In this document: positions 1 to 64,000 of the stretch, in pieces
Layout: each line of letters opens with the position of its first letter
How positions within the stretch are numbered: position 1 is the stretch's first letter
Source of the DNA: an uncultured Actinomycetes bacterium
GTDB lineage: Bacteria; Actinomycetota; Thermoleophilia; RBG-16-64-13
Length of the DNA stretch: 64,000 bases
Direction: 5' to 3'
Assembly (NCBI GenBank): GCA_963841735.1
Contig: CAWJDT010000004.1
Coordinates: 192,001-256,000 of the forward strand
Translations under genes and position numbers: made by a program
The notes under the pieces: generated by a model
Told to the model about the DNA's origin: nothing
The model's database searches: none
Seen by the model: only the letters and a program-made list of their open reading frames with translations

Positions 1-300
1 GGCTCATTGCGCATCGCCGACCCACGACTTCAGGAGGCGGTCTTTGGCGCCCTGGGTCTCGAAGAGGCTGATATCAAGGCCAAGTTTGGCTTTTTGGTGG
101 AGGCGATGGACTACGGTATCCCGCCTCACGGGGGCATCGGACTGGGACTCGACCGCACCGTGATGCTCATGGCGGGGGAGTCGTCCATCCGCGAAGTGAT
201 TGCCTTCCCCAAGACCCAGAGTGGCTCGTGTCCGTTGACAGACGCCCCCTCGGAAGTGAGTGCGGAGCAGTTGCGAGAAGTCGGTATCCGCACCGTGTGA
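1..300 (+). CDS. aspS: Aspartyl-tRNA synthetase, C-terminal part (truncated by window edge)
   Basis: Motif 3 [15 protein letters not shown] and [10 protein letters not shown]...LTDAPS C-terminus typical of AspRS. Confidence 0.97.
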
Positions 301-308
301 GCCCTGCG

Positions 309-337
309 TTGCCGCTTATGGGGGCTTGTGCTAACCT
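309..337 (+). promoter_or_regulatory. Housekeeping-sigma promoter for the putative 6S RNA
   Basis: TTGCCG(309-314)-N17-TAACCT(332-337) with a TG extended -10; predicted start ~344 matches the 5' end of the long stem. Confidence 0.6.
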
Positions 338-343
338 CAGCTC

Positions 344-492
344 GCTCGACCTTGCGCGTGATCTGGCCTCAACTTGAGCCAACACACATCGCTTGGGAGG
401 CTTGTTCACCTGAACGGCGTATATCCTTTCAGGGACGGCCACCCACCTGCTTAGGCAGGTTCAAGCGACTGTCAGACACGGCAAGGTGGAGC
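344..492 (+). ncRNA. ssrS: Probable 6S RNA
   Basis: 5' GCTCGACCTTGCGCGTG pairs with 3' CACGGCAAGGTGGAGC; inner stems TCTGGC/GTCAGA and TTGAGC/GTTCAA; central bubble; CCCACCTGC..GCAGGTTCAA signature; located directly after aspS as in many Gram-positives. Confidence 0.8.
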
Positions 493-513
493 ATTCTTCT
501 AGGAGGGAACATT

Positions 514-1020
514 ATGCTAGGACGGAGTAGCCGGCGGCTAGTAGTCCTGCTCATCGTCGGGCTAGCAGCCTTCTTCGTAGGAGGCTGCGGTGGCGGAGCG
601 GATGTGACCACCTCGACCACCACAAAGAGCGTGGTTACTACGCTGCCCTCGGGAGGGTTCGGCGGGGACGACGCGCGCATCGGTGCGACGATCAAACCCA
701 CAGTCGATACTCCCCAGGCTTTCATTGACGTCTACGCGACCCAGCCTATCGTGGTCTTGTTCTACGTCTCAGGCGGACGTGATGATGAATTGGTGAGGCA
801 GAACCTGGAAACGTTGCAGCCCTCCTTCGGAGCGTATGCGTTCTTCTCTTACGACTACAGCGACCCTGAGGCATATGGCGATGTTGCCACCCTGCTGGCC
901 GTGGACTATGCGCCGCTGATCGCGATGATAGATCGACAGGGCATAATTCAGACCGTCTGGAGCGGATTCGTGGACGAAGGGAGCCTCAACCAGAGCCTGG
1001 TTAACCTCGGTCGCGATTGA
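514..1020 (+). CDS. Lipoprotein with Thr-rich linker and probable thioredoxin-like fold lacking CxxC
   Basis: RBS AGGAGG at 501-506, ATG 514; signal peptide ending in lipobox VGGC; IVVLFY...PLIAMIDRQG..WSGFVDE pattern. Confidence 0.65.
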   Translation: MLGRSSRRLVVLLIVGLAAFFVGGCGGGADVTTSTTTKSVVTTLPSGGFGGDDARIGATIKPTVDTPQAFIDVYATQPIVVLFYVSGGRDDELVRQNLETLQPSFGAYAFFSYDYSDPEAYGDVATLLAVDYAPLIAMIDRQGIIQTVWSGFVDEGSLNQSLVNLGRD

Positions 1021-1093
1021 GCGGAACCGATAGGCAAGACGACTCCGAAGGCCGGGCGATCCCGGCCTTCACCATGAATGGTAAGGGGCGAAT

Positions 1094-2185
1094 GTGACGG
1101 TCCTTCCAAGGCAGGCAGAGGGACAAGGGGTGGCCGTCGGCATGAGCGGCGGCGTAGACAGCGCTGTGACAGCGTTTCTGCTCCAACAACAGGGGCATCG
1201 AGTAGTCGGCGTGACTCTGCGGCTATGGAGCGACCCAGAGGTTCACGACGAACGAGCCTGCTGCTCGCCCGAGACGGCCGAGCGGGCGAAGACAGTCGCT
1301 CATCACCTTGGCATCCCGCACTTAGTGATCGATGCGGTCGAGGAATTTCGAGAGAAGGTCGTTGAGTATTTCATTGCTGAGTACGGTCGTGGCCGTACTC
1401 CCAACCCTTGCGCAAAGTGCAACTCCAGACTCAGATTCGAGCTTCTCCTGTGTGTGGCGCGTAGGTTGGGTCTTGAAGCGGTGGCCACGGGCCACTATGC
1501 GCGTTTGCTTGGAGACCCTGCCGTTCTCGCTCGCGGTGTAGACCCGGTTAAGGACCAATCGTACGTGCTTGCGGAGGTCTCGCCGGAAACCCTGAGGCAA
1601 TGCATCTTCCCGCTCGGCACTATGACAAAGGCCGAGGTGCGCGCGGTGGCGGCTCAGGCTGGTTTGGCTCAGCGGATCTCCCCCGAGAGCCAAGAGATCT
1701 GCTTCGTCCCCAATGACGACTACCGCTCGTTCCTGCGGAAGAGCATAGGAGAGCGCCCTGGGGCTATCGTCGACGTAAGCGGAAAGGCGTTGGGGGAGCA
1801 TTCGGGCACCTACAACTTCACCATCGGACAACGTAAGGGCCTCGGCATAGGCTTTCACGAGCCTCTGCAGGTAGTAGCGCTTGATGCAGACCAAGCTCTC
1901 GTGATGGTCGGCGCGCCGGACGCGGGTAGGGTGAGGGCCGTCGAGTTGAGCGACGTGGTAGTCCATCAGCAAGCTCCTGTAGGTGCGGTTGGCGCGCAGC
2001 TGCGCTCGCAAGGCCACGCTTTGCCCGCGTGGGTAGAGGGAGGGCATCGAGTGGTGCTGGAGCGGCCCGAGGGGGGTGTTGCGCCCGGCCAGACGGCGGT
2101 AGTCTACGAAGGAGATAGGGTGGTGTTGGCCGGGACCATAGCCTCGACTGAGGGCTTGATGGGCGTCGAGAGGGAGCGCCCTTAG
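1094..2185 (+). CDS. mnmA: tRNA-specific 2-thiouridylase
   Basis: SGGVDS PP-loop, TPNPCxxCN, ATGHYA, KDQSY, ESQEICF, TIGQRKGLG, PGQ. Confidence 0.97.
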   Translation: MTVLPRQAEGQGVAVGMSGGVDSAVTAFLLQQQGHRVVGVTLRLWSDPEVHDERACCSPETAERAKTVAHHLGIPHLVIDAVEEFREKVVEYFIAEYGRGRTPNPCAKCNSRLRFELLLCVARRLGLEAVATGHYARLLGDPAVLARGVDPVKDQSYVLAEVSPETLRQCIFPLGTMTKAEVRAVAAQAGLAQRISPESQEICFVPNDDYRSFLRKSIGERPGAIVDVSGKALGEHSGTYNFTIGQRKGLGIGFHEPLQVVALDADQALVMVGAPDAGRVRAVELSDVVVHQQAPVGAVGAQLRSQGHALPAWVEGGHRVVLERPEGGVAPGQTAVVYEGDRVVLAGTIASTEGLMGVERERP

Positions 2186-2249
2186 AGCGGGCCAAAACAG
2201 GCCCTGTGGTATAGTTTTGACGTTTCGAGATACGGGAAGGGAGCCGCAG

Positions 2250-2624
2250 ATGGAATGGAGCCTCGGCGAGATCATGAAGCTTTGTATCGGCTTCTTCTTC
2301 GTGGCGCTCGGGGTAGGAGCGGCCTTCGCGCTATTCCGTCTTGCCAGCGTGTTGAAGAGAATGACGAGCATTCTGACCGACGCGAACACAAAGGTGATCC
2401 CTCTTCTTACGCGTGTCGAGACCACTCTCGACGGAGTGAATGCCGAACTGGACAAAGTGGACCAACTAACCGGGTCGGTGGTTCAGATCGTGAAGGCGGC
2501 GGAACACACGACGACCGCCGTCCACGACGCTGTGGCAAGGCCTATGCGCAAGATAGCAGGCGTGGCATCTGGTGTCAGCGAGGGAGTGTCTTCATTTTTT
2601 GCGGGCAAGCGAAAGGAGAATTGA
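2250..2624 (+). CDS. DUF948 (YoxC/YtxG-like) membrane-anchored coiled-coil protein
   Basis: N-terminal TM helix followed by amphipathic coiled coil; paired with a YtxH-like gene. Confidence 0.7.
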   Translation: MEWSLGEIMKLCIGFFFVALGVGAAFALFRLASVLKRMTSILTDANTKVIPLLTRVETTLDGVNAELDKVDQLTGSVVQIVKAAEHTTTAVHDAVARPMRKIAGVASGVSEGVSSFFAGKRKEN

Positions 2625-2881
2625 TGGGAACGTTTCGTTCGCTGTTGATCTTGGGGACTGGAGTGGTCATTGGTGGGGCTGTGCTCATCGCCTATCGGAT
2701 CTCACAGGAGACCGGGAAGCCCTTGCAGGACGCGCTGCTGGACGTGCCGGCGGAAGCCGGTCGCATGTTCGCAGACGTGAGGGAGCGCGCGACCGAGGCC
2801 GTCGATCGCGGGCGCGAGATGTACGAACAGCGCCAAAACGCTTTTGCAGAGCAGTATGAGGGCGAGCCGACTGCTGAGTAG
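2624..2881 (+). CDS. YtxH-like small membrane protein
   Basis: RBS AAGGAG, ATG overlaps the previous stop; Gly-rich TM helix then ETGK and a helical tail. Confidence 0.6.
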   Translation: MGTFRSLLILGTGVVIGGAVLIAYRISQETGKPLQDALLDVPAEAGRMFADVRERATEAVDRGREMYEQRQNAFAEQYEGEPTAE

Positions 2882-2883
2882 CA

Positions 2884-3303
2884 GTGGCGGTTTCGCATGT
2901 GAGCACTAGTCAAGACATCGTTGTACTGCACACCCCAAGGGGCGCGCAGGCTCTGCCATTGATGCGCGTGGTCATGGGAGGAGTGGCATCTCGACATGAC
3001 ATTCCTCTGGAACGGCTGGACGATCTCCAGCTGGCCGTTGAGACGCTGCTGGCAGAAGAGACGGCGGACGGTGGTGAGTTGGGCCTGATCGTATCCTGCG
3101 ATGCCGCGGCCTTGACGATAAGGCTCGAGGGTCTTGCCAACCAGGCGTTACGCACGGCCCTAGTAGCCCCTGATGCTTTTCGGCCGAGTTCGCTGTGTCG
3201 GCTGGACGTTCGTTTGTTCCTCGACGCCTTGGTAGACGGTTACCAGGTGGTCGGAGAAGCCGGCGGGGTCTTTGCGGTCGAGATGGAGAAACGGACCCGC
3301 TAG
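2884..3303 (+). CDS. RsbW-like anti-sigma factor (degenerate HATPase_c)
   Basis: LMRVVMGGVASR...LDDLQLAVE N-box, ALVD..VEMEK end; directly upstream of a SigB/F-type sigma. Confidence 0.7.
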   Translation: MAVSHVSTSQDIVVLHTPRGAQALPLMRVVMGGVASRHDIPLERLDDLQLAVETLLAEETADGGELGLIVSCDAAALTIRLEGLANQALRTALVAPDAFRPSSLCRLDVRLFLDALVDGYQVVGEAGGVFAVEMEKRTR

Positions 3304-4149
3304 ATGGGGGAAGAGGGGCGGGCAAACACTCAGAAGAGCTCCCTTGGGTCGGAGACGGCATTCGGCGAGCGTATCGAATCGGTGCCCGAAAGGGCCCTTC
3401 TCATCAGGATCAGGGACGGCGATACGGCTGCCCGCCAGGAGCTGATAACGCGTTACCTACCTTTGGTGAGAAGCATCGCTAGGCGCTTTGCGTCGCGGGG
3501 GCAGCCTGTGGAAGACCTTACTCAAGTGGGGTCCATCGGGCTTATCAAGGCGGTCGACCGCTTCGATCTTGAGAGGGGAGTGGAGTTGTCGACGTATGCC
3601 ACTCCGACCATAATGGGCGAGATCAAGCGCTACTTCCGGGACAAGGGCTGGGCCGTCAAAGTGCCCCGAGCGCTGCAGGACCTGAATGTTCGGCTCAATA
3701 AGCTCCTAGAGCAGCTCACGGTTGATCTGCAGAGATCGCCCAGTATCGCTGAACTCGCGACGGCGGCCGGGGTTAGCGAGGAGGAAGTGGTAGAGGCGAT
3801 GGAGAGCGGGCGCGCCTATAGTTCGGTCTCCATCTTCTCCGGGGGGGCAAATGAAGAAGATGACTCTTTGGAGATCCTGGATTGCCTTGGGAAGGAAGAG
3901 CCGGCATACGAGATATTCGAGCAGCGCCGGCTGCTTGCGCCGGCCATGGAGCGCTTGGACCCTCGAGAGCGTCTCATCCTTCACCTGCGCTTCTTTGAGG
4001 GCATGACGCAGACGCAGGTGGCCGCGCGCATAGGCATCTCCCAGATGCACGTGTCGCGGCTCATCCGCAAGTCTATCGAGAATCTCCGGCAGAACATATT
4101 GGAAACCGAGGTCCTGGTAGAGAGCGCCAGGGGGAGAGGTAAGGGCTAG
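3304..4149 (+). CDS. RNA polymerase sigma factor, SigB/SigF/SigG family
   Basis: EDLTQVGSIGLIKAVDRFD, YATPTIMGEIKRYFRDKGWAVKVPR, region 4 TQTQVAARIGISQMHVSRL. Confidence 0.95.
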   Translation: MGEEGRANTQKSSLGSETAFGERIESVPERALLIRIRDGDTAARQELITRYLPLVRSIARRFASRGQPVEDLTQVGSIGLIKAVDRFDLERGVELSTYATPTIMGEIKRYFRDKGWAVKVPRALQDLNVRLNKLLEQLTVDLQRSPSIAELATAAGVSEEEVVEAMESGRAYSSVSIFSGGANEEDDSLEILDCLGKEEPAYEIFEQRRLLAPAMERLDPRERLILHLRFFEGMTQTQVAARIGISQMHVSRLIRKSIENLRQNILETEVLVESARGRGKG

Positions 4150-4153
4150 AGGC

Positions 4154-6787
4154 GTGAAGACGGCCGAGCTGCGCAAGATGTTTCTTGACTATTTCGTAGA
4201 ACAGGGGCACCTGCTGGTGCCAAGTTCTTCCCTGGTGCCGTTTAAGGATCCTTCAGTGCTCCTTACCACTGCGGGAATGCAGCAGTTCAAGCCCTATTTC
4301 CTGGGCCTAGCCGAACCACCAAGCCGGCGCCTTGCCAGCGTCCAGAAATGCTTTCGCACGTCCGACATAGACAAGGTCGGCCTTACTGCTCGGCACTGTA
4401 CGTTCTTCGAGATGCTGGGCAACTTCTCGGTAGGAGACTACTTCAAGGAGGGCGCGATCCGCTTTGCCTGGGAGTTCTCACTGGACTACCTGAAGTTCGA
4501 CCGTGAGCGCCTATGGGTCTCGTATTTCGAAGGCGACGATGCCATCGACCCGGATACTGAGGCCCAGGAACTATGGACAGCGGTAGGAATGCCCAGGGAG
4601 CGCATGGTAGGTCTACCTCGCAGCGACAACTTCTGGGGTCCCGTAGGCAACAGCGGACCCTGTGGACCGTGCTCGGAGCTGTATTACGACCGGGGCCTCG
4701 CCTTTGGGTGCGATGACCCCGAGTGCCGGCCGGGATGTGACTGCGATCGTTTCGTGGAATATTGGAATTTGGTCTTCACCGGCTACAACATGGATGAACA
4801 GCAGCAGCTTAGTCCCTTGCCCGCGCAGAATATCGACACAGGCATGGGTCTGGAACGGGTGGCGGCCCTCAAGCAGGGGGCAGAGTCGGTCTTCTTCGTC
4901 GATGTGTTCGAGCCGCTGATCGAGCTTGGTGAGGAGATCGCCGAGCGGCGCTTCGGTGAGGATCCCAAGCTGGACGTGGCTCTCAGGGTGTTGGCCGACC
5001 ACTCGCGGGCGATCGCTTTCTTGGTGGCCGACGGGGTGATCCCGAGCAATGAAGGGCGGGGCTATGTGCTGCGGCGCGTCTTGCGGCGGGCCGCCCGTAT
5101 TAGCCGGTCTGCCGGTATGCAGCCGCCTTTCCTCGGCCGTTTCGTAGACCGGGTGGTCGAGGTCATGGGCGGGGCGTATCCGGAGTTGGCCGAGCGACGG
5201 GACGGCATCGTGCGGGTGGCCAAGGCCGAGGAGGAACGCTTCAATCGCACGCTGGACCAGGGTTTGGTGTTGGTGGAGGAAGCAATGGGCAAGGCAACTG
5301 CGGAGGGGAGCGAGGTCTTCCCAGGATCAGTGGCCTTCATGCTGCACGACACGTTTGGCTTCCCCGTGGAAGTCACTCGCGAGATAGTTGAGGAACGGGG
5401 CTTCGCTCTGGATTTCACGGGTTTTGAAAGTGCGATGGAAGGACAGAGAAGGCGTGCTCGTGGAGCTCAGAAGGGTGATGACACGCTTGGCAACGCCCTA
5501 GTGAGGTTTGCGCGGGAAACTGTTCACCCAACTGTGTTCCTGGGCTACGAGCGCGAAGACTTGTTCACGGTAGTTGAGAACGTTGCATCGCTCCTCGACG
5601 GTCGGTTAGCGGTCGCTCTGCGTGAGAGTCCCTTCTATGCCGAATCTGGAGGCCAGACTGCGGATCTGGGCTTCATCGAATCCGATGAAGGCAGGGCCGC
5701 AGTAGAAGACGTTCAACAGCACGGCGAGGTGCAGGTGATTGTGGCGCGCGTGCTTGATGGTCGCCTGGAAGCGGGGACCCGCGTCAAGGCGTCACTCTCG
5801 TTGAGCCACCGGCACGACGTGGCAGCCAATCATACCGCGACTCACTTGCTCCACTGGGCCCTAAGAACCCGTCTCGGGAAGGACGTCACGCAAGCCGGTT
5901 CGTCCGTACGGGCCGACAAGTTTCGCTTTGATTTCGCTTACCACGAACCCCTTGGAGTAAAGCGGCTCAATGAGGTGGAAGAAGCGGTCAACCGGCGAAT
6001 CGTCGAGAACCACCCTGTGCGGACCTTCACCACCACTCTCGAGCACGCAAGAGACCTAGGAGCCATGGCTCTCTTCGGAGAGAAGTATGCGGACTTTGTC
6101 AGGCTTGTGGAGATCGATGACTTCAGCAGGGAACTGTGTGGGGGTACTCACGTCGGGAGCACCAGTGAGTTGGGTGTCTTCAAGATAGTGTCTGAGGGTA
6201 GCGTGGGAGCCAACATACGCAGGATCGAGGCGGTGACCGGCCGCGAAGCGGTGGCCTACTACCGGATGCGGGATGCGATGGCCGGCAAGGCTGCGGAAGC
6301 ACTTGGGTCAGCAAATGACGATCTGCTGCGCGCTGTGGAGCGCACAGTGGCGCACATGCACTCCCTGGAGGAGCAAGTGCGAGCGTCTAGGGCCGACACG
6401 GCCAAAGACCTTGCTCAATCTCTCGCGGCTTGCTCGTCACTACAGAATGGTGTGTCCATAGTGGCCGAGGTCGCACAAGCTCACGATATGAGGCACCTGT
6501 TGTCGCTTGTCGATCAAGTGCGCAATAGAACCGCTCCCTCAGTCGTCGCACTGGGGGCCGAGCTGGATGGCAAGGGAGTGTTGGTTGTCAGCGTTACACC
6601 AGGCGTGACCGGGGTAGACGCGGGTGCCATCGTGAAGGCCTGTGCTCAGCAATTTGGTGGAGGCGGCGGCGGCAACGCTCAATTGGGCCGCGGGGGCGGC
6701 AGTGATCCGGCTCGACTTCCGGAGGCGGTCGCAGCTGCCAAACTTGCTGCGATAAGGGGCCTAGAGGCGGCGGGTTGCGCGTCCTAG
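4154..6787 (+). CDS. alaS: Alanyl-tRNA synthetase
   Basis: AGMQQFKPYF, TFFEMLGNFS, GPCGPCSE, IDTGMGLER, HTATHLLH, ELCGGTH, GGGGGG. Confidence 0.99.
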   Translation: MKTAELRKMFLDYFVEQGHLLVPSSSLVPFKDPSVLLTTAGMQQFKPYFLGLAEPPSRRLASVQKCFRTSDIDKVGLTARHCTFFEMLGNFSVGDYFKEGAIRFAWEFSLDYLKFDRERLWVSYFEGDDAIDPDTEAQELWTAVGMPRERMVGLPRSDNFWGPVGNSGPCGPCSELYYDRGLAFGCDDPECRPGCDCDRFVEYWNLVFTGYNMDEQQQLSPLPAQNIDTGMGLERVAALKQGAESVFFVDVFEPLIELGEEIAERRFGEDPKLDVALRVLADHSRAIAFLVADGVIPSNEGRGYVLRRVLRRAARISRSAGMQPPFLGRFVDRVVEVMGGAYPELAERRDGIVRVAKAEEERFNRTLDQGLVLVEEAMGKATAEGSEVFPGSVAFMLHDTFGFPVEVTREIVEERGFALDFTGFESAMEGQRRRARGAQKGDDTLGNALVRFARETVHPTVFLGYEREDLFTVVENVASLLDGRLAVALRESPFYAESGGQTADLGFIESDEGRAAVEDVQQHGEVQVIVARVLDGRLEAGTRVKASLSLSHRHDVAANHTATHLLHWALRTRLGKDVTQAGSSVRADKFRFDFAYHEPLGVKRLNEVEEAVNRRIVENHPVRTFTTTLEHARDLGAMALFGEKYADFVRLVEIDDFSRELCGGTHVGSTSELGVFKIVSEGSVGANIRRIEAVTGREAVAYYRMRDAMAGKAAEALGSANDDLLRAVERTVAHMHSLEEQVRASRADTAKDLAQSLAACSSLQNGVSIVAEVAQAHDMRHLLSLVDQVRNRTAPSVVALGAELDGKGVLVVSVTPGVTGVDAGAIVKACAQQFGGGGGGNAQLGRGGGSDPARLPEAVAAAKLAAIRGLEAAGCAS

Positions 6788-7194
6788 GAGTGGACTTTGG
6801 GAGCAGACGTACGGGACTGGCGCTGTCGGACCCGCTTCGAGTGACGTGCCGTCCCCTTGAGGTACTTACCGAGCGCAATCAGGAAGTGCTTATCAAGGGT
6901 ATTCTGAGTAGGTCCAGAAATGAGGGAGTGACGTTGATTGTGGTGGGACTCCCGAGACCTTTGGGGGGAGGAACGAATAGTCAGATGACACAGGTCCTAG
7001 ACTTTGTCCGACATCTGCAGCTCGAAACGAGCATTCCTGTCGATACATGGGACGAGCGGTTTACTTCACGCCTTGCCGAACAGGGTCACTCGTCGTCGGA
7101 GGCGCGGGACGCCGTGGCTGCGTGCTATATGTTGCAGAATTATCTCGACGCGCACACCGACATCACGAGGCAAGATTCAAGTGAACATATATAG
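6775..7194 (+). CDS. ruvX: YqgF/RuvX family pre-16S rRNA nuclease
   Basis: LGVDFGSRRTGLALSD, VVGLP, DERFTS, DAVAA; conserved alaS-ruvX-mltG synteny. Confidence 0.93.
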   Translation: MRVLGVDFGSRRTGLALSDPLRVTCRPLEVLTERNQEVLIKGILSRSRNEGVTLIVVGLPRPLGGGTNSQMTQVLDFVRHLQLETSIPVDTWDERFTSRLAEQGHSSSEARDAVAACYMLQNYLDAHTDITRQDSSEHI

Positions 7195-8320
7195 GCACAG
7201 CCGGGGCCCCGGCCGAAAGCAGAATAGTGAGCGGGGTTCCAGCACGACATGGGGCCGACAAGACAGAGGGCGCGGTTGGCGTCGGTGGCTCTTGCGCGCT
7301 GTCGTAGTGATCGGGTTCCTGGGCTTTGTCTCGGGGGCGGCATATTTCGTTAATCGGGGGGTCGATTGGTATCAGGAGCGATCCACCACCACTACCGAAC
7401 ACGAGGCGACCAACACGACTAGATCGGTCACGATAGCCTCGGGCACCTCTGCGGCCGAAGTGGGACGCCTGCTCGAAGACGGGGGAGTTATCGAGTCGGC
7501 GGCAGAGTTCGTCGACGTAGTGAAGTCGCGGGGTACCGAGAGCGCGCTGCTGCCGGGTAAGTACGTGTTCAGCGAAGGGCTTGCCTTGATCGATGTGGTG
7601 GACATGCTTGAGACAGGTAAGGGAGCGTCCATCTTCAAGGTCACTATCCCCGAAGGCCTGGCGGTCTCCCAGGTCGCGGCCGCTCTGACGGATGACGGAC
7701 ACATAGCGGGCAACAGCTACCTCGAGGTAGCCACGAGCCCAGAGGATTTCGAACTGCCCCAAGTGGGCGGAGAGGTTCCAACCGGGCTGACGACTCTGGA
7801 GGGGCTGCTATACCCCAGCACCTATTGGCTCACGGAGGGCGATGGTGCTACACAGCTTGTCGGTGCGCAGTTGGCAGCATTTGCTCAGAAGACCGCGAAC
7901 CTGCCGTGGGCGAACGCGGAGGCTCTCGGCCTGACCCCCTACGAAATCGTCATCGTTGCGTCTCTGATCGAGAGGGAGGTCAGCGTACCCGAGGAAAGAC
8001 CCGTCGTGGCGGCTGTGATCTACAATCGCCTCAAGGAGGGCATGACTCTCGGCATCGACGCGACGGTCCGCTACGCACTGAACAAGTGGACAGGAGCACT
8101 TACCTCTGAAGATTTGAAGGTAGATTCAGCCTACAACACCCGGTTAGAGAAGGGCCTTCCGCCGACGCCCATCGCCAACCCACGGGTGGAGTCGCTGCAG
8201 GCCGCCCTCGAGCCTGATGACGTGGACTACCTCTACTACGTGCTAGAAGACACCCAGGGCAACCATTTCTTCACGGCCTCTTACGACGATTTTCTCCAGG
8301 CGAAGGAGAATCAGCCCTAG
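7181..8320 (+). CDS. mltG: Endolytic transglycosylase MltG (start uncertain)
   Basis: TM anchor, VTIPEG, LEGLLYPSTY, ASLIERE, LGIDAT, YNT...GLPPTPIANP. Confidence 0.95.
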   Translation: MNIYRHSRGPGRKQNSERGSSTTWGRQDRGRGWRRWLLRAVVVIGFLGFVSGAAYFVNRGVDWYQERSTTTTEHEATNTTRSVTIASGTSAAEVGRLLEDGGVIESAAEFVDVVKSRGTESALLPGKYVFSEGLALIDVVDMLETGKGASIFKVTIPEGLAVSQVAAALTDDGHIAGNSYLEVATSPEDFELPQVGGEVPTGLTTLEGLLYPSTYWLTEGDGATQLVGAQLAAFAQKTANLPWANAEALGLTPYEIVIVASLIEREVSVPEERPVVAAVIYNRLKEGMTLGIDATVRYALNKWTGALTSEDLKVDSAYNTRLEKGLPPTPIANPRVESLQAALEPDDVDYLYYVLEDTQGNHFFTASYDDFLQAKENQP

Positions 8321-8477
8321 CAACAGGCCTGGGCGCCGCCGCCGCGCTTCTGCACCAGTCAGCACTGAAGGCCAACGGCGAGCCAACGTCGAACTTAGGT
8401 ATCAGTTCGGGTGTCGCCGGTCTGAGGTAGGCTGATTGACTGACGGGGCACCCACGTGAGCTGAAGAGGAGGCACAG

Positions 8478-9336
8478 TTGGCGGCCGGAGGCACGAATAT
8501 CAGCGCGGCAACTAGACTGCTGTGTGTCCTGGGCCATCCCGTGCACCACTCACTGTCACCGAGGATCCACAACGCGGCCTTTCAGCACCAAGGACTGGAT
8601 CTGGCGTACTTGGCCTTCGACGTGCCGGCCGGAGAGCTTGCTGACGCGTTTTCGGCCCTCCGCCTACTGGGCGCGAGGGGTGCGAACCTGACCATTCCGC
8701 ATAAGGAGGCGGCGCTGGCCTTGGTCGACGAAGTTGACCCAGCGGCCGCCAGAATCGGCGCCATCAACACCGTGGTAAACCATAAAGGGCGGCTTACCGG
8801 GCACAATACCGACGTCAGTGGGTTTGCCGCTGCCCTGTGCACTATGCGACCCGGAGGAGCGCGGGGTCTTCGATGTGTGGTAGTCGGCGCAGGAGGGGCT
8901 GCTCGTGCGGTGGTGGCCGCATTGGTCGATGGGGGTGCCGAACACGTTTGGATCTGCAACCGCACTCACCAGCGCGCTGTGATGCTGTGCAGAGCTGCGG
9001 CGGCATGGGGAAACGTGCCCTGCGAGGTGATTACGGCAGAAGCGGTATCCGGAGTCATTTCAGGGGCCGACCTCATCGTCAACGCCACCTCTTTGGGGCT
9101 GGTGGCGTCGGTCAAGGACTTTGCTATTGATGTCGATAATCTGCAGTGTGGCCATATAGTGGTGGACCTCGTCTACGGGTGATGGATCCACCGCCTTGGT
9201 TCAAGCGGCACAAGCCAAGGGCGCACGCGCCATTGATGGCAAGGAGATGCTGGTTATGCAGGCTGCCGATTCATACCGGTTGTGGACGGGTCGAGAGCCT
9301 CCGGTCGATGTGATGCGCGCCGCGGCGGAGCGTTGA
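8478..9336 (+). pseudogene. aroE: Shikimate dehydrogenase with a +1 frameshift at the GGG run 9177-9179 (pseudogene or sequencing error)
   Basis: GHPVHHSLSP, NLTIPHK, GAINT, NTD, GAGGAARA, DLVY; removing one G restores GDGSTALVQAAQAKGARAIDGKEMLVMQAADSYRLWTG...ER* ending at 9336. Confidence 0.9.
9112..9139 (+). promoter_or_regulatory. Sigma28/WhiG-like promoter inside aroE, upstream of pilB
   Basis: TCAA-N16-GTCGATAA, same architecture as the motifs before pilC and pilM. Confidence 0.6.
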
Positions 9337-9355
9337 GAAAGGTGATACGGCTCTA

Positions 9356-11083
9356 ATGCAGACCGCCAGAGAGGAGAATCTGCAGCGCAAGTTGTCGGGC
9401 AAACGCACCGGCGAAGTGCTCGTGGAGATGGGCATCCTCACGCAGGAACAGGTAGAGGAGGCTATCACCGAGCAGCGTGTTTCGCGGAAGCGCATCGGTG
9501 ACATCGCCCTTGAGAAGGGTTGGGTGACCAAGGGCATTCTCATGGAAGCTCTTGGACGCCGTCTGGGAGTGAAGCACCTCGACCTTGCCGGCACTCGTAT
9601 CGATCCGGTGACCGCCGACCTGATCTCCGAGCGAGACGCCCGTCGGTACGGCGCGATCCCGGTGAGCTTCGTTGATGATCATACCCTCTTGGTTGCGATG
9701 GCCGATCCATCCAATATCGTCGCCATCGACGACCTTAGGATCCTTACCGGCTTCGACATCGAACCCGCCATCGCCAGCGCCGAGGATATCCTCACCATGC
9801 TGGGCAACATGCGGGGATCTCAAGACCAGATAACAGAGAACTTGGAAGAGAAGATCGATGGGGGTGACGACGAAGCAACCCCTGTCGAACTGCGCGACAT
9901 CCGAGAGCAGGTGGACGCAGCCCCCGTGGTCAAACTGGTCAACGGGATTATGGCTCGGGCGGCAGATGAAGGCGCGTCGGACATCCACTTCGAGCCTCAA
10001 GCCAAAGACCTGTTGATTCGTTTCAGGCACGACGGTGTGCTTCACGAGATCATGTCGGTCCCCAAGAGGCTTCAGCCTGGCATCATCTCGCGTCTCAAGA
10101 TCATGGCCGACTTGGATATTGCCGAACGGCGGGTTCCGCAGGACGGTCGTATCGGCCTAGTGGTTGGTGGACGGCCCATCGATATGCGCGTCGCATCTTT
10201 GCCCACCGTCTACGGCGAGAAGATAGTCATCAGGCTTCTCGACCGGTCGAACGTCATGCTGCGTCTGGAGCAACTGGGATTCTCCGACGTGGCCTTAAAC
10301 AGGTACACGCGGTCATACAAGAAGCCGTACGGCGCCATCCTGGTCACGGGACCGACCGGCTCAGGTAAATCCACCACCCTTTACGGCACACTGAACATCC
10401 TCAACACTCCCGACAAGAACATCATCACGGTAGAGGATCCCGTTGAATACCGGCTGTCAGGTATCAATCAGGTGCAAATCAACATGAAGGCGGGCCTTAC
10501 GTTCGCTTCCGGACTGAGGTCGATCCTGCGCTGCGACCCCGACATCATCATGGTGGGGGAGATCCGTGATAGGGAGACGGCCCTTATCGCAATCGAGTCG
10601 GCCCTCACCGGCCACTTGGTGTTGTCAACACTACACACCAACAATGCTCCCGGGGCGCTCTCCCGCCTAACTGAGATGGGAGTGGAGCCGTTTCTCTCGG
10701 CCTCAGCCGTCGACTGTGTCATAGCCCAGCGTCTTGTAAGGAAACTTTGTGAGTACTGTCGCGAAGCGTACCCGGCGACCCGCGAGATGCTGGAACGGCT
10801 TGCCTTCGGCACTGAGGCGATCGAGAAGTGGAAGGACATCACACTCTATCGACCAGCGGGATGCGCCCACTGCAACAGCACCGGCTACAAGGGCCGACTG
10901 GGCATCTACGAGGTCATGGCTGTGAGCGAGGCTATTGAGCGGCTCATTGTCGAGCGCAAAAGCGCCGATGAGATCATGAGGGTGGCGATCGCCGAGGGAA
11001 TGGTGTCACTACGCCAAGATGGACTCGAAAGGGTTCTGCAAGGGGTCACAAGCATTGAGGAGATATCTCGCGTTATCGTCTAG
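9356..11083 (+). CDS. pilB: Type IV pilus assembly ATPase
   Basis: MshEN-like N-terminus (RTGEVLVEMGILT, RIGDIALEKGWVT), ASDIHFEP, GPTGSGKST, EDPVEY, DPDIIMVGEIRD, tetracysteine motif. Confidence 0.96.
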   Translation: MQTAREENLQRKLSGKRTGEVLVEMGILTQEQVEEAITEQRVSRKRIGDIALEKGWVTKGILMEALGRRLGVKHLDLAGTRIDPVTADLISERDARRYGAIPVSFVDDHTLLVAMADPSNIVAIDDLRILTGFDIEPAIASAEDILTMLGNMRGSQDQITENLEEKIDGGDDEATPVELRDIREQVDAAPVVKLVNGIMARAADEGASDIHFEPQAKDLLIRFRHDGVLHEIMSVPKRLQPGIISRLKIMADLDIAERRVPQDGRIGLVVGGRPIDMRVASLPTVYGEKIVIRLLDRSNVMLRLEQLGFSDVALNRYTRSYKKPYGAILVTGPTGSGKSTTLYGTLNILNTPDKNIITVEDPVEYRLSGINQVQINMKAGLTFASGLRSILRCDPDIIMVGEIRDRETALIAIESALTGHLVLSTLHTNNAPGALSRLTEMGVEPFLSASAVDCVIAQRLVRKLCEYCREAYPATREMLERLAFGTEAIEKWKDITLYRPAGCAHCNSTGYKGRLGIYEVMAVSEAIERLIVERKSADEIMRVAIAEGMVSLRQDGLERVLQGVTSIEEISRVIV

Positions 11084-11124
11084 TGGCGGTCGCGTGGGCA
11101 CAGCAAAGGCAAGGGACGGCGGCA

Positions 11125-12189
11125 ATGGATATCAGTGACATCCTGAGGGAAGTCGTGGACCGAGATGCATCGGATCTGCATCTTTCTGTAGGATTACCCC
11201 CGGTAGCGCGCATCGACGGCCAGCTGCAAGCCCTCGACTATCCGGTTCTGGAACCCAACACCACCCGGGAGCTCATCTACGGCATCCTCACCGGAGACCA
11301 GAGGCAGAAGCTCGAGACGGACTGGGAGGTTGATCTCGCCTACTCGCTCTTCGGCGTGGCGCGCTTCCGTGTCAATGCTTTCTTCCAGCGGGGTACTTTG
11401 AGCGCGGCGTTCCGGCTGGTGCCCATCGAGATACGACCCGTCGACTCACTCGGTCTGCCGAAGGTTATTCATTCTTTTTGCCACAAGCCTAGGGGGTTCA
11501 TCATCGTGACCGGCCCGACCGGTTCTGGGAAGACGACAACCTTGGCGGCCATCATAGACGAGATCAACCAGACTCGGTCGCATCACATAGTCACCATCGA
11601 GGACCCAATCGAGTTCCTTCATCATCACAAGCGCTGCGTAGTCAACCAGCGAGAGTTGGGCACTGACACCAAGTCATTCCCGGCGGCTCTGCGCGCTGCG
11701 CTCCGCCAGGACCCGGACGTGGTGCTGATTGGCGAGATGCGCGACCAAGAGACCATACAGATTGCCTTGACGGCTGCCGAGACAGGGCACCTGGTCTTTG
11801 CAACCCTGCACACCCAGGACTGCCCGCAGTCCATCGACCGCATAATCGACGTATTCCCGCCGCACCAACAGGAGCAGATCAGGGTTCAGGTAGCAGCCAC
11901 GCTTGAAGGTGTTGTGTCACAACAACTGCTGGCCAAGGCGGGGGGCAAAGGACGAGTAGCTGCCTGCGAAGTTTTAGTCAGCACCCCCGCAGTAAGAAAC
12001 CTCATCCGCGAAGGCAAGACTCACCAGCTGTACACGGTGATGCAGACAGGAAGTCAGCACGGCATGCAGACCATGAACGCTGCCCTTGCCGATCATGTGC
12101 GCCATGGCCGCATCACCAAGGAACTGGCCCTGAGACGCACCATGGTGCCCGACGAGCTCGAACGGCTGCTGCTTGTGGGCGCGGCCTAG
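11125..12189 (+). CDS. pilT: Type IV pilus retraction ATPase (alternative GTG start at 11083)
   Basis: ASDLHLS, GPTGSGKTT, EDPIEF, LRQDPDVVLIGEMRD, AVRNLIRE, GMQTM. Confidence 0.96.
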   Translation: MDISDILREVVDRDASDLHLSVGLPPVARIDGQLQALDYPVLEPNTTRELIYGILTGDQRQKLETDWEVDLAYSLFGVARFRVNAFFQRGTLSAAFRLVPIEIRPVDSLGLPKVIHSFCHKPRGFIIVTGPTGSGKTTTLAAIIDEINQTRSHHIVTIEDPIEFLHHHKRCVVNQRELGTDTKSFPAALRAALRQDPDVVLIGEMRDQETIQIALTAAETGHLVFATLHTQDCPQSIDRIIDVFPPHQQEQIRVQVAATLEGVVSQQLLAKAGGKGRVAACEVLVSTPAVRNLIREGKTHQLYTVMQTGSQHGMQTMNAALADHVRHGRITKELALRRTMVPDELERLLLVGAA

Positions 12190-12236
12190 TCAAGGCCGCC
12201 CCGAAGAGCGGGGGAGAGGACTCTTGGGTTGGTTGC

Positions 12237-12264
12237 TACAGCGCAGAGGGCTTATGGTCGATAA
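12237..12264 (+). promoter_or_regulatory. Sigma28/WhiG-like promoter upstream of pilC
   Basis: TACA-N16-GTCGATAA in the pilT-pilC intergenic region. Confidence 0.7.
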
Positions 12265-12318
12265 TCACTCCAGAGAGGGCCTTTACGCGAAGGCCGGCAC
12301 ATAGGGGAGACAGCAGAG

Positions 12319-13533
12319 ATGGCGACATATTCATATACTGCTAGACGAGATCGCGGAAGTCCGTTTAACGGTAAGGCCTCCGGAGATTCTAAAGCGGCTG
12401 TAGTCGCCGACCTTCGGCGCAAAGGTTTTACCGTCCTCAAGTTGCAGGAGAATCGCAGTTCTTTCGATCTGAAGACGCTCCTTGAGAACAGCACGAAGAT
12501 CAAGACGCGAGACAAGGCTGTATTCGCGCGGCAGTTTGCCACAATGATCAACTCTGGTCTTGCGGTGCTCAGGGCTCTCTACGTGCTTGAGGAGCAGACG
12601 GAAAACCCCCGATTCAAGAAGATCATTGCGGCGGTGCGTGCCGATGTGGAGTCGGGCATGCCGGTCTCCGATTCCATGGAACGACATCCTGCCGCTTTCG
12701 ACCGTCTCTATGTGTCAATGGTGCGTTCGGGCGAGGCCAGCGGCGCCCTCGATCAGTCGCTGGGGCGCCTGGCAACGCAGTTGGAGAAGGATGACAGCAT
12801 TCGCAGGACCATCAAGGCTGCCATGGCCTACCCGGTTCTCATCGCGTGCTTCGCGATCGTGGTCATGATCGCCATGCTGCTATTCATAATCCCGATCTTT
12901 GCAAAGATGTACGCGGATCTCGGTGGACAGTTGCCCTCTCTTACCAGACTGATGATGACTCTCAGCAACATGCTCAAGGGTTACTGGTTTATCGTTTTCC
13001 CCGGCATCGCGGGTGTCATCTGGGGAATCGCCCGCGTTAAGAAGAGCGAGCAGGGCAAGCGGACCTGGGACAGAATGAAACTGAAGCTCCCCATGAAGCT
13101 CGGACCGGTCATACAGAAGATCGCCGTCGCCAGATTCAGCCGGACGTTTGCTACTCTGGTGGGCTCCGGTGTGCCGATACTCCAGGCAATCGAGATCACC
13201 GGCAAGACATCAGGCAATTCTGTCATCGAGGAAGCCATGGTGCAGGTGCGAGAAAGCATCCGCACCGGAGAGTCCATTGCCAAGCCCTTGGGTCGCGTGA
13301 AGGTATTTCCTCCGATGGTCACTCACATGATCTCCATTGGTGAAGAGACAGGTGCACTGGACGCCATGCTCAACAAGGTGGCAGATTTCTATGAAGACGA
13401 AGTCGATGCCCAGATCAAGTCGCTCACTTCAATCATTGAGCCCATAATGATGCTGTTTGTCGGTGGTCTCGTCGGGGTCATCGTTATCTCCATGTATCTG
13501 CCCATGTTTAACATGATGAACCTGGTGAAGTAG
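12319..13533 (+). CDS. pilC: Type IV pilus platform protein (T2SSF family)
   Basis: FARQFATMINSG, GEASGAL, AMAYP, IGEETGALD, IIEP, MYLPMF. Confidence 0.96.
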   Translation: MATYSYTARRDRGSPFNGKASGDSKAAVVADLRRKGFTVLKLQENRSSFDLKTLLENSTKIKTRDKAVFARQFATMINSGLAVLRALYVLEEQTENPRFKKIIAAVRADVESGMPVSDSMERHPAAFDRLYVSMVRSGEASGALDQSLGRLATQLEKDDSIRRTIKAAMAYPVLIACFAIVVMIAMLLFIIPIFAKMYADLGGQLPSLTRLMMTLSNMLKGYWFIVFPGIAGVIWGIARVKKSEQGKRTWDRMKLKLPMKLGPVIQKIAVARFSRTFATLVGSGVPILQAIEITGKTSGNSVIEEAMVQVRESIRTGESIAKPLGRVKVFPPMVTHMISIGEETGALDAMLNKVADFYEDEVDAQIKSLTSIIEPIMMLFVGGLVGVIVISMYLPMFNMMNLVK

Positions 13534-13584
13534 CCAGCGAAGCCTTGACAGGTGGCGACAGCCCCTATGTGCGCACGATGCTCA

Positions 13585-13612
13585 ATGCACGATAATGTGC
13601 ATTATGTCAAGT
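13585..13612. other. dif site (XerC/XerD chromosome dimer resolution)
   Basis: ATGCACGATAA-TGTGCA-TTATGTCAAGT: 11-6-11 layout with an actinobacterial-type XerD arm; lies exactly where gene orientation flips from + to -. Confidence 0.88.
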
Positions 13613-13618
13613 AAGAGA

Positions 13619-14137
13619 TCAGACGTCGTATGTCAGCAGACTGAAGACTTCATGGCCCTTTAGCTTGTCTCTGCCCCCGAGCTCAGTGAGCTCGACAAGA
13701 AAGGCGAGGCCGGCCACGACACCGCCGGCCTCTTCGACCAGCTGTACCTTCGCTGCAGCCGTGCCGCCGGTAGCCAGTAGGTCATCGTGGATGAGCACGC
13801 GCTGACCGGGCTGGATAGCGTCTGCGTGTATCTCAAGAACATCGGTGCCGTACTCAAGATCGTACTCACAGCGACTTACCGCTCGGGGCAGCTTCCCAGG
13901 CTTGCGGGCGGCAGCGAAGCCTACGCCCAGCGCATACGCCAGGGCGGCCCCCAAGATGAAACCACGAGCCTCTGCGCCAAGAACCAGATCCACACCTTTG
14001 CCCCGTCCGAAGTCCGCCAAGCGGTCCACTGAATACCGCAGTGCAGAAGCGTCCTGCAATAGCGGCGTGATGTCATGAAACAGAATCCCTTCGCGCGGGA
14101 AGCCTGGGATGTGGCGGATATAGCTCTCGAGTTCCAT
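13619..14137 (-). CDS. apt: Adenine phosphoribosyltransferase
   Basis: IPGFPREGILFHDITPLL, EARGF, RKPGKLP, LEYG, DDLLATGGT; RBS AAGGAG before ATG 14137. Confidence 0.97.
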   Translation of the reverse strand: MELESYIRHIPGFPREGILFHDITPLLQDASALRYSVDRLADFGRGKGVDLVLGAEARGFILGAALAYALGVGFAAARKPGKLPRAVSRCEYDLEYGTDVLEIHADAIQPGQRVLIHDDLLATGGTAAAKVQLVEEAGGVVAGLAFLVELTELGGRDKLKGHEVFSLLTYDV

Positions 14138-14214
14138 CGTGCTCCTTGCAGCAGGTGATTCGCCGTTACGGCGCGGTCTTGAAGCCAAGAGCCATTGTAC
14201 GGCGGACGCCCTAC

Positions 14215-14961
14215 TTACAAAAGCCTACGCAGCTCTCGGTACAGCAACAGATGATTGAGCCGCGAAAAGAGGGAGCCGAGATCCTCAACCATCTGCACCC
14301 CATACTCCTTTTTGTCGGGATGAGTGGAGCGTAGTGAGGTCGTGGCTACTTGCTCCACCAGCCCCGCTTCCCTCTCGGCCGAAGAGCTTAGAAGACGCAG
14401 GTTACGTGGCTCCAAACGGAAACGCCCCAGCAGGTGACAGATGTGCACCGTCTCCAAGTCGCTGGCGGTGAACGCCGGGCCCGAATCGCTCGAGCGTTCT
14501 ACCAGACGGGACTCTTCCAAGCGCACAACAAATTCCTCGTCTACCCCAGCTGCCGCGCATACCTCTACCAGCGAGTACAGCGGCTCCTCGCGCCTCAGAG
14601 GCGCCGAAAAGGGGCCGGGTTCGCCGGTGGTGAGCAAGGGTCGTCCCGCGGTTAGAGCGGCCTTGTCTATGCGCTGCCGTATGACCTCCAAGGGCAGGTA
14701 CTCGTCACGCTGGAGAGAAAGCACCGTACGCAGAGTACGCAGATCGCCAGACGTGTAGCGGCGATAGCGTCCACTGGAGCGAACCGGCGAGACCAGCCCA
14801 CGCTGCTCCAGATAGCGAACCTTCGTTATGGTGAGGTCCGGAAACTCGCTCTGGAGGTCTCGCACTAGACGGCCGATGGTGAAGGTAGCTTCCGCGGCAG
14901 CCGGCGTTCCTTTTGTGCGCCTGGATGACGCTGACGTGCCGGGTGTGTCCATTACGGCCAC
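14215..14961 (-). CDS. MerR-family transcriptional regulator (FtsR/Rv1828-like)
   Basis: TIG...EFPDLTITKVRYLEQRGLVSPVRSSGRYRRY...LQRDEYLPLEVIR; follows an FHA gene as in the actinobacterial gcvH-garA-merR cluster. Confidence 0.88.
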   Translation of the reverse strand: MAVMDTPGTSASSRRTKGTPAAAEATFTIGRLVRDLQSEFPDLTITKVRYLEQRGLVSPVRSSGRYRRYTSGDLRTLRTVLSLQRDEYLPLEVIRQRIDKAALTAGRPLLTTGEPGPFSAPLRREEPLYSLVEVCAAAGVDEEFVVRLEESRLVERSSDSGPAFTASDLETVHICHLLGRFRLEPRNLRLLSSSAEREAGLVEQVATTSLRSTHPDKKEYGVQMVEDLGSLFSRLNHLLLYRELRRLL

Positions 14962-15435
14962 TCACACCCCTTCGGGACGATGCAGAAACTCCAACTTGAA
15001 CTTACCAATCTGCAGCTCGTCGCCATCCATGAGCTGATGTCGCTCGATGCGTTTCCGGTTGACATAGGTGCCGTTCAAGCTGTTGAGGTCCTCCACGAGG
15101 AAGCCGTCGGCATCGACCATTACGCGCGCATGGTGCCTGGATACCGTGACATCGTCAAGAAAGAGGTCGTTCTGCGGACTCCGCCCCACAGTGAAGGCGT
15201 CGCCCAGCAGAGGGGTGATCTCCCCCTCCCTGTCGCCGCCGGAGCGGATGATTAGAAAGGTCCCCGATGTCAGATGGGCGAGATCACGTCTGAGGGAGCC
15301 GGTGTCCTCGCGCTCGCCTAGGGCGAATGCCAGAGTCGTCTCCGCGGCCTCAGGCGGCAACAGGCGGGCGCCACACCGCCGGCAGAAACACGAGTCCCCT
15401 GTGTTATCCACCGCGCAACTAAGGCATTTGATCAT
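14962..15435 (-). CDS. Zinc-ribbon plus FHA-domain protein (GarA/OdhI-like)
   Basis: CxxC...FCRRCG, ETT phospho-acceptor-like motif, GRSP..DLFLDDVTVSRHHA, DLNSLNGTYVN, GDELQIGKFKL. Confidence 0.9.
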   Translation of the reverse strand: MIKCLSCAVDNTGDSCFCRRCGARLLPPEAAETTLAFALGEREDTGSLRRDLAHLTSGTFLIIRSGGDREGEITPLLGDAFTVGRSPQNDLFLDDVTVSRHHARVMVDADGFLVEDLNSLNGTYVNRKRIERHQLMDGDELQIGKFKLEFLHRPEGV

Positions 15436-15450
15436 TGCTGTAACTCCCCC

Positions 15451-15756
15451 CTATTTCGGCTCACACTCGGATCCACCAGATTTGGTGGCCGAGCGATAAG
15501 TCGCAAACTGCTCGCTAATCTCATGCTCGATCGCCTTGATCACCGCGGGGTTTTGAAGTATCTGCGCCCTACCGACTTCGCTGGTGTGCTCCAGAAGGTA
15601 CCCGTCACTCATGACGTCGTCCACATGTCTGCCCAGACAGACCTGTCTGACGATGTAACGGATGACCCTCTCCCCTCGCACGTCCACCGACAGGTCACGG
15701 AAGCGTTGTTCTATCCTCCGTGCTACAGGTGCTACGTCTTCGCCCACGCGGACCAC
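15451..15756 (-). CDS. Hypothetical protein (start uncertain, GTG at 15756 or 15747)
   Basis: Open frame filling the gap between the rsiG-like and FHA genes, coupled to the upstream stop. Confidence 0.6.
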   Translation of the reverse strand: MVRVGEDVAPVARRIEQRFRDLSVDVRGERVIRYIVRQVCLGRHVDDVMSDGYLLEHTSEVGRAQILQNPAVIKAIEHEISEQFATYRSATKSGGSECEPK

Positions 15757-16031
15757 TACTCCTTCGGCGGCTCCCCATACCCCCCGTGTCCACAAAGAAT
15801 CTCACTGAGCAGTGCCACGTCGCCGTCTTGCACGAGGCCCTTGCCGCCACTACGTTTGTCGCGGAGTCTTCTTACCATCTCTGCTCTCACAATGTCCAGT
15901 TCCCCATGAAGCAATCGCCTACGCATAGAGACCTCTCGCTCTTGTTCGGAGAGTCGCGCGGCGAGCTCTTTGAGCTCCTCGTCGGAATAGGACTGGATGT
16001 TGATCAGACGCTCAAAAGAAGACTCTTCCAT
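15756..16031 (-). CDS. rsiG: RsiG-like anti-sigma factor with a single c-di-GMP-binding motif
   Basis: SDEEL...EREVSMRRRLLHGELDIVRAE matches ExxxSxxRxxx(Q/H)xxxD; 91 aa. Confidence 0.8.
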   Translation of the reverse strand: MEESSFERLINIQSYSDEELKELAARLSEQEREVSMRRRLLHGELDIVRAEMVRRLRDKRSGGKGLVQDGDVALLSEILCGHGGYGEPPKE

Positions 16032-16145
16032 AGCGGCCCCGCTTTCACAATAGCGGCATATATCGCAACCTTCAAGCTCAGGTTGAGAGCCACACCCTTT
16101 TCGTGACCCGTGTGGGCCACATCTCATGTTTCGCTTGAGAGCGCT

Positions 16146-16529
16146 CTACTCCTCCGCGGCAAGAAATTCGTTGTACTCATCTGCGGCGAGTAGTTCGTCC
16201 GCTTCGGCAGGCTCAGTGAGCCTCACCTTTATGAGCCAACCCTCACCGTAAGGGCTGTCGTTGATGAGCTCCGGAGCGTCCACGACCTCTTCGTTGACCT
16301 CGACGACCGAACCACTCAGGGGTGCATAGACGTCGGAGACGGCCTTCACTGACTCGACCTCGGCGTACGGCGTCCCAGCCAGAACCTCCGCGCCTACCTC
16401 CGGGAGTTCGATGAATACAATGTCACCGAGTGTCTCCTGGGCATAGTCGGTGAGACCGAATACCGCTGTCTCACCCTCGATGCGGGCCCAGTCGTGCTCC
16501 CTGTGGTATTTGAGGTTTTTTGGGTTCAC
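16146..16529 (-). CDS. gcvH: Glycine cleavage system H protein
   Basis: HDW, GLTDYAQETLGDIVF, VESVKAVSDVYAPLSG (lipoyl Lys), PELIN..PYGEGW. Confidence 0.97.
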   Translation of the reverse strand: MNPKNLKYHREHDWARIEGETAVFGLTDYAQETLGDIVFIELPEVGAEVLAGTPYAEVESVKAVSDVYAPLSGSVVEVNEEVVDAPELINDSPYGEGWLIKVRLTEPAEADELLAADEYNEFLAAEE

Positions 16530-16675
16530 ATGCGCTCCTTTCTCGCCATATCCGGCTGGCCGTCATGATATCACAGCGCTTTTTTGTGGCTAGGTGTCTT
16601 AAGGTGCGCGCACGGAGTCGGTGCCTTGTACCTTGTATACTGTCATGGCAACTAATGAGCCGAAGGAGGACCGCT

Positions 16676-17179
16676 GTGGCTCGACGCAGAGGACTCGTCA
16701 TAAGTGACGAACAGATGCAGATGATCGATGGGGTTCTCACCAAGTTACAGCACGTTACCGGCTCTAACTTCGTGGCGCTGATATCGACGAGTGGCCAGCC
16801 TATCACCATGGTGCCGCCAGACGCTGATTCGGACACGCTTTCGCTTGCCGCCTTGGCGGCGGGGTCGTTTGCCGCCACAAGGCAGCTCGCCCAAGTGCTT
16901 AAGGAGCGCGAGTTCACGTTGCTCTTCCATGAGGGCAAAGAATCCAACCTCCACGTCATGCAAGTGACCGAGCAAATCCTGATGCTCCTCACGTTCGGCC
17001 GCGAGACTCAGGTAGGCCGGGTGCGTCTATACACCTCCCGGGCCCTCGAGGTGCTCAAGCCTATTTTTGAACGTGCCGAAGATAACGAAGGGGACTCCAG
17101 GATGATGGACCCGGAATACTCTCTGGGAGTCGGGTCAGCGATAGACGATCTGTTTCCCGAAGAGGACAGCCCACAGTAG
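16676..17179 (+). CDS. mglB: Roadblock/LC7 protein, MglB-like GAP
   Basis: RBS AAGGAGG; [17 protein letters not shown]...EFTLLFHEGKESNLH...GRVRL; directly upstream of mglA. Confidence 0.88.
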   Translation: MARRRGLVISDEQMQMIDGVLTKLQHVTGSNFVALISTSGQPITMVPPDADSDTLSLAALAAGSFAATRQLAQVLKEREFTLLFHEGKESNLHVMQVTEQILMLLTFGRETQVGRVRLYTSRALEVLKPIFERAEDNEGDSRMMDPEYSLGVGSAIDDLFPEEDSPQ

Positions 17180-17193
17180 CAGGGGGCGCGCAA

Positions 17194-17778
17194 GTGGCAC
17201 TGATCAACTTAGCGGCACGAGAGATCAATTATAAGATCGTCTACTATGGCTGTGGCCTGTGCGGCAAGACCACGAACATTCAATACATACATCGCCGGGT
17301 CAACCCTGCGGCCCGGGGCCGTTTGGTCAGCATCGCCACCGAGGAAGAACGAACGCTGTATTTTGATTTTCTGCCCCTGTCGCTAGGCAGTGTCAAGGGG
17401 CTGCGCACCCGCTTTCATCTGTACACGGTTCCTGGGCAGTCGTTCTACAACGCTTCTCGAAAGCTGGTGCTCCAAGGAGTAGACGGGGTGGTTTTTGTCG
17501 CCGACAGTCAGATCTCTCGCTTGGACGAGAATGTCGACAGCTATCTCAACCTGTGGGACAACCTCATGTCTCTAGACGAGGAAGTATCCAATCTAGGCAT
17601 GGTTCTGCAGATGAACAAGCGGGATCTAGGTTCGATCTTCTCCGTGTCCGACCTTACCGAACTGCTCAACCACACCGGCTCACCGGTGCTGGAGGCCTGT
17701 GCGCTCACGGGGGTGGGTGTCTTCGAGACACTCAAGACGGTCTGCAAGCAGGTGATTGCAAAGAGTTCGCGTACCTGA
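17194..17778 (+). CDS. mglA: Small Ras-like GTPase MglA
   Basis: KIVYYGCGLCGKTTN, ERTLYFDFLP, LYTVPGQ, GVDGVVFVADS, NKRDL, GVFETLK. Confidence 0.95.
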   Translation: MALINLAAREINYKIVYYGCGLCGKTTNIQYIHRRVNPAARGRLVSIATEEERTLYFDFLPLSLGSVKGLRTRFHLYTVPGQSFYNASRKLVLQGVDGVVFVADSQISRLDENVDSYLNLWDNLMSLDEEVSNLGMVLQMNKRDLGSIFSVSDLTELLNHTGSPVLEACALTGVGVFETLKTVCKQVIAKSSRT

Positions 17779-17794
17779 CGGCGGGCCGCAGCGG

Positions 17795-20305
17795 CTAGCC
17801 CCGCTCGGCTTCCTTCTGGGCCTCCGCAAGAATCGCTTCGTACTCCTTCGCCAACTCGAGGGCGCGCTTGTCATCGGCGGCTTCAGCGTACACGTGAAAC
17901 ACGGGCTCCTCCGGGTCTGGAAGCACCAGCACCCACTCCGATTGGTCGAGAAACACCTTGATTCCGTCCACCAGGGACACCCGTGCCTGCCCCAGCCTCT
18001 GTGTCAAACGGCGCATCACCGCACCCTTCAGCTCCCACGGGCAGTCGGAGGACAACTGGGCCATGTGCGCCACAGGAATCTTTCGCACCAGTTGCGATAG
18101 GGGCACAGAAGCAACAGACACCAATTCGAGGACCTTGCCAAGAGCGTAGAGACCGTCCATGGAAGCCAGGACCCCGGGATAGATGTATCCACCGTCGATG
18201 CTGGCGGCAAAGATGGTCTTGGGCCTAGCGGCCTCAGCCATCAAGGCCCCGCGCGAGCACTTGCTGCGCCGGATACTGACGCCGGTCGCGGCGACGCTCT
18301 GTTCCGCCAGGCGCGTGGCGTGCAAGGGCAAGGCCGCCACTCCCCCGCCTGCTTCCTTGGCGACGTTCTGAAGAAGCAGCAAGAGCAGGGCCGAGTGAGG
18401 CACCAGGTTACCCTTGTCATCGACCACGTAGAGGTATTCGGCACCGGGGTCGAGGATTGCTCCCAAATCGGCGTCGGTAGCGCGGACAAGGTCGGCCACA
18501 CGGGCGACGGCGGCGGGGACGCTCTCCGCCAGGGTGAAACGGGAACGCACCCGAGAGAAGGTGTTGAGAGCGATTGTCTCCACCCCCAGCTTGTCCAGAG
18601 TGGCAGAGAAGAAGAATGCTGGAGCGGAAGAAGAGTAGTCCAGCACCAGCCGGGGCTGCCGCCCCCTAATGGCCACAGTGTTCCAGTTATCGAGAAGCAG
18701 GCTGGTGTACGTCTCAATGACGCGTGGCGGATAGACCACGTGCCCCATCTCCTCGAAATGAGCCCGGCGGAAATCTTCGCGGAAGTAGATGTTCTCTATG
18801 GCCCGCTCGCGTTTGCTGTCGATAGGAACGCCCGGCGACTCCGAGAAGAGGATCTCCACGTGCTCTGGGTTGTCTAGGCTCATCTGCACGTGAATGCCGC
18901 CCACAGCGTTGCCGCCCTTTACGTCGAAACGATTAACGGCTAGAGGCGCGGTAGTGAGATCACGAACGCAGACTCCGGTTGAGTTGAGGCCGCTGATGAT
19001 GGCGCGTTTGATGACCCGGCAAGCAGAATGAGTGTCGCGGCTGGTCGTGACGAAGGCGCCTTTGGTGACGAGCGACCCGTACGCCATAGCGAGGCGCATG
19101 ACTGTCTCTGGGGTCACGTCCACGTTGGCCAACCCGCGTACCCCGTCACGACCGAACAAGGTACTGGGTCCCCGGGTCTCCCACACGATGGATGAGCGGA
19201 TGGTCGAGCCAGGCTCGATGTTCTTAAAGGGATAGACCTTCACGTTGTTGGCGATCACCGCGTTGCGCCCCACCACTGAGCGGTCGCCCACCACCGCTCC
19301 GTCGGCTATGTGGGCATTCTCGTGGACCTCCACCCCATCCCCCAGAATGGCTCCCTCGACGGTGGCGCCGGAGGCGATGTAGACGTTCTCGCCCAGCACC
19401 GAACCTCCGACATTTGCGCCGGTCCGTACCACGGTGTTGTCTCCCAAGACGGTGTGCGCCAGGACTCGGCCGCCTGCGTCGATGCGAACGTTCGCGCCTA
19501 TCACAGCAGGACCTTCTACGTCGTCTAGGCCTTCAAGGGCAGCTCCCTGGCCTATCCAGATATTGCCGCGCAGCCTGACCCCGGGTGGGGTCAGTTGGAT
19601 CTTACCGTCCAATGCATCGCGATTGGCCTGCAGATACTGTTCGAGGCTCCCGATATCTTGCCAATAGCCCTCGCAGGCTAGGCCGTATAGCGGTTTCTGC
19701 ATTTCGAACAACTTTGGGAAGAGATCGCGACTGAAGTCGTACGGTTGGCCCTCAGGTATGTGGTCGAAGATCTCTGGCTCGCATACGTAGATGCCCGTGT
19801 TCACCGTATCCGAGAAGACTTGACCCCAACCGGGCTTCTCAAGAAACCGCTGGATGCGCCCCTCGTCGTCGACGATGACTACTCCGAACTCGAGGGGATT
19901 GGCGACACTCTTGAGTGCGATGGTAACCATGGCCTGGCGTTCACGATGAAAGGCGATGACGCTGGTTAGATCGAAATCTGTAAGAGCGTCGCCGCTGATG
20001 ACGAGGAATGTCTCGTCTAGGTAGTCTTTGGCCAGCCGAATAGAGCCTGCCGTGCCCGCGGGGATCTCTTCTACCGTGTACTCGATGTGCATACCCATGC
20101 CGCTGCCGTCGCCGAAGTAATTGCGAATATGCCGGGGCAGGAAGGCCAGGGTCATCACGACTTCGTTTATGCCATGGCGCTGGAGCAGTTCGAGGATGTG
20201 CTGCGCCGTTGGTTTGTTCACCACAGGCACCATGGGTTTGGGCTGATTGGAGGTCAGCGGCCGCAGACGTGTACCCTGACCTCCTGCCATGACGACTGCC
20301 TTCAC
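17795..20305 (-). CDS. Mannose-1-phosphate guanylyltransferase with hexapeptide repeats fused to a phosphomannomutase-like domain
   Basis: [31 protein letters not shown], LbH repeats, [12 protein letters not shown]-like C-terminal half. Confidence 0.9.
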
Positions 20306-20429
20306 GGGTACCTCCCGACGGGAAACTCCACTACGACACTACCAGTGGTACCCTACCCGTTTTGGAAGACAATGAGAAGTGGGCGCTGCCAAGCGTCCTC
20401 CCCCTTAGCAAAATCGGCGCCACCCATCA

Positions 20430-20477
20430 AAGTCGGGACGGCCGGATTTGAACCGGCGACCTTCCGGCCCCCAGCCG
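20430..20477. repeat. att core, left copy (duplicated 3' half of tRNA-Pro)
   Basis: AAGTCGGGACGGCCGGATTTGAACCGGCGACCTTCCGGCCCCCAGCCG identical to 28196-28243. Confidence 0.97.
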
Positions 20478-20595
20478 CTTACAGGCCGATTCTGGCCATT
20501 TTAGCCTGTCGGAGGCTGTCTCCCAAAAGACGCGGTTTGCAGGGCTTTGCTGCCGTGAGCGCCGACAGGCTGAGACAGGCAGTAACACCTGTGCG

Positions 20596-20626
20596 GGACT
20601 TTTCGTGGAACATTCGTGGAACATGG
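20596..20626 (+). repeat. Probable integrase arm-type binding sites (tandem GTGGAACAT), left arm
   Basis: 29/31 identical to 28111-28141; GTGGAACATTCGTGGAACATGG is exact. Confidence 0.7.
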
Positions 20627-20759
20627 AGCCGCTCGCCTCGCTTGGCCACGTAGCCCGTGCCCGAACCCAGGGAAGCCCGATCTTGCGGGCTTGCTTTCTG
20701 GTATACCTCCGAGTATGCTTTGCAGTGTCACTTCCAGCATCACTAGAGGGGCGGCAGAC

Positions 20760-20996
20760 ATGACCGATCTTGAGAAGGTGCGCGAGAATCGACTCCGGCG
20801 CATGGCCGCTCGGCAGGGGCTCATGCTCCGCAAGTCGCGACGCCGCGATCCCTACGCGCTCGACTACGGCACGTATCAGCTCGTTGATATGTCCACCAAC
20901 ATCCTCATTCAATGGGAAGGCATCGCCTACCCCGGCTGGAGCCTTGACGAAGTCGAGGAGTGGCTAACCAGGGACCATGATGCGAGGAAAGCATGA
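20760..20996 (+). CDS. Small arginine-rich hypothetical protein of the element
   Basis: RBS GAGGGG; MTDLEKVRENRLRRMAARQGLMLRKSRRRDP...SLDEVEEWLT; ATGA-coupled to the next gene. Confidence 0.75.
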   Translation: MTDLEKVRENRLRRMAARQGLMLRKSRRRDPYALDYGTYQLVDMSTNILIQWEGIAYPGWSLDEVEEWLTRDHDARKA

Positions 20997-21367
20997 GCAC
21001 GACCACCAGCATTCTCAAGGCTGCTTTGGCGGCAACGGTTAGGTCGACCGCCGAGTGGCGAAAACTCAAGGCTGAGGAATACGCCGGAGACGAGCGCAAC
21101 GCGCAGTGTGCGGCCGGGCTCGAGGATCTCGCGGTGTGGATCGAGGCCCTCGACGATACGGACGCACGGCTCGTGCAGCTTGCGGCGCTCGATTGGGCAG
21201 ACGACTTCTTCTCAGCGGGCGAAGAGCCGTCCCGCTTGTTGGGTCGCTATCGTTTCGATAGGGAAGATGAGAGCCCCGATCAGTTCCTGGACAGGTTCGT
21301 CGAAGCTTGCATCCAAGAGGCGATGGTCAACGCGGATGAGCCGTTCGACGGCGATATCGCCCGGTAG
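20993..21367 (+). CDS. Acidic hypothetical protein of the element
   Basis: RBS GAGG, ATGA overlap, 124-aa helical protein-like composition. Confidence 0.7.
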   Translation: MSTTTSILKAALAATVRSTAEWRKLKAEEYAGDERNAQCAAGLEDLAVWIEALDDTDARLVQLAALDWADDFFSAGEEPSRLLGRYRFDREDESPDQFLDRFVEACIQEAMVNADEPFDGDIAR

Positions 21368-21417
21368 GCTTCACAGGATCAACGTAGGCGCAACAGACAG
21401 CGGCCGGAGTAGGAAGA

Positions 21418-21765
21418 CTACCCGGCCGCTTCGCTTTGCCCGTGCGCCGGCGTCGGAAGAAGACGGTCGAGAAAGGCGGTCGCACCGCGATACAGCCCCA
21501 GGATCACAGGGTAGAGCTTGGCCTCCGGCGTGCGTTTGGTGCCGGATTGGCTCGGCCCGTTGTTCCAATCGACCGTGAGGCTGTGCGCGGTCATGTGCCT
21601 CTGGAGATCGTCCAGGGTCACGCCCAGGAAGGCGGCTTGCCCCAAGAGCGAGTCGAGCCCACGCAACCGCTCCGGACCAATGTCGCGGTAAATGCGGCGA
21701 AGTCGGGCCTTCTCTCGCTTGATCCGGCGAGCTTTCTGCTGGGGCTCTAAGTCGGGCGAAGTCAT
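21418..21765 (-). CDS. terS: Terminase small subunit (P27-like, cos-phage type)
   Basis: RIKREKARLRRIY...AAFLGVTLDDLQ...WNNGPSQSGTKRTPE..LY...FLDRLLP resembles recalled TerS of Gram-positive siphophages; RBS GAGGTG; follows the capsid gene. Confidence 0.7.
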   Translation of the reverse strand: MTSPDLEPQQKARRIKREKARLRRIYRDIGPERLRGLDSLLGQAAFLGVTLDDLQRHMTAHSLTVDWNNGPSQSGTKRTPEAKLYPVILGLYRGATAFLDRLLPTPAHGQSEAAG

Positions 21766-22058
21766 CGCAAATCACCTCATCTTGAGGGCCGTTGGGGCCG
21801 CTTATTCTTGACCCCCCCTATGCCGGGTTTTTTCTGCCGCGCTGAAGTTATTCTCCACTTACCGGTCTCCAGCCATGCTTCACATTTTGCATGCACGGGG
21901 GGATCACCTCTGCCAAGTTGGTGTGCAGGCCTCCCGCCGCAGAGACGAGAGGCCTGCTCTGCTGCTCTCTTTCCCTGTATCCCGCGCGCATGAATCGAAC
22001 ACGCAGGAGGCCGGCAGGGCAGCATGGCGGGAAGGATGCCCGCGACCGTTGGCACCTA

Positions 22059-23462
22059 TCAGCTAACCGCCGACGTGGCCAGGTTCAAGATCCTGAAGGC
22101 TTCGGGAACCACTACGTCGGAACCGGTCCTGAACCAGAGGAAAGCCCCGCGCTGGCCAGTGGGCCGGCGGTTCTCTCCGAAGACGTGCGGGACGATCTCG
22201 ATGGTGCTGCCGATCCGGTCCGCGATGATGAAGTTGCTCCAATCCCCATAGCAGAGAATGAGGTTGTCTTCGGTCGCGCCGGTGTCAACGTCGTCCGTGT
22301 CCGCCATGTTGGAGCATTCATGGAGCGGCCGCCTCAGCAGCTTGCCGTCGGCCAGTTCGGGGAAGACCCTCGACCCATTGTCGGTCTCAAACTGCGCGAT
22401 GCTGTTGATCGTCGGGAGACCGGCGACCCACCGCGCGTTGGGCTGGAACCGAGCGGGAAGAGCGTTCTGCACCGCGTAGACATCCGGCGTCGTGAACGTC
22501 TCGAATGTTGCCGGAGACAACTCAGAGCCGGTGCCCGCAAGAGCGGTCACAAACCCGGTCGGCTGGCCGTCGCCGCTGCCGGTTGTGAAGGCCGCTGCCT
22601 GCAACTGGTCTGCCGCGTCGACGAGCAACTTGGCGAGCTCTTCAGCAAACCGCAAGCCGTCCATCCCGATCTCAAAACTGAAGGGGACGAACGCGTCTCC
22701 GAAGTGCACCGGAACTTCGGCCTCGGCAAGCGTGGGGCTCGCGTCGGCTGCCTCGCTTCCTTCGCTCTTCCATTCCGCACTACAGCCGGCGCTGGTCACG
22801 CCTTGCCAAGTGTTCGAAGTGGTCTGGACCACTCGGGCGATTTGGCGAAGCGGATTGTTGGAACCGTCGGAGGTCAGCAAGATCGCGGGATCCAAGAACA
22901 AAGGCAGCATTTCGCCACCGTAGCCGGCCCCGGTGCTGAGAGCCGCGCGAAAGTCGCGCTTGACGGCCTGGACCTGCTGGTATGCGGCACGCTCTTCGTC
23001 GGTCCACATCATGTGGCCCTTTGAAGGGTCGGCCATCATCTTGAAGAAGGCGCTGGCGTAGGCGTCGCTCCCGGTGGCCTGCGCCCACCTGGACGCCAGG
23101 TCGCGGGATGCGTCGTCGCCGGTCGTGACGAGCCTCTCGGCCACAGCCGCCGCGGGCGCCGGCAGCAGACCGCGCTCGTGAGCCGCGTTGATGATGCGGC
23201 GCGCCGGGTCGGTATCACGGGAGCCGAAGACCGGACTGTTGCTACCGCGGGCGTCCGGCTGGGGGAACGTGCGGGCGGTGGGCTGAGGCGGGGCCTTCAG
23301 CGCGTCGGGGTCGGCCCCAAGACGGATGGCGGTGTTCCTGCGCTTGCGTTCCTCCGTGAGTGCGTCCACCTCGGTCTCCAGAGCATCGAGGTCGGCGTCG
23401 GGCTTCTTCAGCTCGGCCTTGATCTCGCTGAGCCGGGCGTCAATCTGTGCGATACGTTTCAT
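22059..23462 (-). CDS. HK97-fold major capsid protein, phiRv1/phiRv2-like
   Basis: N-terminal coiled-coil delta domain; LDPAILLTSDGSNNPLRQIARVVQTTS, GSGDGQPTGFV, YGDWSNFIIADRIG, PHVFGENRRPTGQRG, AFRILN. Confidence 0.93.
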   Translation of the reverse strand: MKRIAQIDARLSEIKAELKKPDADLDALETEVDALTEERKRRNTAIRLGADPDALKAPPQPTARTFPQPDARGSNSPVFGSRDTDPARRIINAAHERGLLPAPAAAVAERLVTTGDDASRDLASRWAQATGSDAYASAFFKMMADPSKGHMMWTDEERAAYQQVQAVKRDFRAALSTGAGYGGEMLPLFLDPAILLTSDGSNNPLRQIARVVQTTSNTWQGVTSAGCSAEWKSEGSEAADASPTLAEAEVPVHFGDAFVPFSFEIGMDGLRFAEELAKLLVDAADQLQAAAFTTGSGDGQPTGFVTALAGTGSELSPATFETFTTPDVYAVQNALPARFQPNARWVAGLPTINSIAQFETDNGSRVFPELADGKLLRRPLHECSNMADTDDVDTGATEDNLILCYGDWSNFIIADRIGSTIEIVPHVFGENRRPTGQRGAFLWFRTGSDVVVPEAFRILNLATSAVS

Positions 23463-23471
23463 GACGAAAAC

Positions 23472-23805
23472 CGCCTTTCAGGCGTAGAAAGTCAGTGTTC
23501 TTGGGGGATCATCCGGTGCCGGACGATCAGTGTCGGCGCCTCTGCGGCCCCGACAGGACCTGGCCACCTCTGCGGCGGCAGGTGCCGAGTTGTAGGACAG
23601 GCATCTCTCCGACACCAGCACCACCCGGGCTCTCTCCGACCCCGGCCGTCGCCATGCCCTCTCGGGCAGCATGGCCCCCGCCCTTCGGCGGTCGTCCGGT
23701 GTGCCATGCCGGACTGTCGGAAGCTCTTCGCTTCCAGCGAATCACCCGACCGATAGCAGCATGGCATCTCTGCGACGCCAGCCCGTCCGGGGCCTCTGCG
23801 GCACC
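23472..23805 (-). ncRNA. Putative structured leader or ncRNA: hairpin array with repeated C-GNAGA-G pentaloops
   Basis: About 12 adjacent stems; G-U wobbles resolve only on the minus strand; begins just after TATAAT and ends at the capsid RBS. Confidence 0.6.
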
Positions 23806-23808
23806 TAG

Positions 23809-23814
23809 ATTATA
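23809..23814 (-). promoter_or_regulatory. -10 element of a putative capsid-operon promoter
   Basis: Perfect TATAAT on the minus strand in GC-rich DNA; -35 is poor. Confidence 0.6.
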
Positions 23815-23849
23815 CCGCTTCCAGCGGACAGGGAATACGCTCTGAGCGT

Positions 23850-24113
23850 TCATGCGACCACCACACCCACGTCTTCGTTGCAGCCGCACTTCCGGCATAC
23901 CCACCACTCGGCCGGCAGTTTGGAAGCCGGGTTGCCCCACAGGATCGCTCCCAGGGTCGCGCCGCACTCCGGGCAGGTGAACGTTACGATCTTGCCGCCG
24001 CCGGTCTCTTGCACAGCGAAGGTGAACATGGCGCCGTGCGGTGGTACTTGGCCGCACCAGGGCTCTTGCTGCTGTGCGGGTGCACCGGTGAGGGCTTCGT
24101 GATGTAGGGTCAT
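23850..24113 (-). CDS. Small zinc-finger-like hypothetical protein
   Basis: CPECG...CRKCGC; RBS AAGGCGGTG. Confidence 0.55.
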   Translation of the reverse strand: MTLHHEALTGAPAQQQEPWCGQVPPHGAMFTFAVQETGGGKIVTFTCPECGATLGAILWGNPASKLPAEWWVCRKCGCNEDVGVVVA

Positions 24114-24137
24114 AGGATCACCGCCTTCTTGCTGAAC

Positions 24138-24332
24138 TCATCGCCATAGACCCGGCCGGATGAACACTGGCCTTTGCTCCCTGGCTTCCCGGGCCCGCGC
24201 TGCCTGATCCCTGGCGGCCGTCTGCGTAGTGCAGACCCCGAAGGCCACGGACCGGCCGCTGTCCCATAGGCGCCAGGTCCACAGAGGCGCGTCGGGCTTT
24301 GATCGCTCGGATTCTCGGATCTCTACCCTCAC
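24138..24332 (-). CDS. Small hypothetical protein (WxWRL motif)
   Basis: Strong RBS AAGGAGG before GTG 24332; 64 aa. Confidence 0.55.
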   Translation of the reverse strand: MRVEIRESERSKPDAPLWTWRLWDSGRSVAFGVCTTQTAARDQAARAREAREQRPVFIRPGLWR

Positions 24333-24355
24333 GCGCGGACCCTCCTTTTGGAGTT

Positions 24356-24456
24356 TCTTACTCTTACCTCCTATAGAGAAAGAGGAACGGTAAGATTCCG
24401 TTCCCTCTCTCTTTCTCTTACCGGTAAGATTCATCGTTCTTACCACGGTAAGATTC
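24356..24456. repeat. Iteron cluster, putative replication origin of the element
   Basis: CGGTAAGATTC x3 (24388, 24422, 24446) plus inverted TCTTAC x4 (24356, 24362, 24416, 24438); AT-enriched; at the 3' end of rep. Confidence 0.7.
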
Positions 24457-25707
24457 ATCCGCACGGCTCCACCTGCCCCGGCCCACGTTCTGAATGAGCC
24501 CCTTGTCCTTCAACTGAGTGAGGGTCTTACTCACTGTGCCAGGAGTGGTCCCGATGGCTTCGGCAAGCTCTGACGGTCCACAGGGGCCATTCTCAAGCTC
24601 GGTGAGGATCATGTCCCGGATGGCGCCGGCCTCCGTCGATACATCGTTGACGGCCGCCTCCTCTACCACCAGGGCGTCACGGTCGAAGATCATCCGCAGA
24701 CCCACGGGCTCCACGTCGCCCATGTTGGTCTTGCGCGGGAAGAGCCCGACGCGGTACACGCCCGGCCGCTCGCGCTCGGAGCGGATCTCCCAGGTGATCC
24801 GTGCGAGGTTCTCCCAGTAGATGCTCCCAATCGGCAGCCGGTGGTGGTTCTCTTCGCGCCGGTCTGCCTTCGTGGTGTGGGTCTGGATATCGACGGCGGC
24901 GCCGGTGCTCGCTGTGACCTTGCGCAGACTGCCGAAGAACTGGATGGCAAGCTCAGAGCTGGCCACGTCTCCCCCACACGCGAGGCCCGCACTGTCGATA
25001 ACGACGAACTTGATCTCATGCTTAGCGATAACCTTGGCGATCTCGGAGGCCTCGTCTGCCATCGGGCCCGTGCACCTGCGGTAGAGCGGGAAGCGGATAT
25101 CACGGGCGATATAGGTCTTCTGGAGACCAGTCGCCAGCATCGTGCAGCGCCGCGCCGCCTCTGCCTCTGTCACTTCCCAATCGAGAATGAGCGTGTTCGC
25201 CTGTTTGGTGTCCCTGGCCTGGAAAGGCAGCCCGTTCTCTATGAGGAGGGCCTTGTAGATGGAAACGAAGCTCTTGAACTGGCCACCCGGAGCGAAGCTG
25301 AGGACCGGGAGCCCGTCTAGGATCACGTTCCCCAGCATGTACTCGACATCGACACTAGTCACCGGCTGAAGGCGCCGCGTAGGCGATCCCTGCTCCTCGT
25401 GCTCCAGGATAAGCGTGCAACTGGTCTCGATTACCCGGTCCCAGTTGACGCTGTCGCGCGGGAGTCGCTCCTCTAGCGTCTGCGACAATCGGCGCCGGGT
25501 CTGGCCGGCCGCCAGATTCATGGCCTCGTGGTGAACTTTCTCGGGATCTCGGCCGGGAAGAGCGACGAAGATCTTGACGGTACCTTGCACCCGGCCGTCA
25601 GAATGGGTCCGCAGACGCCCGGCCTCAAACTCGACCATGGCATCCGGGAACGACCATCGGACGATGTACTCCCCTGGCGCCGTGGTGATGGTGGGCGTCA
25701 CATCCAT
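24418..25707 (-). CDS. Rep-like AAA ATPase/helicase (AAA_25/RepA-like) with C-terminal winged HTH
   Basis: Variant Walker A FAPGGQFKS, LILDWE, Walker B VVIDS, HTTK, GSIYWEN.AR; C-terminal PSELAEAIG..PGTVSKTLTQLKDKGLI....RGRW. Confidence 0.75.
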   Translation of the reverse strand: MDVTPTITTAPGEYIVRWSFPDAMVEFEAGRLRTHSDGRVQGTVKIFVALPGRDPEKVHHEAMNLAAGQTRRRLSQTLEERLPRDSVNWDRVIETSCTLILEHEEQGSPTRRLQPVTSVDVEYMLGNVILDGLPVLSFAPGGQFKSFVSIYKALLIENGLPFQARDTKQANTLILDWEVTEAEAARRCTMLATGLQKTYIARDIRFPLYRRCTGPMADEASEIAKVIAKHEIKFVVIDSAGLACGGDVASSELAIQFFGSLRKVTASTGAAVDIQTHTTKADRREENHHRLPIGSIYWENLARITWEIRSERERPGVYRVGLFPRKTNMGDVEPVGLRMIFDRDALVVEEAAVNDVSTEAGAIRDMILTELENGPCGPSELAEAIGTTPGTVSKTLTQLKDKGLIQNVGRGRWSRADESYRGKNDESYR

Positions 25708-26009
25708 GGCTTCGCCCTGGGTCTCTTCCTTGGCGGGCGGGCCATCTCCGAGCCGAGTAACTCACTCCGCAGTCTTTCGCAGATCCCGATGCGCTCGTCT
25801 GCCCATGCGGAGACGCTCAGCCTGCGCATTCCTCGCCACATGATGTTTCGCGGGTAGAGCTCGGCGATGCGAGCGGCCTGATACTCGGCGCTCAGCAGCT
25901 CGCACAGCGACATGTCCCGCAAGTCCAGGTTGTAGACCTGCAGGAACTCCTCATAGCTATTCGCCGCGTTGGGCGGGCGAAGCTGAAGGCGGTATGCCCT
26001 CGCGCTCAT
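25698..26009 (-). CDS. Hypothetical protein of the element
   Basis: 103-aa ORF tightly packed between the xis-like and rep genes. Confidence 0.6.
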   Translation of the reverse strand: MSARAYRLQLRPPNAANSYEEFLQVYNLDLRDMSLCELLSAEYQAARIAELYPRNIMWRGMRRLSVSAWADERIGICERLRSELLGSEMARPPRKRPRAKPWM

Positions 26010-26013
26010 GCGT

Positions 26014-26241
26014 CTAACCCCTGCCCTCGACCCGCTCTATGATCTTTGCCCGCGGGACGAAGACATTACGGCCTACAGTCAGCACCGGTACTCCCATGAG
26101 TGTGCCGTGGGCCTTGATCTCCCCATATAGAGCGTTCAGCCCTGGGCCGTGCGGCAGAGCCTCCCAGAACTCTCGCGGTTTCGAGAGCGGGTTTGGGTCC
26201 ATCTTGAACCGCTCCCAGGATGTCAGTGTGCGCGATGGCAT
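26014..26241 (-). CDS. Excisionase/AlpA-like DNA-binding protein
   Basis: First gene divergent from the repressor; LY..IK..GT..VPVLTVGRNVFVPRAKI pattern; RBS GGGAGGG. Confidence 0.65.
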   Translation of the reverse strand: MPSRTLTSWERFKMDPNPLSKPREFWEALPHGPGLNALYGEIKAHGTLMGVPVLTVGRNVFVPRAKIIERVEGRG

Positions 26242-26281
26242 TGAAACCCTCCCAGGTTCAGTGAGCCTTGTGACGTATCAA

Positions 26282-26339
26282 ATTGTAGGCCAACGGATGT
26301 TGACAGTGCAAGCGGTTCTATGATACTAATGCAGTATCA
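26282..26339. promoter_or_regulatory. Divergent overlapping promoters and operator (genetic switch)
   Basis: Leftward TTGCAC-N18-TACAAT (26311-26282); rightward TTGACA at 26300 with GATACT at 26322; palindrome TGATACT-N5-AGTATCA at 26321-26339. Confidence 0.65.
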
Positions 26340-26359
26340 ACGACGGCCGGAGGAGAGAC

Positions 26360-26911
26360 ATGACGGATACAGAGAGGGCAAAACCGCGGGAGTTGGTCGG
26401 TCGCAACCTTCGGAGGATTCGCCAGGATCGCGGGCTTTCTCAACGTCGGCTGGTCGAGCGAATGAGGGGGCTCCGGTTTTCGTGGCACCAGACAACCGTT
26501 CAGGGAGTTGAGACGGGCACGAGACCCGTCTCGATCGATGAACTAGTAGCTCTCGCCATCTGCCTGGACACTGACATTGCATCGTTGCTCGATCCCGTTG
26601 GCGCCGGTCTCCCGAGCCTTCCGATGGAGCAGGGCACACTTGCGGAGGCGGGGACTGTAGACGTCGGTCTTCCGTGGGGCTTGTGGGGCCGTTTCTTTCG
26701 CAACCTCATTCCCGTGTCGCAGGCGCAAGGTAGCAGCCCGCGGTTCGTCCAGACCATTCCAGACTGGCGCGATGGGGAGCCGGTGGGCGGTCTACAGCAG
26801 GAATTCGCCATCCCTGCCGATGAGGACGCGCTCCACACCAAGGTGAAAGAACTCGAAACCCTGGTCGAACAATTGAAGGCGGCGTTGCCGGCACAAGGGA
26901 GGAAGTCGTGA
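26360..26911 (+). CDS. XRE-family HTH repressor
   Basis: VGRNLRRIRQDRGLSQRRL...WHQTTVQGVETGTRPVSIDELVALA; RBS GGAGGAG. Confidence 0.9.
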   Translation: MTDTERAKPRELVGRNLRRIRQDRGLSQRRLVERMRGLRFSWHQTTVQGVETGTRPVSIDELVALAICLDTDIASLLDPVGAGLPSLPMEQGTLAEAGTVDVGLPWGLWGRFFRNLIPVSQAQGSSPRFVQTIPDWRDGEPVGGLQQEFAIPADEDALHTKVKELETLVEQLKAALPAQGRKS

Positions 26912-28107
26912 GAGGCTCCGTTCGTCGTTGGCGCAATGGTTGGCAGTGGCGCGTGCGGACGCCGGAAGGCCGGTGGATCTCCAAGTCCGGTTATCGCCTT
27001 GAGCGCGAGGCTCAGGACGCGCTCACCAAGGAACTAGCGAAGATGGGCGAAGGCCGGTTCGTGGAGCCCGACCGGATCACGGTCGGGGCGTACCTGGAAG
27101 ATGTGTGGCTCCCGGCCGTGAAAAGCTCTGTCGGGCCTAGTCAGTACACGAGCTATCAGACCATTCTAGAGCGGCATATCAAGAAGCACATAGGCGACGT
27201 GAAACTGCAGAAGCTCACGGAGCCCCACGTCATCCGCATGTACCGCGAACTCGAAAGGACAGGCCATCGCTACTCTACCGACGATGCCCCTCGCGGTCTG
27301 GCTCCAAAGTCCGTGCGTCACGTTCACGCCATGTTGCACCGGGCTTTGAATGACGCCGTAGAGTGGCGCTACGTGCCCCGCAACGTTGCCGAGAGCAAGA
27401 AGACCAAGCCGCCCCGGCCCAAACGTCAAGCCGACATGAAGGTCTGGACTGCGGAAGAGCTGCAGCGCTTCCTTGCCGCGGTGCAATCGGACCGGCTGTT
27501 CCCGTTCTGGCGCTTCCTCGCACTTACCGGCGTTCGCCGTGGCGAGGGTCTCGCGCTCCAATGGTCCGACGTGGATCTTCGCGCCGGCGTCGCGTCGATC
27601 GCTCGGGCTCGCACCATTCACGGCACGTCGGCGCCGAAGACGGAACGTAGTCGCCGCTCCCTTGACCTAGACCCGCAGACCGTCGCCGTGCTCAAGTCGT
27701 GGCGCAAGCGGCAGCTAGAGGAACGGCTCCGCTGGGGCGAGCTTTGGAGTGATACCGGCCTTGTGTTCACCCGCGAGAACGGCAACGGCTACCACCCGGA
27801 CGGGATCACCGGGATCTTTGAACGGCTGCAGCGTCAGCACAACGACGCGAAGAAGAAGGAAGCCGAAGAGCGGAAGAAGGCCGGCGACGCCACAGCGCAA
27901 CCGGAGGGCCTTCTCCCCCGAATCCGGCTGCATGACCTTCGCCACACTCACGCGACGCTGCTACTTGCGAGCGGCGTCAATGCCAAGATCGTCTCAGAGC
28001 GTCTCGGCCATGCCTCCGTGGCGTTCACCTTGACCGTGTACGCGCACGTTTTGCCCGGCCAACAGAAGGAAGCGATCGGGCGCCTGGCGGCCCTGGTCGA
28101 TGGCTAG
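26908..28107 (+). CDS. int: Tyrosine integrase
   Basis: N-terminal arm-binding domain; TGVRRGE, PKT, HDLRHT, ERLGH, VYAH catalytic set intact; adjacent to att/tRNA. Confidence 0.97.
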   Translation: MRGSVRRWRNGWQWRVRTPEGRWISKSGYRLEREAQDALTKELAKMGEGRFVEPDRITVGAYLEDVWLPAVKSSVGPSQYTSYQTILERHIKKHIGDVKLQKLTEPHVIRMYRELERTGHRYSTDDAPRGLAPKSVRHVHAMLHRALNDAVEWRYVPRNVAESKKTKPPRPKRQADMKVWTAEELQRFLAAVQSDRLFPFWRFLALTGVRRGEGLALQWSDVDLRAGVASIARARTIHGTSAPKTERSRRSLDLDPQTVAVLKSWRKRQLEERLRWGELWSDTGLVFTRENGNGYHPDGITGIFERLQRQHNDAKKKEAEERKKAGDATAQPEGLLPRIRLHDLRHTHATLLLASGVNAKIVSERLGHASVAFTLTVYAHVLPGQQKEAIGRLAALVDG

Positions 28108-28110
28108 TCC

Positions 28111-28141
28111 GGAGTTTTGGTGGAACATTCGTGGAACATGG
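28111..28141 (+). repeat. Probable integrase arm-type binding sites, right arm
   Basis: Direct repeat of 20596-20626. Confidence 0.7.
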
Positions 28142-28164
28142 CCGGCCGCCAAGCCTTCAGGGCA

Positions 28165-28193
28165 AGAAAAAAGCCCCGCGTTTGCAGGGCTTC
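28165..28193 (-). terminator. Rho-independent terminator for tRNA-Pro, supplied by the element
   Basis: Minus strand GAAGCCCTGC-AAAC-GCGGGGCTT followed by a T run, immediately after the tRNA 3' end. Confidence 0.8.
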
Positions 28194-28195
28194 TG

Positions 28196-28243
28196 AAGTC
28201 GGGACGGCCGGATTTGAACCGGCGACCTTCCGGCCCCCAGCCG
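28196..28243. repeat. att core, right copy (within tRNA-Pro)
   Basis: Identical to 20430-20477. Confidence 0.97.
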
Positions 28244-28272
28244 GATGCGCTACCAAACTACGCCACGTCCCG
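28199..28272 (-). tRNA. tRNA-Pro (anticodon GGG), CCA not encoded
   Basis: CGGGACG acceptor stem, D loop AGTTTGGTA, TCCGG-CTGGGGG-CCGGA anticodon arm, GCCGG-TTCAAAT-CCGGC T arm. Confidence 0.97.
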
Positions 28273-28363
28273 AAGCGCCGAACCAGTATAGCGCGCCCTT
28301 CGGCGCTCAACTAGCGCGAAACAGGCTCAACCCTTACAGCGCCTCACCAGCTGTCAGGCGCAG

Positions 28364-29017
28364 TCACTGCTCTTCCGCTTCCGCCGGTGACTGAGGCACA
28401 CAGCGTTTCTTGTTCCAAGGAAACGTGAAGCGGTGCTCTTCCCCCCGCGCCAGTCTCTTGAAGTTGGCTCGATGCGCCCAGAGGACCACTACCGCCATCA
28501 GACAACAGGCGATCACGTACTCAAGCGGCTGGTGCAGAACGGCGGCCATGATCGGCAGCGCGATGGTGCAGGTGATGGAGGCTATTGAGACGATGCGTGT
28601 GCCAAAGACCAGCAACGCGAACAACCCGAGCAGAAAGGCCATGGGAATAGGCATCATGCCTATGGCGGCTCCGGCCCCTGTGGCCACGCCCTTGCCCCCA
28701 CGTCCGCGCAGGAACAGTGAGTAGTTGTGGCCCATCACGCATGCAAAAGCTACGAATACCGTCACCAAAGGCGTACTCAAGTAGCGCGCCAACAGCACGG
28801 GCCCCACCCCTTTCAGGATGTCCAGGATGAACACCGTGACCCCTAGGCGCTTGCCGAGAACCCGGAATGCGTTAGTAGTGCCCGCATTGCCGCTACCGTG
28901 CTTCCGTACATCCAGACCCTTGAAAGCCCTACCCAAGAAGACGCTGGGCGACAAAGAGCCCACCAGGTAACCCAACACTACAAGACCGAAGCCTATCAAC
29001 ACCTCACGGACGGTCAA
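28364..29017 (-). CDS. plsY: Glycerol-3-phosphate acyltransferase
   Basis: GYLVGS, GSGNAGTTNAFR, DILKG, GH, GGKGVATG, HRANFKRL..GEE. Confidence 0.96.
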   Translation of the reverse strand: MTVREVLIGFGLVVLGYLVGSLSPSVFLGRAFKGLDVRKHGSGNAGTTNAFRVLGKRLGVTVFILDILKGVGPVLLARYLSTPLVTVFVAFACVMGHNYSLFLRGRGGKGVATGAGAAIGMMPIPMAFLLGLFALLVFGTRIVSIASITCTIALPIMAAVLHQPLEYVIACCLMAVVVLWAHRANFKRLARGEEHRFTFPWNKKRCVPQSPAEAEEQ

Positions 29018-30333
29018 GAATACCTCTCTTCCTTGCCCTCGAAATCGATGATGATCGGCACGCCCGACAATGAGAAGTCCTCACGGAGGCGATTCTCCAG
29101 ATAGTAGGCAAATGATTTGTTCACCAAAGCCCGAGAGTTGACCATCACCTTGAAGCGCGGTGGGCTGACTTCGTATTGCACCATGTAAAAGGCCTTGATG
29201 GACTTGCTTCCTCTTCCCGTAGGCGGGCGGCGTACGTGCACTTCCCCCAGCCAGCGGTTGAGTTCGGCCGTAGCTATGCGCCCGCTGTAGCCGTGATAGA
29301 GATCTCGGGCCAGGGGAAGAATACGATCCACGCCCCGACCGCTCACAGCCGAGACCGTGAGCCAAGGGGGCTTCATTTGGACCTTCGCTTGGATCCGCTC
29401 AGTGGCCTTATCAAGCTCGAGAGTGCTGATATCCCATTTGTTGAACAGCATGGCTGTGGCGCATTTGGCGCGCTGCGCCTCATAGGCTATCTGCAGGTCC
29501 AGATCGACCAGGCCTTCCGAAGCGTCGACCACGACCAACGCTACGTCGCACTGCTCCAGGGCGTGCAACGCCCGCAAAGAGCTGTAGTACTCGACGTCCG
29601 TTGTGGTGCGCTTGCGTGGCCGGCGAAGACCGGCGGTATCCACCAACGTCACCGGCAGCCCTTCGAAGAGGAGGTCGGTGTCGATCGCGTCTCGGGTGGT
29701 GCCGGGGATTGGCGACACGATTGTGCGCTTGTCCCCCAGCAGAACGTTGAGCAGTGAACTCTTGCCCACATTGGGTCTCCCGACGATGGCCACCCGCATG
29801 GAAACAACTTGCTCCTCCATGTCTTGTGCAGCGGGGAGGTGGTCGACCACGGCATCAAGCAGATCCCCCACCCCCAGACCATGCTCGGCTGAGATAGGCA
29901 CGGGCTCCCCGAGACCTAGCCCCCAGAAGTCGTGCAGGTTGGCCTGCGCCACCTTGACGTCTTGCTTGTTCACGGCGAGGATCACAGGGAGACCGCTCCG
30001 TCTGAGGATCTGGGCGATCTCGTGATCCTGAGGAGCCAGGCCCGCGCGTCCATCAACTAGGAACACAGCGACCGCCGCCTGCTCCACCGCCAGCTCCGCC
30101 TGCCGTCTGACATCGTCGATCAGCGGCTCGTCGGCCTGGATGTCGATTCCCCCCGTGTCGATAACCACGAAGTCGCGACCCCTCCACTCAGCCACGCCCT
30201 CCTTGCGGTCGCGGGTCACGCCGGCTTCGGGGGCCACCACCGCGTCACGCGTGCCTGTGAGACGGTTGTAGAGGGTCGACTTGCCCACGTTGGGGTAGCC
30301 AATGATAGCGACGCGAGGCAATGCGGTGCTCAC
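29014..30333 (-). CDS. der: Ribosome biogenesis GTPase Der
   Basis: Two G domains (GYPNVGKS/GVTRD/DTGG and GRPNVGKS/GTTRD/DTAG) plus KH-like C-terminus. Confidence 0.98.
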   Translation of the reverse strand: MSTALPRVAIIGYPNVGKSTLYNRLTGTRDAVVAPEAGVTRDRKEGVAEWRGRDFVVIDTGGIDIQADEPLIDDVRRQAELAVEQAAVAVFLVDGRAGLAPQDHEIAQILRRSGLPVILAVNKQDVKVAQANLHDFWGLGLGEPVPISAEHGLGVGDLLDAVVDHLPAAQDMEEQVVSMRVAIVGRPNVGKSSLLNVLLGDKRTIVSPIPGTTRDAIDTDLLFEGLPVTLVDTAGLRRPRKRTTTDVEYYSSLRALHALEQCDVALVVVDASEGLVDLDLQIAYEAQRAKCATAMLFNKWDISTLELDKATERIQAKVQMKPPWLTVSAVSGRGVDRILPLARDLYHGYSGRIATAELNRWLGEVHVRRPPTGRGSKSIKAFYMVQYEVSPPRFKVMVNSRALVNKSFAYYLENRLREDFSLSGVPIIIDFEGKEERYS

Positions 30334-31178
30334 GGCTCGATCTCCCTTAGTCTTGCTAGTACCGCCTCGATCTGATGCTGGGGCGTCGATGCCCCAGCAG
30401 TGACTCCGACCACCCGGACACCCTCGAACCAGGAGGGGTCGAGCTCAGCCGCCGACTCCACGTGATGGGTATTAGGTTGCCCAGCGGAGCAAAGCTCGGC
30501 TAGACGTAGCGTGTTGCCGGAGTCCTTGCCCCCCACCACCACCACTGCGTCGGCCTCCGCAGCCATGTTGCCGGCAGCGGCTTGCCTCTGTTCGGTGGCA
30601 TTGCAGATAGTGTTATGCACCAGCAGTTCCTTCACTTTTGGGGCGAGATGACCAACAAGCTCCGACAGCCGTTCGGGCGATTGCGTGGTCTGGACCACGA
30701 TCCCGACTCGGCGACTCGGGAGTTTCGCCGGGAGATCGGCCGGGGATTGCACCACCAGCGAATCGTCTCCCGCATAGGACCGTAGCGCAGCGACTTCGGG
30801 GTGATCCTTGTCACCCAAGATTATAACGAGGTAGCCATCGCGATTGAGGCCCGCTGCCTTCTCCTGGGCGGATGTGACAAAGGGGCACGTGGCATCTACC
30901 ACCGTGAGGTGGGAGGCGATCAGCCTCTCCTTGACGTCTCGCGGAACCCCGTGCGACCGCAGGATCACGGTGCCCTCCTCCGCCTGGTCCAGGTCGGTCA
31001 GTACGCCGACCCCCTTCTCTTTGAGTTCCGCTATGACCCCGGGGTTGTGTATCAACGGACCCAACGTATGTACGGGTTGCGGTGCATCCTCTGCCGCTTC
31101 CAGAGTAAGCTGCAGCGCTCTCTCCACTCCCCAGCAGAAGCCCGCGCTCTCCGAGACACGAATAGCCAGCGGGCTCAT
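30330..31178 (-). CDS. ispH: 4-hydroxy-3-methylbut-2-enyl diphosphate reductase
   Basis: AGFCWGVERA, LIHN, RSHG, DATCPFV, HPEV, QTT, TICNAT, SGNT, GVTAGASTP. Confidence 0.96.
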   Translation of the reverse strand: MSPLAIRVSESAGFCWGVERALQLTLEAAEDAPQPVHTLGPLIHNPGVIAELKEKGVGVLTDLDQAEEGTVILRSHGVPRDVKERLIASHLTVVDATCPFVTSAQEKAAGLNRDGYLVIILGDKDHPEVAALRSYAGDDSLVVQSPADLPAKLPSRRVGIVVQTTQSPERLSELVGHLAPKVKELLVHNTICNATEQRQAAAGNMAAEADAVVVVGGKDSGNTLRLAELCSAGQPNTHHVESAAELDPSWFEGVRVVGVTAGASTPQHQIEAVLARLREIEP

Positions 31179-32518
31179 CCCTGCTCCGGCGGGGTGGTCA
31201 GCAAAGCATTTACGGCTTCCGTCACCCGTTCGCTGATGATCCTGCCTCGTTCCGAGCGAGAAAGTCGAGAGTCTGGGCGTTCTATGGGCGGACCGAACAC
31301 CAGCTCCACGCGGGGCAGCCGGGGAACGCCGTGCCTGAACGCCCGCTCGGTCCCACGAAGGGCAGCGGGCACGGTGACCACGTCCTCGCGCATCGAGAAG
31401 AGGCTGACGCCAGAACGGATGGGAGCCAAGTGTGACCCGGTTCTGACCCCTCCTTCTGGAAAGAGTCCCAATACGCCCCCCGCGGCCAGGATATCCACTC
31501 CCCGTTGCACAGCAGACCGGTCCGCTTCGCCCCGAACCACGGGGAACGTTCCGAAGCCTTCCATCGCCCATGCCAGTGGCTTGAACTTCCACAACTCATG
31601 CTTGGCCATGTAGTGGATCTGTCGGGGCACGTTGATGCCGAGAAAGAAAGGGTCGGTCATGGCGCGGTGGTTGCACACCACTAGTACGGGGCCGGTCAGG
31701 GGGAAGTGCTCTGCTCCCCGCACTCTCATCCGATAGACGAACCTCCAAAAAGGCCCAAGAACAACATGGGTCATCCGGTAGAAGAGAGTGTCCATGGGGC
31801 CCCTGACCATACGCGATATCGGCCATCTCCTCAGCGGTCGCCCCGCGAGAGCAGCCTTGCGCTTGTCCTCGGCCAGTCCACAAACAGCCGCGATGACGTC
31901 GGAGACACTCAGGCCGGTGGTGTCGACCTCCACAGCGTCGTCCGCTTTGCGGAGGGGCGCTACCGCCCGGCCCGAATCAAGGGCGTCGCGGGTGGCAATT
32001 GTTGCTTCAAGTTCGGCAAGGGACTGTTCCGCTCCCTTTCCCTGCAGCTGCAGCTGGCGACGACGCGCCCTCTCCTCCAGGCCGGCAGTAAGGAACACCT
32101 TAAGCTCCGCGTGGGGCACCACGACGGTGCCCATATCCCGTCCCTCCAATAAGACGTTCCCGGCGGCTGCCTCCTGGCGCTGTTTGGCGGTGAGCACGTC
32201 GCGTACGCCAGGATCGGCCGAAACGGCAGACACATGCTTTGAAACCAGGGGACCACGGATCTCGTCGGTGATCTCTCGCCCATCGACAAAGACCCGGGTG
32301 AGGTCGTCGGCCCGGCCCTCCAGACGGAGGTCCGTATGAGCGGCAAGCGCCCCAGCTTCACCTATGCGGTCCGGGACCAGGCCCTCCTCCAGCGCCAGAA
32401 ACGTGATTGCCCGGTACATGGCCCCAGTGTCCAGATACCGCATCTTAAGCCGCTTGGCTACTTCACGGGCGATAGTACTCTTGCCGGACCCGGCAGGTCC
32501 ATCGATGGCGATTATCAC
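31175..32518 (-). CDS. cmk: Cytidylate kinase fused to 1-acyl-G3P acyltransferase (Cmk-PlsC)
   Basis: IAIDGPAGSGKST, LDTGAMYR, EGRDMGT; C-terminal NHRAMTD, MAKHEL, FPEG. Confidence 0.93.
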   Translation of the reverse strand: MIIAIDGPAGSGKSTIAREVAKRLKMRYLDTGAMYRAITFLALEEGLVPDRIGEAGALAAHTDLRLEGRADDLTRVFVDGREITDEIRGPLVSKHVSAVSADPGVRDVLTAKQRQEAAAGNVLLEGRDMGTVVVPHAELKVFLTAGLEERARRRQLQLQGKGAEQSLAELEATIATRDALDSGRAVAPLRKADDAVEVDTTGLSVSDVIAAVCGLAEDKRKAALAGRPLRRWPISRMVRGPMDTLFYRMTHVVLGPFWRFVYRMRVRGAEHFPLTGPVLVVCNHRAMTDPFFLGINVPRQIHYMAKHELWKFKPLAWAMEGFGTFPVVRGEADRSAVQRGVDILAAGGVLGLFPEGGVRTGSHLAPIRSGVSLFSMREDVVTVPAALRGTERAFRHGVPRLPRVELVFGPPIERPDSRLSRSERGRIISERVTEAVNALLTTPPEQG

Positions 32519-33891
32519 AGGCGCCCCTCCTGTTCGGTCAAAAGGGCGTTCCCATTGACGCTGCCACGCAGGCTGGCCAGGGTATCCACGAATGCCGGGT
32601 ACGACACGGCTGCACAGGCAACGTCATCTACGCGCACTCCCTCCTGGGAAGCCGCGCCAGCGATGGCGCCCACCATCGCCAGCCGGTGATCTGCCATGCT
32701 CAACACTTCGCCGCCCCTCCAGCCGCCGAGTAGTCCGGTCACATCCATTCCGTCGGGATGTTCCACAACCGCGACCCCCAGGGCCCGCAGGAGCGCAGCC
32801 ATGGACGAGAGCCGGTCGCTCTCCTTGGCCCGCAGATCGCCCGCGCCGCGCAGGCAGGAAGTGCCTCGAGCCCTTGCGGCGGCCAACAAGAACAGAGGGA
32901 GCTCGTCTATGAGTCCGGGCACCTCCCCCGCATCCACATTGGTGGCCTCCAGCTCGGAAGTACGTGCCAGGATGGAGCCCACCGGCTCCGGTCCCGCCGC
33001 CCCTGTATCTTCGACCACCAGGTCGGCACCCATCCGTCGAAGCACGCTCATGAGTCCCGTCCGAGTGGCGTTGAGCCCCACGCCCGAGACGCGCACTTCT
33101 GACCCGGGGACCAACAGCGCGCCCACGAGGAAGAACGCGGCCGAGCTGAAATCGCCCGGCACCGTCACCTCCCCCATGCTCAGCCCCGCGCAGGGCCACA
33201 CGCGCACTTGGCTGCGACCATCCGGCAGGCTGCTGTGTTCGACTCTGCCACCCGCGTATGCGACCATGCGCTCGGTGTGGTCACGCGACGCAGAAGGCTC
33301 GCTCAGACAGGTCTCTCCTTCCGCGCGCAGGCCGGCCAGCAAGAGGCACGACTTGACCTGGGCTGAGGCCACAGGGAGCGTGTATGTGATTCCCCGCAGC
33401 CTCCCCCCACGCAGAGCGATGGGCGGCAACGTATTTCGATTGCGCCCCACTACGGTCGCCCCCATAGCCGACAGAGGTTCCAGGATTCGCGCCATCGGAC
33501 GGCGACGGATGCTCGCGTCACCAGTGAGCACGGAAAGGAAGTCACGAGAAGCCAGCAAACCCGGCAAGAGACGGATCAGCGTGCCGGCGTTGGCGACATC
33601 CACTACGTCGTCCGGTTCACGCAGACCCTCCCAGCCTTGACCGTGGACGATGAGCTCCTCTCCCACTTCGTCGACGGTGACCCCCAGGGCCCTGATCGCG
33701 CGGACCGAAGCCATAGTGTCCGCCGATCTCAGGAAACCGGTCACTCGCACAGGTCCGTCATTAACCGCGCCCAATAGCACGGCCCGATGTGAGATGGACT
33801 TATCACCAGGGACAACAGTCGAACCCTTTAGCCCACCAGCGGCAGGCTCGAACAGGCAGCTTTGTGGTGTGCTACCCACGTTTGCCCTCAT
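32515..33891 (-). CDS. aroA: 3-phosphoshikimate 1-carboxyvinyltransferase
   Basis: PGDKSISHR, RRPM, ASAQVKS, SRDHTE, PGDFSSAAF, IDELP, KESDR, DHRLAM. Confidence 0.97.
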   Translation of the reverse strand: MRANVGSTPQSCLFEPAAGGLKGSTVVPGDKSISHRAVLLGAVNDGPVRVTGFLRSADTMASVRAIRALGVTVDEVGEELIVHGQGWEGLREPDDVVDVANAGTLIRLLPGLLASRDFLSVLTGDASIRRRPMARILEPLSAMGATVVGRNRNTLPPIALRGGRLRGITYTLPVASAQVKSCLLLAGLRAEGETCLSEPSASRDHTERMVAYAGGRVEHSSLPDGRSQVRVWPCAGLSMGEVTVPGDFSSAAFFLVGALLVPGSEVRVSGVGLNATRTGLMSVLRRMGADLVVEDTGAAGPEPVGSILARTSELEATNVDAGEVPGLIDELPLFLLAAARARGTSCLRGAGDLRAKESDRLSSMAALLRALGVAVVEHPDGMDVTGLLGGWRGGEVLSMADHRLAMVGAIAGAASQEGVRVDDVACAAVSYPAFVDTLASLRGSVNGNALLTEQEGRL

Positions 33892-35024
33892 TCACCGCCG
33901 TCCGTCATGAGGCCGACTCTCGAGGCGTACCCGAGGCTATTGAGCAGGGCCTCCGCCGTATTGGCTACATCCTGCCCGGCTATGAACAGTTCCAGATCGC
34001 CACCAACGCTGCGGCTCATGTGGTGCAGCGTGAGGTCTTCAACGTTGATCTCCGCCTCTCCCAGGGCAGTCATCACCCGAGCGATCACGCCCGACTCGTC
34101 GGGCACGCGCACAGTAACTCGGTAGAGGGTAGCCGGCGTGATGTCGGCGTACTCAAGCATCTGCTCCCGGTAGCCAGCGGCCGTTTCAATGGACCCCGCA
34201 ATGGCCGGTTCGTCTCCCCGGGCGAGGTCTTCGGCAAAGGCCTGCAGTTCGGCCATCATGGCCTTGACCGAATCGCCCAAAGCCTCACGGTTCTCGAAGA
34301 AGATGTCCCGCCACATGGAGGGATTAGCCCCTGCTACCCGCGTAAGGTCGGTGAAGCTTGGGCCCACCATCTGCAGCGCGGGCTTGCCCCCGGCAACGCA
34401 CGAACCCGTCTGCTTCATGAGTGCGTTGGCCAAAACATGCGGCAGATGGCTCACCACCGCCATGATCTGATCGTGTGCCCGTGCATCGATGAGAGTGGGC
34501 CGCGCGCCTAGGTCCAGCACAAACTGCTGGAGCATGGCGTAGAGCCTGGGGAATGCCGCGCCGGTGGTACACAGGAAATACGTGGCCTTCTGAAACAGTT
34601 CGGCCCGAGCGTAGCGCACCCCGGAGTCGGCGGCACCGCACATAGGGTGCCCGCCCACAAATATCGACCGCGCGACCGGCGAGAGACTTTGCATGATGGC
34701 CGACTTGGTGCTCCCCATGTCGGTGATGAGACGTGGCCGCGGTTCCGCCGCTGCACACTCCTCCACCAACGCTGGGATGCTCCGCACCGGGGTCGACACC
34801 ACCGCCAGATCGGCATATGCGGCAGCCTCCGCGGCCGTGGTAGCCGCCTCCGAGATGATCCCCTGCTGCAGTGCGATCTCCAGAACACCGGGGTCGTTGT
34901 CGAACCCCACAATCTCGTCCACCTGCGCATATCGCTGCGCGGCTAGGGCTAGGCTGCCACCCATCATCCCTACCCCGATTACGGCTAGGCGATGAACTCC
35001 GCTGTGTGTGCGCGTGCCGGTCAT
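33888..35024 (-). CDS. tyrA: Prephenate dehydrogenase with C-terminal ACT domain
   Basis: GVGMMGGS, TDMGSTK, GGHPMCG, HD...SHLPH, DLTRVA, VPDESGVIA. Confidence 0.93.
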   Translation of the reverse strand: MTGTRTHSGVHRLAVIGVGMMGGSLALAAQRYAQVDEIVGFDNDPGVLEIALQQGIISEAATTAAEAAAYADLAVVSTPVRSIPALVEECAAAEPRPRLITDMGSTKSAIMQSLSPVARSIFVGGHPMCGAADSGVRYARAELFQKATYFLCTTGAAFPRLYAMLQQFVLDLGARPTLIDARAHDQIMAVVSHLPHVLANALMKQTGSCVAGGKPALQMVGPSFTDLTRVAGANPSMWRDIFFENREALGDSVKAMMAELQAFAEDLARGDEPAIAGSIETAAGYREQMLEYADITPATLYRVTVRVPDESGVIARVMTALGEAEINVEDLTLHHMSRSVGGDLELFIAGQDVANTAEALLNSLGYASRVGLMTDGGE

Positions 35025-35029
35025 GGGTG

Positions 35030-36070
35030 TCACCCCAGAGTCTTGCCGGTCCAGTCCACCATGGACCGGATGCGGGTGACAACGGCGGCGAACTGCCCGG
35101 GATCGAGCGACTGCGCTCCGTCCGATAATGCAGTCTCCGGCGTGGGATGCATCTCGATCATGAGCCCGTCGGCTCCCGCCGCAAGCGCGGCTAGAGAAAG
35201 GGGTTCCACCAGGTCGATCTTGCCGGCAGCGTGACTGGGGTCTACGACTACGGGCAGGTGACTCCGCTGTTTGATGATGGGGATGGCGGATATGTCCAGG
35301 GTGTTGCGTGTGGCCGTCTCGAAAGTGCGGATGCCGCGCTCGCACAGGATGACGTTCTCATTACCCTCTTTGACGATGTATTCGGCAGCCATCAGTAGCT
35401 CGTCTATGGTAGCGGCCAGGCCCCGTTTGAGCAGAATCGGACGATTAACCATGCCCACCGCCGACAGCAGTTGAAAGTTCTGCATGTTGCGCGCACCGAT
35501 CTGGATGATGTCGCAGTACTCCGCCACGGGCTCCAGGTGCCGCGGGTCCATGAGCTCGGTCACGATAGGCAGGCCCGTCAGCTCACGAGCCTCCGCCAGT
35601 ATCTCTAGACCCTCCACACCCAATCCCTGAAAGGCGTAGGGGGACGTTCGCGGCTTGAAGGCTCCCCCGCGCAACATGGTCGCGCCTGCTTCCTTGGCTG
35701 CCACCGCCGCTTCGAGCAGTTGCTCCCTGCTTTCCACCGAGCACGGCCCCGCGATGAGGGCTACGTGCTTGCCACCGAGGCTGGTACTGCCCACGGTGAT
35801 GATGGTGTCGCTCTTGCGGAACTCTCGACTAACGAGCTTGTAGGGCTTGAGGATAGGTACTACCTTCTCCACGCCCGGATACGCCTCCAACGGAAGCCCG
35901 GCCACTACGTCTCTCTCCCCCAAAACACCGATGACCGTGGCGAGGTCGCTGGTGGACACATGGCCACGAGCCCCGGCGGTCTCGAGAAGCTCCAAGATCC
36001 GCTGCACGTCCGAGGAGGTGGCCCCCTCCTCCATCACGATCATCATCTCTGTGCTGATGCCATCCATCAT
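35030..36070 (-). CDS. aroF: DAHP synthase, class I-beta
   Basis: [52 protein letters not shown]. Confidence 0.96.
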
Positions 36071-37230
36071 TAGCTCTCCGGACTCAAGGCCTCTGCACCG
36101 AGGCCGTCAACAGGATGCGATACCGCAAGATCACCGGAACCCCGCCCGAGATCCTTCATCGCTTGGAGGAACAAGTCCCCTTCTTCGACTTCACCAATGG
36201 TAACCCGAATCCAGCCCGGGCAGCCCATGGCGTAGCCCGACCGCGTGAGAATTCCTCTCTCCAACAAGACCTGCGCCACTTCGGGTCCTGGAACGGCGAG
36301 CTTGGTGACGTCCACGAACAGGAAGTTGGCCTCACTGCGATGGCACACGATGCCCAACTCCGCCAGACGCCCGGCCACGCGGAGCTTCTCGGTGGAGGTC
36401 GCGTGCCTGCGCTCCACCACGCGTTCTGGTCGCCTCAAAGCCTCCACCGCTGCGGCCTGGGCCAACGAGTCCACGTTGAAAGGTTGCCGTATCTTGTCCA
36501 GGGCCTCGACTACTTGGGGATCGGCGATGCCGTAGCCCAGCCTAAGGCCGGCCAAGCCGTAGATCTTGGAGAAGGTTCTCAATATGACCAAGTTGGGATG
36601 ATCGGCCAGCCAGGCGGTAGAGTCCTCGTGGGCTGGAGAGGTGACGAATTCGACGTAGGCCTCATCCAACACCACCACGGTCTCCGAGGGCACCTTGGCT
36701 AGAAACGCGCGCAGCACACCCGGCTCTAGGTAGCTGCCGGTGGGGTTGTTCGGGTTGCATATGATAAGAAGGCTCGTATCTTCTCGCACTGCCGCGGTCA
36801 TGGCCTCGAGGTCGTAGTCCAAGTCGCGAAGGGGCACAGCGGTAAAGGGAGCGCCGTTCGCTAGAGCGATGAGCCGGTACATGACGAACGACGGATGAGG
36901 AAACACAGCGTGGCTCTGAGGCCCCAGAAGGGCCTGGCCCAAGAGCATCAACAGCTCACACGACCCGTTGCCGAACATGAGCCGGTCTTCACCTACGCCC
37001 AATCGCTTGGCCAGCGCCCGGCGAAGCTCTCCACATGAACCGTCCGGATAACGGTTGAGGCCCCCCACCGCGGCCTTGAGGACTTCAGCGACCTCCGGGA
37101 ACGGTCCCCACGGGCTTTCGTTGGCCGAAAGCTCGGCAAGCCGGCCAAGGTGATACCGATCACGGATCTCCGCCAACGGGGGACCGGCCCTATACGGGGT
37201 AAGCTTCTCGAGAACAGGGTTGAATCTCAT
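36070..37230 (-). CDS. hisC: Histidinol-phosphate/aromatic aminotransferase
   Basis: [44 protein letters not shown]. Confidence 0.93.
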
Positions 37231-37325
37231 GGTCGCTCCGGTGACAGCTCTACACAGCGGGAACGCTCAAGTATAGAGCAGCGACGCCAAGAACACCGCT
37301 TTTCCCGTGGGAGCGAGCTGAGTGC

Positions 37326-38054
37326 TCAGCGCAGGCGAGCACCGTTGCGGAGCAAGTTCACCTCTTGCGGCGAAAGCGGGCGCGCGTGGCCAACCGGCAG
37401 GGCGGTGTCTGCAAGACCGGCAAAGCGGGTGCGATGGAGGGTGAGCACCCGGTGACCCACGGCCTCCATCATGCGTTTCACCTGCCGTTTGCGGCCTTCG
37501 TGCATGGTCACGCGCAGGGTGGTTGACGTCTTGTTGGCCGACCGGTCCGCGTTGAGTATCTCGACTACTGCCGGCGCGGTTGGCCCGTCTTCCAGAAGCA
37601 TGCCCCTGCGAAGAGGGACCAGCGCTTCGGTGCCCACGATCCCGCGCACGACGATCACATACTCCTTCTCCACGTGATAGCGCGGGTGAAGCAGTCGGGC
37701 CGCCAACTCTCCGTCGTTGGTCAATAGCAGTAATCCGGTGCTATCGAGATCCAGCCGGCCCACCGGGAATACCCTTACTCCGGCGGGAACGCAATCGACC
37801 ACCGTGGGTCTCCCCCGTGCATCCACCGCGGCGCTCAGAACGCCGGCGGCCTTGTTAAGGAGCCAGTATTCTTTCTTCTCGGAAGCCACCGGCCGCCCAT
37901 CGACCAAGATCTCCTGGCTCTCAGGATCAACGGACGAACCGATGACGGCAACGGCTCCGTCTATGGCGACGCGCCCCTCGCGGATAAGCTCCTCACAACC
38001 TCGGCGCGAGCCTACTCCCGCCTCGGCAAGGTACTTCTGCAGACGCAGGCTCAC
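37326..38054 (-). CDS. rluB: rRNA pseudouridine synthase, RluB/RsuA family
   Basis: RLQKYLAEAGVGSRR (S4 domain), PVGRLDLDSTGLLLLTNDG, EGRKRQVKRM. Confidence 0.92.
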   Translation of the reverse strand: MSLRLQKYLAEAGVGSRRGCEELIREGRVAIDGAVAVIGSSVDPESQEILVDGRPVASEKKEYWLLNKAAGVLSAAVDARGRPTVVDCVPAGVRVFPVGRLDLDSTGLLLLTNDGELAARLLHPRYHVEKEYVIVVRGIVGTEALVPLRRGMLLEDGPTAPAVVEILNADRSANKTSTTLRVTMHEGRKRQVKRMMEAVGHRVLTLHRTRFAGLADTALPVGHARPLSPQEVNLLRNGARLR

Positions 38055-38689
38055 TCCGGCACCGTCAGCAGTCCGAGCCGGCGGCGCAACTCGTCCTTGT
38101 CGTCCTCACTCAGAGCAAAGTCCTCAAGCGGAGGCAGCTCCTCCAGGTCGCTCAGGCCGAACATGGCCTCGAAGCGCGGCGTAGTGCCATACAGCATCGC
38201 TCCGCCCCCTCCCTGGGCCCGTCCTACGTCGGTGATCAACTCCCGGTCGAGCAGGGTCCGCAGGGGCGAATCGGAGCTCACTCCTCTGACCTGCGCCATC
38301 TGTGGACGAGATACCGGCTGAAGGTATGCGATGACGGCCAAGCACTCCATCGCCGCCGGCGAAAGCCGGCCCGCCTCAGCGGGGAGTTCGTACAGGGCGG
38401 CTATCGCGGATTTAGAAAGTGGGTTGGTACGAAAGAGCCAACCGCCGGCCAAGTGCCCCAGTTCGATGCCTCGCGGCCCTGCCGGCGGAAACTCCTCCGC
38501 GATGGCCTGCACTACCGCTTCGATCGTCTCCCTGTGCTCGGGGTCCTTGAGTCCTAGGGTCTGAAGCAGAACCTCTAGTGACAATGGTTCGCCAGACGCG
38601 AACAGCAGTGCCTCCACATCCCGCTTGAGAATCTCCGGTTCGATATTCGGTCCAGCCTCGTTATCCGGCCACAATTCATCCACACTCAC
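38051..38689 (-). CDS. scpB: Segregation and condensation protein B
   Basis: EALLFASGEPL, LSPAAMECLAVIAYLQPVSR..RGV, LYGTT..F...FGL..LEELP. Confidence 0.95.
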   Translation of the reverse strand: MSVDELWPDNEAGPNIEPEILKRDVEALLFASGEPLSLEVLLQTLGLKDPEHRETIEAVVQAIAEEFPPAGPRGIELGHLAGGWLFRTNPLSKSAIAALYELPAEAGRLSPAAMECLAVIAYLQPVSRPQMAQVRGVSSDSPLRTLLDRELITDVGRAQGGGGAMLYGTTPRFEAMFGLSDLEELPPLEDFALSEDDKDELRRRLGLLTVPE

Positions 38690-39432
38690 ACCTCAGCCTG
38701 TCTGGTGGCTTCCCTACTGCGCACCACGATGTCCCCGAACAACTCCCCTTGTGACACCCGTATCTCGCCTCGTGCAAGTAGCTCGAGCAGGGCGAACAGC
38801 GACAGGGCCTGCACCAGGGGCTCCTCTCCGCCGAACACACTGTTGAACGAGAAGCGACGGTGCCTGCTCAACACGCCCCGCACTATGCTGATCTGCCGGC
38901 GTAACTCCACCTTCACCTGGACCAGATGGGAGGTGTCAGGTTCTGCCTTTCGCGCCACGAGGCGCACCAGACAGTCCCGCAGCTCCATGGCGTCACCGGT
39001 GTCGACAACCTTCTCGATCGGCAGCAGCAGGCGGCGTGCCTCACCTGCCGGAGCACGAACAAGAGATTCCGCGGCTACCAGCCCGGCCTCACGTAGAGAA
39101 ACGGCCGCCGCCTTGAACTTGCTGTATTCAAACAACCGCGCGAGCAGCTGATCGCGGGCCTCTTCGGGCGTCAGCTCCTCTTCGAGCATCACGTGGGCAT
39201 CGGGCAGAAGCAGCCGCGACTTGACCTCCACCAGGAGGCTCATGAGCAGGAGGAACTCGGTCATGTCCTCCCAATAACCTACGATTCCGGCCGACTCCAT
39301 GTCGTCCAGGTAGGCGGTGATGATGTCCACCAACGGGACATCAAGCAGATCCACCTCCTCCTTCATGATTAGCGACAGAAGGAGGTCGAAAGGTCCCTGA
39401 TAGACGTCAAGATCTAGTTCTGGGGATCTCAG
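38686..39432 (-). CDS. scpA: Segregation and condensation protein A (start unresolved; CTG at 39432 or an upstream indel)
   Basis: In-frame LDVYQGPFDLLLSLI lies upstream of the ORF-track ATG; EFL...KSRLLLP; FALLEL...QGELFGDI. Confidence 0.9.
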   Translation of the reverse strand: MRSPELDLDVYQGPFDLLLSLIMKEEVDLLDVPLVDIITAYLDDMESAGIVGYWEDMTEFLLLMSLLVEVKSRLLLPDAHVMLEEELTPEEARDQLLARLFEYSKFKAAAVSLREAGLVAAESLVRAPAGEARRLLLPIEKVVDTGDAMELRDCLVRLVARKAEPDTSHLVQVKVELRRQISIVRGVLSRHRRFSFNSVFGGEEPLVQALSLFALLELLARGEIRVSQGELFGDIVVRSREATRQAEV

Positions 39433-39475
39433 TAGTGGCTCACTCTTCTGTGCTCCGCGGAGTCATTTCGGCGAG

Positions 39476-40126
39476 TTACGAGAATATCCCTGGATAGTTC
39501 GTGAGGAAGATTCTTCCCAGCCCCTTGATAGCCCAGGCCAGCGCATCGAAGAAAGGTCCCTGGAAGATGATCATCACGCCGAGCACGATGAACATGCCGT
39601 ATCGATCTACGGCCACCCACTTCTGGTAGGCATCTCTGGGTAAAAACGCCCCAAGGATCCGCGACCCATCCAACGGTGGGATAGGAATGAGATTGAATAG
39701 CCCCAACACCACGTTTACCTGAAATGCCAAGAAGAAGACGTCAAATGTCCACCCGTTTACCGCTGGGTGTATTGCGTTGAGTATCAAGATGAACACGATT
39801 GCCAGAACGAAATTCGTGACGGGACCGGCCGCCCCGACTACGGCCATGCCGCGCTGGCGATTCTTGAAGTAATAGGGGGAGACCGGTACGGGCTTTGCCC
39901 AGCCAAACATGAACCCGGAGAAGAGATACGTGATAACAAACATGGCCGTTCCCAAGGGGTCCAGATGTCTCAACGGGTTGATACTCAACCGTCCTCGGCT
40001 CTTGGCCGTGGGATCCCCCAGACGGTAAGCTACCCACCCATGCGCCAGCTCGTGCGCCGCCATCGACACGAGCAACAGGGGCAGCAGGATGGCAAGACGC
40101 GAAAGATGCGAAGTCAAGTCGTCCAT
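39476..40126 (-). CDS. Site-2 protease (peptidase M50)
   Basis: HELAH, GDPTAK..GRL..NPLRHLDPLG, GWAKPVPV, AGPVTN, FNLIPIPPLDG. Confidence 0.95.
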   Translation of the reverse strand: MDDLTSHLSRLAILLPLLLVSMAAHELAHGWVAYRLGDPTAKSRGRLSINPLRHLDPLGTAMFVITYLFSGFMFGWAKPVPVSPYYFKNRQRGMAVVGAAGPVTNFVLAIVFILILNAIHPAVNGWTFDVFFLAFQVNVVLGLFNLIPIPPLDGSRILGAFLPRDAYQKWVAVDRYGMFIVLGVMIIFQGPFFDALAWAIKGLGRIFLTNYPGIFS

Positions 40127-40128
40127 GC

Positions 40129-42843
40129 TTATCGTGTCTCCTTAAGCAGCCGCCGGGCGGCCGCAAGCTCGGGCTCTCGCCCCATGACTGTCTGTTCCAC
40201 TCGCAACTCCCTTAATCTTTCCAGGATACTTCCTACGGCTGGGCCCTTTTCTGCACCCAGCGCCATGATGTCGTCTCCACTCACACTCAGAGTACGTGAG
40301 CGCAGTTCCGTGAGGTAGCGGCCGAGCCTCTCACTCGCCACCCCTGGCTCCATACCGGCCAACGCAAACAGCAGTGCCTCCTCGGGCGTGCTACGCAGTG
40401 TACGAAATATCTCCCAGTCGGTCATGCCGTCGCGACCCAGGTTTGTCGGCAGCGCCGGCCCCACTACTACTCCGGCCCTCACCACGGCACCATCCGAACG
40501 CCTGACTCTGAGTTGGTCCAGCCATAGATACAGTTCGTCGTGCGACATATTGCGAGTCATGGCGGCTAACCGCAACCGCCAGCGGACCACTCGGTCTTCC
40601 ATTCCCAGTTCGCGCGCCAGCGCATCGAGCCGCTTGACCAGAGCCACCGTCTTCGCTCCGGTGGCCAGCTTGGGTTGGACTTCGTGGGCAACTCCGAGCT
40701 CAAACAGCCGACCCAAGGTCCACTCCACGTCATCCTCGCTGAGCAGCGCGACCAACTCGTCGCGCAGGCGCACGCTGGATAGGTCCCCCACCAAGTGCAT
40801 CTCTACGCAAGCCTTCGCGAGACCCCTGGTCTGCTCATCCATGCGGAAGCCATAGCGGTTCTCGTAGCGCACCGCCCGAAAAATCCGAGTGGGGTCCTCG
40901 ATAAAGCTCAGGTTGTGCAGCACTCGGACCACCTTGTCCCGGATATCGCGATAGCCTCCAAAGAAGTCGATCACCGTTCCGAAGTCACGCCCTCGCAGCG
41001 AGATGGCCATGGCATTCACGGTGAAATCGCGCCGGAAGAGGTCTTGCCTGATGGAGGCGTGCTCCACCCTGGGCAGCGCGGCCGGGTAGTCGTAGAACTC
41101 GGTGCGCGTGGTGGCCACGTCCACATGGAAGTCTTCCCCCGTGGCTCGCAGCCACTTGGGGGCCTCCCCCAGGATCTTTTGCGGCAGCAACACCACCGCG
41201 GTCTTGAACTTGCGGTGCGCGCGCACGCGTCCGCCCAGTTGCGCAGCCAGTCGCGCGGCGAACTCTATTCCGTCGCCCTCCACCGCTATGTCCAGGTCGG
41301 CGTTGGCCTGCTCCAGAAGGAGGTCACGAACGAAACCTCCCACCAGGTACACCCCGGCGAAGTCCTCCGAAATAGCGGAGCACGCCTCGAACAAACGCCC
41401 GAAGAAGGGATGCTCCACCAAAGCCTCCATGGCATAGACCCGAGGGGCCGGTGCCTCAGCTTGCTCTTTCTCCCAGTGGCCTTGATAAGCACCCAGAACA
41501 TCGGTGCGCGTGGCTATGCCTATGACGTGGGCCACTTGAGCCGTCCCCGTGGCCACGGCCTCATCATAAGCCTCGTCGTCGACCACAGGCACCCGGCCCA
41601 CGTTCTCACTCACCATGATGCGACGAAGCTCGTCTACGCCCGTGGACACTCGGGCGAACGTGATGGAGCGGGTCATGACGCCTTTCACCGGGGCATGCCC
41701 CAACCCGTGCCGCATGGCTTTGTCGAGGTCGCGGCGGGCCACTATGCCCACCACTCTGCCGTCCTCCTGGACGCATATGCCCGAATGCCCATACCTCTGA
41801 GCCGCCACCAGCGCTTCGGTGACCGTGGTGTCGGCGTCTACCAGCCGCACTGGGCGACTCATAATGTCGCCGGCTACGGGAGTGGTCGCGTTGCTCAACG
41901 AAAGCTCCTCGAGAAGCCGTGCGATCACAGCTGCCGGATCCTCGTCGCGCGTGACCGCCGAAGCCGCCTGCGCATGCCCGCCCCCCTGGATGCTGCGCAG
42001 CAGGGCGCCAACGTCTACCACACCCACTCGCGAGCGCGCGGTGACGAATACACGGTCCTCCATGGCCACCGCTTGAATAAGCACGTCGGCATTGATGAGT
42101 TCCAACAGCTTGTGAGCCACCACACTCAGCCCATCCACATAACCGGGCACCTCCAGCGCGGCCACGTGCACATCGACCCCCCGGATTCTTTCCACCCTCA
42201 CCCCGTCGAGCAGGCGCATCAGCACCTCCCGCTGCTCACTGGTGAGAGGATTGTGCAGGTAGCGCTCGATAAGTGGTTGCGAGGCCCCCAAGCGCATCGA
42301 GAACGCGAGCATTTCGGCATCGCGGATGGTAGTGCGGGGATACGTCAGCGAGCCCGTATCCTCATGTATGCCGAGGGCGAATATCGTCGCCTCAAGACGG
42401 GGTATCTCCACGTCGCGCTCCTTGAGCAGATGGAGCATCGAAGTGGCCTGAGCCCCATCGGACGAAAGCACCCAGTTCTCTCCGGCAACAAAGGACGGCC
42501 GGACAGGGCTTTCGGTCTCATGATGGTCCAGGATCACGGTCTCGATACCCGGCCGGCCGCAAAGGTGGCCCAGGTCGCCGATGCGTTCCGGGTCCGCGGT
42601 GTCCACGATGACTAGTTGCCGGATCTTCTCCTGGTCGATGAGGCGGAGACTCACAAGAGGAAGGGTCTCCCCGTGAAGCGATACGAAATCACGTACGTTG
42701 GGGTTGAGCGAGCCGGTGAAGACTATCCTTCCACCGGGGTATAGCAGACTTGCGCCCACAGCCGCGGCTAGAGCGTCGAAATCCGCGTTCTGGTGGGTCG
42801 TGATGACCGTTGAGACTTCCAGCAGTGAGGGCGGTGCTGTCAT
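40129..42843 (-). CDS. tRNA nucleotidyltransferase (CCA/A-adding type) with DHH, DHHA1 and CBS domains
   Basis: HQNADFD, LDHH, GGGH, CBS pair, VGGFVRD, DLDI, DLFRRDFTVNAMA, EDPTRIFRAVRY. Confidence 0.92.
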   Translation of the reverse strand: MTAPPSLLEVSTVITTHQNADFDALAAAVGASLLYPGGRIVFTGSLNPNVRDFVSLHGETLPLVSLRLIDQEKIRQLVIVDTADPERIGDLGHLCGRPGIETVILDHHETESPVRPSFVAGENWVLSSDGAQATSMLHLLKERDVEIPRLEATIFALGIHEDTGSLTYPRTTIRDAEMLAFSMRLGASQPLIERYLHNPLTSEQREVLMRLLDGVRVERIRGVDVHVAALEVPGYVDGLSVVAHKLLELINADVLIQAVAMEDRVFVTARSRVGVVDVGALLRSIQGGGHAQAASAVTRDEDPAAVIARLLEELSLSNATTPVAGDIMSRPVRLVDADTTVTEALVAAQRYGHSGICVQEDGRVVGIVARRDLDKAMRHGLGHAPVKGVMTRSITFARVSTGVDELRRIMVSENVGRVPVVDDEAYDEAVATGTAQVAHVIGIATRTDVLGAYQGHWEKEQAEAPAPRVYAMEALVEHPFFGRLFEACSAISEDFAGVYLVGGFVRDLLLEQANADLDIAVEGDGIEFAARLAAQLGGRVRAHRKFKTAVVLLPQKILGEAPKWLRATGEDFHVDVATTRTEFYDYPAALPRVEHASIRQDLFRRDFTVNAMAISLRGRDFGTVIDFFGGYRDIRDKVVRVLHNLSFIEDPTRIFRAVRYENRYGFRMDEQTRGLAKACVEMHLVGDLSSVRLRDELVALLSEDDVEWTLGRLFELGVAHEVQPKLATGAKTVALVKRLDALARELGMEDRVVRWRLRLAAMTRNMSHDELYLWLDQLRVRRSDGAVVRAGVVVGPALPTNLGRDGMTDWEIFRTLRSTPEEALLFALAGMEPGVASERLGRYLTELRSRTLSVSGDDIMALGAEKGPAVGSILERLRELRVEQTVMGREPELAAARRLLKETR

Positions 42844-42871
42844 ATTCCTAGTATACCGGGGACTATGGCAA

Positions 42872-44896
42872 CTACCCGGCGGCGCCCCAGAAGCGGAGCA
42901 CGGCCTCTACCGCCGCTCCCAATGCTGCTTGCGCCTTGAGACATCCGGCCAGCACTTCCTCATGGGTGGTGTCGCCAACATTGCTCACGACAGCGAGAAC
43001 CGCCGTCTCCAGTCCTTCCTCATCAGCAGCCCGCAACTCTGCCGCCGGGGACATACTCACCGTGGCAACCCCCACCGCCCGCAAAGCCGCCAGCTCGGCG
43101 GGGGTCTCGTACTGGGGCCCGGGCAACGAGGCATGGATGCCTAGCGTCGCCCGCCCGCTCCCCACCAATCTTTGCGCCGAGCCTGCCAGAGAACAGGGGC
43201 CGGCGGCGGGCAACATGACCGGTCTGCCGTCCAAACCGGGGAACTGGCAATCCAGCACGCTCTCGGCTGCCAAGACGGCGCCCGGCACCAGAGTAGGCGC
43301 TACCGCACCCGCTGCGCTCACCAACAACACCTTGCCGATCCCCCAAGCCGCCAGGGAGCGTACGGCCAACTGCACCTCGCTCAGATCGTATCCCTCGTAT
43401 TCGTGGATGCGGCCCCGGAGAAGCGCCACCGGCATGCCCGCCCAGCGGACCAGGGAGAGCGTGCAGGGGTGGCCGGGCACTTCGCTAGCGCGCCAGTGCG
43501 GCACCGCTTGATAGCCTACGATCGCCTGACACTGATCAAGTCCGGGCGCATCAAGGCCCGAGCCAAGCACCACGGCCACGCGCGGAGCGGCACCGAAGCG
43601 CTCTCGCAGCCAATCTCCGGCCACCCGGGCTTCCTCGGCCCCCACGCGCCCGGACATCCCCGCCGTGGAGCCTGCCGACGACGATTGCACCGGCGTGTAC
43701 CGCCTCCATCCGCGGGAGAGGTTAGAACGATCCAGCACATCCCCCTCACATTGGGGCTGTTGCCCCGTCAGCCAAGCGTAGGCTGTCGCCCCTGCGTCGG
43801 CGAAACCACCCTCGTAGACCGACTCCGGGGTGCCCGGCGGTCGGGGGTACACAAGTAGAGGCACGTACTCCCTGCTGTGGTCGGTACTTGGCGTCGTAGG
43901 GTCCACCCCGTGGTCCGCCGTCACAAGCATGCGGTCCTCCGGCCCCAGGGCGGCCGCGATGGCACGCAGGCCCGCATCTGCCGCCTCGAGCCCGCGGGCG
44001 AAGCCCTCCACATCGTTGCGGTGGCCCCAGGCCATGTCGAAGTCGACAAGGTTGGTCATCAGCAGTCCCTGGTCGAAGCGGGCGCGTGTTGACCGGCCCT
44101 CGACCAGCTCGAGGACCAGGCTGAGGTTATCGTTGTTGCCACAGACCTTGAGACTCGTCTGTATCCCCCGGCCGCCATATATCTCGGCTATCTTCCCCAG
44201 GCCCAGCACCGGCACTCCCGCCGCCGCTAGATCGTCGAGGTACAGACGGCCGGGAGGAGCGAGAGAGAAGTCGCGCCGATCGGCAGTGCGGACGAACGCA
44301 CCCGGGGGCCCCGCAAAGGGCCGCGCTATCACCCTGGCCACTGCGTTGGATCCCTGGAGCAACTCCCTAGCCGTCTCACACCAAGAGTACAGCTGCTCCA
44401 GCGAGACCATATCTGTGTGGGCAGCAACCTGGAACACGCTGTCGGCCGAGGTGTAGACGATCGGGCCACCGGTCTGCAGATGCCGCCCCCCGAGCTCGGC
44501 GATGATGGCTGTCCCGGACGCCGGGCAATTACCAAGTATCGGCCTTCCGATGCACCTCTGAAAGTGCTCGATGATCTCTCGCGGAAAACCGTCCGGGTAC
44601 GTGGGAAAGGGCCGCTCAGTGACCAGGCCCATGTACTCCCAGTGTCCAACGGTTGTGTCTTTGCCCGCGGATCGAGGAGCCAACCTGCCCGTCAACGCCA
44701 GCGGATGGGCCACCGGGGGTACGCCCATTATCGGAGCGACGTTCCCCAAGCCAAGGCTCTCCAAAAAGGGCAGACGCAGGTGGATCACTCGACTCAGGTT
44801 TCCCAGAGTGTCGGAGCCGATGTCACCGTACTCGCCTGCATCAGGCAAGGCCCCCACGCCGACGCCGTCGAGCACGATGAATACGAAACGGCGCAC
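42872..44896 (-). CDS. deoB: Phosphopentomutase fused to a purine nucleoside phosphorylase-like domain
   Basis: VLDGVGVG, GKDTTVGHWE, YTSADSVFQ, RVIARPF, NLVDFD..WGHR, TADHG.DPT..STDHSRE; then VLGSGL, VPGH, GRIHEYEG, GPQYETPAE. Confidence 0.88.
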   Translation of the reverse strand: MRRFVFIVLDGVGVGALPDAGEYGDIGSDTLGNLSRVIHLRLPFLESLGLGNVAPIMGVPPVAHPLALTGRLAPRSAGKDTTVGHWEYMGLVTERPFPTYPDGFPREIIEHFQRCIGRPILGNCPASGTAIIAELGGRHLQTGGPIVYTSADSVFQVAAHTDMVSLEQLYSWCETARELLQGSNAVARVIARPFAGPPGAFVRTADRRDFSLAPPGRLYLDDLAAAGVPVLGLGKIAEIYGGRGIQTSLKVCGNNDNLSLVLELVEGRSTRARFDQGLLMTNLVDFDMAWGHRNDVEGFARGLEAADAGLRAIAAALGPEDRMLVTADHGVDPTTPSTDHSREYVPLLVYPRPPGTPESVYEGGFADAGATAYAWLTGQQPQCEGDVLDRSNLSRGWRRYTPVQSSSAGSTAGMSGRVGAEEARVAGDWLRERFGAAPRVAVVLGSGLDAPGLDQCQAIVGYQAVPHWRASEVPGHPCTLSLVRWAGMPVALLRGRIHEYEGYDLSEVQLAVRSLAAWGIGKVLLVSAAGAVAPTLVPGAVLAAESVLDCQFPGLDGRPVMLPAAGPCSLAGSAQRLVGSGRATLGIHASLPGPQYETPAELAALRAVGVATVSMSPAAELRAADEEGLETAVLAVVSNVGDTTHEEVLAGCLKAQAALGAAVEAVLRFWGAAG

Positions 44897-44902
44897 GAGA
44901 GA

Positions 44903-45807
44903 CTACGCCTCCCGAGCTCGAGGATGGGCCTCGCGATAGACCTTCTGAAGGTGCGCAGCGCTCACATGCGTGTAGATCTGCGTGGTTGACAGATCGGCGT
45001 GTCCCAACATCTCCTGGACGGCCCTGAGGTCGGCGCCCCCCTCCAGAAGATGAGTAGCGAACGAGTGGCGCAGGGTGTGCGCGGATACGTCTTCGGGCAG
45101 TCGGGCCATACGCACATAGCGCTTAACAATTAGGTGCAGCCCCTGTCGCGAGAGACGGCGACCCCGGTTGTTCAGGAATAGTTCGGGCGCCTTCATCTAC
45201 CGGCGCCACCAAGGAACGGCCGCCCCCTCTGGTAGTAAACATCCAGTGCCTCAATGGCCTTGCGCCCTATCGGCACGACGCGTTCCTTGTCACCCTTGCC
45301 GATAGTCCGCACGAAACCCACGTCGAGATCGATGTCCTGCAGGCGGAGGGCGAGGGTCTCCGAAGCCCGCAGTCCCGCACCGTACATGGTCTCCAGCAAG
45401 GCTCTGTCTCGAAGACCAGCGGGGTCGCTCTTCGGACCGGCCAGCAGGCGCTCCACTTCGTCCACGCTGAGCGTGCGAGGCAGTTCCGATTCAAGGCGAG
45501 GCGCTGCCAAGGTGCGCGTGGGATCCGCGGATAGGACCTCAGTCAGGATGGCATGCTGGTAGAAGGAGCGGAGGGCGGCCGTCTTGCGGGCTCGGGTGGA
45601 CGGCCTCCAATCCCCCGTTGCCAGGAACCCGCGGGCCTCGTCAGCGGACGCCGTTGTCAAGGTGTGCTCGTGGCCCTGCAGCCAAAAACAGAACTGGGTG
45701 AGATCACGACGGTAGGAGTCCACCGTCCGCTGGGACAGCCCTTTCTCCAGGCGCAGAGCCCGCAGATAAGCGTACAGCAGAGGGTCCTGTTCGGGGGGGG
45801 ATGGCAC
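44903..45807 (-). pseudogene. xerD: Tyrosine recombinase XerD split by a single-base frameshift near 45196 (pseudogene or sequencing error)
   Basis: 5' part EKGLS..TVDSYRRDL, RDRALLE.MYGAGLRASE, GKGDKERVVP; 3' part in another frame [48 protein letters not shown]. Confidence 0.9.
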
Positions 45808-45827
45808 GCCAGTCTAGGCCGCCGCGC

Positions 45828-46952
45828 TTACGTGTATTCGATGGGCAGGACGTACTCCAGCGGAAAATAGGGCTTGCCGGTAGCCTCCGCGACCTCTCGC
45901 ATCGTCACTTTGCCTTCCATGACGTTGACCCCGCGAGCCAGAGCAGCGTCGGAGCGGGCCGCGGCAACCACACCTCTGTCGGCCACTTCAAGGATGTAGG
46001 GCAGGGTGACATTGGTCAGGGCTATGGTGGAGGTTACAGGCACCACCCCCGCCATGTTATCCACGCAGTAGTGGATAACCCCGTGTTTCACATAGGTAGG
46101 CGCACGGTGGGTAGTGATCTGCGAAGTGGCAAAACAGCCTCCCTGGTCGACACTCAGGTCGACGATCACCGATCCAGGTTGCATGGCCCGCACCAGGTCC
46201 TCCGACACCAGAACCGGCGTCTTGGCTCCCGACACCAGCACCGCGCCGATGACCACGTCGGCGGCCGCTACTTCTTCCTCTATGGTGAGCTGGTCGCTAT
46301 GAAGGGTCTGCACCCCCGGAACCTGCCTTTGCGCGACCAAGAGCGCATCCCGGTCGACGTCAAGGATCCTGGTATCGGCCCCCATGCCCACGGCGATGGC
46401 CGCCGCATTGGCCCCGGCCATACCGGCTCCTAGGATGACCACGCTCGCCGCCCGCACCCCTGTAGCCCCCCCCAGTAGCTTGCCCTTGCCTCCACTCATG
46501 CGTTCCAAGAAGTACGCACCCACTTGAGGAGCAAGTCGCCCCGCAATCTCGCTCATGGGGGCAAGAAGAGGCTTGCGGCCGTCGGACGTTTCCACCGTTT
46601 CGTAGGCAACACACGTGGCGCCGCTGCGGATGAGAGCCTCGGTCAACTCCGGATCAGGGGCCAGATGCAGATAGGTAAATAGGATATGGCGAGGCTCTAG
46701 CCGCAGATACTCCTCGCGCAAAGGCTCCTTGACCTTGACGATCAATTCGGCCTGCCCGAACACCGCATCCGCGTCAGCGACGATGCGCGCGCCAGCTCCT
46801 ACGTAGGCCTCGTCGGAGAACATCGACCCCTCACCAGCCCCACGCTGCACAAGCACCTCGTGCCCACCACTGGTGAGCTCCCGGGTGCCGGCGGGGCTGA
46901 GTGCGACTCGGTATTCTTCCTCGCGAATCTCGGTGGGCACTCCGACACGCAT
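45828..46952 (-). CDS. ald: Alanine dehydrogenase
   Basis: VGVPTEI..EYRV, VKVKEP, FTYLHLA, PLLAPMSEIAGR, VDQGGCF, TTH..PTY, NMAG.V..TST.ALTNVT. Confidence 0.97.
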   Translation of the reverse strand: MRVGVPTEIREEEYRVALSPAGTRELTSGGHEVLVQRGAGEGSMFSDEAYVGAGARIVADADAVFGQAELIVKVKEPLREEYLRLEPRHILFTYLHLAPDPELTEALIRSGATCVAYETVETSDGRKPLLAPMSEIAGRLAPQVGAYFLERMSGGKGKLLGGATGVRAASVVILGAGMAGANAAAIAVGMGADTRILDVDRDALLVAQRQVPGVQTLHSDQLTIEEEVAAADVVIGAVLVSGAKTPVLVSEDLVRAMQPGSVIVDLSVDQGGCFATSQITTHRAPTYVKHGVIHYCVDNMAGVVPVTSTIALTNVTLPYILEVADRGVVAAARSDAALARGVNVMEGKVTMREVAEATGKPYFPLEYVLPIEYT

Positions 46953-46978
46953 ACTAGTCGCCCCTCACATCGCCTTCT

Positions 46979-47542
46979 CTACGCCTGCTTCTGATAGGCC
47001 TCGAGCATATACAGGGCTGCCAAGGACTTCGCGTCACACAGGTGCTGGACAAGAACCGGCAATCCCGTCAAGGCGTAACGTACCACGCAGAGGTCCTCGT
47101 CGTCATCAGGGTCACTGTCGCCCAAGACAAGCCCCTCCGCCAGGAACACGTGCAGTAGCTCGCTGGCAAAGCCCGGTGACGAAAAGAACGAGCCAAGCGC
47201 GCTCCACCGAGCGGCTGTCAAGCCCACCTCCTCACGCAGTTCGCGCTGCGCCCCCACCAGCGGCTCCTCCCCCGCTTCGAGCCCCCCGGCGGGCAACTCC
47301 AAGAGGTACCGGCCCACCGCGTGCCGGTATTGCCGCACCATGTACACCTGGCCCTCCTCATCGAGGGCGATCACCACGACCGCGCCGGGGTGCTCCACAA
47401 CTTCACGCGTTACCACTTGCCCCCGGGGCGTGGTGATCTCATCCACCCGTAGTCTTACCACCCTGCCCTCGTACTCAACGCGCGACGCCAAGACCTCCGG
47501 GTAGAAGTCGGGCTCCGTCGGGGGCGTGGGGGCACCATCCAT
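46979..47542 (-). CDS. NUDIX hydrolase (ADP-ribose pyrophosphatase NudF-like)
   Basis: REVVEHPGAV, RQYRH, ELPAGGLE.GEEP...AQRELREEVG, SPGF. Confidence 0.9.
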   Translation of the reverse strand: MDGAPTPPTEPDFYPEVLASRVEYEGRVVRLRVDEITTPRGQVVTREVVEHPGAVVVIALDEEGQVYMVRQYRHAVGRYLLELPAGGLEAGEEPLVGAQRELREEVGLTAARWSALGSFFSSPGFASELLHVFLAEGLVLGDSDPDDDEDLCVVRYALTGLPVLVQHLCDAKSLAALYMLEAYQKQA

Positions 47543-47555
47543 GTACCAGCCTTCG

Positions 47556-52145
<4,590 letters not shown>

Positions 52146-52155
52146 GACCGCTCTC

Positions 52156-53013
52156 CTACAACAGCCGGTCGCGGAAGTGGTGGTACAGGCTATCGCCTTC
52201 CAACAGAGCAAGCGTGGTCATGCCGGGAACTGTACGGATGCGCGCCACCGTTGCCGGAGCGAACGTGCAGACCCTTTGCCCGTCAATGTCCACGTAGCAA
52301 TCGGTGTCCCCGGTGTTGATGATCTCGAGAACATCAAGAGGAGCGGCCACCACCGGCCTGACTCCAACGGCGTGAGCCGCCACCAGGCTGATGACGTACG
52401 CATCCACCGAGATGCCAAGAAGGGGACCGCCTGCGGCGAGGCTGTAGGCAGATGAACCGGCGGGAGTCCCCACCACGACCCCGTCGCACTGCACCTCGAA
52501 GAGGGTAACGCCATTGATGGTGAGGGCAAGCGAGCAGGTCCCAGACCGGTCGCCCTTGCTCACCACGACGTCGTTAGTAGCCCGAAAGGTCTCCTCCGTC
52601 ACTTCCGCACTCAGACCCAGGAGCGGATACTCGGTGAAGCCCCCTGAAATCAGCCGCTCCACTCCATCGCGGAGTTCATCCTTCGCAACGGTCGTAAGGA
52701 AGCCCACGCGGCCCAGATTCACGCCTGCCACCGGGATGCAGAGGTCGCGGGTCAGGTGAAACGCCCGCAGCATGGTACCGTCACCCCCCAACACCAGGCA
52801 CAGACCTACCCCCTCGAGATCCGTCGGCCCCTCGACCACCTCGACCCCGCCTGTACCGTTGAAGATCTGCGCGTGCTTCTGCCATTCCGTCTGTGGGGCG
52901 AGAATTTCGATCCCGGCTCGGCCCAACAGGGCCAGCGTGTCCATCAACGCACCATGAGCCACCTCGGCATCACCGTGTGTAAGAACGACCACCTTCCTGA
53001 TCTTAGGGCTCAT
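52156..53013 (-). CDS. nadK: NAD kinase
   Basis: LGGDGTML, GVNLGRVGFL, ND, DG...TPAGSSAYSLAAGGP, IDGQ. Confidence 0.95.
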   Translation of the reverse strand: MSPKIRKVVVLTHGDAEVAHGALMDTLALLGRAGIEILAPQTEWQKHAQIFNGTGGVEVVEGPTDLEGVGLCLVLGGDGTMLRAFHLTRDLCIPVAGVNLGRVGFLTTVAKDELRDGVERLISGGFTEYPLLGLSAEVTEETFRATNDVVVSKGDRSGTCSLALTINGVTLFEVQCDGVVVGTPAGSSAYSLAAGGPLLGISVDAYVISLVAAHAVGVRPVVAAPLDVLEIINTGDTDCYVDIDGQRVCTFAPATVARIRTVPGMTTLALLEGDSLYHHFRDRLL

Positions 53014-53842
53014 CGGCAAGACCCCCACGCGTCGCATCCTCCACTAGTCCCGGCTCGTTGACGAGTTCCTCCAGCCTATCAAGTCCTATGGCGTTCTCAC
53101 CATCTCTACCGATGTGCAAGAAGAATTCCACGTTGCCCCCGACACCCGGGTGACGGGAGCGGCACAACCCCAGCAGGTCCGCGGCGAGTTGGTCGACCAC
53201 AAACGCGCCCGCCTGTCTCAACACCATGCGCCGGGTCTCCGGGTTGCTGACGATACCGCCTTTCCCCACTTCGCGCGGCCCAGCTTCAAACTGCGGCTTG
53301 ATCAGCACCAGCCCCTCGAACGCCCGCGACATGCACCCTATCACCGAGGGTAGAACCTTACTCACCGAGATGAACGACACGTCCATGGTGAGGAAGTCGG
53401 CCTGGTAGGGCAAGTCCTCCGGCTTCAGATAGCGAGCGTTCACCTTTTCGAGGACACACACCCGAGGATCCTGCCGCAAACGGGAATCGATCTGACCTCG
53501 CCCCACGTCGAGAGCGATGACCCTTGTCGCCCCGCCCTGCAGCAGACAGTCCACAAATCCGCCCGTAGACGCTCCAACATCTAGCCCGGATGCCCCCTCC
53601 ACGCCTATGGAAAGGTCTTCCAGTGCTCCGGCGAGCTTGTTGCCACCCCTCGAAACGAACCGGGGACGCTCCTTGATGGTGATGGGGGCATCCCCGGCGA
53701 TGGCGGTACCGGCCTTGTCACAGAGCCTGCCCCCCACTGTCACAAGCCCGGCCATAATCAAACCTCGTGCGGCACTTCTGGTGGGAGCCAGGCCTCGCGT
53801 CACCAGAACCTCGTCCAAACGGCTGCGACTGGCCCTTTGCAC
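53003..53842 (-). CDS. tlyA: TlyA rRNA (cytidine-2'-O)-methyltransferase
   Basis: RLD..LV.RGL, FVSRGGNKL, DVGASTGGF.DCLLQ.GA, DVSFIS, LIKPQFEAG, GNVEF. Confidence 0.96.
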   Translation of the reverse strand: MQRASRSRLDEVLVTRGLAPTRSAARGLIMAGLVTVGGRLCDKAGTAIAGDAPITIKERPRFVSRGGNKLAGALEDLSIGVEGASGLDVGASTGGFVDCLLQGGATRVIALDVGRGQIDSRLRQDPRVCVLEKVNARYLKPEDLPYQADFLTMDVSFISVSKVLPSVIGCMSRAFEGLVLIKPQFEAGPREVGKGGIVSNPETRRMVLRQAGAFVVDQLAADLLGLCRSRHPGVGGNVEFFLHIGRDGENAIGLDRLEELVNEPGLVEDATRGGLADEP

Positions 53843-53847
53843 CGGGC

Positions 53848-55809
53848 TTAGCCCCCTGTGAGCCGAAGCCGCCGCAACTGGCCCAACACCGCATCCGCCA
53901 ACGCCTCCGGCGTAAGACCAACATCCTGGCGCAAACGGTTCACCGGGCCATGCGTGACGAACTTGTCCGGTAGACCCGCGCGCGCCAGCGGCCGCTGGAT
54001 ATCCAAGTCGGCCATCAACTCCGCCACTGCCGAGCCGAAGCCTCCGGCCAGCACGTTGTTCTCAATGGTCGCGACCACCTTGTGATCCTCTATCAGCGAC
54101 GCCAGTACATCCACGTCCAGCGGATGGACCCGCTTCACGCCGGCCACGGTGGCAAAGATCCCCTCCGCGGCAAGCCGGTCGGCGGCCAGTTCGGCTACCC
54201 GGATCTCGGGTCCAACGCCCAGCAATAGCGCATCGGCGCCCTTTCTGACTATATCCACCCAAGGGCCCGCGAAAGGCTCGATGGGTCTGCCTAGCGCAAC
54301 GCCTACACCGGCCGAACGTGGATATCGGATGACTGAGGGACCATCCAGACGCAAGGCACCGGCGAGCATGCGCTGCAGTTCGGCTTCGTCTTTCGGCACG
54401 AACACGCTGAGGCCGGGCAAGATACGCAGGTAAGAGAGATCGAAGACCCCATGATGAGTGGGACCATCCGAACCCACCAGGCCCGCCCGATCGACGGCGA
54501 ATACCACGGGCAACCGCTGAAGGCATACATCGTGGATCACTTGGTCGTAGGCCCGCTGCAGAAAGGTCGAGTATATGGCCACCACCGGCTTCATACCTGC
54601 CGCAGCCATTCCTGCCGCGAATACCACGGCGTGGCCTTCGGCTATCCCTACGTCGAAGAAGCGCTCGGGCATGGCTTCCTTCAGAAGGTCCAAACCCGTC
54701 CCGGAAGCCATGGCCGCCGTGATGCCCACCACACGCTCGTCGTCTCGTGCGAGTTGCACTAGGGCCTCACCAAACGCCTGCGTGTAGGTGGTCGGCCCCT
54801 CGGGGTCGAGGGACTCGCCGGTCGTCGGCGAAAGACCTGGTATGCCGTGATACCGCCCAGGCTCCTGCTCGGCCAGAGCGTACCCCTTGCCTTTGATCGT
54901 TCGACAGTGCAGTAGCACCGGCCCCTCTATGGCCAGGGAGCGCCGGATGCTCGCGCGCAGTTCCTCGATGTCATGGCCGTCGATCACACCCACGTAGGTG
55001 AACCCCAGTTCTTCAAACAGCATGCCCGGAACAAAGGCGGCCTTGATGCTGTCTTTGACCTGCGCGCCCATGGCCGCCATCCGCTCGCCCACCCCGGGAA
55101 GTCTCTGCACCCATTTGTCAAAATCACGGCGAAAGCGGTACAGAGTCGGGTCGGTCCGCAGCCGGGAGAGATACGTGCTCATGGCACCGCCGGTCTTCTC
55201 AATGGACATGGTGTTGTCGTTGAGAATAACCAGCAACGGAGTCTTCAAATGCCCCGCGTGATTCAGCGCCTCGTAGGCCATGCCGCCTGTCAATGCGCCA
55301 TCGCCCAACACAGCCACCACATGGCCACAGCCCCGCCCTTCGGGGGGTGGTTGCCCTTCAGCACCTACTCCGGCGGCTTGTTCTCCGGCCTGGCGACCCA
55401 GCCGCCTCGCTTCCACCATGCCCACCGCGGCGCTCACGGACGTGCTGGCGTGACCGGTGCCGTAGGCATCAAACGGGCTCTCCTCCCTAGAAGGGAAGCC
55501 TGAGAGGCCCCCATACTTGCGGATCGAGCGAAATTCCGCGAGTCTGCCTGTAAGAAGCTTGTGCGCGTAGCATTGATGGCCAACGTCCCAGATGATCGCA
55601 TCCCGTGGGACATCCAGTTCTGCGTGCAACGCTATTGTGAGTTCCACAACGCCCAGGCTCGGCCCGAGATGACCGCCGTTGTCGGAGACTGTCTCGATTA
55701 TCTCCGCGCGCAGCTCTTCGGCCACGCGACGCAAGCCGGCCGGACCCAGACTCCGCAGCCCGGAGGGCAAATCAAGCGTATCCAGAAGTCTCTCGCCGTC
55801 GGCGCTCAC
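53848..55809 (-). CDS. dxs: 1-deoxy-D-xylulose-5-phosphate synthase
   Basis: GGHLG, WDVGHQCY.HK, GHASTS, GDGALTGG, NDN, DVGIAEGHAV, YSTFLQRAYDQ, DGPTHHG. Confidence 0.98.
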   Translation of the reverse strand: MSADGERLLDTLDLPSGLRSLGPAGLRRVAEELRAEIIETVSDNGGHLGPSLGVVELTIALHAELDVPRDAIIWDVGHQCYAHKLLTGRLAEFRSIRKYGGLSGFPSREESPFDAYGTGHASTSVSAAVGMVEARRLGRQAGEQAAGVGAEGQPPPEGRGCGHVVAVLGDGALTGGMAYEALNHAGHLKTPLLVILNDNTMSIEKTGGAMSTYLSRLRTDPTLYRFRRDFDKWVQRLPGVGERMAAMGAQVKDSIKAAFVPGMLFEELGFTYVGVIDGHDIEELRASIRRSLAIEGPVLLHCRTIKGKGYALAEQEPGRYHGIPGLSPTTGESLDPEGPTTYTQAFGEALVQLARDDERVVGITAAMASGTGLDLLKEAMPERFFDVGIAEGHAVVFAAGMAAAGMKPVVAIYSTFLQRAYDQVIHDVCLQRLPVVFAVDRAGLVGSDGPTHHGVFDLSYLRILPGLSVFVPKDEAELQRMLAGALRLDGPSVIRYPRSAGVGVALGRPIEPFAGPWVDIVRKGADALLLGVGPEIRVAELAADRLAAEGIFATVAGVKRVHPLDVDVLASLIEDHKVVATIENNVLAGGFGSAVAELMADLDIQRPLARAGLPDKFVTHGPVNRLRQDVGLTPEALADAVLGQLRRLRLTGG

Positions 55810-56240
55810 AGCTCTTCCTTGTCCACTGCAGCGTCGCTTGAAACGTCCCTCACCGATGCCAAAGCCCCTAGGATGCCGTTCACCAGAGATCCAGCTTCAG
55901 CTGAGCAGAACCGCTTAGCCAGTTCTACAGCCTGGTCGATGATCACCGCCACAGGGATCTCGGGTTCCCACATAAGTTCGTATGCGGCCACCTTTAGGAT
56001 AGAACGCTCAAGAACCCCCAGCCGTTCCCAAGTCCACCCAGCCAGGTGCATTCCAACCGCGCTTTCGATGGCCTCCAGTTCGGCGGCCGCCCCGAGCACC
56101 AATCGCCGCGCATACTCGGATATCCCTGAGTCATGGACCCGAGCAAGAGCATCGGGAGCCGAAAGCCCCAGCAAATCCTGTTGGTAGAGGATGACCACGG
56201 CTTCGCGCCGCGCGCTTCTACGACCGGCCTGCACAGGCAA
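55806..56240 (-). CDS. nusB: Transcription antitermination factor NusB
   Basis: RRSARREAV..LYQ, W..ERL..LER.IL..A.YE, AVELAKRF, VNGIL. Confidence 0.95.
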   Translation of the reverse strand: MPVQAGRRSARREAVVILYQQDLLGLSAPDALARVHDSGISEYARRLVLGAAAELEAIESAVGMHLAGWTWERLGVLERSILKVAAYELMWEPEIPVAVIIDQAVELAKRFCSAEAGSLVNGILGALASVRDVSSDAAVDKEEL

Positions 56241-56245
56241 GCTGT

Positions 56246-56548
56246 TCAGGCGCCAAGCGGAAACACGCCGCTGAATACCACGTCCACACCGGATACGCGC
56301 AGACCTGTCATTCGCCCGAGAGCACCGACTATCTTGCCGCGCACCTCAGGCGCCAGCTCGGGCAGCACCTCACCCATACGCGCATCCAACTGGATGACCA
56401 CGTGGCATTCTTCACCGTCAACAGTGACGTCGGCCACGCGACTGCCTACCAAAGGCAGAGAGGAGTGCACCCGCACCCGATCATCGCCAACCAGCGATCC
56501 CCGCACAATAGCCTCAAGAACCGACGTAGCTATCAAGTACTCGGTCAT
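56246..56548 (-). CDS. Asp23/Gls24 family protein
   Basis: LPELA..VR..I..AL.RMTGL.V..VDV motif; efp-asp23-nusB synteny. Confidence 0.8.
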   Translation of the reverse strand: MTEYLIATSVLEAIVRGSLVGDDRVRVHSSLPLVGSRVADVTVDGEECHVVIQLDARMGEVLPELAPEVRGKIVGALGRMTGLRVSGVDVVFSGVFPLGA

Positions 56549-56601
56549 ATCACGCACCCATCATCGCTGAACTCGTTGTGCTCGCCTTGTGATACGTACA
56601 C

Positions 56602-57159
56602 TTACGCTCTCGTCACGTACTCCCTGGTGCGAGTATCGATACGGATCACATCGCCCGACTCTATGAACAGAGGCACCTGCACCACGGCTCCTGTCTCCAA
56701 GGTCGCTGCTTTGGAGCCACCAGACACAGTATCTCCCCGTACTCCAGCCGCCGTGTCCTCGATCCTCAGGTCCACAAACGTAGGTAGCTCCACGTCGAAC
56801 GGCTCTCCGTCGATGTGAATCACTTCAACGGGCATATTTGGGGTCATCAGGTCAAAGCGCCCGTCAAGGTTGCCCTTCGGCACCACGAGTTGCTCGAACG
56901 ACTCTTGGTCCATGAAGACCACTTGATCGGGTTCGTCGTACAGATACGTCATCGTGCGACTTTCCGTGCGCAGTTGCTCGAACTTCGTCTCAGGCCGGAA
57001 CGTACGCTCGACGAGTGAGCCGCTGATCACGTTGCGCAGTTTAGTGCGCACGAACGCTCCGCCCTTGCCGGGTTTAACATGTTGGTAATCAGCGATGCGA
57101 TACGTTTCGCCCTCGTACCTAATGGTCATACCGACCTTGAACTGATTTGTTGAGATCAC
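56602..57159 (-). CDS. efp: Elongation factor P
   Basis: HVKPGKGGAFVRTKL, GVRGDT, KAATLETG, VPLFI..GD.I.IDTR; RBS GGAGG before GTG. Confidence 0.98.
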   Translation of the reverse strand: MISTNQFKVGMTIRYEGETYRIADYQHVKPGKGGAFVRTKLRNVISGSLVERTFRPETKFEQLRTESRTMTYLYDEPDQVVFMDQESFEQLVVPKGNLDGRFDLMTPNMPVEVIHIDGEPFDVELPTFVDLRIEDTAAGVRGDTVSGGSKAATLETGAVVQVPLFIESGDVIRIDTRTREYVTRA

Positions 57160-57257
57160 TCGCCCGGCCTCCATCGACTACGACTGCCGACGCACTCTAC
57201 ACCGGCTATACGAGTATGAATTCTACTACACCTGCAGGTGCGGCGCCTCTTGAAGCC

Positions 57258-57713
57258 TCACTTGTCCTTGGCCTGGCCTAACTCGACAAGCCTGCGCACC
57301 GCCTGCAAATAGCCCTCTGGGCCCTTGCCCGAGATGGTAAAAGTCACAACCGAAGAGATCACAGAATGCCGCCGCCACTCCTCGCGCTCGGCGATGGCCG
57401 AAAGGTGAACCTCAGCCACCGGACAATCCACCAACTCGAGAGCGTCCCGGATGACGTAACTGTAGTGAGTCCAGGCGCCGGGGTTGACGATCATGGCATT
57501 TGCGTGCCGGTACTCGTGTAGCAGCTCTACGTACGAGCCTTCGTGGTTGGTCTGCCGAAACACACCCTCCCAACCGAACAACCTCGCTTCGCAATCGATT
57601 AGGCCCTCCAGCTCGGCGAGCGTGATAGTGCCATAGTGCTCCGCCGGGCGCGCCCCCAGCATGTCGAGATTCGCTCCGTGCAAAACTATGATCCGCTTCG
57701 GTTCAGAGCTCAT
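57258..57713 (-). CDS. aroQ: 3-dehydroquinate dehydratase, type II
   Basis: HGANLDMLGARP..HYG, QTNHEG, NPGAWTHYS..IRDA, EVHLS....REEWRRHS. Confidence 0.95.
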   Translation of the reverse strand: MSSEPKRIIVLHGANLDMLGARPAEHYGTITLAELEGLIDCEARLFGWEGVFRQTNHEGSYVELLHEYRHANAMIVNPGAWTHYSYVIRDALELVDCPVAEVHLSAIAEREEWRRHSVISSVVTFTISGKGPEGYLQAVRRLVELGQAKDK

Positions 57714-59323
57714 GCCCTGATCACCCCAAGCGAACGAGTAAACACCTCGCGCGACACGTTTAGTCCCCATACCGGTTCGCCCAAGGCCCGCAGCCCCACG
57801 AAACCCGTCGATCCGGCGCGCGCCTTCTTATCACGCGACGTGGCAATCCACAGTTCCTCCACCGGAGGCAAAGCAAGCGTAGAACGGAGCCCCAAGGCCA
57901 AAAGCAGGGCGCGGACGCGCTCACGGACGCCCGGGTCTAGCGCCAGCAGCTCCTCGCTGACGGCCAGTGACACCAAAAGCCCCAACCCGACGGCCTGACC
58001 GTGACTGATACGACCGTATCCGCCGGCGACCTCTAGAGCGTGGGCCGCTGTGTGCCCCAGATTGAGAACCGCACGGACACCGTTTTCTCGCTCGTCCTTC
58101 TCCACGACACCGGCCTTGTAGTCGATGCTGGAGCGGATGACCGCGGACAGAACACCCATATCCCGTTTCGCTACGGCCTCTGCTTCCCGCTCCAGCCAAG
58201 CAAACGCCTCGGCCGAGATCAGCAGTGCGTGTTTGACCACCTCACCCAACCCCCCGTCGTAGTCGGCCGGCGGAAGAGTGGCCAGTGTGTTGGCATCCAC
58301 AACAACCAGGTCAGGCTGGTAGAAGGCCCCCACCAGATTCTTGCCCGCGCTCAGGTTGATGGCGGTCTTACCACCGACACTCGAATCGACCTGAGCAAGG
58401 AGGCTGGTGGGAATCTGCCATAATCCTACCCCGCGCTGGTACGTCGCGGCGGCAAATCCGGCCAGGTCTCCCACGACCCCTCCTCCGAGCGCCACAACCA
58501 CGTCGTCACGCCGCGCACCCGCTTCAGCTAGCCACTCCCAGCAGCGCCCCAGTGAACCATGGCTCTTACTCGCCTCGCCCGGCTCCACCACCAAAGACGC
58601 CATCTCGGCGCAGCCGCCCATGGCTTTCATCAAAGCCGGACCCCAAGCACCCTGGACGTTCTCGTCGGTAATGACGAACAGGCGTCCCCCCCGGCGAGCA
58701 ACAGCCTGCGCCCGTCTCTCCAAGAACGAAAACGCTCCCTCCCCCCCAACGATCAGGGACTCACGTGCGGTAGCTCCCAGGCGTCTTCCCCACATAACCT
58801 GCCAATGCTTACCCGCACCCTGGATAATCTCTACGATCTCAGATGCGATCTGCTCTGCGGCCCGCCCACCCACCGGCACAATCCAGTCGGACGTTCGTTC
58901 GTAGGTCTGTCGCCGCGCTTCGTAGAGTTCCGCGAAAGCCTCTTTGCTTTGGGCCAACGGTCTGCCGGTATCGTGTGACCGACCCCAGGCAACGTCGATG
59001 CCGACGTCCAGAAACACCACTCCTCCGCGGCCGTGCATCAGCTGCTCAGCTTCTCTACACGTGAGGGTCCCTCCACCGAGCGACAGAACCAGATCCTGGA
59101 CCCGGGCCGTGTGACCTAGAACGCGCTCCAGCACGCGGCACTCCTCGGCCCTGAAAGCCTGCTCACCTCTTGTGGCGAATAGAACAGCAATCGGGCTGCC
59201 GGTGGCCTTGACGACGGCATCGTCCAGGTCAACGAACTCCCAGCCCAGCCGAGCAGCGACAGCCGCCCCTATGGCGGACTTCCCGCTACCCATGAAGCCG
59301 CTGAGCGCTACGAGCTTCGCCAC
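57710..59323 (-). CDS. aroB: Shikimate kinase / 3-dehydroquinate synthase fusion (AroK-AroB)
   Basis: GFMGSGKS, GE..FR..E, LGGG, RPL; then GGGVVGDLAGF, PTSLLAQVDSSVGGKT, KNLVGAFYQP, LNLGHT, HG. Confidence 0.95.
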   Translation of the reverse strand: MAKLVALSGFMGSGKSAIGAAVAARLGWEFVDLDDAVVKATGSPIAVLFATRGEQAFRAEECRVLERVLGHTARVQDLVLSLGGGTLTCREAEQLMHGRGGVVFLDVGIDVAWGRSHDTGRPLAQSKEAFAELYEARRQTYERTSDWIVPVGGRAAEQIASEIVEIIQGAGKHWQVMWGRRLGATARESLIVGGEGAFSFLERRAQAVARRGGRLFVITDENVQGAWGPALMKAMGGCAEMASLVVEPGEASKSHGSLGRCWEWLAEAGARRDDVVVALGGGVVGDLAGFAAATYQRGVGLWQIPTSLLAQVDSSVGGKTAINLSAGKNLVGAFYQPDLVVVDANTLATLPPADYDGGLGEVVKHALLISAEAFAWLEREAEAVAKRDMGVLSAVIRSSIDYKAGVVEKDERENGVRAVLNLGHTAAHALEVAGGYGRISHGQAVGLGLLVSLAVSEELLALDPGVRERVRALLLALGLRSTLALPPVEELWIATSRDKKARAGSTGFVGLRALGEPVWGLNVSREVFTRSLGVIRA

Positions 59324-60519
59324 AGACCCTGTTCCTCCAGGCGCTGCCGGTATGCGCGCAGGGCCGCCTGTAGCTCTCCCAGGCTGTCGCCTCCGAACTT
59401 CTCCAGATAAGCCGCGGCCATCACGTATGCAACCATGGCTTCTCCCACCACTCTGGCTGCCGACACCGCGGCAACGTCGGAGCGCTCAACCAGAGCCGGG
59501 CGCGCTTCCAGTGAGTGGATATCGACCGACCCAAGAGGGGTGGTAAGGGTGGGGATCGGCTTCATCGCAGCCCTTAGGACAACGGGCATGCCGTTGGTCA
59601 TGCCTCCCTCGACGCCGGCTGCCCCATTCGAGTCGCGCCCTATCCACTTGCGTCCACCGTTGTCCCGCAAAATGATAGGGTCATGCACCTCAGAGCCCTT
59701 GCGCCGGGCGTTCGCAAAGGCATCGCCTATCTCGACGCCCTTGATTGCCGGGATGCTCCCCAGAGCTCCCATCAGTCTGCCATCAAGCCGGTCGTGCATG
59801 GTTGCATATCCCCCCAGGCCAGGGCACAAGCCCCAACACCAGATCTCAAACACCCCGCCCAGAGACTCGCCCGCTGCCCGCGCAGCGTCTATGGCTCCGC
59901 ACATGGCTGCACCTGTCTCCGCGTCGTCGCATCCGACCGGGGATGTCTCGACCGCACCCCAGTCGATGGCCTCAGGCCGCACGTAACCCGAGGTGCTGGA
60001 TTGCCCAACGTTTCCAATAGCTACGACCCTTCCCCGCACGGTGACGCCCAGTTCCTCCAGCAGGCGCCTGCACACCGCGCCTCCTGCGACCCTTCCCACC
60101 GTCTCGCGGGCGCTGGCCCGCTCCAGTACAGAGCGAACGTCACTGTGGTCGTACTTCGCTACACCCGACAGGTCGGCGTGCCCTGGACGTGGCACAGTGT
60201 CCTTCTGGCCTGACGGCAGCCCCCCGCCCTCACTTGGTTCTGGCGACATGAGGGAAGTCCAGTTGCCATGGTCCACGTTGTCGACCAGAATGCAGATGGG
60301 GCTACCCATGGTAAGGCCTAGACGGACTCCCGCCACAAAACGGCAGCGGTCGGTCTCTATCTTCATACGGCCCCCGCGGCCATAGCCACCCTGCCGGCGG
60401 GCAAGCTGCCCATCGATATCACCCACGTCCAGAGACAAACCTGCAGGGATGCCCTCTAGAACACAGACTTCGCATGGACCATGCGACTCGCCGGCGGTGG
60501 TAAGGCGGAGAGTGGTCAC
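59308..60519 (-). CDS. aroC: Chorismate synthase
   Basis: TAGESHG, RRQGGYGRGGRM, PRPGHADL, ERASARET, SIPAIKGVEIG, GVEGGMTNG, MKPIPTL. Confidence 0.98.
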   Translation of the reverse strand: MTTLRLTTAGESHGPCEVCVLEGIPAGLSLDVGDIDGQLARRQGGYGRGGRMKIETDRCRFVAGVRLGLTMGSPICILVDNVDHGNWTSLMSPEPSEGGGLPSGQKDTVPRPGHADLSGVAKYDHSDVRSVLERASARETVGRVAGGAVCRRLLEELGVTVRGRVVAIGNVGQSSTSGYVRPEAIDWGAVETSPVGCDDAETGAAMCGAIDAARAAGESLGGVFEIWCWGLCPGLGGYATMHDRLDGRLMGALGSIPAIKGVEIGDAFANARRKGSEVHDPIILRDNGGRKWIGRDSNGAAGVEGGMTNGMPVVLRAAMKPIPTLTTPLGSVDIHSLEARPALVERSDVAAVSAARVVGEAMVAYVMAAAYLEKFGGDSLGELQAALRAYRQRLEEQGLWRSS

Positions 60520-60601
60520 CAGCTACTCCTTGAAACGGCACCGCCTCCAGCGCTATACCGTATTCCGTCGCTACAAACAGTACGTCGAAACAGAAACAAA
60601 G

Positions 60602-61249
60602 TTACTCGTGAATGACATCGTTGACAGCAAGCGTGACCGTCTCACTCCCGTGCAGGAAGGTGACCACCCGACTCGACACGTCTATATCCTCCACCTTAAC
60701 CCACCCCCACGTTGTCTCGACAGAGAAGCCCACGACCTTGTCTGTGTATGTCGCGGCATCCACTCTGAAGGTCACCGTGGGTGGCACTCGCCCGTCCGTC
60801 GGTATCGAAACGACAGTCATGGTGTGAGCATAGAGCGACGTTGTAGTAGTAGTCGCCTTGGTGGTGGTGGTGGCCTTGGTCGTGGTGGTTACCGCCTTGG
60901 TCGTTGTCGTGGTGGCCTTGGTCGTAGTGGTGGTCGACGCGTTGGTCGTGGTGGTTACGGGCTTGGTGGTGGTGGTAGGAGCCGGGGTGGTAGTTGTAGG
61001 GATCGCCTGGGGAATGAAAGGATCCTTACTTTTAAACGTCGACAGGTCCTCGTTGGCCACCGATGCTGCCCCTTCTTCCCACACAACCGTAGTCGTGGTG
61101 GTAGCAGGGGCACTCCCCTCGTTCGTCGCGACGCCCGCAGTTGTGACCACTGGCTCTCCACCGCTCCCGAAACAACCAACCAACATGACCGCCAGGCCCA
61201 CAACAAGTAGACCGGCAACTATGGAGGAGCGAAATTCATCTGACTTCAT
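60602..61249 (-). CDS. Pilus-cluster lipoprotein with a Thr-rich repeat linker
   Basis: Lipobox LVGC, KDPF motif, (TTTTKA)n low-complexity tract, beta-rich C-terminus; immediately after pilO. Confidence 0.75.
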   Translation of the reverse strand: MKSDEFRSSIVAGLLVVGLAVMLVGCFGSGGEPVVTTAGVATNEGSAPATTTTTVVWEEGAASVANEDLSTFKSKDPFIPQAIPTTTTPAPTTTTKPVTTTTNASTTTTTKATTTTTKAVTTTTKATTTTKATTTTTSLYAHTMTVVSIPTDGRVPPTVTFRVDAATYTDKVVGFSVETTWGWVKVEDIDVSSRVVTFLHGSETVTLAVNDVIHE

Positions 61250-61299
61250 CCTCAGCTCCTAGGCGCTAAATTTTGAGCCGTTGCGTAAGTGGCTGCCGT

Positions 61300-61926
61300 T
61301 CACGACGCACCATTCGCCCCAGTACTGGCGGGAGGGACCGCCTTTGCAGCCTTCGGCGTCCCGCCGCCGAGTGCGAAGGCGTACACACTGATACTCACCC
61401 TCAACTCGGGACTACTGCCAGCCGACAAACCTGTGTCGCCCCCCAACGCCAAATCGACATTCTTGACGGCTAGAAGTCGGCCCGGACCGGCCACCATCTG
61501 CTCCGCCCTATAGATGAAGTCACTTACGTCGAAGAATGTGCCCGTGAACTCCAGCTGCAGGGGAACGACCTCGAATACACCGGACACTGCCGCTGCAACT
61601 TGACCAGGCGTCACCTGTATGAACTCTATGCCTGACTGATCGGCCAGATCCTGGATCTGCAGCAAGAGGCTGGGCAACTCCGCGTTCATGGGCACCATCT
61701 TGGCCAGTTCGAGCAACCTCATCTGGTTCCTCTTGCCCTCTCCCCTGGTCGCCTCCGCGTGCTTCAGCTGAGTGTTCGCCTGTACGACAAGGGTCTTCTC
61801 TTCTTGTATGGCCTGCTGGGTATCAGCGATATCACCCCGGATCGGGCTCAACACAAGAAACCATATGACCACCGCGAAAAGCACGATGCCTGCGCCCATC
61901 AGCAGGAGCTTGACCTTCTGCGTCAT
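61300..61926 (-). CDS. pilO: Type IV pilus alignment protein PilO
   Basis: TM helix, coiled coil, KMVP...ELPSLL.QIQ.LA..SGI, VPL.L.F.GTF....DF. Confidence 0.88.
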   Translation of the reverse strand: MTQKVKLLLMGAGIVLFAVVIWFLVLSPIRGDIADTQQAIQEEKTLVVQANTQLKHAEATRGEGKRNQMRLLELAKMVPMNAELPSLLLQIQDLADQSGIEFIQVTPGQVAAAVSGVFEVVPLQLEFTGTFFDVSDFIYRAEQMVAGPGRLLAVKNVDLALGGDTGLSAGSSPELRVSISVYAFALGGGTPKAAKAVPPASTGANGAS

Positions 61927-62585
61927 AGCCCCTCCACCTCGACCTGGCTCAGGGGCAAGACGGCGTCTTCATCTGGTGCGCCGTCCACAACCGCCGAGAT
62001 AGAGAACCCCTTTACGTCCTTCGTATCATCAACCGTGCCCCTCGGTTCGCCCGCGGACAACAGGTCGATCCCTGACAACAACTGGACCAGTTGCAGTCGC
62101 ACAAGAAAATCGACCACGCCCTTCATGCCATATGTGTTCCCCTCTAGGGAGAGGCTGCCCCCCGCCGCGGCCGCTGCACCAGAATCCGCTGCACTGGCAC
62201 CCGCGGAAAGCGGGTCCGCGCCTGCAAGACTCATGGTACCGAACCACACGTTATCCGGCACCACCAAGCTGATGTCCCCTAGTATCTGTGCCACCGGAGT
62301 CCTCGCAGCATAAATCTGCTGCACCACGATCTCCGTGTCCTTGCGCTCGCTGGCAAGACGCTCGTATACCTGTAGAGCGTTGACCTGTGCCACCAGCGCG
62401 GCGCGCTCGTCTTGCACGCCTTCGAGTTCACTCTTCCTGTCACTCAGAGAATTGCTGAACAAGTAGTACCCCAGGCCGAGGGCAAACAGCACCACAATGC
62501 CCGATACCACGACCGCCAACATGCCCACATTGGTGCTCGTGCGGGCGCGCTCGCCCCTCGGAACCAGGTTAATGCGCCGGGGCAT
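61923..62585 (-). CDS. pilN: Type IV pilus alignment protein PilN
   Basis: RINLVP PilM-binding motif, TM helix, coiled coil, VPDNVWF. Confidence 0.88.
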   Translation of the reverse strand: MPRRINLVPRGERARTSTNVGMLAVVVSGIVVLFALGLGYYLFSNSLSDRKSELEGVQDERAALVAQVNALQVYERLASERKDTEIVVQQIYAARTPVAQILGDISLVVPDNVWFGTMSLAGADPLSAGASAADSGAAAAAGGSLSLEGNTYGMKGVVDFLVRLQLVQLLSGIDLLSAGEPRGTVDDTKDVKGFSISAVVDGAPDEDAVLPLSQVEVEGL

Positions 62586-62586
62586 C

Positions 62587-63696
62587 CTACTCCTCCTCTG
62601 GAAGGGCAAGGCCCACGGCCACAGACAGGTACGGAGCCATGAATGCCAACTCGGCGTCGTCCATGTTCGAGGCGTTCTCCGCCAACATAAGTAGAGGATT
62701 GCCGATGGTGACCCTCATATCGAGGGCCTCCGACAAGTGATGGTCAAGGTTCTTAACCAGTGCTCCGCGGCCGGATAGTATGAGCTCCGTCAAAGGTGCC
62801 ACCTGTTCTTGGCCCTGGTAATAGTGCAGCGATCGCCGGATCTCCTCACTCAACTCCGATGCGGCCTCTCCCAGTTGTTCTTGAGTGGAGGTGACAACTT
62901 CCTCCGGGTAGAGATCGCCGTCCACAGCTATCGGGCCACGCAGCCCGATACGCTGCGCCAGGCTGTGCGCGTCTGACATGGGGATGCCCCGCTGCTCGCA
63001 CAAGATGCGGGCGAAGCGCTCGCTGGAGAAGTTGATGACCCTCGTGAACTTGACTACGTTGTCCACGGCCACCACAAGAGTGGATACGGACGAGGATATG
63101 TCCGCAATGCCACGGCAAATACCCGTTTCGGAAGCTTCGGCCAAAAAGGAGGCAGGCGGAACAAGGGCTCGTACGAGCGCCATGCTCGATACGTCTATGC
63201 CCGCCACCTTCAGGCCCGCCTGCTTTATCGCCCCGTAGAAAGTGCCTATCATGCCCTTCTGAGCCGCAACAAGAAGTATCTCTTGCCGCGACACCCCCTC
63301 AGCGCTCTCTTTCTTGCCCACGACCAGGAAGTCGAGCACCGCCTCGTCTACGGGAATGGGGATGAAGTCTTGCGCCTGAAACTCGATAGCGCCCCGCAGT
63401 TCATCCTCTGTCATGTCTGGCATGTCCACGTTGCGGACGATGACTTTCTGATTGCTGACAGCCACCTGCACGGTACGACCGCGAAGCTTCGCCTGATAGG
63501 TGAAGGCACGTAGCTCGCGCGCAAAGAGATCTCCATCGACGATCTCCCCGTCAACCACGAGTCCCTCTGACAACGGCCACTCCCAGCAGCCACGCAGCTT
63601 CAGCCGGTCAGCACTACCGGTCACCTCAATGGCGACAAGGCTCGACCCGCCGATATCAAGAGCTATCTGCTTTGCCTGAAAAGGACTCAAGCCCAC
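62587..63696 (-). CDS. pilM: Type IV pilus assembly protein PilM (start GTG 63696 or TTG 63690)
   Basis: ALDIGG, G.VVDGEI.D, IPIPVDEAVLDF, LLVAA, EIRRSL.YY, LSGRGA, VAVGLAL. Confidence 0.93.
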   Translation of the reverse strand: MGLSPFQAKQIALDIGGSSLVAIEVTGSADRLKLRGCWEWPLSEGLVVDGEIVDGDLFARELRAFTYQAKLRGRTVQVAVSNQKVIVRNVDMPDMTEDELRGAIEFQAQDFIPIPVDEAVLDFLVVGKKESAEGVSRQEILLVAAQKGMIGTFYGAIKQAGLKVAGIDVSSMALVRALVPPASFLAEASETGICRGIADISSSVSTLVVAVDNVVKFTRVINFSSERFARILCEQRGIPMSDAHSLAQRIGLRGPIAVDGDLYPEEVVTSTQEQLGEAASELSEEIRRSLHYYQGQEQVAPLTELILSGRGALVKNLDHHLSEALDMRVTIGNPLLMLAENASNMDDAELAFMAPYLSVAVGLALPEEE

Positions 63697-63752
63697 ACCC
63701 TCGTCAGTGACACTTCGGCACCCTTCCGTTCGCCCAACAACCTTCCGAAATA

Positions 63753-63780
63753 CTATCGACCACCAATGCGGCCAACTGTA
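63753..63780 (-). promoter_or_regulatory. Sigma28/WhiG-like promoter upstream of pilM
   Basis: Minus strand TACA-N16-GTCGATAG; shares TACAG-N13-TGGTCGATA exactly with the pilC promoter. Confidence 0.7.
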
Positions 63781-63832
63781 ACACTCGCAACTGACCACTT
63801 ATCTCATTCCAGGTCGAAGGCATTTCCCCTGT

Positions 63833-64000
63833 CTACCGTATGACATTCATATAGGAATCAATTATCAGCGAGCCAAGAAACAGCGCCACTATGGCGCCAA
63901 ACGCGAGAAAGGGGCCGAACGGCACCTTGGTTTTGCGTGAGGCCTTCTTCACCACCATCAGGTACACGCTCACGAGACTCCCCGACAGGAAGCCCAAGAA
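63833..64000 (-). CDS. pilD: Prepilin peptidase, C-terminal part (truncated by window edge; not in the ORF track)
   Basis: Manual translation FLGFLSGSLVSVYLMVVKKASRKTKVPFGPFLAFGAIVALFLGSLIIDSYMNVIR*; PFGPFLA motif; upstream of pilM. Confidence 0.88.
   Translation of the reverse strand, partial: FLGFLSGSLVSVYLMVVKKASRKTKVPFGPFLAFGAIVALFLGSLIIDSYMNVIR

Follow-up and report, generated by a model that had tools for sequence, protein, structure and literature searches.

The 64,000-nucleotide stretch of actinobacterial DNA analysed here (the window) contains an intact island at positions 20430..28243 that is probably a phage satellite, packaged by a helper from a family of cos phages with which it shares the leader of the capsid protein, the family of the small terminase subunit (TerS) and the layout of a cos-like site. 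Sequence comparison makes the capsid protein a chimera, recognised here for the first time, of a phage-type leader and an otherwise unrelated satellite core. The features of the island are as follows (strand after the coordinates; a dot marks features given without strand).

20430..20477,., copy of the att core, duplicating the 3' part of tRNA-Pro (exact 48-nt repeat)
20596..20626,., likely arm-type site of the integrase, a tandem GTGGAACA repeat (94% copy at 28111-28141)
20760..20996, +, 78-aa accessory ORF (coding score)
20993..21367, +, 124-aa accessory ORF (coding score)
21418..21765, -, small terminase subunit, phrog_1066 family, distant Terminase_4 (PHROG match and context)
21812..21902, -, cos-like site with the layout C6-N29-GACCG-N44-G7; cut/overhang predicted at about 21855-21868
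22059..23462, -, major capsid protein of HK97 fold, 467 aa, with a core of the satellite clade (PF05065, E 5e-37)
23247..23462, -, phage-type N-terminal leader, a helical hairpin, part of a predicted delta/scaffold domain
23850..24113, -, small zinc-ribbon protein, start possibly 24029 (weak Zn-finger matches; 60% in L007)
24138..24332, -, small conserved ORF, likely start 24332 (62% in L007; similar ORFs in L253 and L254)
24371..24460,., predicted origin of replication across the stop of rep (AATCTTACCG iterons in three copies, with dyads)
24418..25707, -, replication protein, AAA_25 helicase-like domain and C-terminal winged helix (domain search; weak primase/helicase PHROGs)
25698..26009, -, 103-aa ORF travelling with the rep gene (49% in L007, 39% in L226; similar ORF in L232)
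26014..26241, -, 75-aa ORF opening the leftward operon, labelled excisionase from its position alone (61% in L221, 55/73 in L254)
26242..26359,., divergent switch region, sigma-70-like site at 26300-26327 (+)
26360..26911, +, HTH (XRE-type) repressor (HTH_31, E 1e-8; repressor PHROGs)
26908..28107, +, tyrosine integrase, 399 aa, uninterrupted (PF00589; PHROG)
28111..28141,., second arm-type repeat, pair of 20596-20626
28196..28272, -, att core copy (28196-28243) inside an intact tRNA-Pro(GGG) at 28198-28272 (exact repeat and tRNA call)

Ends, integration site and gene content

Both the att repeats and the empty attB site named in a preliminary description of this DNA were found. The 48-nt direct repeat, which corresponds to the 3' part of tRNA-Pro(GGG), is exact, cannot be extended, has a spacing of 7,766 nt and occurs in two copies across the whole 2.8-Mb genome. 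Among congeners, plsY, tRNA-Pro and manC are contiguous in 7 of 10 same-genus loci, and an eighth locus gave no integrase match. The arm-type repeats lie as a pair just inside the two ends of the element; their 22-mer occurs just twice genome-wide, and the repeat is retained in the sister island L221 and in the remnant L161. The GC content of the element (62.9%, genome 63.1%) gives no signal.

Domain searches identified the integrase (PF00589), the repressor (HTH_31/HTH_3), the AAA_25 and winged-helix protein and the capsid (PF05065); with terS, assigned by family and context, the int, repressor, rep, capsid and terS genes of the preliminary description were all recovered. All reading frames in the element are open. 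Portal, TerL, prohead protease, HNH, tail and lysis families were found neither among 16 ORFs scanned with Pfam and PHROG nor by a six-frame profile search of the window, in line with what had been described. The label "xis-like" for the gene at 26014-26241 was not supported: Pfam, PHROG and a profile test were negative, and its position and conservation are what remains. No primase domain was recognised in the replication protein. The AATCTTACCG iterons are retained in L007 and L254, and other iterons occupy the equivalent place in L226 and L232. The sigma-70-like site is a consensus match only, with two such sites found versus 1.3 expected. Neither accessory ORF belongs to a Pfam or PHROG family; the one at 20760..20996 had no homolog among the fetched loci, and for the one at 20993..21367 the best Atlas value was 0.80, a lead only. 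A tRNA-Gly called by ARAGORN at 21980-22073 was rejected, since Rfam has no match at this place and the call overlaps the stop of the capsid gene.

The capsid core belongs to a clade of portal-less islands

The best solved relative of the capsid is that of Mycofy1, whose head protein is 44% identical to the island core. In the capsid tree, 61 cores form one clade, separate from 41 phage capsids (support 0.915). Mycobacterium islands fall inside the clade of the window capsid at 45-57%, and the clade includes mycobacterial islands with protease and capsid (e.g. L019, L047, L049, L050, L058 and L066). The preliminary description had considered that homologous elements might routinely carry portal and TerL genes between capsid and terS. 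Among the genome rows of capsid-core relatives, a portal was present in 0 of 69, TerL in 2 and a protease in 16, whereas 80 viral loci gave 69, 58 and 76, respectively. The clade of this core consists of chromosomal islands without a portal, and the window element is not a deletion remnant. An integrase lies near the capsid gene in 45 of 54 cases, the att-bounded relatives (n=25) measure 7.2-10.6 kb, and in 11 of the 45 relatives seen in full the capsid gene has a prohead protease gene next to it. The capsid frame is broken in some members of the clade. The island L007 has the gene order of the window, but at another tRNA and with another integrase (34% for the integrase, 68% for the capsid).

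The capsid carries a phage-type leader

Residues 1-72 of the capsid match the leaders of complete 63%-GC-type cos phages at 49-58% identity. The leader alignment scored 173 with phage L228 and 151 with phage L181 versus 126 with the nearest sister island, with medians of 37-38 against 113 capsids of the clade and 77 phage capsids related to the core; coiled-coil leaders are prone to inflated scores, and a shuffle z of about 25 argues against that being the whole signal. Core scores in the same comparison were 48-60 for the phages versus 1463 on the island side, and BLASTP found no match between the capsid core and the cores of the candidate helpers. At the DNA level, a match of 70% identity over 215 nt is confined to the leader, which was likely acquired through recombination from a phage of the candidate helper family. 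Leader capture as a general pattern is visible only in part: in 5 of 54 capsids the leader matched a phage better than it matched another island, with a small local phage set as the comparison. When the leader alone was used as the query, a protein database returned only the leader itself, viral contigs gave no match, and cultured phages gave two weak records (E 0.2), one of which, nd12, is also a TerS match.

TerS and the cos-like site point to the same phages

The 115-aa terS product matches the unnamed family phrog_1066 and is assigned by context and family: all 23 viral loci with the homolog have TerL directly downstream of it, the homolog is annotated as TerS in phage B13, and 34 of 107 phrog_1066-type family members match Terminase_4 (PF05119), which the window protein itself does not. 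Its predicted model (pLDDT 92) is helix-helix-hairpin-helix; fold searches gave generic helical matches only, and profile comparison with other TerS clusters was negative. Within 301 genomes of the class, phrog_1066 occurs in two islands only. The preliminary description had called the protein Bacillota-type. Among cultured records it does match Bacillota phages (26-35%), but the closest phage relatives found are uncultured phages of 63% GC (41-42%), so that a Bacillota origin is not established; identity to the TerS of the candidate helpers is no more than 35-42%, which makes the island TerS an imperfect partner for their TerL on sequence grounds. A TerS 71% identical to that of the window (P0122) and a capsid with a different leader (P0008) are each on a 9,460-bp JGI contig, probably the same one, so window-type TerS can likely pair with another leader.

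The cos-like motif lies just upstream of terS, in a position equivalent to the annotated cos overhang of phage B13. C6-N29/31-GACCG precedes TerS in 18 of 20 phage loci, and the gap ranges of the full pattern were chosen with the window in view. The motif was present in 3 of 3 islands with the phage-type leader and in 0 of 48 islands without it, which does not amount to 51 independent tests because the three are kin. One of these, L254, was fetched after the motif had been fixed; it has the leader and the cos motif and lacks window-type TerS. A profile built solely from phage cos regions placed the L007 site first among island loci (E 0.04), and the window site was absent among the 12 matches listed. 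In viral DNA, the exact window core had 0 matches and a relaxed core had 6: two with phrog_1066-type TerS, one of which also has the leader type, three in low-GC phages and one likely due to chance. The search by DNA alone returned phage L330 (63% GC), which has the same TerS family, TerL, portal and protease; its capsid leader is 48% identical to that of the window over 84 aa, and its cos core agrees at 17 of 19 nt, 10 of these being fixed by the search pattern. The order capsid-cos-terS in the island is the reverse of the phage order.

Because capsid leader, TerS and cos-like motif match one family of full-size phages, the motor, portal and tail are likely borrowed from a helper, which is predicted to belong to the cos-phage family sharing leader type, TerS family and cos layout. 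The packaging module is indeed mosaic, as had been proposed, with the mosaicism reaching into the capsid gene itself; instead of unrelated sources, the leader, the cos-like site and TerS indicate a single phage family.

Search for a helper

A helper prophage with related TerS and cos, as envisaged in the preliminary description, was not found in the island's own genome (89.7% complete), where Pfam and local profiles detected no TerL, portal or second capsid and where the candidate phages had no long match of a CRISPR-like kind. Among 401 genomes of the class, the L181 capsid matched only the leaders of two islands, and the L181 TerL had matches in 2 of 61 family genomes (27-34%). The prophages L251 and L252 from the TerL search are of other types. 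Searches with L181-type TerL, capsid and DNA gave no link to the host family, and a first metagenome scan was empty.

Comparison with known satellites

The gene set of the island is the known PICI core (phiRv1-like), so the element is less unusual than the preliminary description held; the assignment compares genes alone with the published description of the SatelliteFinder model (PMC10085698). All five core parts of that description are present in the usual order: an integrase with a specific att site and direct repeats; a regulator by the integrase with a divergent operon, recognised through the HTH_31/HTH_3 repressor and not through AlpA, MerR or Stl profiles; a primase-replicase module with an origin 3' of it (AAA_25 and winged HTH, with iterons at the gene end); a capsid (morphogenesis) gene; and a small terminase subunit, by family and TerL context. 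As in PICIs, portal, connector, tail and holin genes are absent, and the size is near the PICI median of 9.5 kb. Unlike them, the island has a Thermoleophilia-type actinobacterial host, outside the taxa named in the section of PMC10085698 used here, and combines a phage-type capsid leader with a cos-like site and its own TerS. It shares an own HK97 capsid and TerS with cf-PICIs as defined in the same section, whereas their TerL, portal, protease, adaptor and connector genes have no counterpart in it.

Among actinobacterial elements, phiRv1, phiRv2 and the candidate Mycobacterium PICIs are likewise small integrase-replicase-capsid-small terminase islands without a portal, for which the parts of PMC12268328 and PMC10654092 used here state that particles or induction were not shown. 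phiRv1 differs from the island in its prohead protease, which the island lacks, in its primase, where the island has an AAA_25 replicase, and in its integrase, which is of the serine and not the tyrosine type. A capsid-like gene, a TerS gene or both also occur in two other kinds of small satellite, the EPIPs of Mycolicibacterium aichiense (PMC12822802) and the PICI-like tycheposons (10.1101/2020.12.28.424599). Unlike the island, EPIPs encode an integrase of the serine type, an adaptor, a stopper and a tape measure protein, and tycheposons are, as far as these sections go, described with either capsid or TerS and have their own integrase lineage.

Like the island, SaPIbov5 encodes one HK97-fold capsid homolog bearing a delta domain (predicted in the island) and lacks a protease (sections of PMC8569155 and PMC5052747). 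It is cos-packaged, where the island has a cos-like site, but it uses the TerS of the helper, whereas the island encodes its own. According to its authors, the cleavage sites of SaPIbov5 Ccm and of the helper capsid have little similarity, in contrast to the 49-58% identity of the leaders here. The scaffold mimics CpmB and Rcm mirror the helper scaffold and change with the helper (part of PMC12409344), as the island leader may; they are free-standing and act on the helper capsid, whereas the scaffold-like part of the island is fused to its own capsid core.

Proposed packaging route and alternatives

An element with integrase, repressor, replicase, capsid and a TerS-family gene but no portal, TerL, protease or tail is most likely a satellite. 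The preliminary reading as a PICI-like, helper-dependent satellite with its own capsid and TerS, neither a cf-PICI nor a decayed prophage, is supported, and the refuting case named with it did not turn up, with a portal in none of the 69 genome rows. In the proposed route, infection by the helper would lift repression, and the island would excise and then replicate from its iteron origin. Its capsid protein would build a head, presumably small; the phage-type leader would recruit the portal and maturation protease of the helper and be cleaved off afterwards. The island TerS would bind near the island cos and recruit the helper TerL, which would cut at the shared cos core, and the neck, tail and lysis functions of the helper would complete the particle. 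Gain of a leader would retarget the conserved satellite shell to a new helper.

A rather unlikely alternative is a size switch of the Ccm type, in which the capsid could not build a head alone and the leader would allow a mixed small shell with the helper capsid, blocking the helper, with cos/TerS packaging unchanged. In the sections of PMC8569155 and PMC5052747 used here, SaPIbov5 Ccm is described as a homolog of HK97 fold whose delta domain is cleaved and whose modelled domain is 19% identical to the helper capsid; it assembles into mixed T=4 shells and is no substitute for the helper capsid. The delta-delta contacts proposed there to drive assembly would explain leader mimicry. However, the island core is a full conserved capsid, 44% identical to the Mycofy1 head protein and without a BLASTP match to the candidate-helper cores, and the proteases beside the capsid in relatives are arranged as in a self-sufficient head operon. 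We consider it improbable that the element is a genuine satellite whose leader match is incidental, with leaders that drift or recombine, any delta domain that works, and a helper set by cos alone, with or without TerS. Leaders do differ between close cores (P0003 and P0004, core score 1515 yet leader score 34), leader types are interleaved on the capsid tree, that of the window included, and the P0008/P0122 contig probably joins the same TerS type to another leader; against this, leader and cos types coincide in the islands and again in L330, which was found by DNA motif alone, and an island without a protease needs something to recruit one.

Decay of a prophage that has lost portal, terminase and tail, or an island that is now an immobile relic, is very improbable. 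Its own genome holds no helper and some clade members have broken capsid frames, but the frames of the element are open, its att and arm sites are intact, L007 keeps the same gene order at another tRNA, the capsid-cos-terS order is not that of phages, and every genome row lacks a portal. A portal-less autonomous virus, an idea put forward in part of PMC13669383, was set aside since the TerS and the cos layout of the island both need a motor.

Implications for portal-less satellites

Apart from the leader and cos results, the element would be an ordinary new PICI. Capsid-bearing islands without a portal are common in Actinomycetota, and the published accounts, in the parts used here, leave their induction and packaging unproven and their helpers unnamed. 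The phage-type leader on an unrelated shell suggests a likely route for satellites to switch helpers. Tentatively, a phylum-wide lineage of portal-less satellites may keep one conserved capsid core and change its helper by taking up, from the capsid gene of a new phage, the first 70 codons together with the cos site of that phage, and sometimes its TerS, the leader being an adapter for the helper portal and protease. Leader exchange would then be a concrete mechanism that makes a satellite shell compatible with the portal and protease of an unrelated phage. The unnamed phrog_1066 gains a function, as TerS, and its phages gain a cos signature. With three separate features leading to one phage family, there would be a sequence rule for finding helpers: if the proposal is true, leader and cos would identify the helper for every island of this kind, and so also for the mycobacterial islands that have long been orphans.

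Element boundaries, insertion site and gene content

The exact 48-nt direct repeat described previously at the element ends was confirmed: it cannot be extended, encloses 7,766 nt and has two copies in the 2.82-Mb genome. It corresponds to the 3′ part of tRNA-Pro(GGG), and further repeat pairs, retained in a sister element, lie just inside both ends. Family scans upheld the integrase, repressor and capsid assignments and found in the element none of the families for portal, TerL, protease, HNH, tail or lysis, again as described.

Features of the element
20430–20477 and 28196–28243: 48-nt direct repeats
Tyrosine integrase gene
HTH repressor gene
Divergent operon: two small ORFs, AAA_25/winged-helix replicase gene (three iterons at its end), two small ORFs, HK97 capsid gene, phrog_1066 gene (115-aa product)
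21812–21902, between the capsid and phrog_1066 (terS) genes: cos-like site
Far end: two convergent orphan genes

The preliminary description had called for an empty insertion site, and in seven of ten same-genus loci having the flanking manC-like gene, plsY, tRNA-Pro and this gene lie within one short stretch. Of the remaining three, one carries a 2.3-kb stretch in which no integrase was matched, one is at a contig edge and one, in genome G006, holds the sister element. The latter (L221 17406–20000 and L205 1–370), whose middle is missing because of a contig break, is inserted at the same tRNA-Pro and matches the window at 71% in the integrase, 42% in the repressor and 61% in the first leftward gene. 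In genome G008, an integrase-end remnant with an arm-type repeat (L161, about 3127–3320) lies beside an otherwise empty tRNA-Pro. Immediately downstream of the capsid stop, the window (22010–22035) and island L007 (11423–11447) have a conserved 23-nt segment; a tRNA-Gly call by ARAGORN, whose hairpin region contains this segment, was rejected as a miscall. Just outside the element, at 16520–17778, is a Roadblock-type and small-GTPase gene pair, which we take to resemble MglB/MglA.

A probable satellite lineage

Scanning a single genome for each species yielded 67 loci with the island capsid type, which together with a second L007 copy and the window gave 69 genome rows. Using profiles built from viral loci, we found portal genes in 0/69, TerL in 2/69 and protease in 16/69 of these rows, compared with 69/80, 58/80 and 76/80 viral loci, in a profile search that very divergent portals could escape. 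Both TerL matches lie 7.5–8 kb away from a distant or broken capsid gene. The best 25 of 74 metagenome loci by score, many on short contigs, contained neither portal nor TerL. An integrase was near the capsid gene in 45 of the 54 loci having enough flank, and where flanking repeats could be detected (25 loci), the elements measure 7.2–10.6 kb. In a FastTree phylogeny of the last 370 capsid residues, from which broken or short capsids were excluded, 52 genome loci, the window, seven unplaced proteins and one portal-less viral contig formed one clade (support 0.915), with 41 phage capsids outside. Island L007 has the window's gene order, with a different integrase (34%) and tRNA-Met as its site. 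The earlier view that the element is no decayed prophage was thus borne out by the absence of portals from the genome rows, and on these comparisons we consider that it is not a deletion remnant.

The same genome has a second island, at tRNA-Thr (L232 12081–18342; G000:C4, about 422000–428400). Its AAA replicase and the small ORF upstream are of the same type as in the window; it also has iterons of its own and encodes an HK97-type protease fusion but no capsid, and could in principle supply protease in trans. A same-genus island at tRNA-Phe (L226 7277–12408; G005:C104), flanked by repeated SLH-domain/nuclease genes, has a replicase 73% identical to that of the window and different iterons; it lacks a capsid gene, and its late position is taken by a 160-aa HTH protein. 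One replication module is common to islands with differing late modules.

A phage-like leader on the island capsid

Phage L181/L227, one of the 63%-GC contigs with the nearest TerS homologs, has genes for TerS, TerL, portal, a ClpP-type protease, capsid, neck and tail. The first 70 residues of its capsid are 49% identical to the window capsid, with no match elsewhere, and the leader of its relative L228 is still closer (45/77). With window residues 1–72, L228 scored 173, L181 151 and the nearest sister island 126, against medians of 37–38 across 113 capsids of the clade and 77 phage capsids with related cores, whereas core scores were 48–60 for L228/L181 and 1463 for the nearest sister island. 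The likeness extends to DNA, at 70% over 215 nt from the start codon to the leader end. The predicted structure comprises a helical hairpin, a disordered linker, a helical middle part and an HK97 fold, with phage Mycofy1 nearest. Island capsid L030 (9728–11146, Gordonia MAG) is a second strong case of a leader closer to a phage than to any island, scoring 196 with the phage L088 capsid (973–2421) against 111 with the best island. In L227, a phage of the candidate helper type, a block that by eye resembles glycosyltransferase and methyltransferase genes (5587–9040) directly follows the capsid gene.

The N-terminal delta domain of HK97-type heads serves as the internal scaffold and is cleaved off by the protease of the phage (PMC5052747, PMC8569155). 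Because the island encodes neither protease nor portal, it needs those of a helper, and a helper-type leader could plausibly be the handle for obtaining them.

The small terminase

The 115-aa protein had been described as a TerS resembling those of Bacillota-type cos siphophages. It matches Bacillota phage proteins at 26–35%, one of which, at the start of the B13 phage genome, is annotated as TerS, but its nearest phage homologs (41–42%) are on contigs of 63% GC, equal to the host, so that a Bacillota source is not required. TerL immediately follows the homolog in 23/23 viral loci found, many of them close Bacillus-type kin, and 34 of 107 family members match Terminase_4. The predicted structure is helix-helix-hairpin-helix; a structure search returned no solved TerS matching the model. 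Near the capsid genes of loci L007–L068, TerS-type best matches occurred in 8/60, from four PHROG families (1066, 1496, 1459 and 83), other loci having HNH, WhiB-like or GntR-like genes; most of these islands have no recognisable TerS within the range scanned.

A cos-like site resembling that of the phages

The pattern C6-N29/31-GACCG, mostly followed by a G-run, was found upstream of TerS in 18/20 phage loci, and the annotated 14-nt overhang of B13 includes its GACCG. The window has the same layout (0 in 100 shuffles); the genome contains the short form seven times and the full form once. For 51 non-redundant islands, both the leader and the DNA downstream could be inspected; the motif lies no more than 700 nt from the capsid stop in 3/3 with a phage-type leader vs 0/48 others, although kinship among the three lowers the weight of this test. 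Island L254, fetched after the motif was set, has the leader and cos and lacks such a TerS. Two results weigh against the association: a profile from phage cos sites, mostly AT-rich, missed the window's site, and in P0008/P0122, which probably lie on one 9,460-bp JGI contig, the same TerS type is probably paired with a different leader. A DNA-only scan with the islands' cos core retrieved six viral loci, including L330 (63% GC), which encodes the same TerS family, TerL, portal and protease; its leader is 48% identical across 84 residues, and its cos core agrees at 17/19 nt, 10 of them fixed by the query.

Proposed mechanism and relation to known satellites

The reading as a PICI-like, helper-dependent satellite was supported, and the element is most likely a cos-packaged PICI-type satellite. 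It would excise and replicate using its own genes and build from its capsid protein a head whose small size we infer solely from the narrow element size range. The leader would take up helper portal and protease, island TerS and helper TerL would act at the island cos, and tail and lysis would come from the helper. The main rival is a Ccm-like mixed shell.

The search for a helper prophage, proposed earlier, found none in the element's own genome (89.7% complete), and genome searches did not tie the candidate phage family to the host family; the helper family is predicted from the likeness of leader, cos and TerS.

The island shares all five parts of the PICI core of SatelliteFinder, where phiRv1/2 are already classed (PMC10085698). 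For phiRv1, terminase, protease and capsid are described, with particles not shown (PMC12268328), and induction of mycobacterial candidates is stated to be undetermined (PMC10654092). Scaffold mimicry is described for free proteins (PMC12409344). Full-text searches of the openly accessible literature found no earlier account of a satellite whose capsid had acquired its leader from a phage. The element class is already known; what is new is the match of leader, cos and TerS to one phage family, which gives a testable mechanism.

What the first reader, a model, noticed from the sequence alone, without database searches (positions are those of the whole stretch)
23463..23814. Undescribed ~340-nt hairpin-array RNA with seven C-GNAGA-G pentaloops leading into the satellite capsid gene
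Seen (minus strand, starting right after a perfect TATAAT at 23814-23809): GCC-GCAGA-GGC (23789-805), TGGCGTC-GCAGA-GATGCCA (23762-780), GGAAGC-GAAGA-GCTTCC (23719-735), a GTCCGG stem (23694-714), CCGCC-GAAG-GGCGG (23678-691), TGCCC-GAGA-GGGCA (23651-675), CCGGGgTC-GGAGA-GAgCCCGG (23625-645), GGTGTC-GGAGA-GATGCC (23600-616), CCGCC-GCAGA-GGTGG (23558-583), TGTCGGgGCC-GCAGA-GGCgCCGACA (23531-555), a stem at 23507-528, and a last stem CGCCT/AGGCG covering the capsid RBS. Stems differ in sequence but loop and closing pair are conserved, and wobbles resolve only on this strand, which points to selection on single-stranded structure. Established: GNRNA pentaloops such as GAAGA are the lambda boxB fold bound by Arg-rich peptides, and repeated-loop RNAs (CsrB/RsmZ) act as protein sponges. 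Inference: a multivalent protein-binding RNA that may sense or sequester a helper-phage protein, gate capsid translation or scaffold assembly. It sits where phiRv elements encode the prohead protease. I recognise no named family for it.
Basis: partly seen in the sequence, partly recalled or inferred. Interest (0 to 1): 0.88.

Follow-up and report, generated by a model that had tools for sequence, protein, structure and literature searches.

The report
Hairpin-array leader before a satellite capsid gene
The untranslated stretch in front of the capsid gene of a small phage-satellite-like island holds a real, non-random row of RNA hairpins that all show the same five-base loop; it probably serves as a set of docking sites for a still unknown regulator of capsid production.

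Summary
On the minus strand at 23531-23807 there are seven hairpins with a C-GNAGA-G loop. About 0.14 would be expected from the window's motif density. All seven have 5-6 of 6 flanking pairs, against 8.8% of 2692 motif copies genome-wide. Across the seven, plus three copies in a metagenomic relative (L087), the stems co-vary while six loop positions stay invariant.

The array lies in a 387-nt non-coding leader. Upstream is a promoter-like block conserved in four related elements. Downstream is a hairpin that sequesters the ribosome-binding site just before the capsid ATG. The host element is a 7.8-kb island integrated at tRNA-Pro, carrying integrase, repressor, RepA-like and capsid genes.

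No Rfam family matches, and the array is single-copy in its genome. It was not found in 60 family genomes, 400 class genomes or 166 capsid loci, apart from L087. The closest capsid relative (L005) lacks it, so it is accessory. Two other relatives carry analogous arrays with different conserved loops.

Best reading (about 0.45): a cis-acting 5' leader RNA whose GNRNA-type loops bind a trans-acting protein that gates capsid expression. Transcription, the binding partner and the effect on expression are all untested. I rate it a new variant of a known kind, of moderate interest.

The parts
20430..20477 (.). attL: 48-nt perfect direct repeat of the 3' part of tRNA-Pro; left end of the 7.8-kb island
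   Evidence: family D1, 100% identity with 28196-28243
28196..28272 (-). attR inside tRNA-Pro(ggg); right end of the island
26908..28107 (+). tyrosine integrase
   Evidence: PF00589, E 3.4e-19; phrog_1, E 5e-75
24418..25707 (-). RepA-like AAA_25 ATPase with a C-terminal winged helix
   Evidence: 81% identical to the L087 homologue
23850..24113 (-). 87-aa zinc-ribbon protein directly upstream of the leader; a candidate regulator, untested
   Evidence: only sub-threshold generic zinc-ribbon hits; PF10122 Com not matched
23809..23845 (-). promoter-like block (AGCGT..GTCCGC..GGTATAAT) with -10 TATAAT at 23814-23809; conserved in the window, L087, L005 and L085/L086
   Evidence: no -35 consensus was found by the scan
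23816..23826 (-). near-palindrome CGCTGGAAGCG, copy 1, abutting the -10; a possible DNA operator
   Evidence: 2 copies in the window, 0.11 expected
23787..23807 (-). H1: C-GCAGA-G hairpin at the predicted 5' end of the transcript
   Evidence: 24.6 bits
23761..23781 (-). H2: TGGCGTC-GCAGA-GATGCCA
   Evidence: 27.3 bits
23717..23737 (-). H3: GGAAGC-GAAGA-GCTTCC. Its 5' half overlaps copy 2 of CGCTGGAAGCG (23729-23739) and competes with an alternative hairpin
23694..23714 (-). H4: GTCCGG stem with a 9-nt loop (non-motif)
23678..23691 (-). H5: CCGCC-GAAG-GGCGG (non-motif; not scored by model R1)
23655..23668 (-). H6: TGCCC-GAGA-GGGCA (GNRA tetraloop closed by C-G; not scored by R1)
23625..23645 (-). 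H7: CCGGGGTC-GGAGA-GAGCCCGG
   Evidence: 25.4 bits
23598..23618 (-). H8: GGTGTC-GGAGA-GATGCC (paralogue of H2)
   Evidence: 25.0 bits
23558..23583 (-). H9: GCCGCC-GCAGA-GGTGGC with an outer extension
   Evidence: 25.1 bits; closing-pair P 0.97
23531..23555 (-). H10: TGTCGGGGCC-GCAGA-GGCGCCGACA
   Evidence: 27.0 bits; closing-pair P 1.00
23507..23528 (-). H11: 9-bp hairpin with loop GCAC (CCGGCACCGG core, resembling the L029 hairpins)
23472..23484 (-). H12: CGCCT-GAA-AGGCG followed by GTTTTCGTCA. It sequesters the GAAAGG ribosome-binding site and is flagged as terminator-like, ending 9 nt before the ATG
   Evidence: ribosome-binding-site bases mostly paired
22059..23462 (-). HK97-type major capsid protein, 467 aa, with a long N-terminal coiled-coil region
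   Evidence: PF05065, E 5e-37

Best explanation
The 387-nt gap between the zinc-ribbon gene and the capsid gene is the 5' leader of the capsid mRNA of a PICI-like satellite island. Transcription probably starts about 7 nt after the conserved -10, near 23802.

As it is made, the leader folds into a string of local hairpins. Seven of them display the same C-G-closed pentaloop, GNAGA. This is a GNRNA-type loop, that is, a GNRA-like fold with the fourth base, here always G, flipped out.

These loops are multivalent docking sites for a trans-acting RNA-binding protein. That protein could be encoded by a helper phage, by the host, or by the island itself.

Occupancy of the array decides whether the last hairpin, which buries the ribosome-binding site and resembles a weak terminator, blocks capsid production. 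The block could act on translation, as phage Mu Com does on mom mRNA, or on transcription read-through, as lambda N does at boxB.

Shown: the hairpins, the loop conservation together with stem covariation, the non-coding nature, the position between a conserved promoter-like block and a sequestered ribosome-binding site, and variation in copy number between relatives.

Inferred: that the region is transcribed, that RNA rather than DNA is the active form, that a protein binds it, and in which direction expression is regulated.
For: 1. Seven motif hairpins lie within 270 nt, against about 0.14 expected. All 7 have 5 or more of 6 flank pairs, against 8.8% of genomic motif copies.
2. Loop positions C8 G9 A11 G12 A13 G14 are invariant in all 10 units, while stem columns vary with compensating changes (arm permutation 0 of 100000). 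A conserved centre with variable, self-complementary arms is the reverse of a duplex DNA operator. It fits a loop presented on a single strand.
3. The sense strand folds better: z -4.61 against -2.07.
4. The region is non-coding.
5. The flanks are homologous in the window, L087 and L005 on both sides: the promoter-like block and the ribosome-binding-site hairpin. The middle differs only in hairpin number: 7, 3 and 0.
6. The third L087 hairpin keeps the stem of window H3 but has loop GCAGA instead of GAAGA. The variable loop position changes while the rest is held.
7. The same architecture recurs with other loops in two further capsid leaders. L085/L086 has two hairpins with different stems and an identical 12-nt apex. 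L029 has three hairpins sharing GGCAC.
8. The ribosome-binding site is mostly paired in the ensemble, and the last hairpin is flagged as terminator-like.
9. GNRNA loops closed by C-G are an established fold (PMC9830547, passages).
Against: - No expression data exist; no sequencing run was listed.
- The closest capsid relative, L005, lacks the array, so capsid expression in this family does not need it.
- Only two elements carry this loop. No candidate partner co-varies with it. The zinc-ribbon protein is 60% identical in hairpin-less L005 but only 41% identical in hairpin-bearing L087.
- Global thermodynamic folding supports only 3 of the 7 motif hairpins with a closing-pair probability of 0.58 or more.
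- The leaders of L087 and L029 are not more stable than shuffles (z +1.19 and -0.54).
- No sigma-70-type -35 element was found.
- The wobble-based strand asymmetry is small (66 against 62 pairs).
- The units are paralogues, so the covariation counts are not independent events.
Confidence: 0.45

Rival explanations
1. Ligand-free structural leader. The hairpins arose by local duplication of a palindromic unit and are kept only as generic structure. They might protect the 5' end against RNase J or E, shield a long untranslated leader from Rho, or insulate the late promoter from upstream read-through. No specific binding partner is involved.
For: Copy number varies freely among relatives: 0, 3 and 7. 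H2 and H8, and window H3 and the third L087 hairpin, are obvious paralogues. H1 sits exactly at the predicted 5' end. The leader RNA is G-rich, which is poor for Rho loading (GC skew of -0.09 to -0.18 on the plus strand).
Against: Structure alone does not explain six invariant loop and closing positions across 10 units whose stems have diverged. In particular, the G at loop position 4 is invariant, although that base is extruded and unconstrained in the GNRNA fold. Two other lineages also hold a loop constant while the stems change.
Confidence: 0.25
2. DNA-level element. The repeated CGNAGAG units, possibly extruded as hairpins on single-stranded DNA, are recognition sites for packaging (a pac or cos-binding region for a small terminase) or for priming. 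Alternatively the region is an operator field for a repressor.
For: The island has no large terminase or portal gene, and none was found in the 89.7%-complete genome. It must therefore carry a packaging signal somewhere, and non-coding DNA ahead of the head genes is a usual place. The near-palindrome CGCTGGAAGCG occurs twice, at the -10 and inside H3, and looks like a duplex operator. All repeats lie on one strand.
Against: Loop-to-loop spacings of 26, 44, 92, 27, 37 and 28 nt are not in helical phase. Duplex-binding sites do not need flanking arms that co-vary. The likely replication origin lies elsewhere: iterons at 24422-24459 next to repA. Relatives with the same capsid family lack the motif.
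Confidence: 0.12
3. Trans-acting decoy or sponge RNA. The leader, or fragments processed from it, titrates a helper-phage or host RNA-binding protein or nuclease. Candidates would be an arginine-rich antiterminator, or a nuclease that recognises GAGA-type loops. The effect would be to interfere with the helper or to blunt a defence system, in the manner of CsrB/RsmZ or the repeat-mimicking RNAs that phages use against CRISPR.
For: The array is multivalent, with 7-9 similar loops. Copy number expanded relative to L087. The hairpins are closely paired, 26-28 nt apart, which would suit a dimeric binder.
Against: No terminator separates the array from the capsid gene, so there is no sign of a discrete small RNA. 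No CRISPR array was found in the genome by a crude script. Stems differ between units, unlike mimics of a single repeat. No partner is known.
Confidence: 0.1
4. Antisense or kissing-loop control. The identical 7-nt loop faces pair with complementary loops of an antisense transcript from the plus strand, or with a helper RNA, as in ColE1 RNA I/II or the P4 CI RNA system.
For: Repeated loops of one sequence could nucleate loop-loop contacts. Satellite P4 uses RNA-RNA immunity (recalled, not checked here).
Against: No promoter-like site was found on the plus strand reading into the array. The complement, CTCTNCG on the sense strand, is not enriched anywhere else in the island. A C-G-closed GNRNA loop is compact and poorly suited to kissing.
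Confidence: 0.05
5. The region encodes a protein or leader peptide. Candidates are the 91-aa ORF at 23492-23767 and the 64-aa ORF at 23478-23672, which ends inside the ribosome-binding-site hairpin.
For: Open frames exist. The 64-aa ORF stops 15 nt before the capsid ATG in the same frame, so translational coupling is conceivable.
Against: GC by codon position is flat in all frames, unlike real genes here. The motif copies fall in all three phases. L087 has a leader about 200 nt shorter with no equivalent ORF. The predicted products are rich in Cys, Arg and Gly and of low complexity.
Confidence: 0.02

Closest known systems
Lambda-type nut sites: boxB hairpin bound by the arginine-rich motif of N (processive antitermination)
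   Same: Both are short stems capped by a GNRNA pentaloop. The H3 loop, GAAGA, is the loop I recall for lambda nutL boxB (recalled, not checked). Both lie in a leader downstream of a promoter and upstream of a terminator-like hairpin. Loops are lineage-specific among relatives.
   Different: Here the closing pair is C-G, loop position 4 is invariant G and position 2 is variable. There are 7 copies instead of 1. No boxA-like element is conserved among the window, L087 and L005. No N-like protein has been identified. No Rfam or sequence match exists. The host is an actinobacterium.
Phage Mu Com / mom mRNA translational activation
   Same: In both, a small zinc-ribbon protein is encoded immediately upstream of a structured leader whose last hairpin buries the ribosome-binding site of the next gene. 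The mechanism of Com is recalled.
   Different: The 87-aa protein does not match PF10122, whereas Mu Com, run as a control, does at E 2.7e-9. BLASTP finds no alignment between the two. Mu has one binding site, not an array. Hairpin-less L005 has the more similar zinc-ribbon protein.
ANTAR-regulated leaders (pairs of hairpins with conserved loop positions)
   Same: Both have tandem hairpins whose loops, not stems, are conserved. Both have closely spaced pairs (26-28 nt here), lie in a 5' leader, and overlap a terminator or ribosome-binding site.
   Different: As I recall, ANTAR loops are hexaloops with A at position 1 and G at position 4; these are C-G-closed pentaloops. Nothing in Rfam matched the leader at E up to 10. 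No ANTAR protein was looked for.
CsrB/RsmZ-type sponge RNAs and type III antitoxin (ToxI) repeat arrays
   Same: Many repeated short protein-binding units lie on one RNA.
   Different: Those are discrete small RNAs with their own terminators. Here no terminator separates the array from the capsid gene; the only terminator-like hairpin abuts the capsid ATG. The loops lack the GGA motif in 8 of 10 units. ToxI repeats are near-identical direct repeats upstream of a toxin gene, not diverged hairpins upstream of a capsid gene.
Candidate PICI-like satellites of Actinobacteria (integrase plus major capsid protein at a tRNA gene; the phiRv1/phiRv2 type)
   Same: The host island fits this description: a tyrosine integrase at tRNA-Pro, a repressor, a RepA-like protein, an HK97-type capsid gene, 7.8 kb. 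The class is described in PMC10654092 and PMC10085698 (passages read).
   Different: It has no prohead protease, which 7 of 9 tested relatives carry directly upstream of the capsid gene. The papers, as far as I read them, do not describe leader hairpin arrays. Their supplements were not seen.

Membership tests
Any Rfam 15 family | Covariance-model match at or near the gathering score | tested here: not met
   Nothing matched in 23463-23849 at E up to 10. The whole window at gathering scores gave only tRNA-Pro and 6S RNA. L087, L085 and L005 gave nothing relevant at E up to 1.
GNRNA pentaloop hairpin (structural motif class) | Five-base loop G-N-R-N-A on a Watson-Crick stem | tested here: met
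   All 10 units read G-N-A-G-A closed by C-G. The class definition comes from PMC9830547 (passages). The three-dimensional fold itself is not testable here.
Lambda-type nut site (boxA + boxB + N) | A conserved boxA element next to the hairpin | tested here: not met
   No shared linear element besides the promoter block and the ribosome-binding-site region appears in the alignment of the window, L087 and L005.
Lambda-type nut site (boxA + boxB + N) | A cognate N-like arginine-rich antiterminator protein | tested here: inconclusive
   Arg-rich N-termini exist in the 115-aa (21418-21765) and 126-aa ORFs. The 115-aa protein has no homologue in L087 at E 1e-4. A helper-encoded protein cannot be examined.
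Mu Com family (PF10122) as the upstream regulator | A match to the Zn_ribbon_Com profile | tested here: not met
   The window's 87-aa protein gives only sub-threshold generic zinc-ribbon hits. The Mu Com control matches at E 2.7e-9. BLASTP finds no alignment.
CRISPR repeat mimic (RNA anti-CRISPR) or CRISPR array | Near-identical repeats matching a host CRISPR repeat | tested here: not met
   Stems differ between units. A crude 18-mer periodicity script found no CRISPR-like array in the 89.7%-complete genome.
REP/BIME-like dispersed palindromes or a MITE | Many copies dispersed in the same genome | tested here: not met
   The leader is single-copy by BLAST. The array is the only cluster of three or more in the genome. 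Hits in 60 family genomes are scattered singletons.
Type III toxin-antitoxin antitoxin RNA | A near-identical tandem direct-repeat array followed by a terminator and an endoribonuclease toxin gene | tested here: not met
   The units are diverged hairpins with irregular spacing. The downstream gene is PF05065 capsid.
PICI-like actinobacterial satellite (host element) | An island of about 8-15 kb with an integrase at a tRNA gene, flanking direct repeats, a replication gene and a capsid gene, but no full virion module | tested here: met
   No portal or TerL was found in the genome. Mobilisation by a helper is not testable here.

The most novel reading that the evidence does not exclude
The array is a natural multi-copy set of boxB-like GNRNA hairpins that works as a helper-phage sensor. 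An arginine-rich or zinc-ribbon RNA-binding regulator, made only during helper infection, loads cooperatively onto the 7 loops. Loading switches on satellite capsid synthesis by read-through or by opening the hairpin over the ribosome-binding site. At the same time the array soaks up that regulator and so starves the helper's own late expression.

The different conserved loops in the L085/L086 and L029 leaders would then be the same device retuned to other helpers. This would make a fast-evolving RNA 'lock' family in satellite capsid leaders.
Probability: 0.15. Interest if true: 0.8.

Novelty: new variant of a known kind. Interest (0 to 1): 0.55.

Why it matters
How phage satellites time their own structural genes to a helper infection is known for only a few model systems, all of which use proteins acting on DNA. 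A leader RNA with repeated loops that differ between lineages would be an RNA-level control point, and possibly a determinant of helper specificity, in the large and almost unstudied group of actinobacterial capsid-encoding satellites.

It would also add a new cis-regulatory RNA motif to a phylum that lacks the classical Hfq and CsrA systems. The motif is compact enough to test directly with reporters and pull-downs.

If the array proves to be only a structural leader, it remains a clean natural example of hairpin-repeat expansion with selection on the loops.

Tried and rejected
1. Rfam: no family matched.

2. Looking for the array elsewhere:
- Capsid-guided loci: 80 genome, 80 metagenome and 6 viral loci. 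Only L087 has the array.
- RepA-guided viral scan: none found.
- BLAST of the leader against phage records: no match.
- BLAST against 400 sampled genomes of the class: only 20-60-nt chance matches.
- Covariance model R1 on 61 family genomes, with stricter filters: scattered singletons only.

3. Pattern scans:
After hairpin filtering, the hits were coding repeats (the L204 type lies in a 327-aa ORF), tandem repeats (L188, L253, L241, L346, L383, L336), or palindromic iterons with conserved stems and variable centres (L361). All were rejected as analogues.
- A class-level scan for three motif copies was noise: the reversed-pattern controls were about as frequent.

4. A first generic loop-repeat script failed on its own positive control and was dropped. 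Looser versions found L029 and L085/L086.

5. Sequencing runs: none was listed and no RNA holder was listed.

6. Prophage helper in the same genome: PF04860 and PF03354 were not found. The genome is 89.7% complete.

7. CRISPR mimicry: no array was found by a crude script.

8. Coding: rejected.

9. Considered from memory and set aside:
- A sarcin-ricin-loop mimic: only H6 has the C-GAGA-G loop.
- Mimicry of the ribosome-binding (Shine-Dalgarno) sequence: only 2 of 7 loops contain GGAG.
- An anticodon-loop mimic: position 33 would be G.
- An RNA-primed origin: PMC7157519 passages describe no hairpin arrays, and the island has its own RepA and iterons.

10. Literature. Searches found no description of such an array. 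I read the whole text of PMC12822802 (EPIP satellites of Mycolicibacterium), which describes a different kind of element. I read passages only of PMC10085698, PMC10654092, PMC9830547 and PMC7157519. Supplements are closed and may list elements of this family.

Full report
**Context.** The window is 61.6% G+C and lies on contig C4 of a 2.8-Mb, 89.7%-complete genome. The nearest capsid relative comes from a record titled uncultured Gaiellales.

A 48-nt perfect direct repeat at 20430-20477 and 28196-28243 matches the 3' part of tRNA-Pro(ggg) at 28198-28272. It delimits a 7.8-kb island. The island carries these genes:
- a tyrosine integrase at 26908-28107 (+);
- an XRE-type HTH protein at 26360-26911 (+);
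- an excisionase-like 75-aa ORF;
- a 103-aa ORF;
- a RepA-like AAA_25 protein with a winged helix at 24418-25707 (-);
- a conserved ORF of about 64 aa;
- an 87-aa zinc-ribbon protein at 23850-24113 (-);
- a 387-nt gap;
- an HK97-type major capsid protein at 22059-23462 (-; PF05065, E 5e-37);
- a 115-aa phrog_1066 protein.

No portal or large-terminase profile matches anywhere in the genome. This is the 'integrase plus capsid at a tRNA gene' type of candidate PICI-like satellite described for Mycobacterium (PMC10654092 and PMC10085698, passages read). The capsid family is widespread in Actinomycetota: 657 proteins at E up to 1e-20 among 8000 scored candidates. The capsid is about 36% identical to that of mycobacteriophage Brujita and close relatives.

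CGNAGAG occurs seven times on that strand between 23540 and 23800. The window as a whole has 69 copies on both strands, with 52.7 expected. Its density therefore predicts about 0.14 copies for such a stretch.

All seven copies have 5 or 6 pairs in the six positions flanking the loop. Among 2692 copies of the motif in the genome, only 236 (8.8%) do. A regex scan of both strands of the genome found 255 motif hairpins, and only one cluster of three or more, which is this array. The leader is single-copy by BLAST.

A covariance model built from ten units (R1) scores the seven window members at 24.6-27.3 bits. The next best of 32 hits in the 64-kb window scores 14.6 bits. The GAAG and GAGA hairpins (H5, H6) are not picked up, so I count seven members plus five other hairpins.

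**Selection on structure.** In the 21-column alignment of the seven window units and the three L087 units, six columns are invariant: the closing C and G, and loop positions G1, A3, G4 and A5.

For the 8-pair stem:
- 82.5% of cells pair, against 65.2% in 500 column shuffles; none of the shuffles reaches the observed value.
- Seven of the 8 pairs show changes on both sides.
- The covariation score is 0.531 against 0.201 in shuffles.
- Sliding the 3' partners by 1-3 columns drops pairing to 33-47%.
- Pairing each 5' arm with another unit's 3' arm never reached the observed total in 100000 permutations.

The units were chosen by loop motif, not by stem, so this test is not circular. They are paralogues, however, so the counts overstate the number of independent events.

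The pattern here is a conserved centre with variable, self-complementary arms. A duplex operator shows the reverse: the palindromic iterons of viral contig L361 keep their stems and vary their centre. The pattern in the window points to a loop presented on a single strand.

**Which strand, and is it coding?** The sense strand of the capsid gene folds to -179 kcal/mol (z -4.61; 0 of 100 shuffles fold as well). The other strand folds to -155.9 kcal/mol (z -2.07). The wobble argument is weak: 66 of 80 positions pair on the sense strand and 62 of 80 on the other.

Coding is excluded. GC by codon position is flat at 0.65-0.70 in all frames and in the three candidate ORFs, whereas the island's genes show about 0.63/0.50/0.80. 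The seven motif copies fall in all three phases (by hand). L087 has a leader about 200 nt shorter.

**Caveats on folding.** In a global ensemble of a 400-nt model transcript, the closing-pair probabilities of the seven units are 0.05, 0.58, 0.06, 0.22, 0.03, 0.97 and 1.00. With pairing limited to 45 nt, five of seven form. H3 and H8 lose to alternative hairpins. The L087 and L029 leaders are not more stable than shuffles (z +1.19 and -0.54). Co-transcriptional folding may favour the local hairpins, but that is an assumption.

**Relatives.** Of 166 capsid-guided loci, only L087 has the same hairpins. L087 is a 6587-nt sediment-metagenome contig with capsid 57%, RepA 81% and Xis-like protein 75% identical to the window. 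It has three CGCAGAG loops at 2763, 2795 and 2820, between a homologous promoter-like block and the capsid ATG at 2872. Its third hairpin has the stem of window H3 but loop GCAGA instead of GAAGA. Two of its stems carry G-A mismatches next to the closing pair.

L005 is the closest capsid relative (68% identity) and has the same zinc-ribbon gene upstream. It has the same promoter-like block and a similar hairpin over the ribosome-binding site, but a 150-nt leader without the motif. The block AGCGT..GTCCGC..GGTAnAnT is shared by the window, L087, L005 and L085/L086, and by no other locus.

The array is therefore an accessory insert of variable copy number between conserved flanks.

**A recurring architecture.** Two further capsid leaders show the same design with other loops.
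- L085 and L086 have identical leaders from two metagenomes. They carry two hairpins with different stems (GCGAG/CTCGC and GCCAG/CTGGC) around the same 12-nt apex.
- L029 comes from a Mycobacterium kyorinense record. It has three hairpins with different stems sharing GGCAC, or CCG-GCA-CGG in the predicted fold, ending about 35 nt before the capsid ATG. The window's H11 has a similar CCGGCACCGG core.

So 4 distinct elements among the 166 loci screened carry two or more hairpins with one conserved loop and differing stems in this position. Many loci are truncated upstream, and my screens demand exact loop repeats, so this is a lower bound.

**Mechanism.** The -10 TATAAT at 23814-23809 places the likely start near 23802, so H1 would sit at the very 5' end. 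No -35 consensus is present. That fits an activator-dependent late promoter but is also a weakness of the promoter call.

The last hairpin (23472-23484) contains the GAAAGG ribosome-binding site. It is followed by GTTTTCGTCA and then the ATG, and the scan flags it as terminator-like. The ribosome-binding-site bases are mostly paired in the ensemble. A comparable hairpin precedes the ATG in L087 and L005.

GNAGA satisfies the GNRNA rule. In that fold the fourth base is extruded (PMC9830547, passages). Its invariance as G in 10 of 10 units therefore suggests direct recognition rather than a folding constraint.

The best-supported model is a cis-regulatory leader. Its repeated loops bind a trans-acting protein that decides whether the terminal hairpin blocks capsid expression. 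Known systems that work this way are lambda N with boxB (antitermination) and Mu Com with mom mRNA (a zinc-finger protein that opens a translation-inhibiting hairpin). Both mechanisms are recalled, not checked here.

The 87-aa zinc-ribbon protein just upstream is an obvious candidate. It does not match the Com profile, which the Mu control matches at E 2.7e-9. Its similarity pattern also runs against co-variation with the hairpins: it is 60% identical to hairpin-less L005 and 41% identical to L087. A helper- or host-encoded partner therefore seems at least as likely.

I put this model at about 0.45. The rivals are a ligand-free structural leader (0.25), a DNA-level packaging or operator element (0.12), a trans-acting sponge (0.10), antisense or kissing control (0.05) and coding (0.02).

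**A DNA-level feature inside the leader.** The near-palindrome CGCTGGAAGCG occurs twice in the window, with 0.11 expected. One copy abuts the -10 (23816-23826). The other forms the 5' half of H3 (23729-23739). L087 has it only at its third hairpin. It looks like a pair of duplex operators, and it creates the alternative hairpin that competes with H3. It may couple repressor binding to leader folding, but this is unexplained.

**Novelty and verdict.** The host island is of a known kind. The hairpin array matches no curated RNA family. In my three literature searches and the papers I read, I found no description of it. Supplements were not seen. In kind it resembles known leader devices built from loop-specific hairpins, so I call it a new variant of a known kind. 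The feature is real and statistically solid. It is rare and accessory, and its function is unproven. Interest: 0.55.

Noticed in passing
L029:3660-3735 (+): In a Mycobacterium kyorinense record, the leader of a related capsid gene (ATG at 3767) has three hairpins with different stems and the same GGCAC loop (CCG-GCA-CGG in the predicted fold). This is the same architecture as the finding, with a different loop.
   Followed up: partly
L085:2733-2815 and L086:1561-1643 (+): Two metagenome contigs share a 100% identical capsid leader. It has two hairpins with different stems around the same 12-nt apex, CCGGTCCGACCA, plus two partial AGCCGGAC repeats.
   Followed up: partly
window 23816-23826 and 23729-23739 (-): The near-palindrome CGCTGGAAGCG occurs twice (0.11 expected): once abutting the -10 and once inside hairpin H3. 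This may be a pair of duplex operators; the binding protein is unknown.
   Followed up: partly
window 24380-24460: This looks like the replication origin of the island. CGGTAAGATTCATC occurs twice, 24 nt apart, at the 3' end of repA, next to an 8-bp palindrome flagged as terminator-like on both strands. L005 has similar CTTACCG/GGTAAG repeats at 3300-3390.
   Followed up: no
window 20596-20626 and 28111-28141: A 31-nt repeat (94% identity) containing GTGGAACAT twice lies just inside both ends of the island. These are probably arm-type integrase binding sites.
   Followed up: no
window 21980-22073 (-): ARAGORN calls a 94-nt 'tRNA-Gly' overlapping the capsid stop codon. Rfam's tRNA model does not support it at the gathering score, so it is probably a false call. 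A 290-nt apparently non-coding gap follows the capsid gene.
   Followed up: partly
window 24138-24332 (-): A roughly 64-aa ORF (starting VRVEIRES...) is the only small protein, besides the capsid, with homologues in all four elements that share the promoter-like block (window, L087, L005, L085/L086). It has no Pfam or PHROG match and is a candidate late regulator.
   Followed up: no
window 341-496 (+): A 6S RNA gene (RF00013, 62.2 bits, above the gathering score).
   Followed up: no
window 21418-21765 (-) and 20616-20996 (+): Two small ORFs have strongly arginine-rich N-terminal stretches. The first matches phrog_1066 (function unknown) and has a homologue in L005 but not in L087.
   Followed up: partly
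L361:9395-9545 (+): A viral contig has five copies of the 23-bp palindrome GTTCGGGCC-N5-GGCCCGAAC, with conserved arms and a variable centre, in both orientations. They look like duplex iterons, and their conservation pattern is the reverse of the finding's.
   Followed up: no
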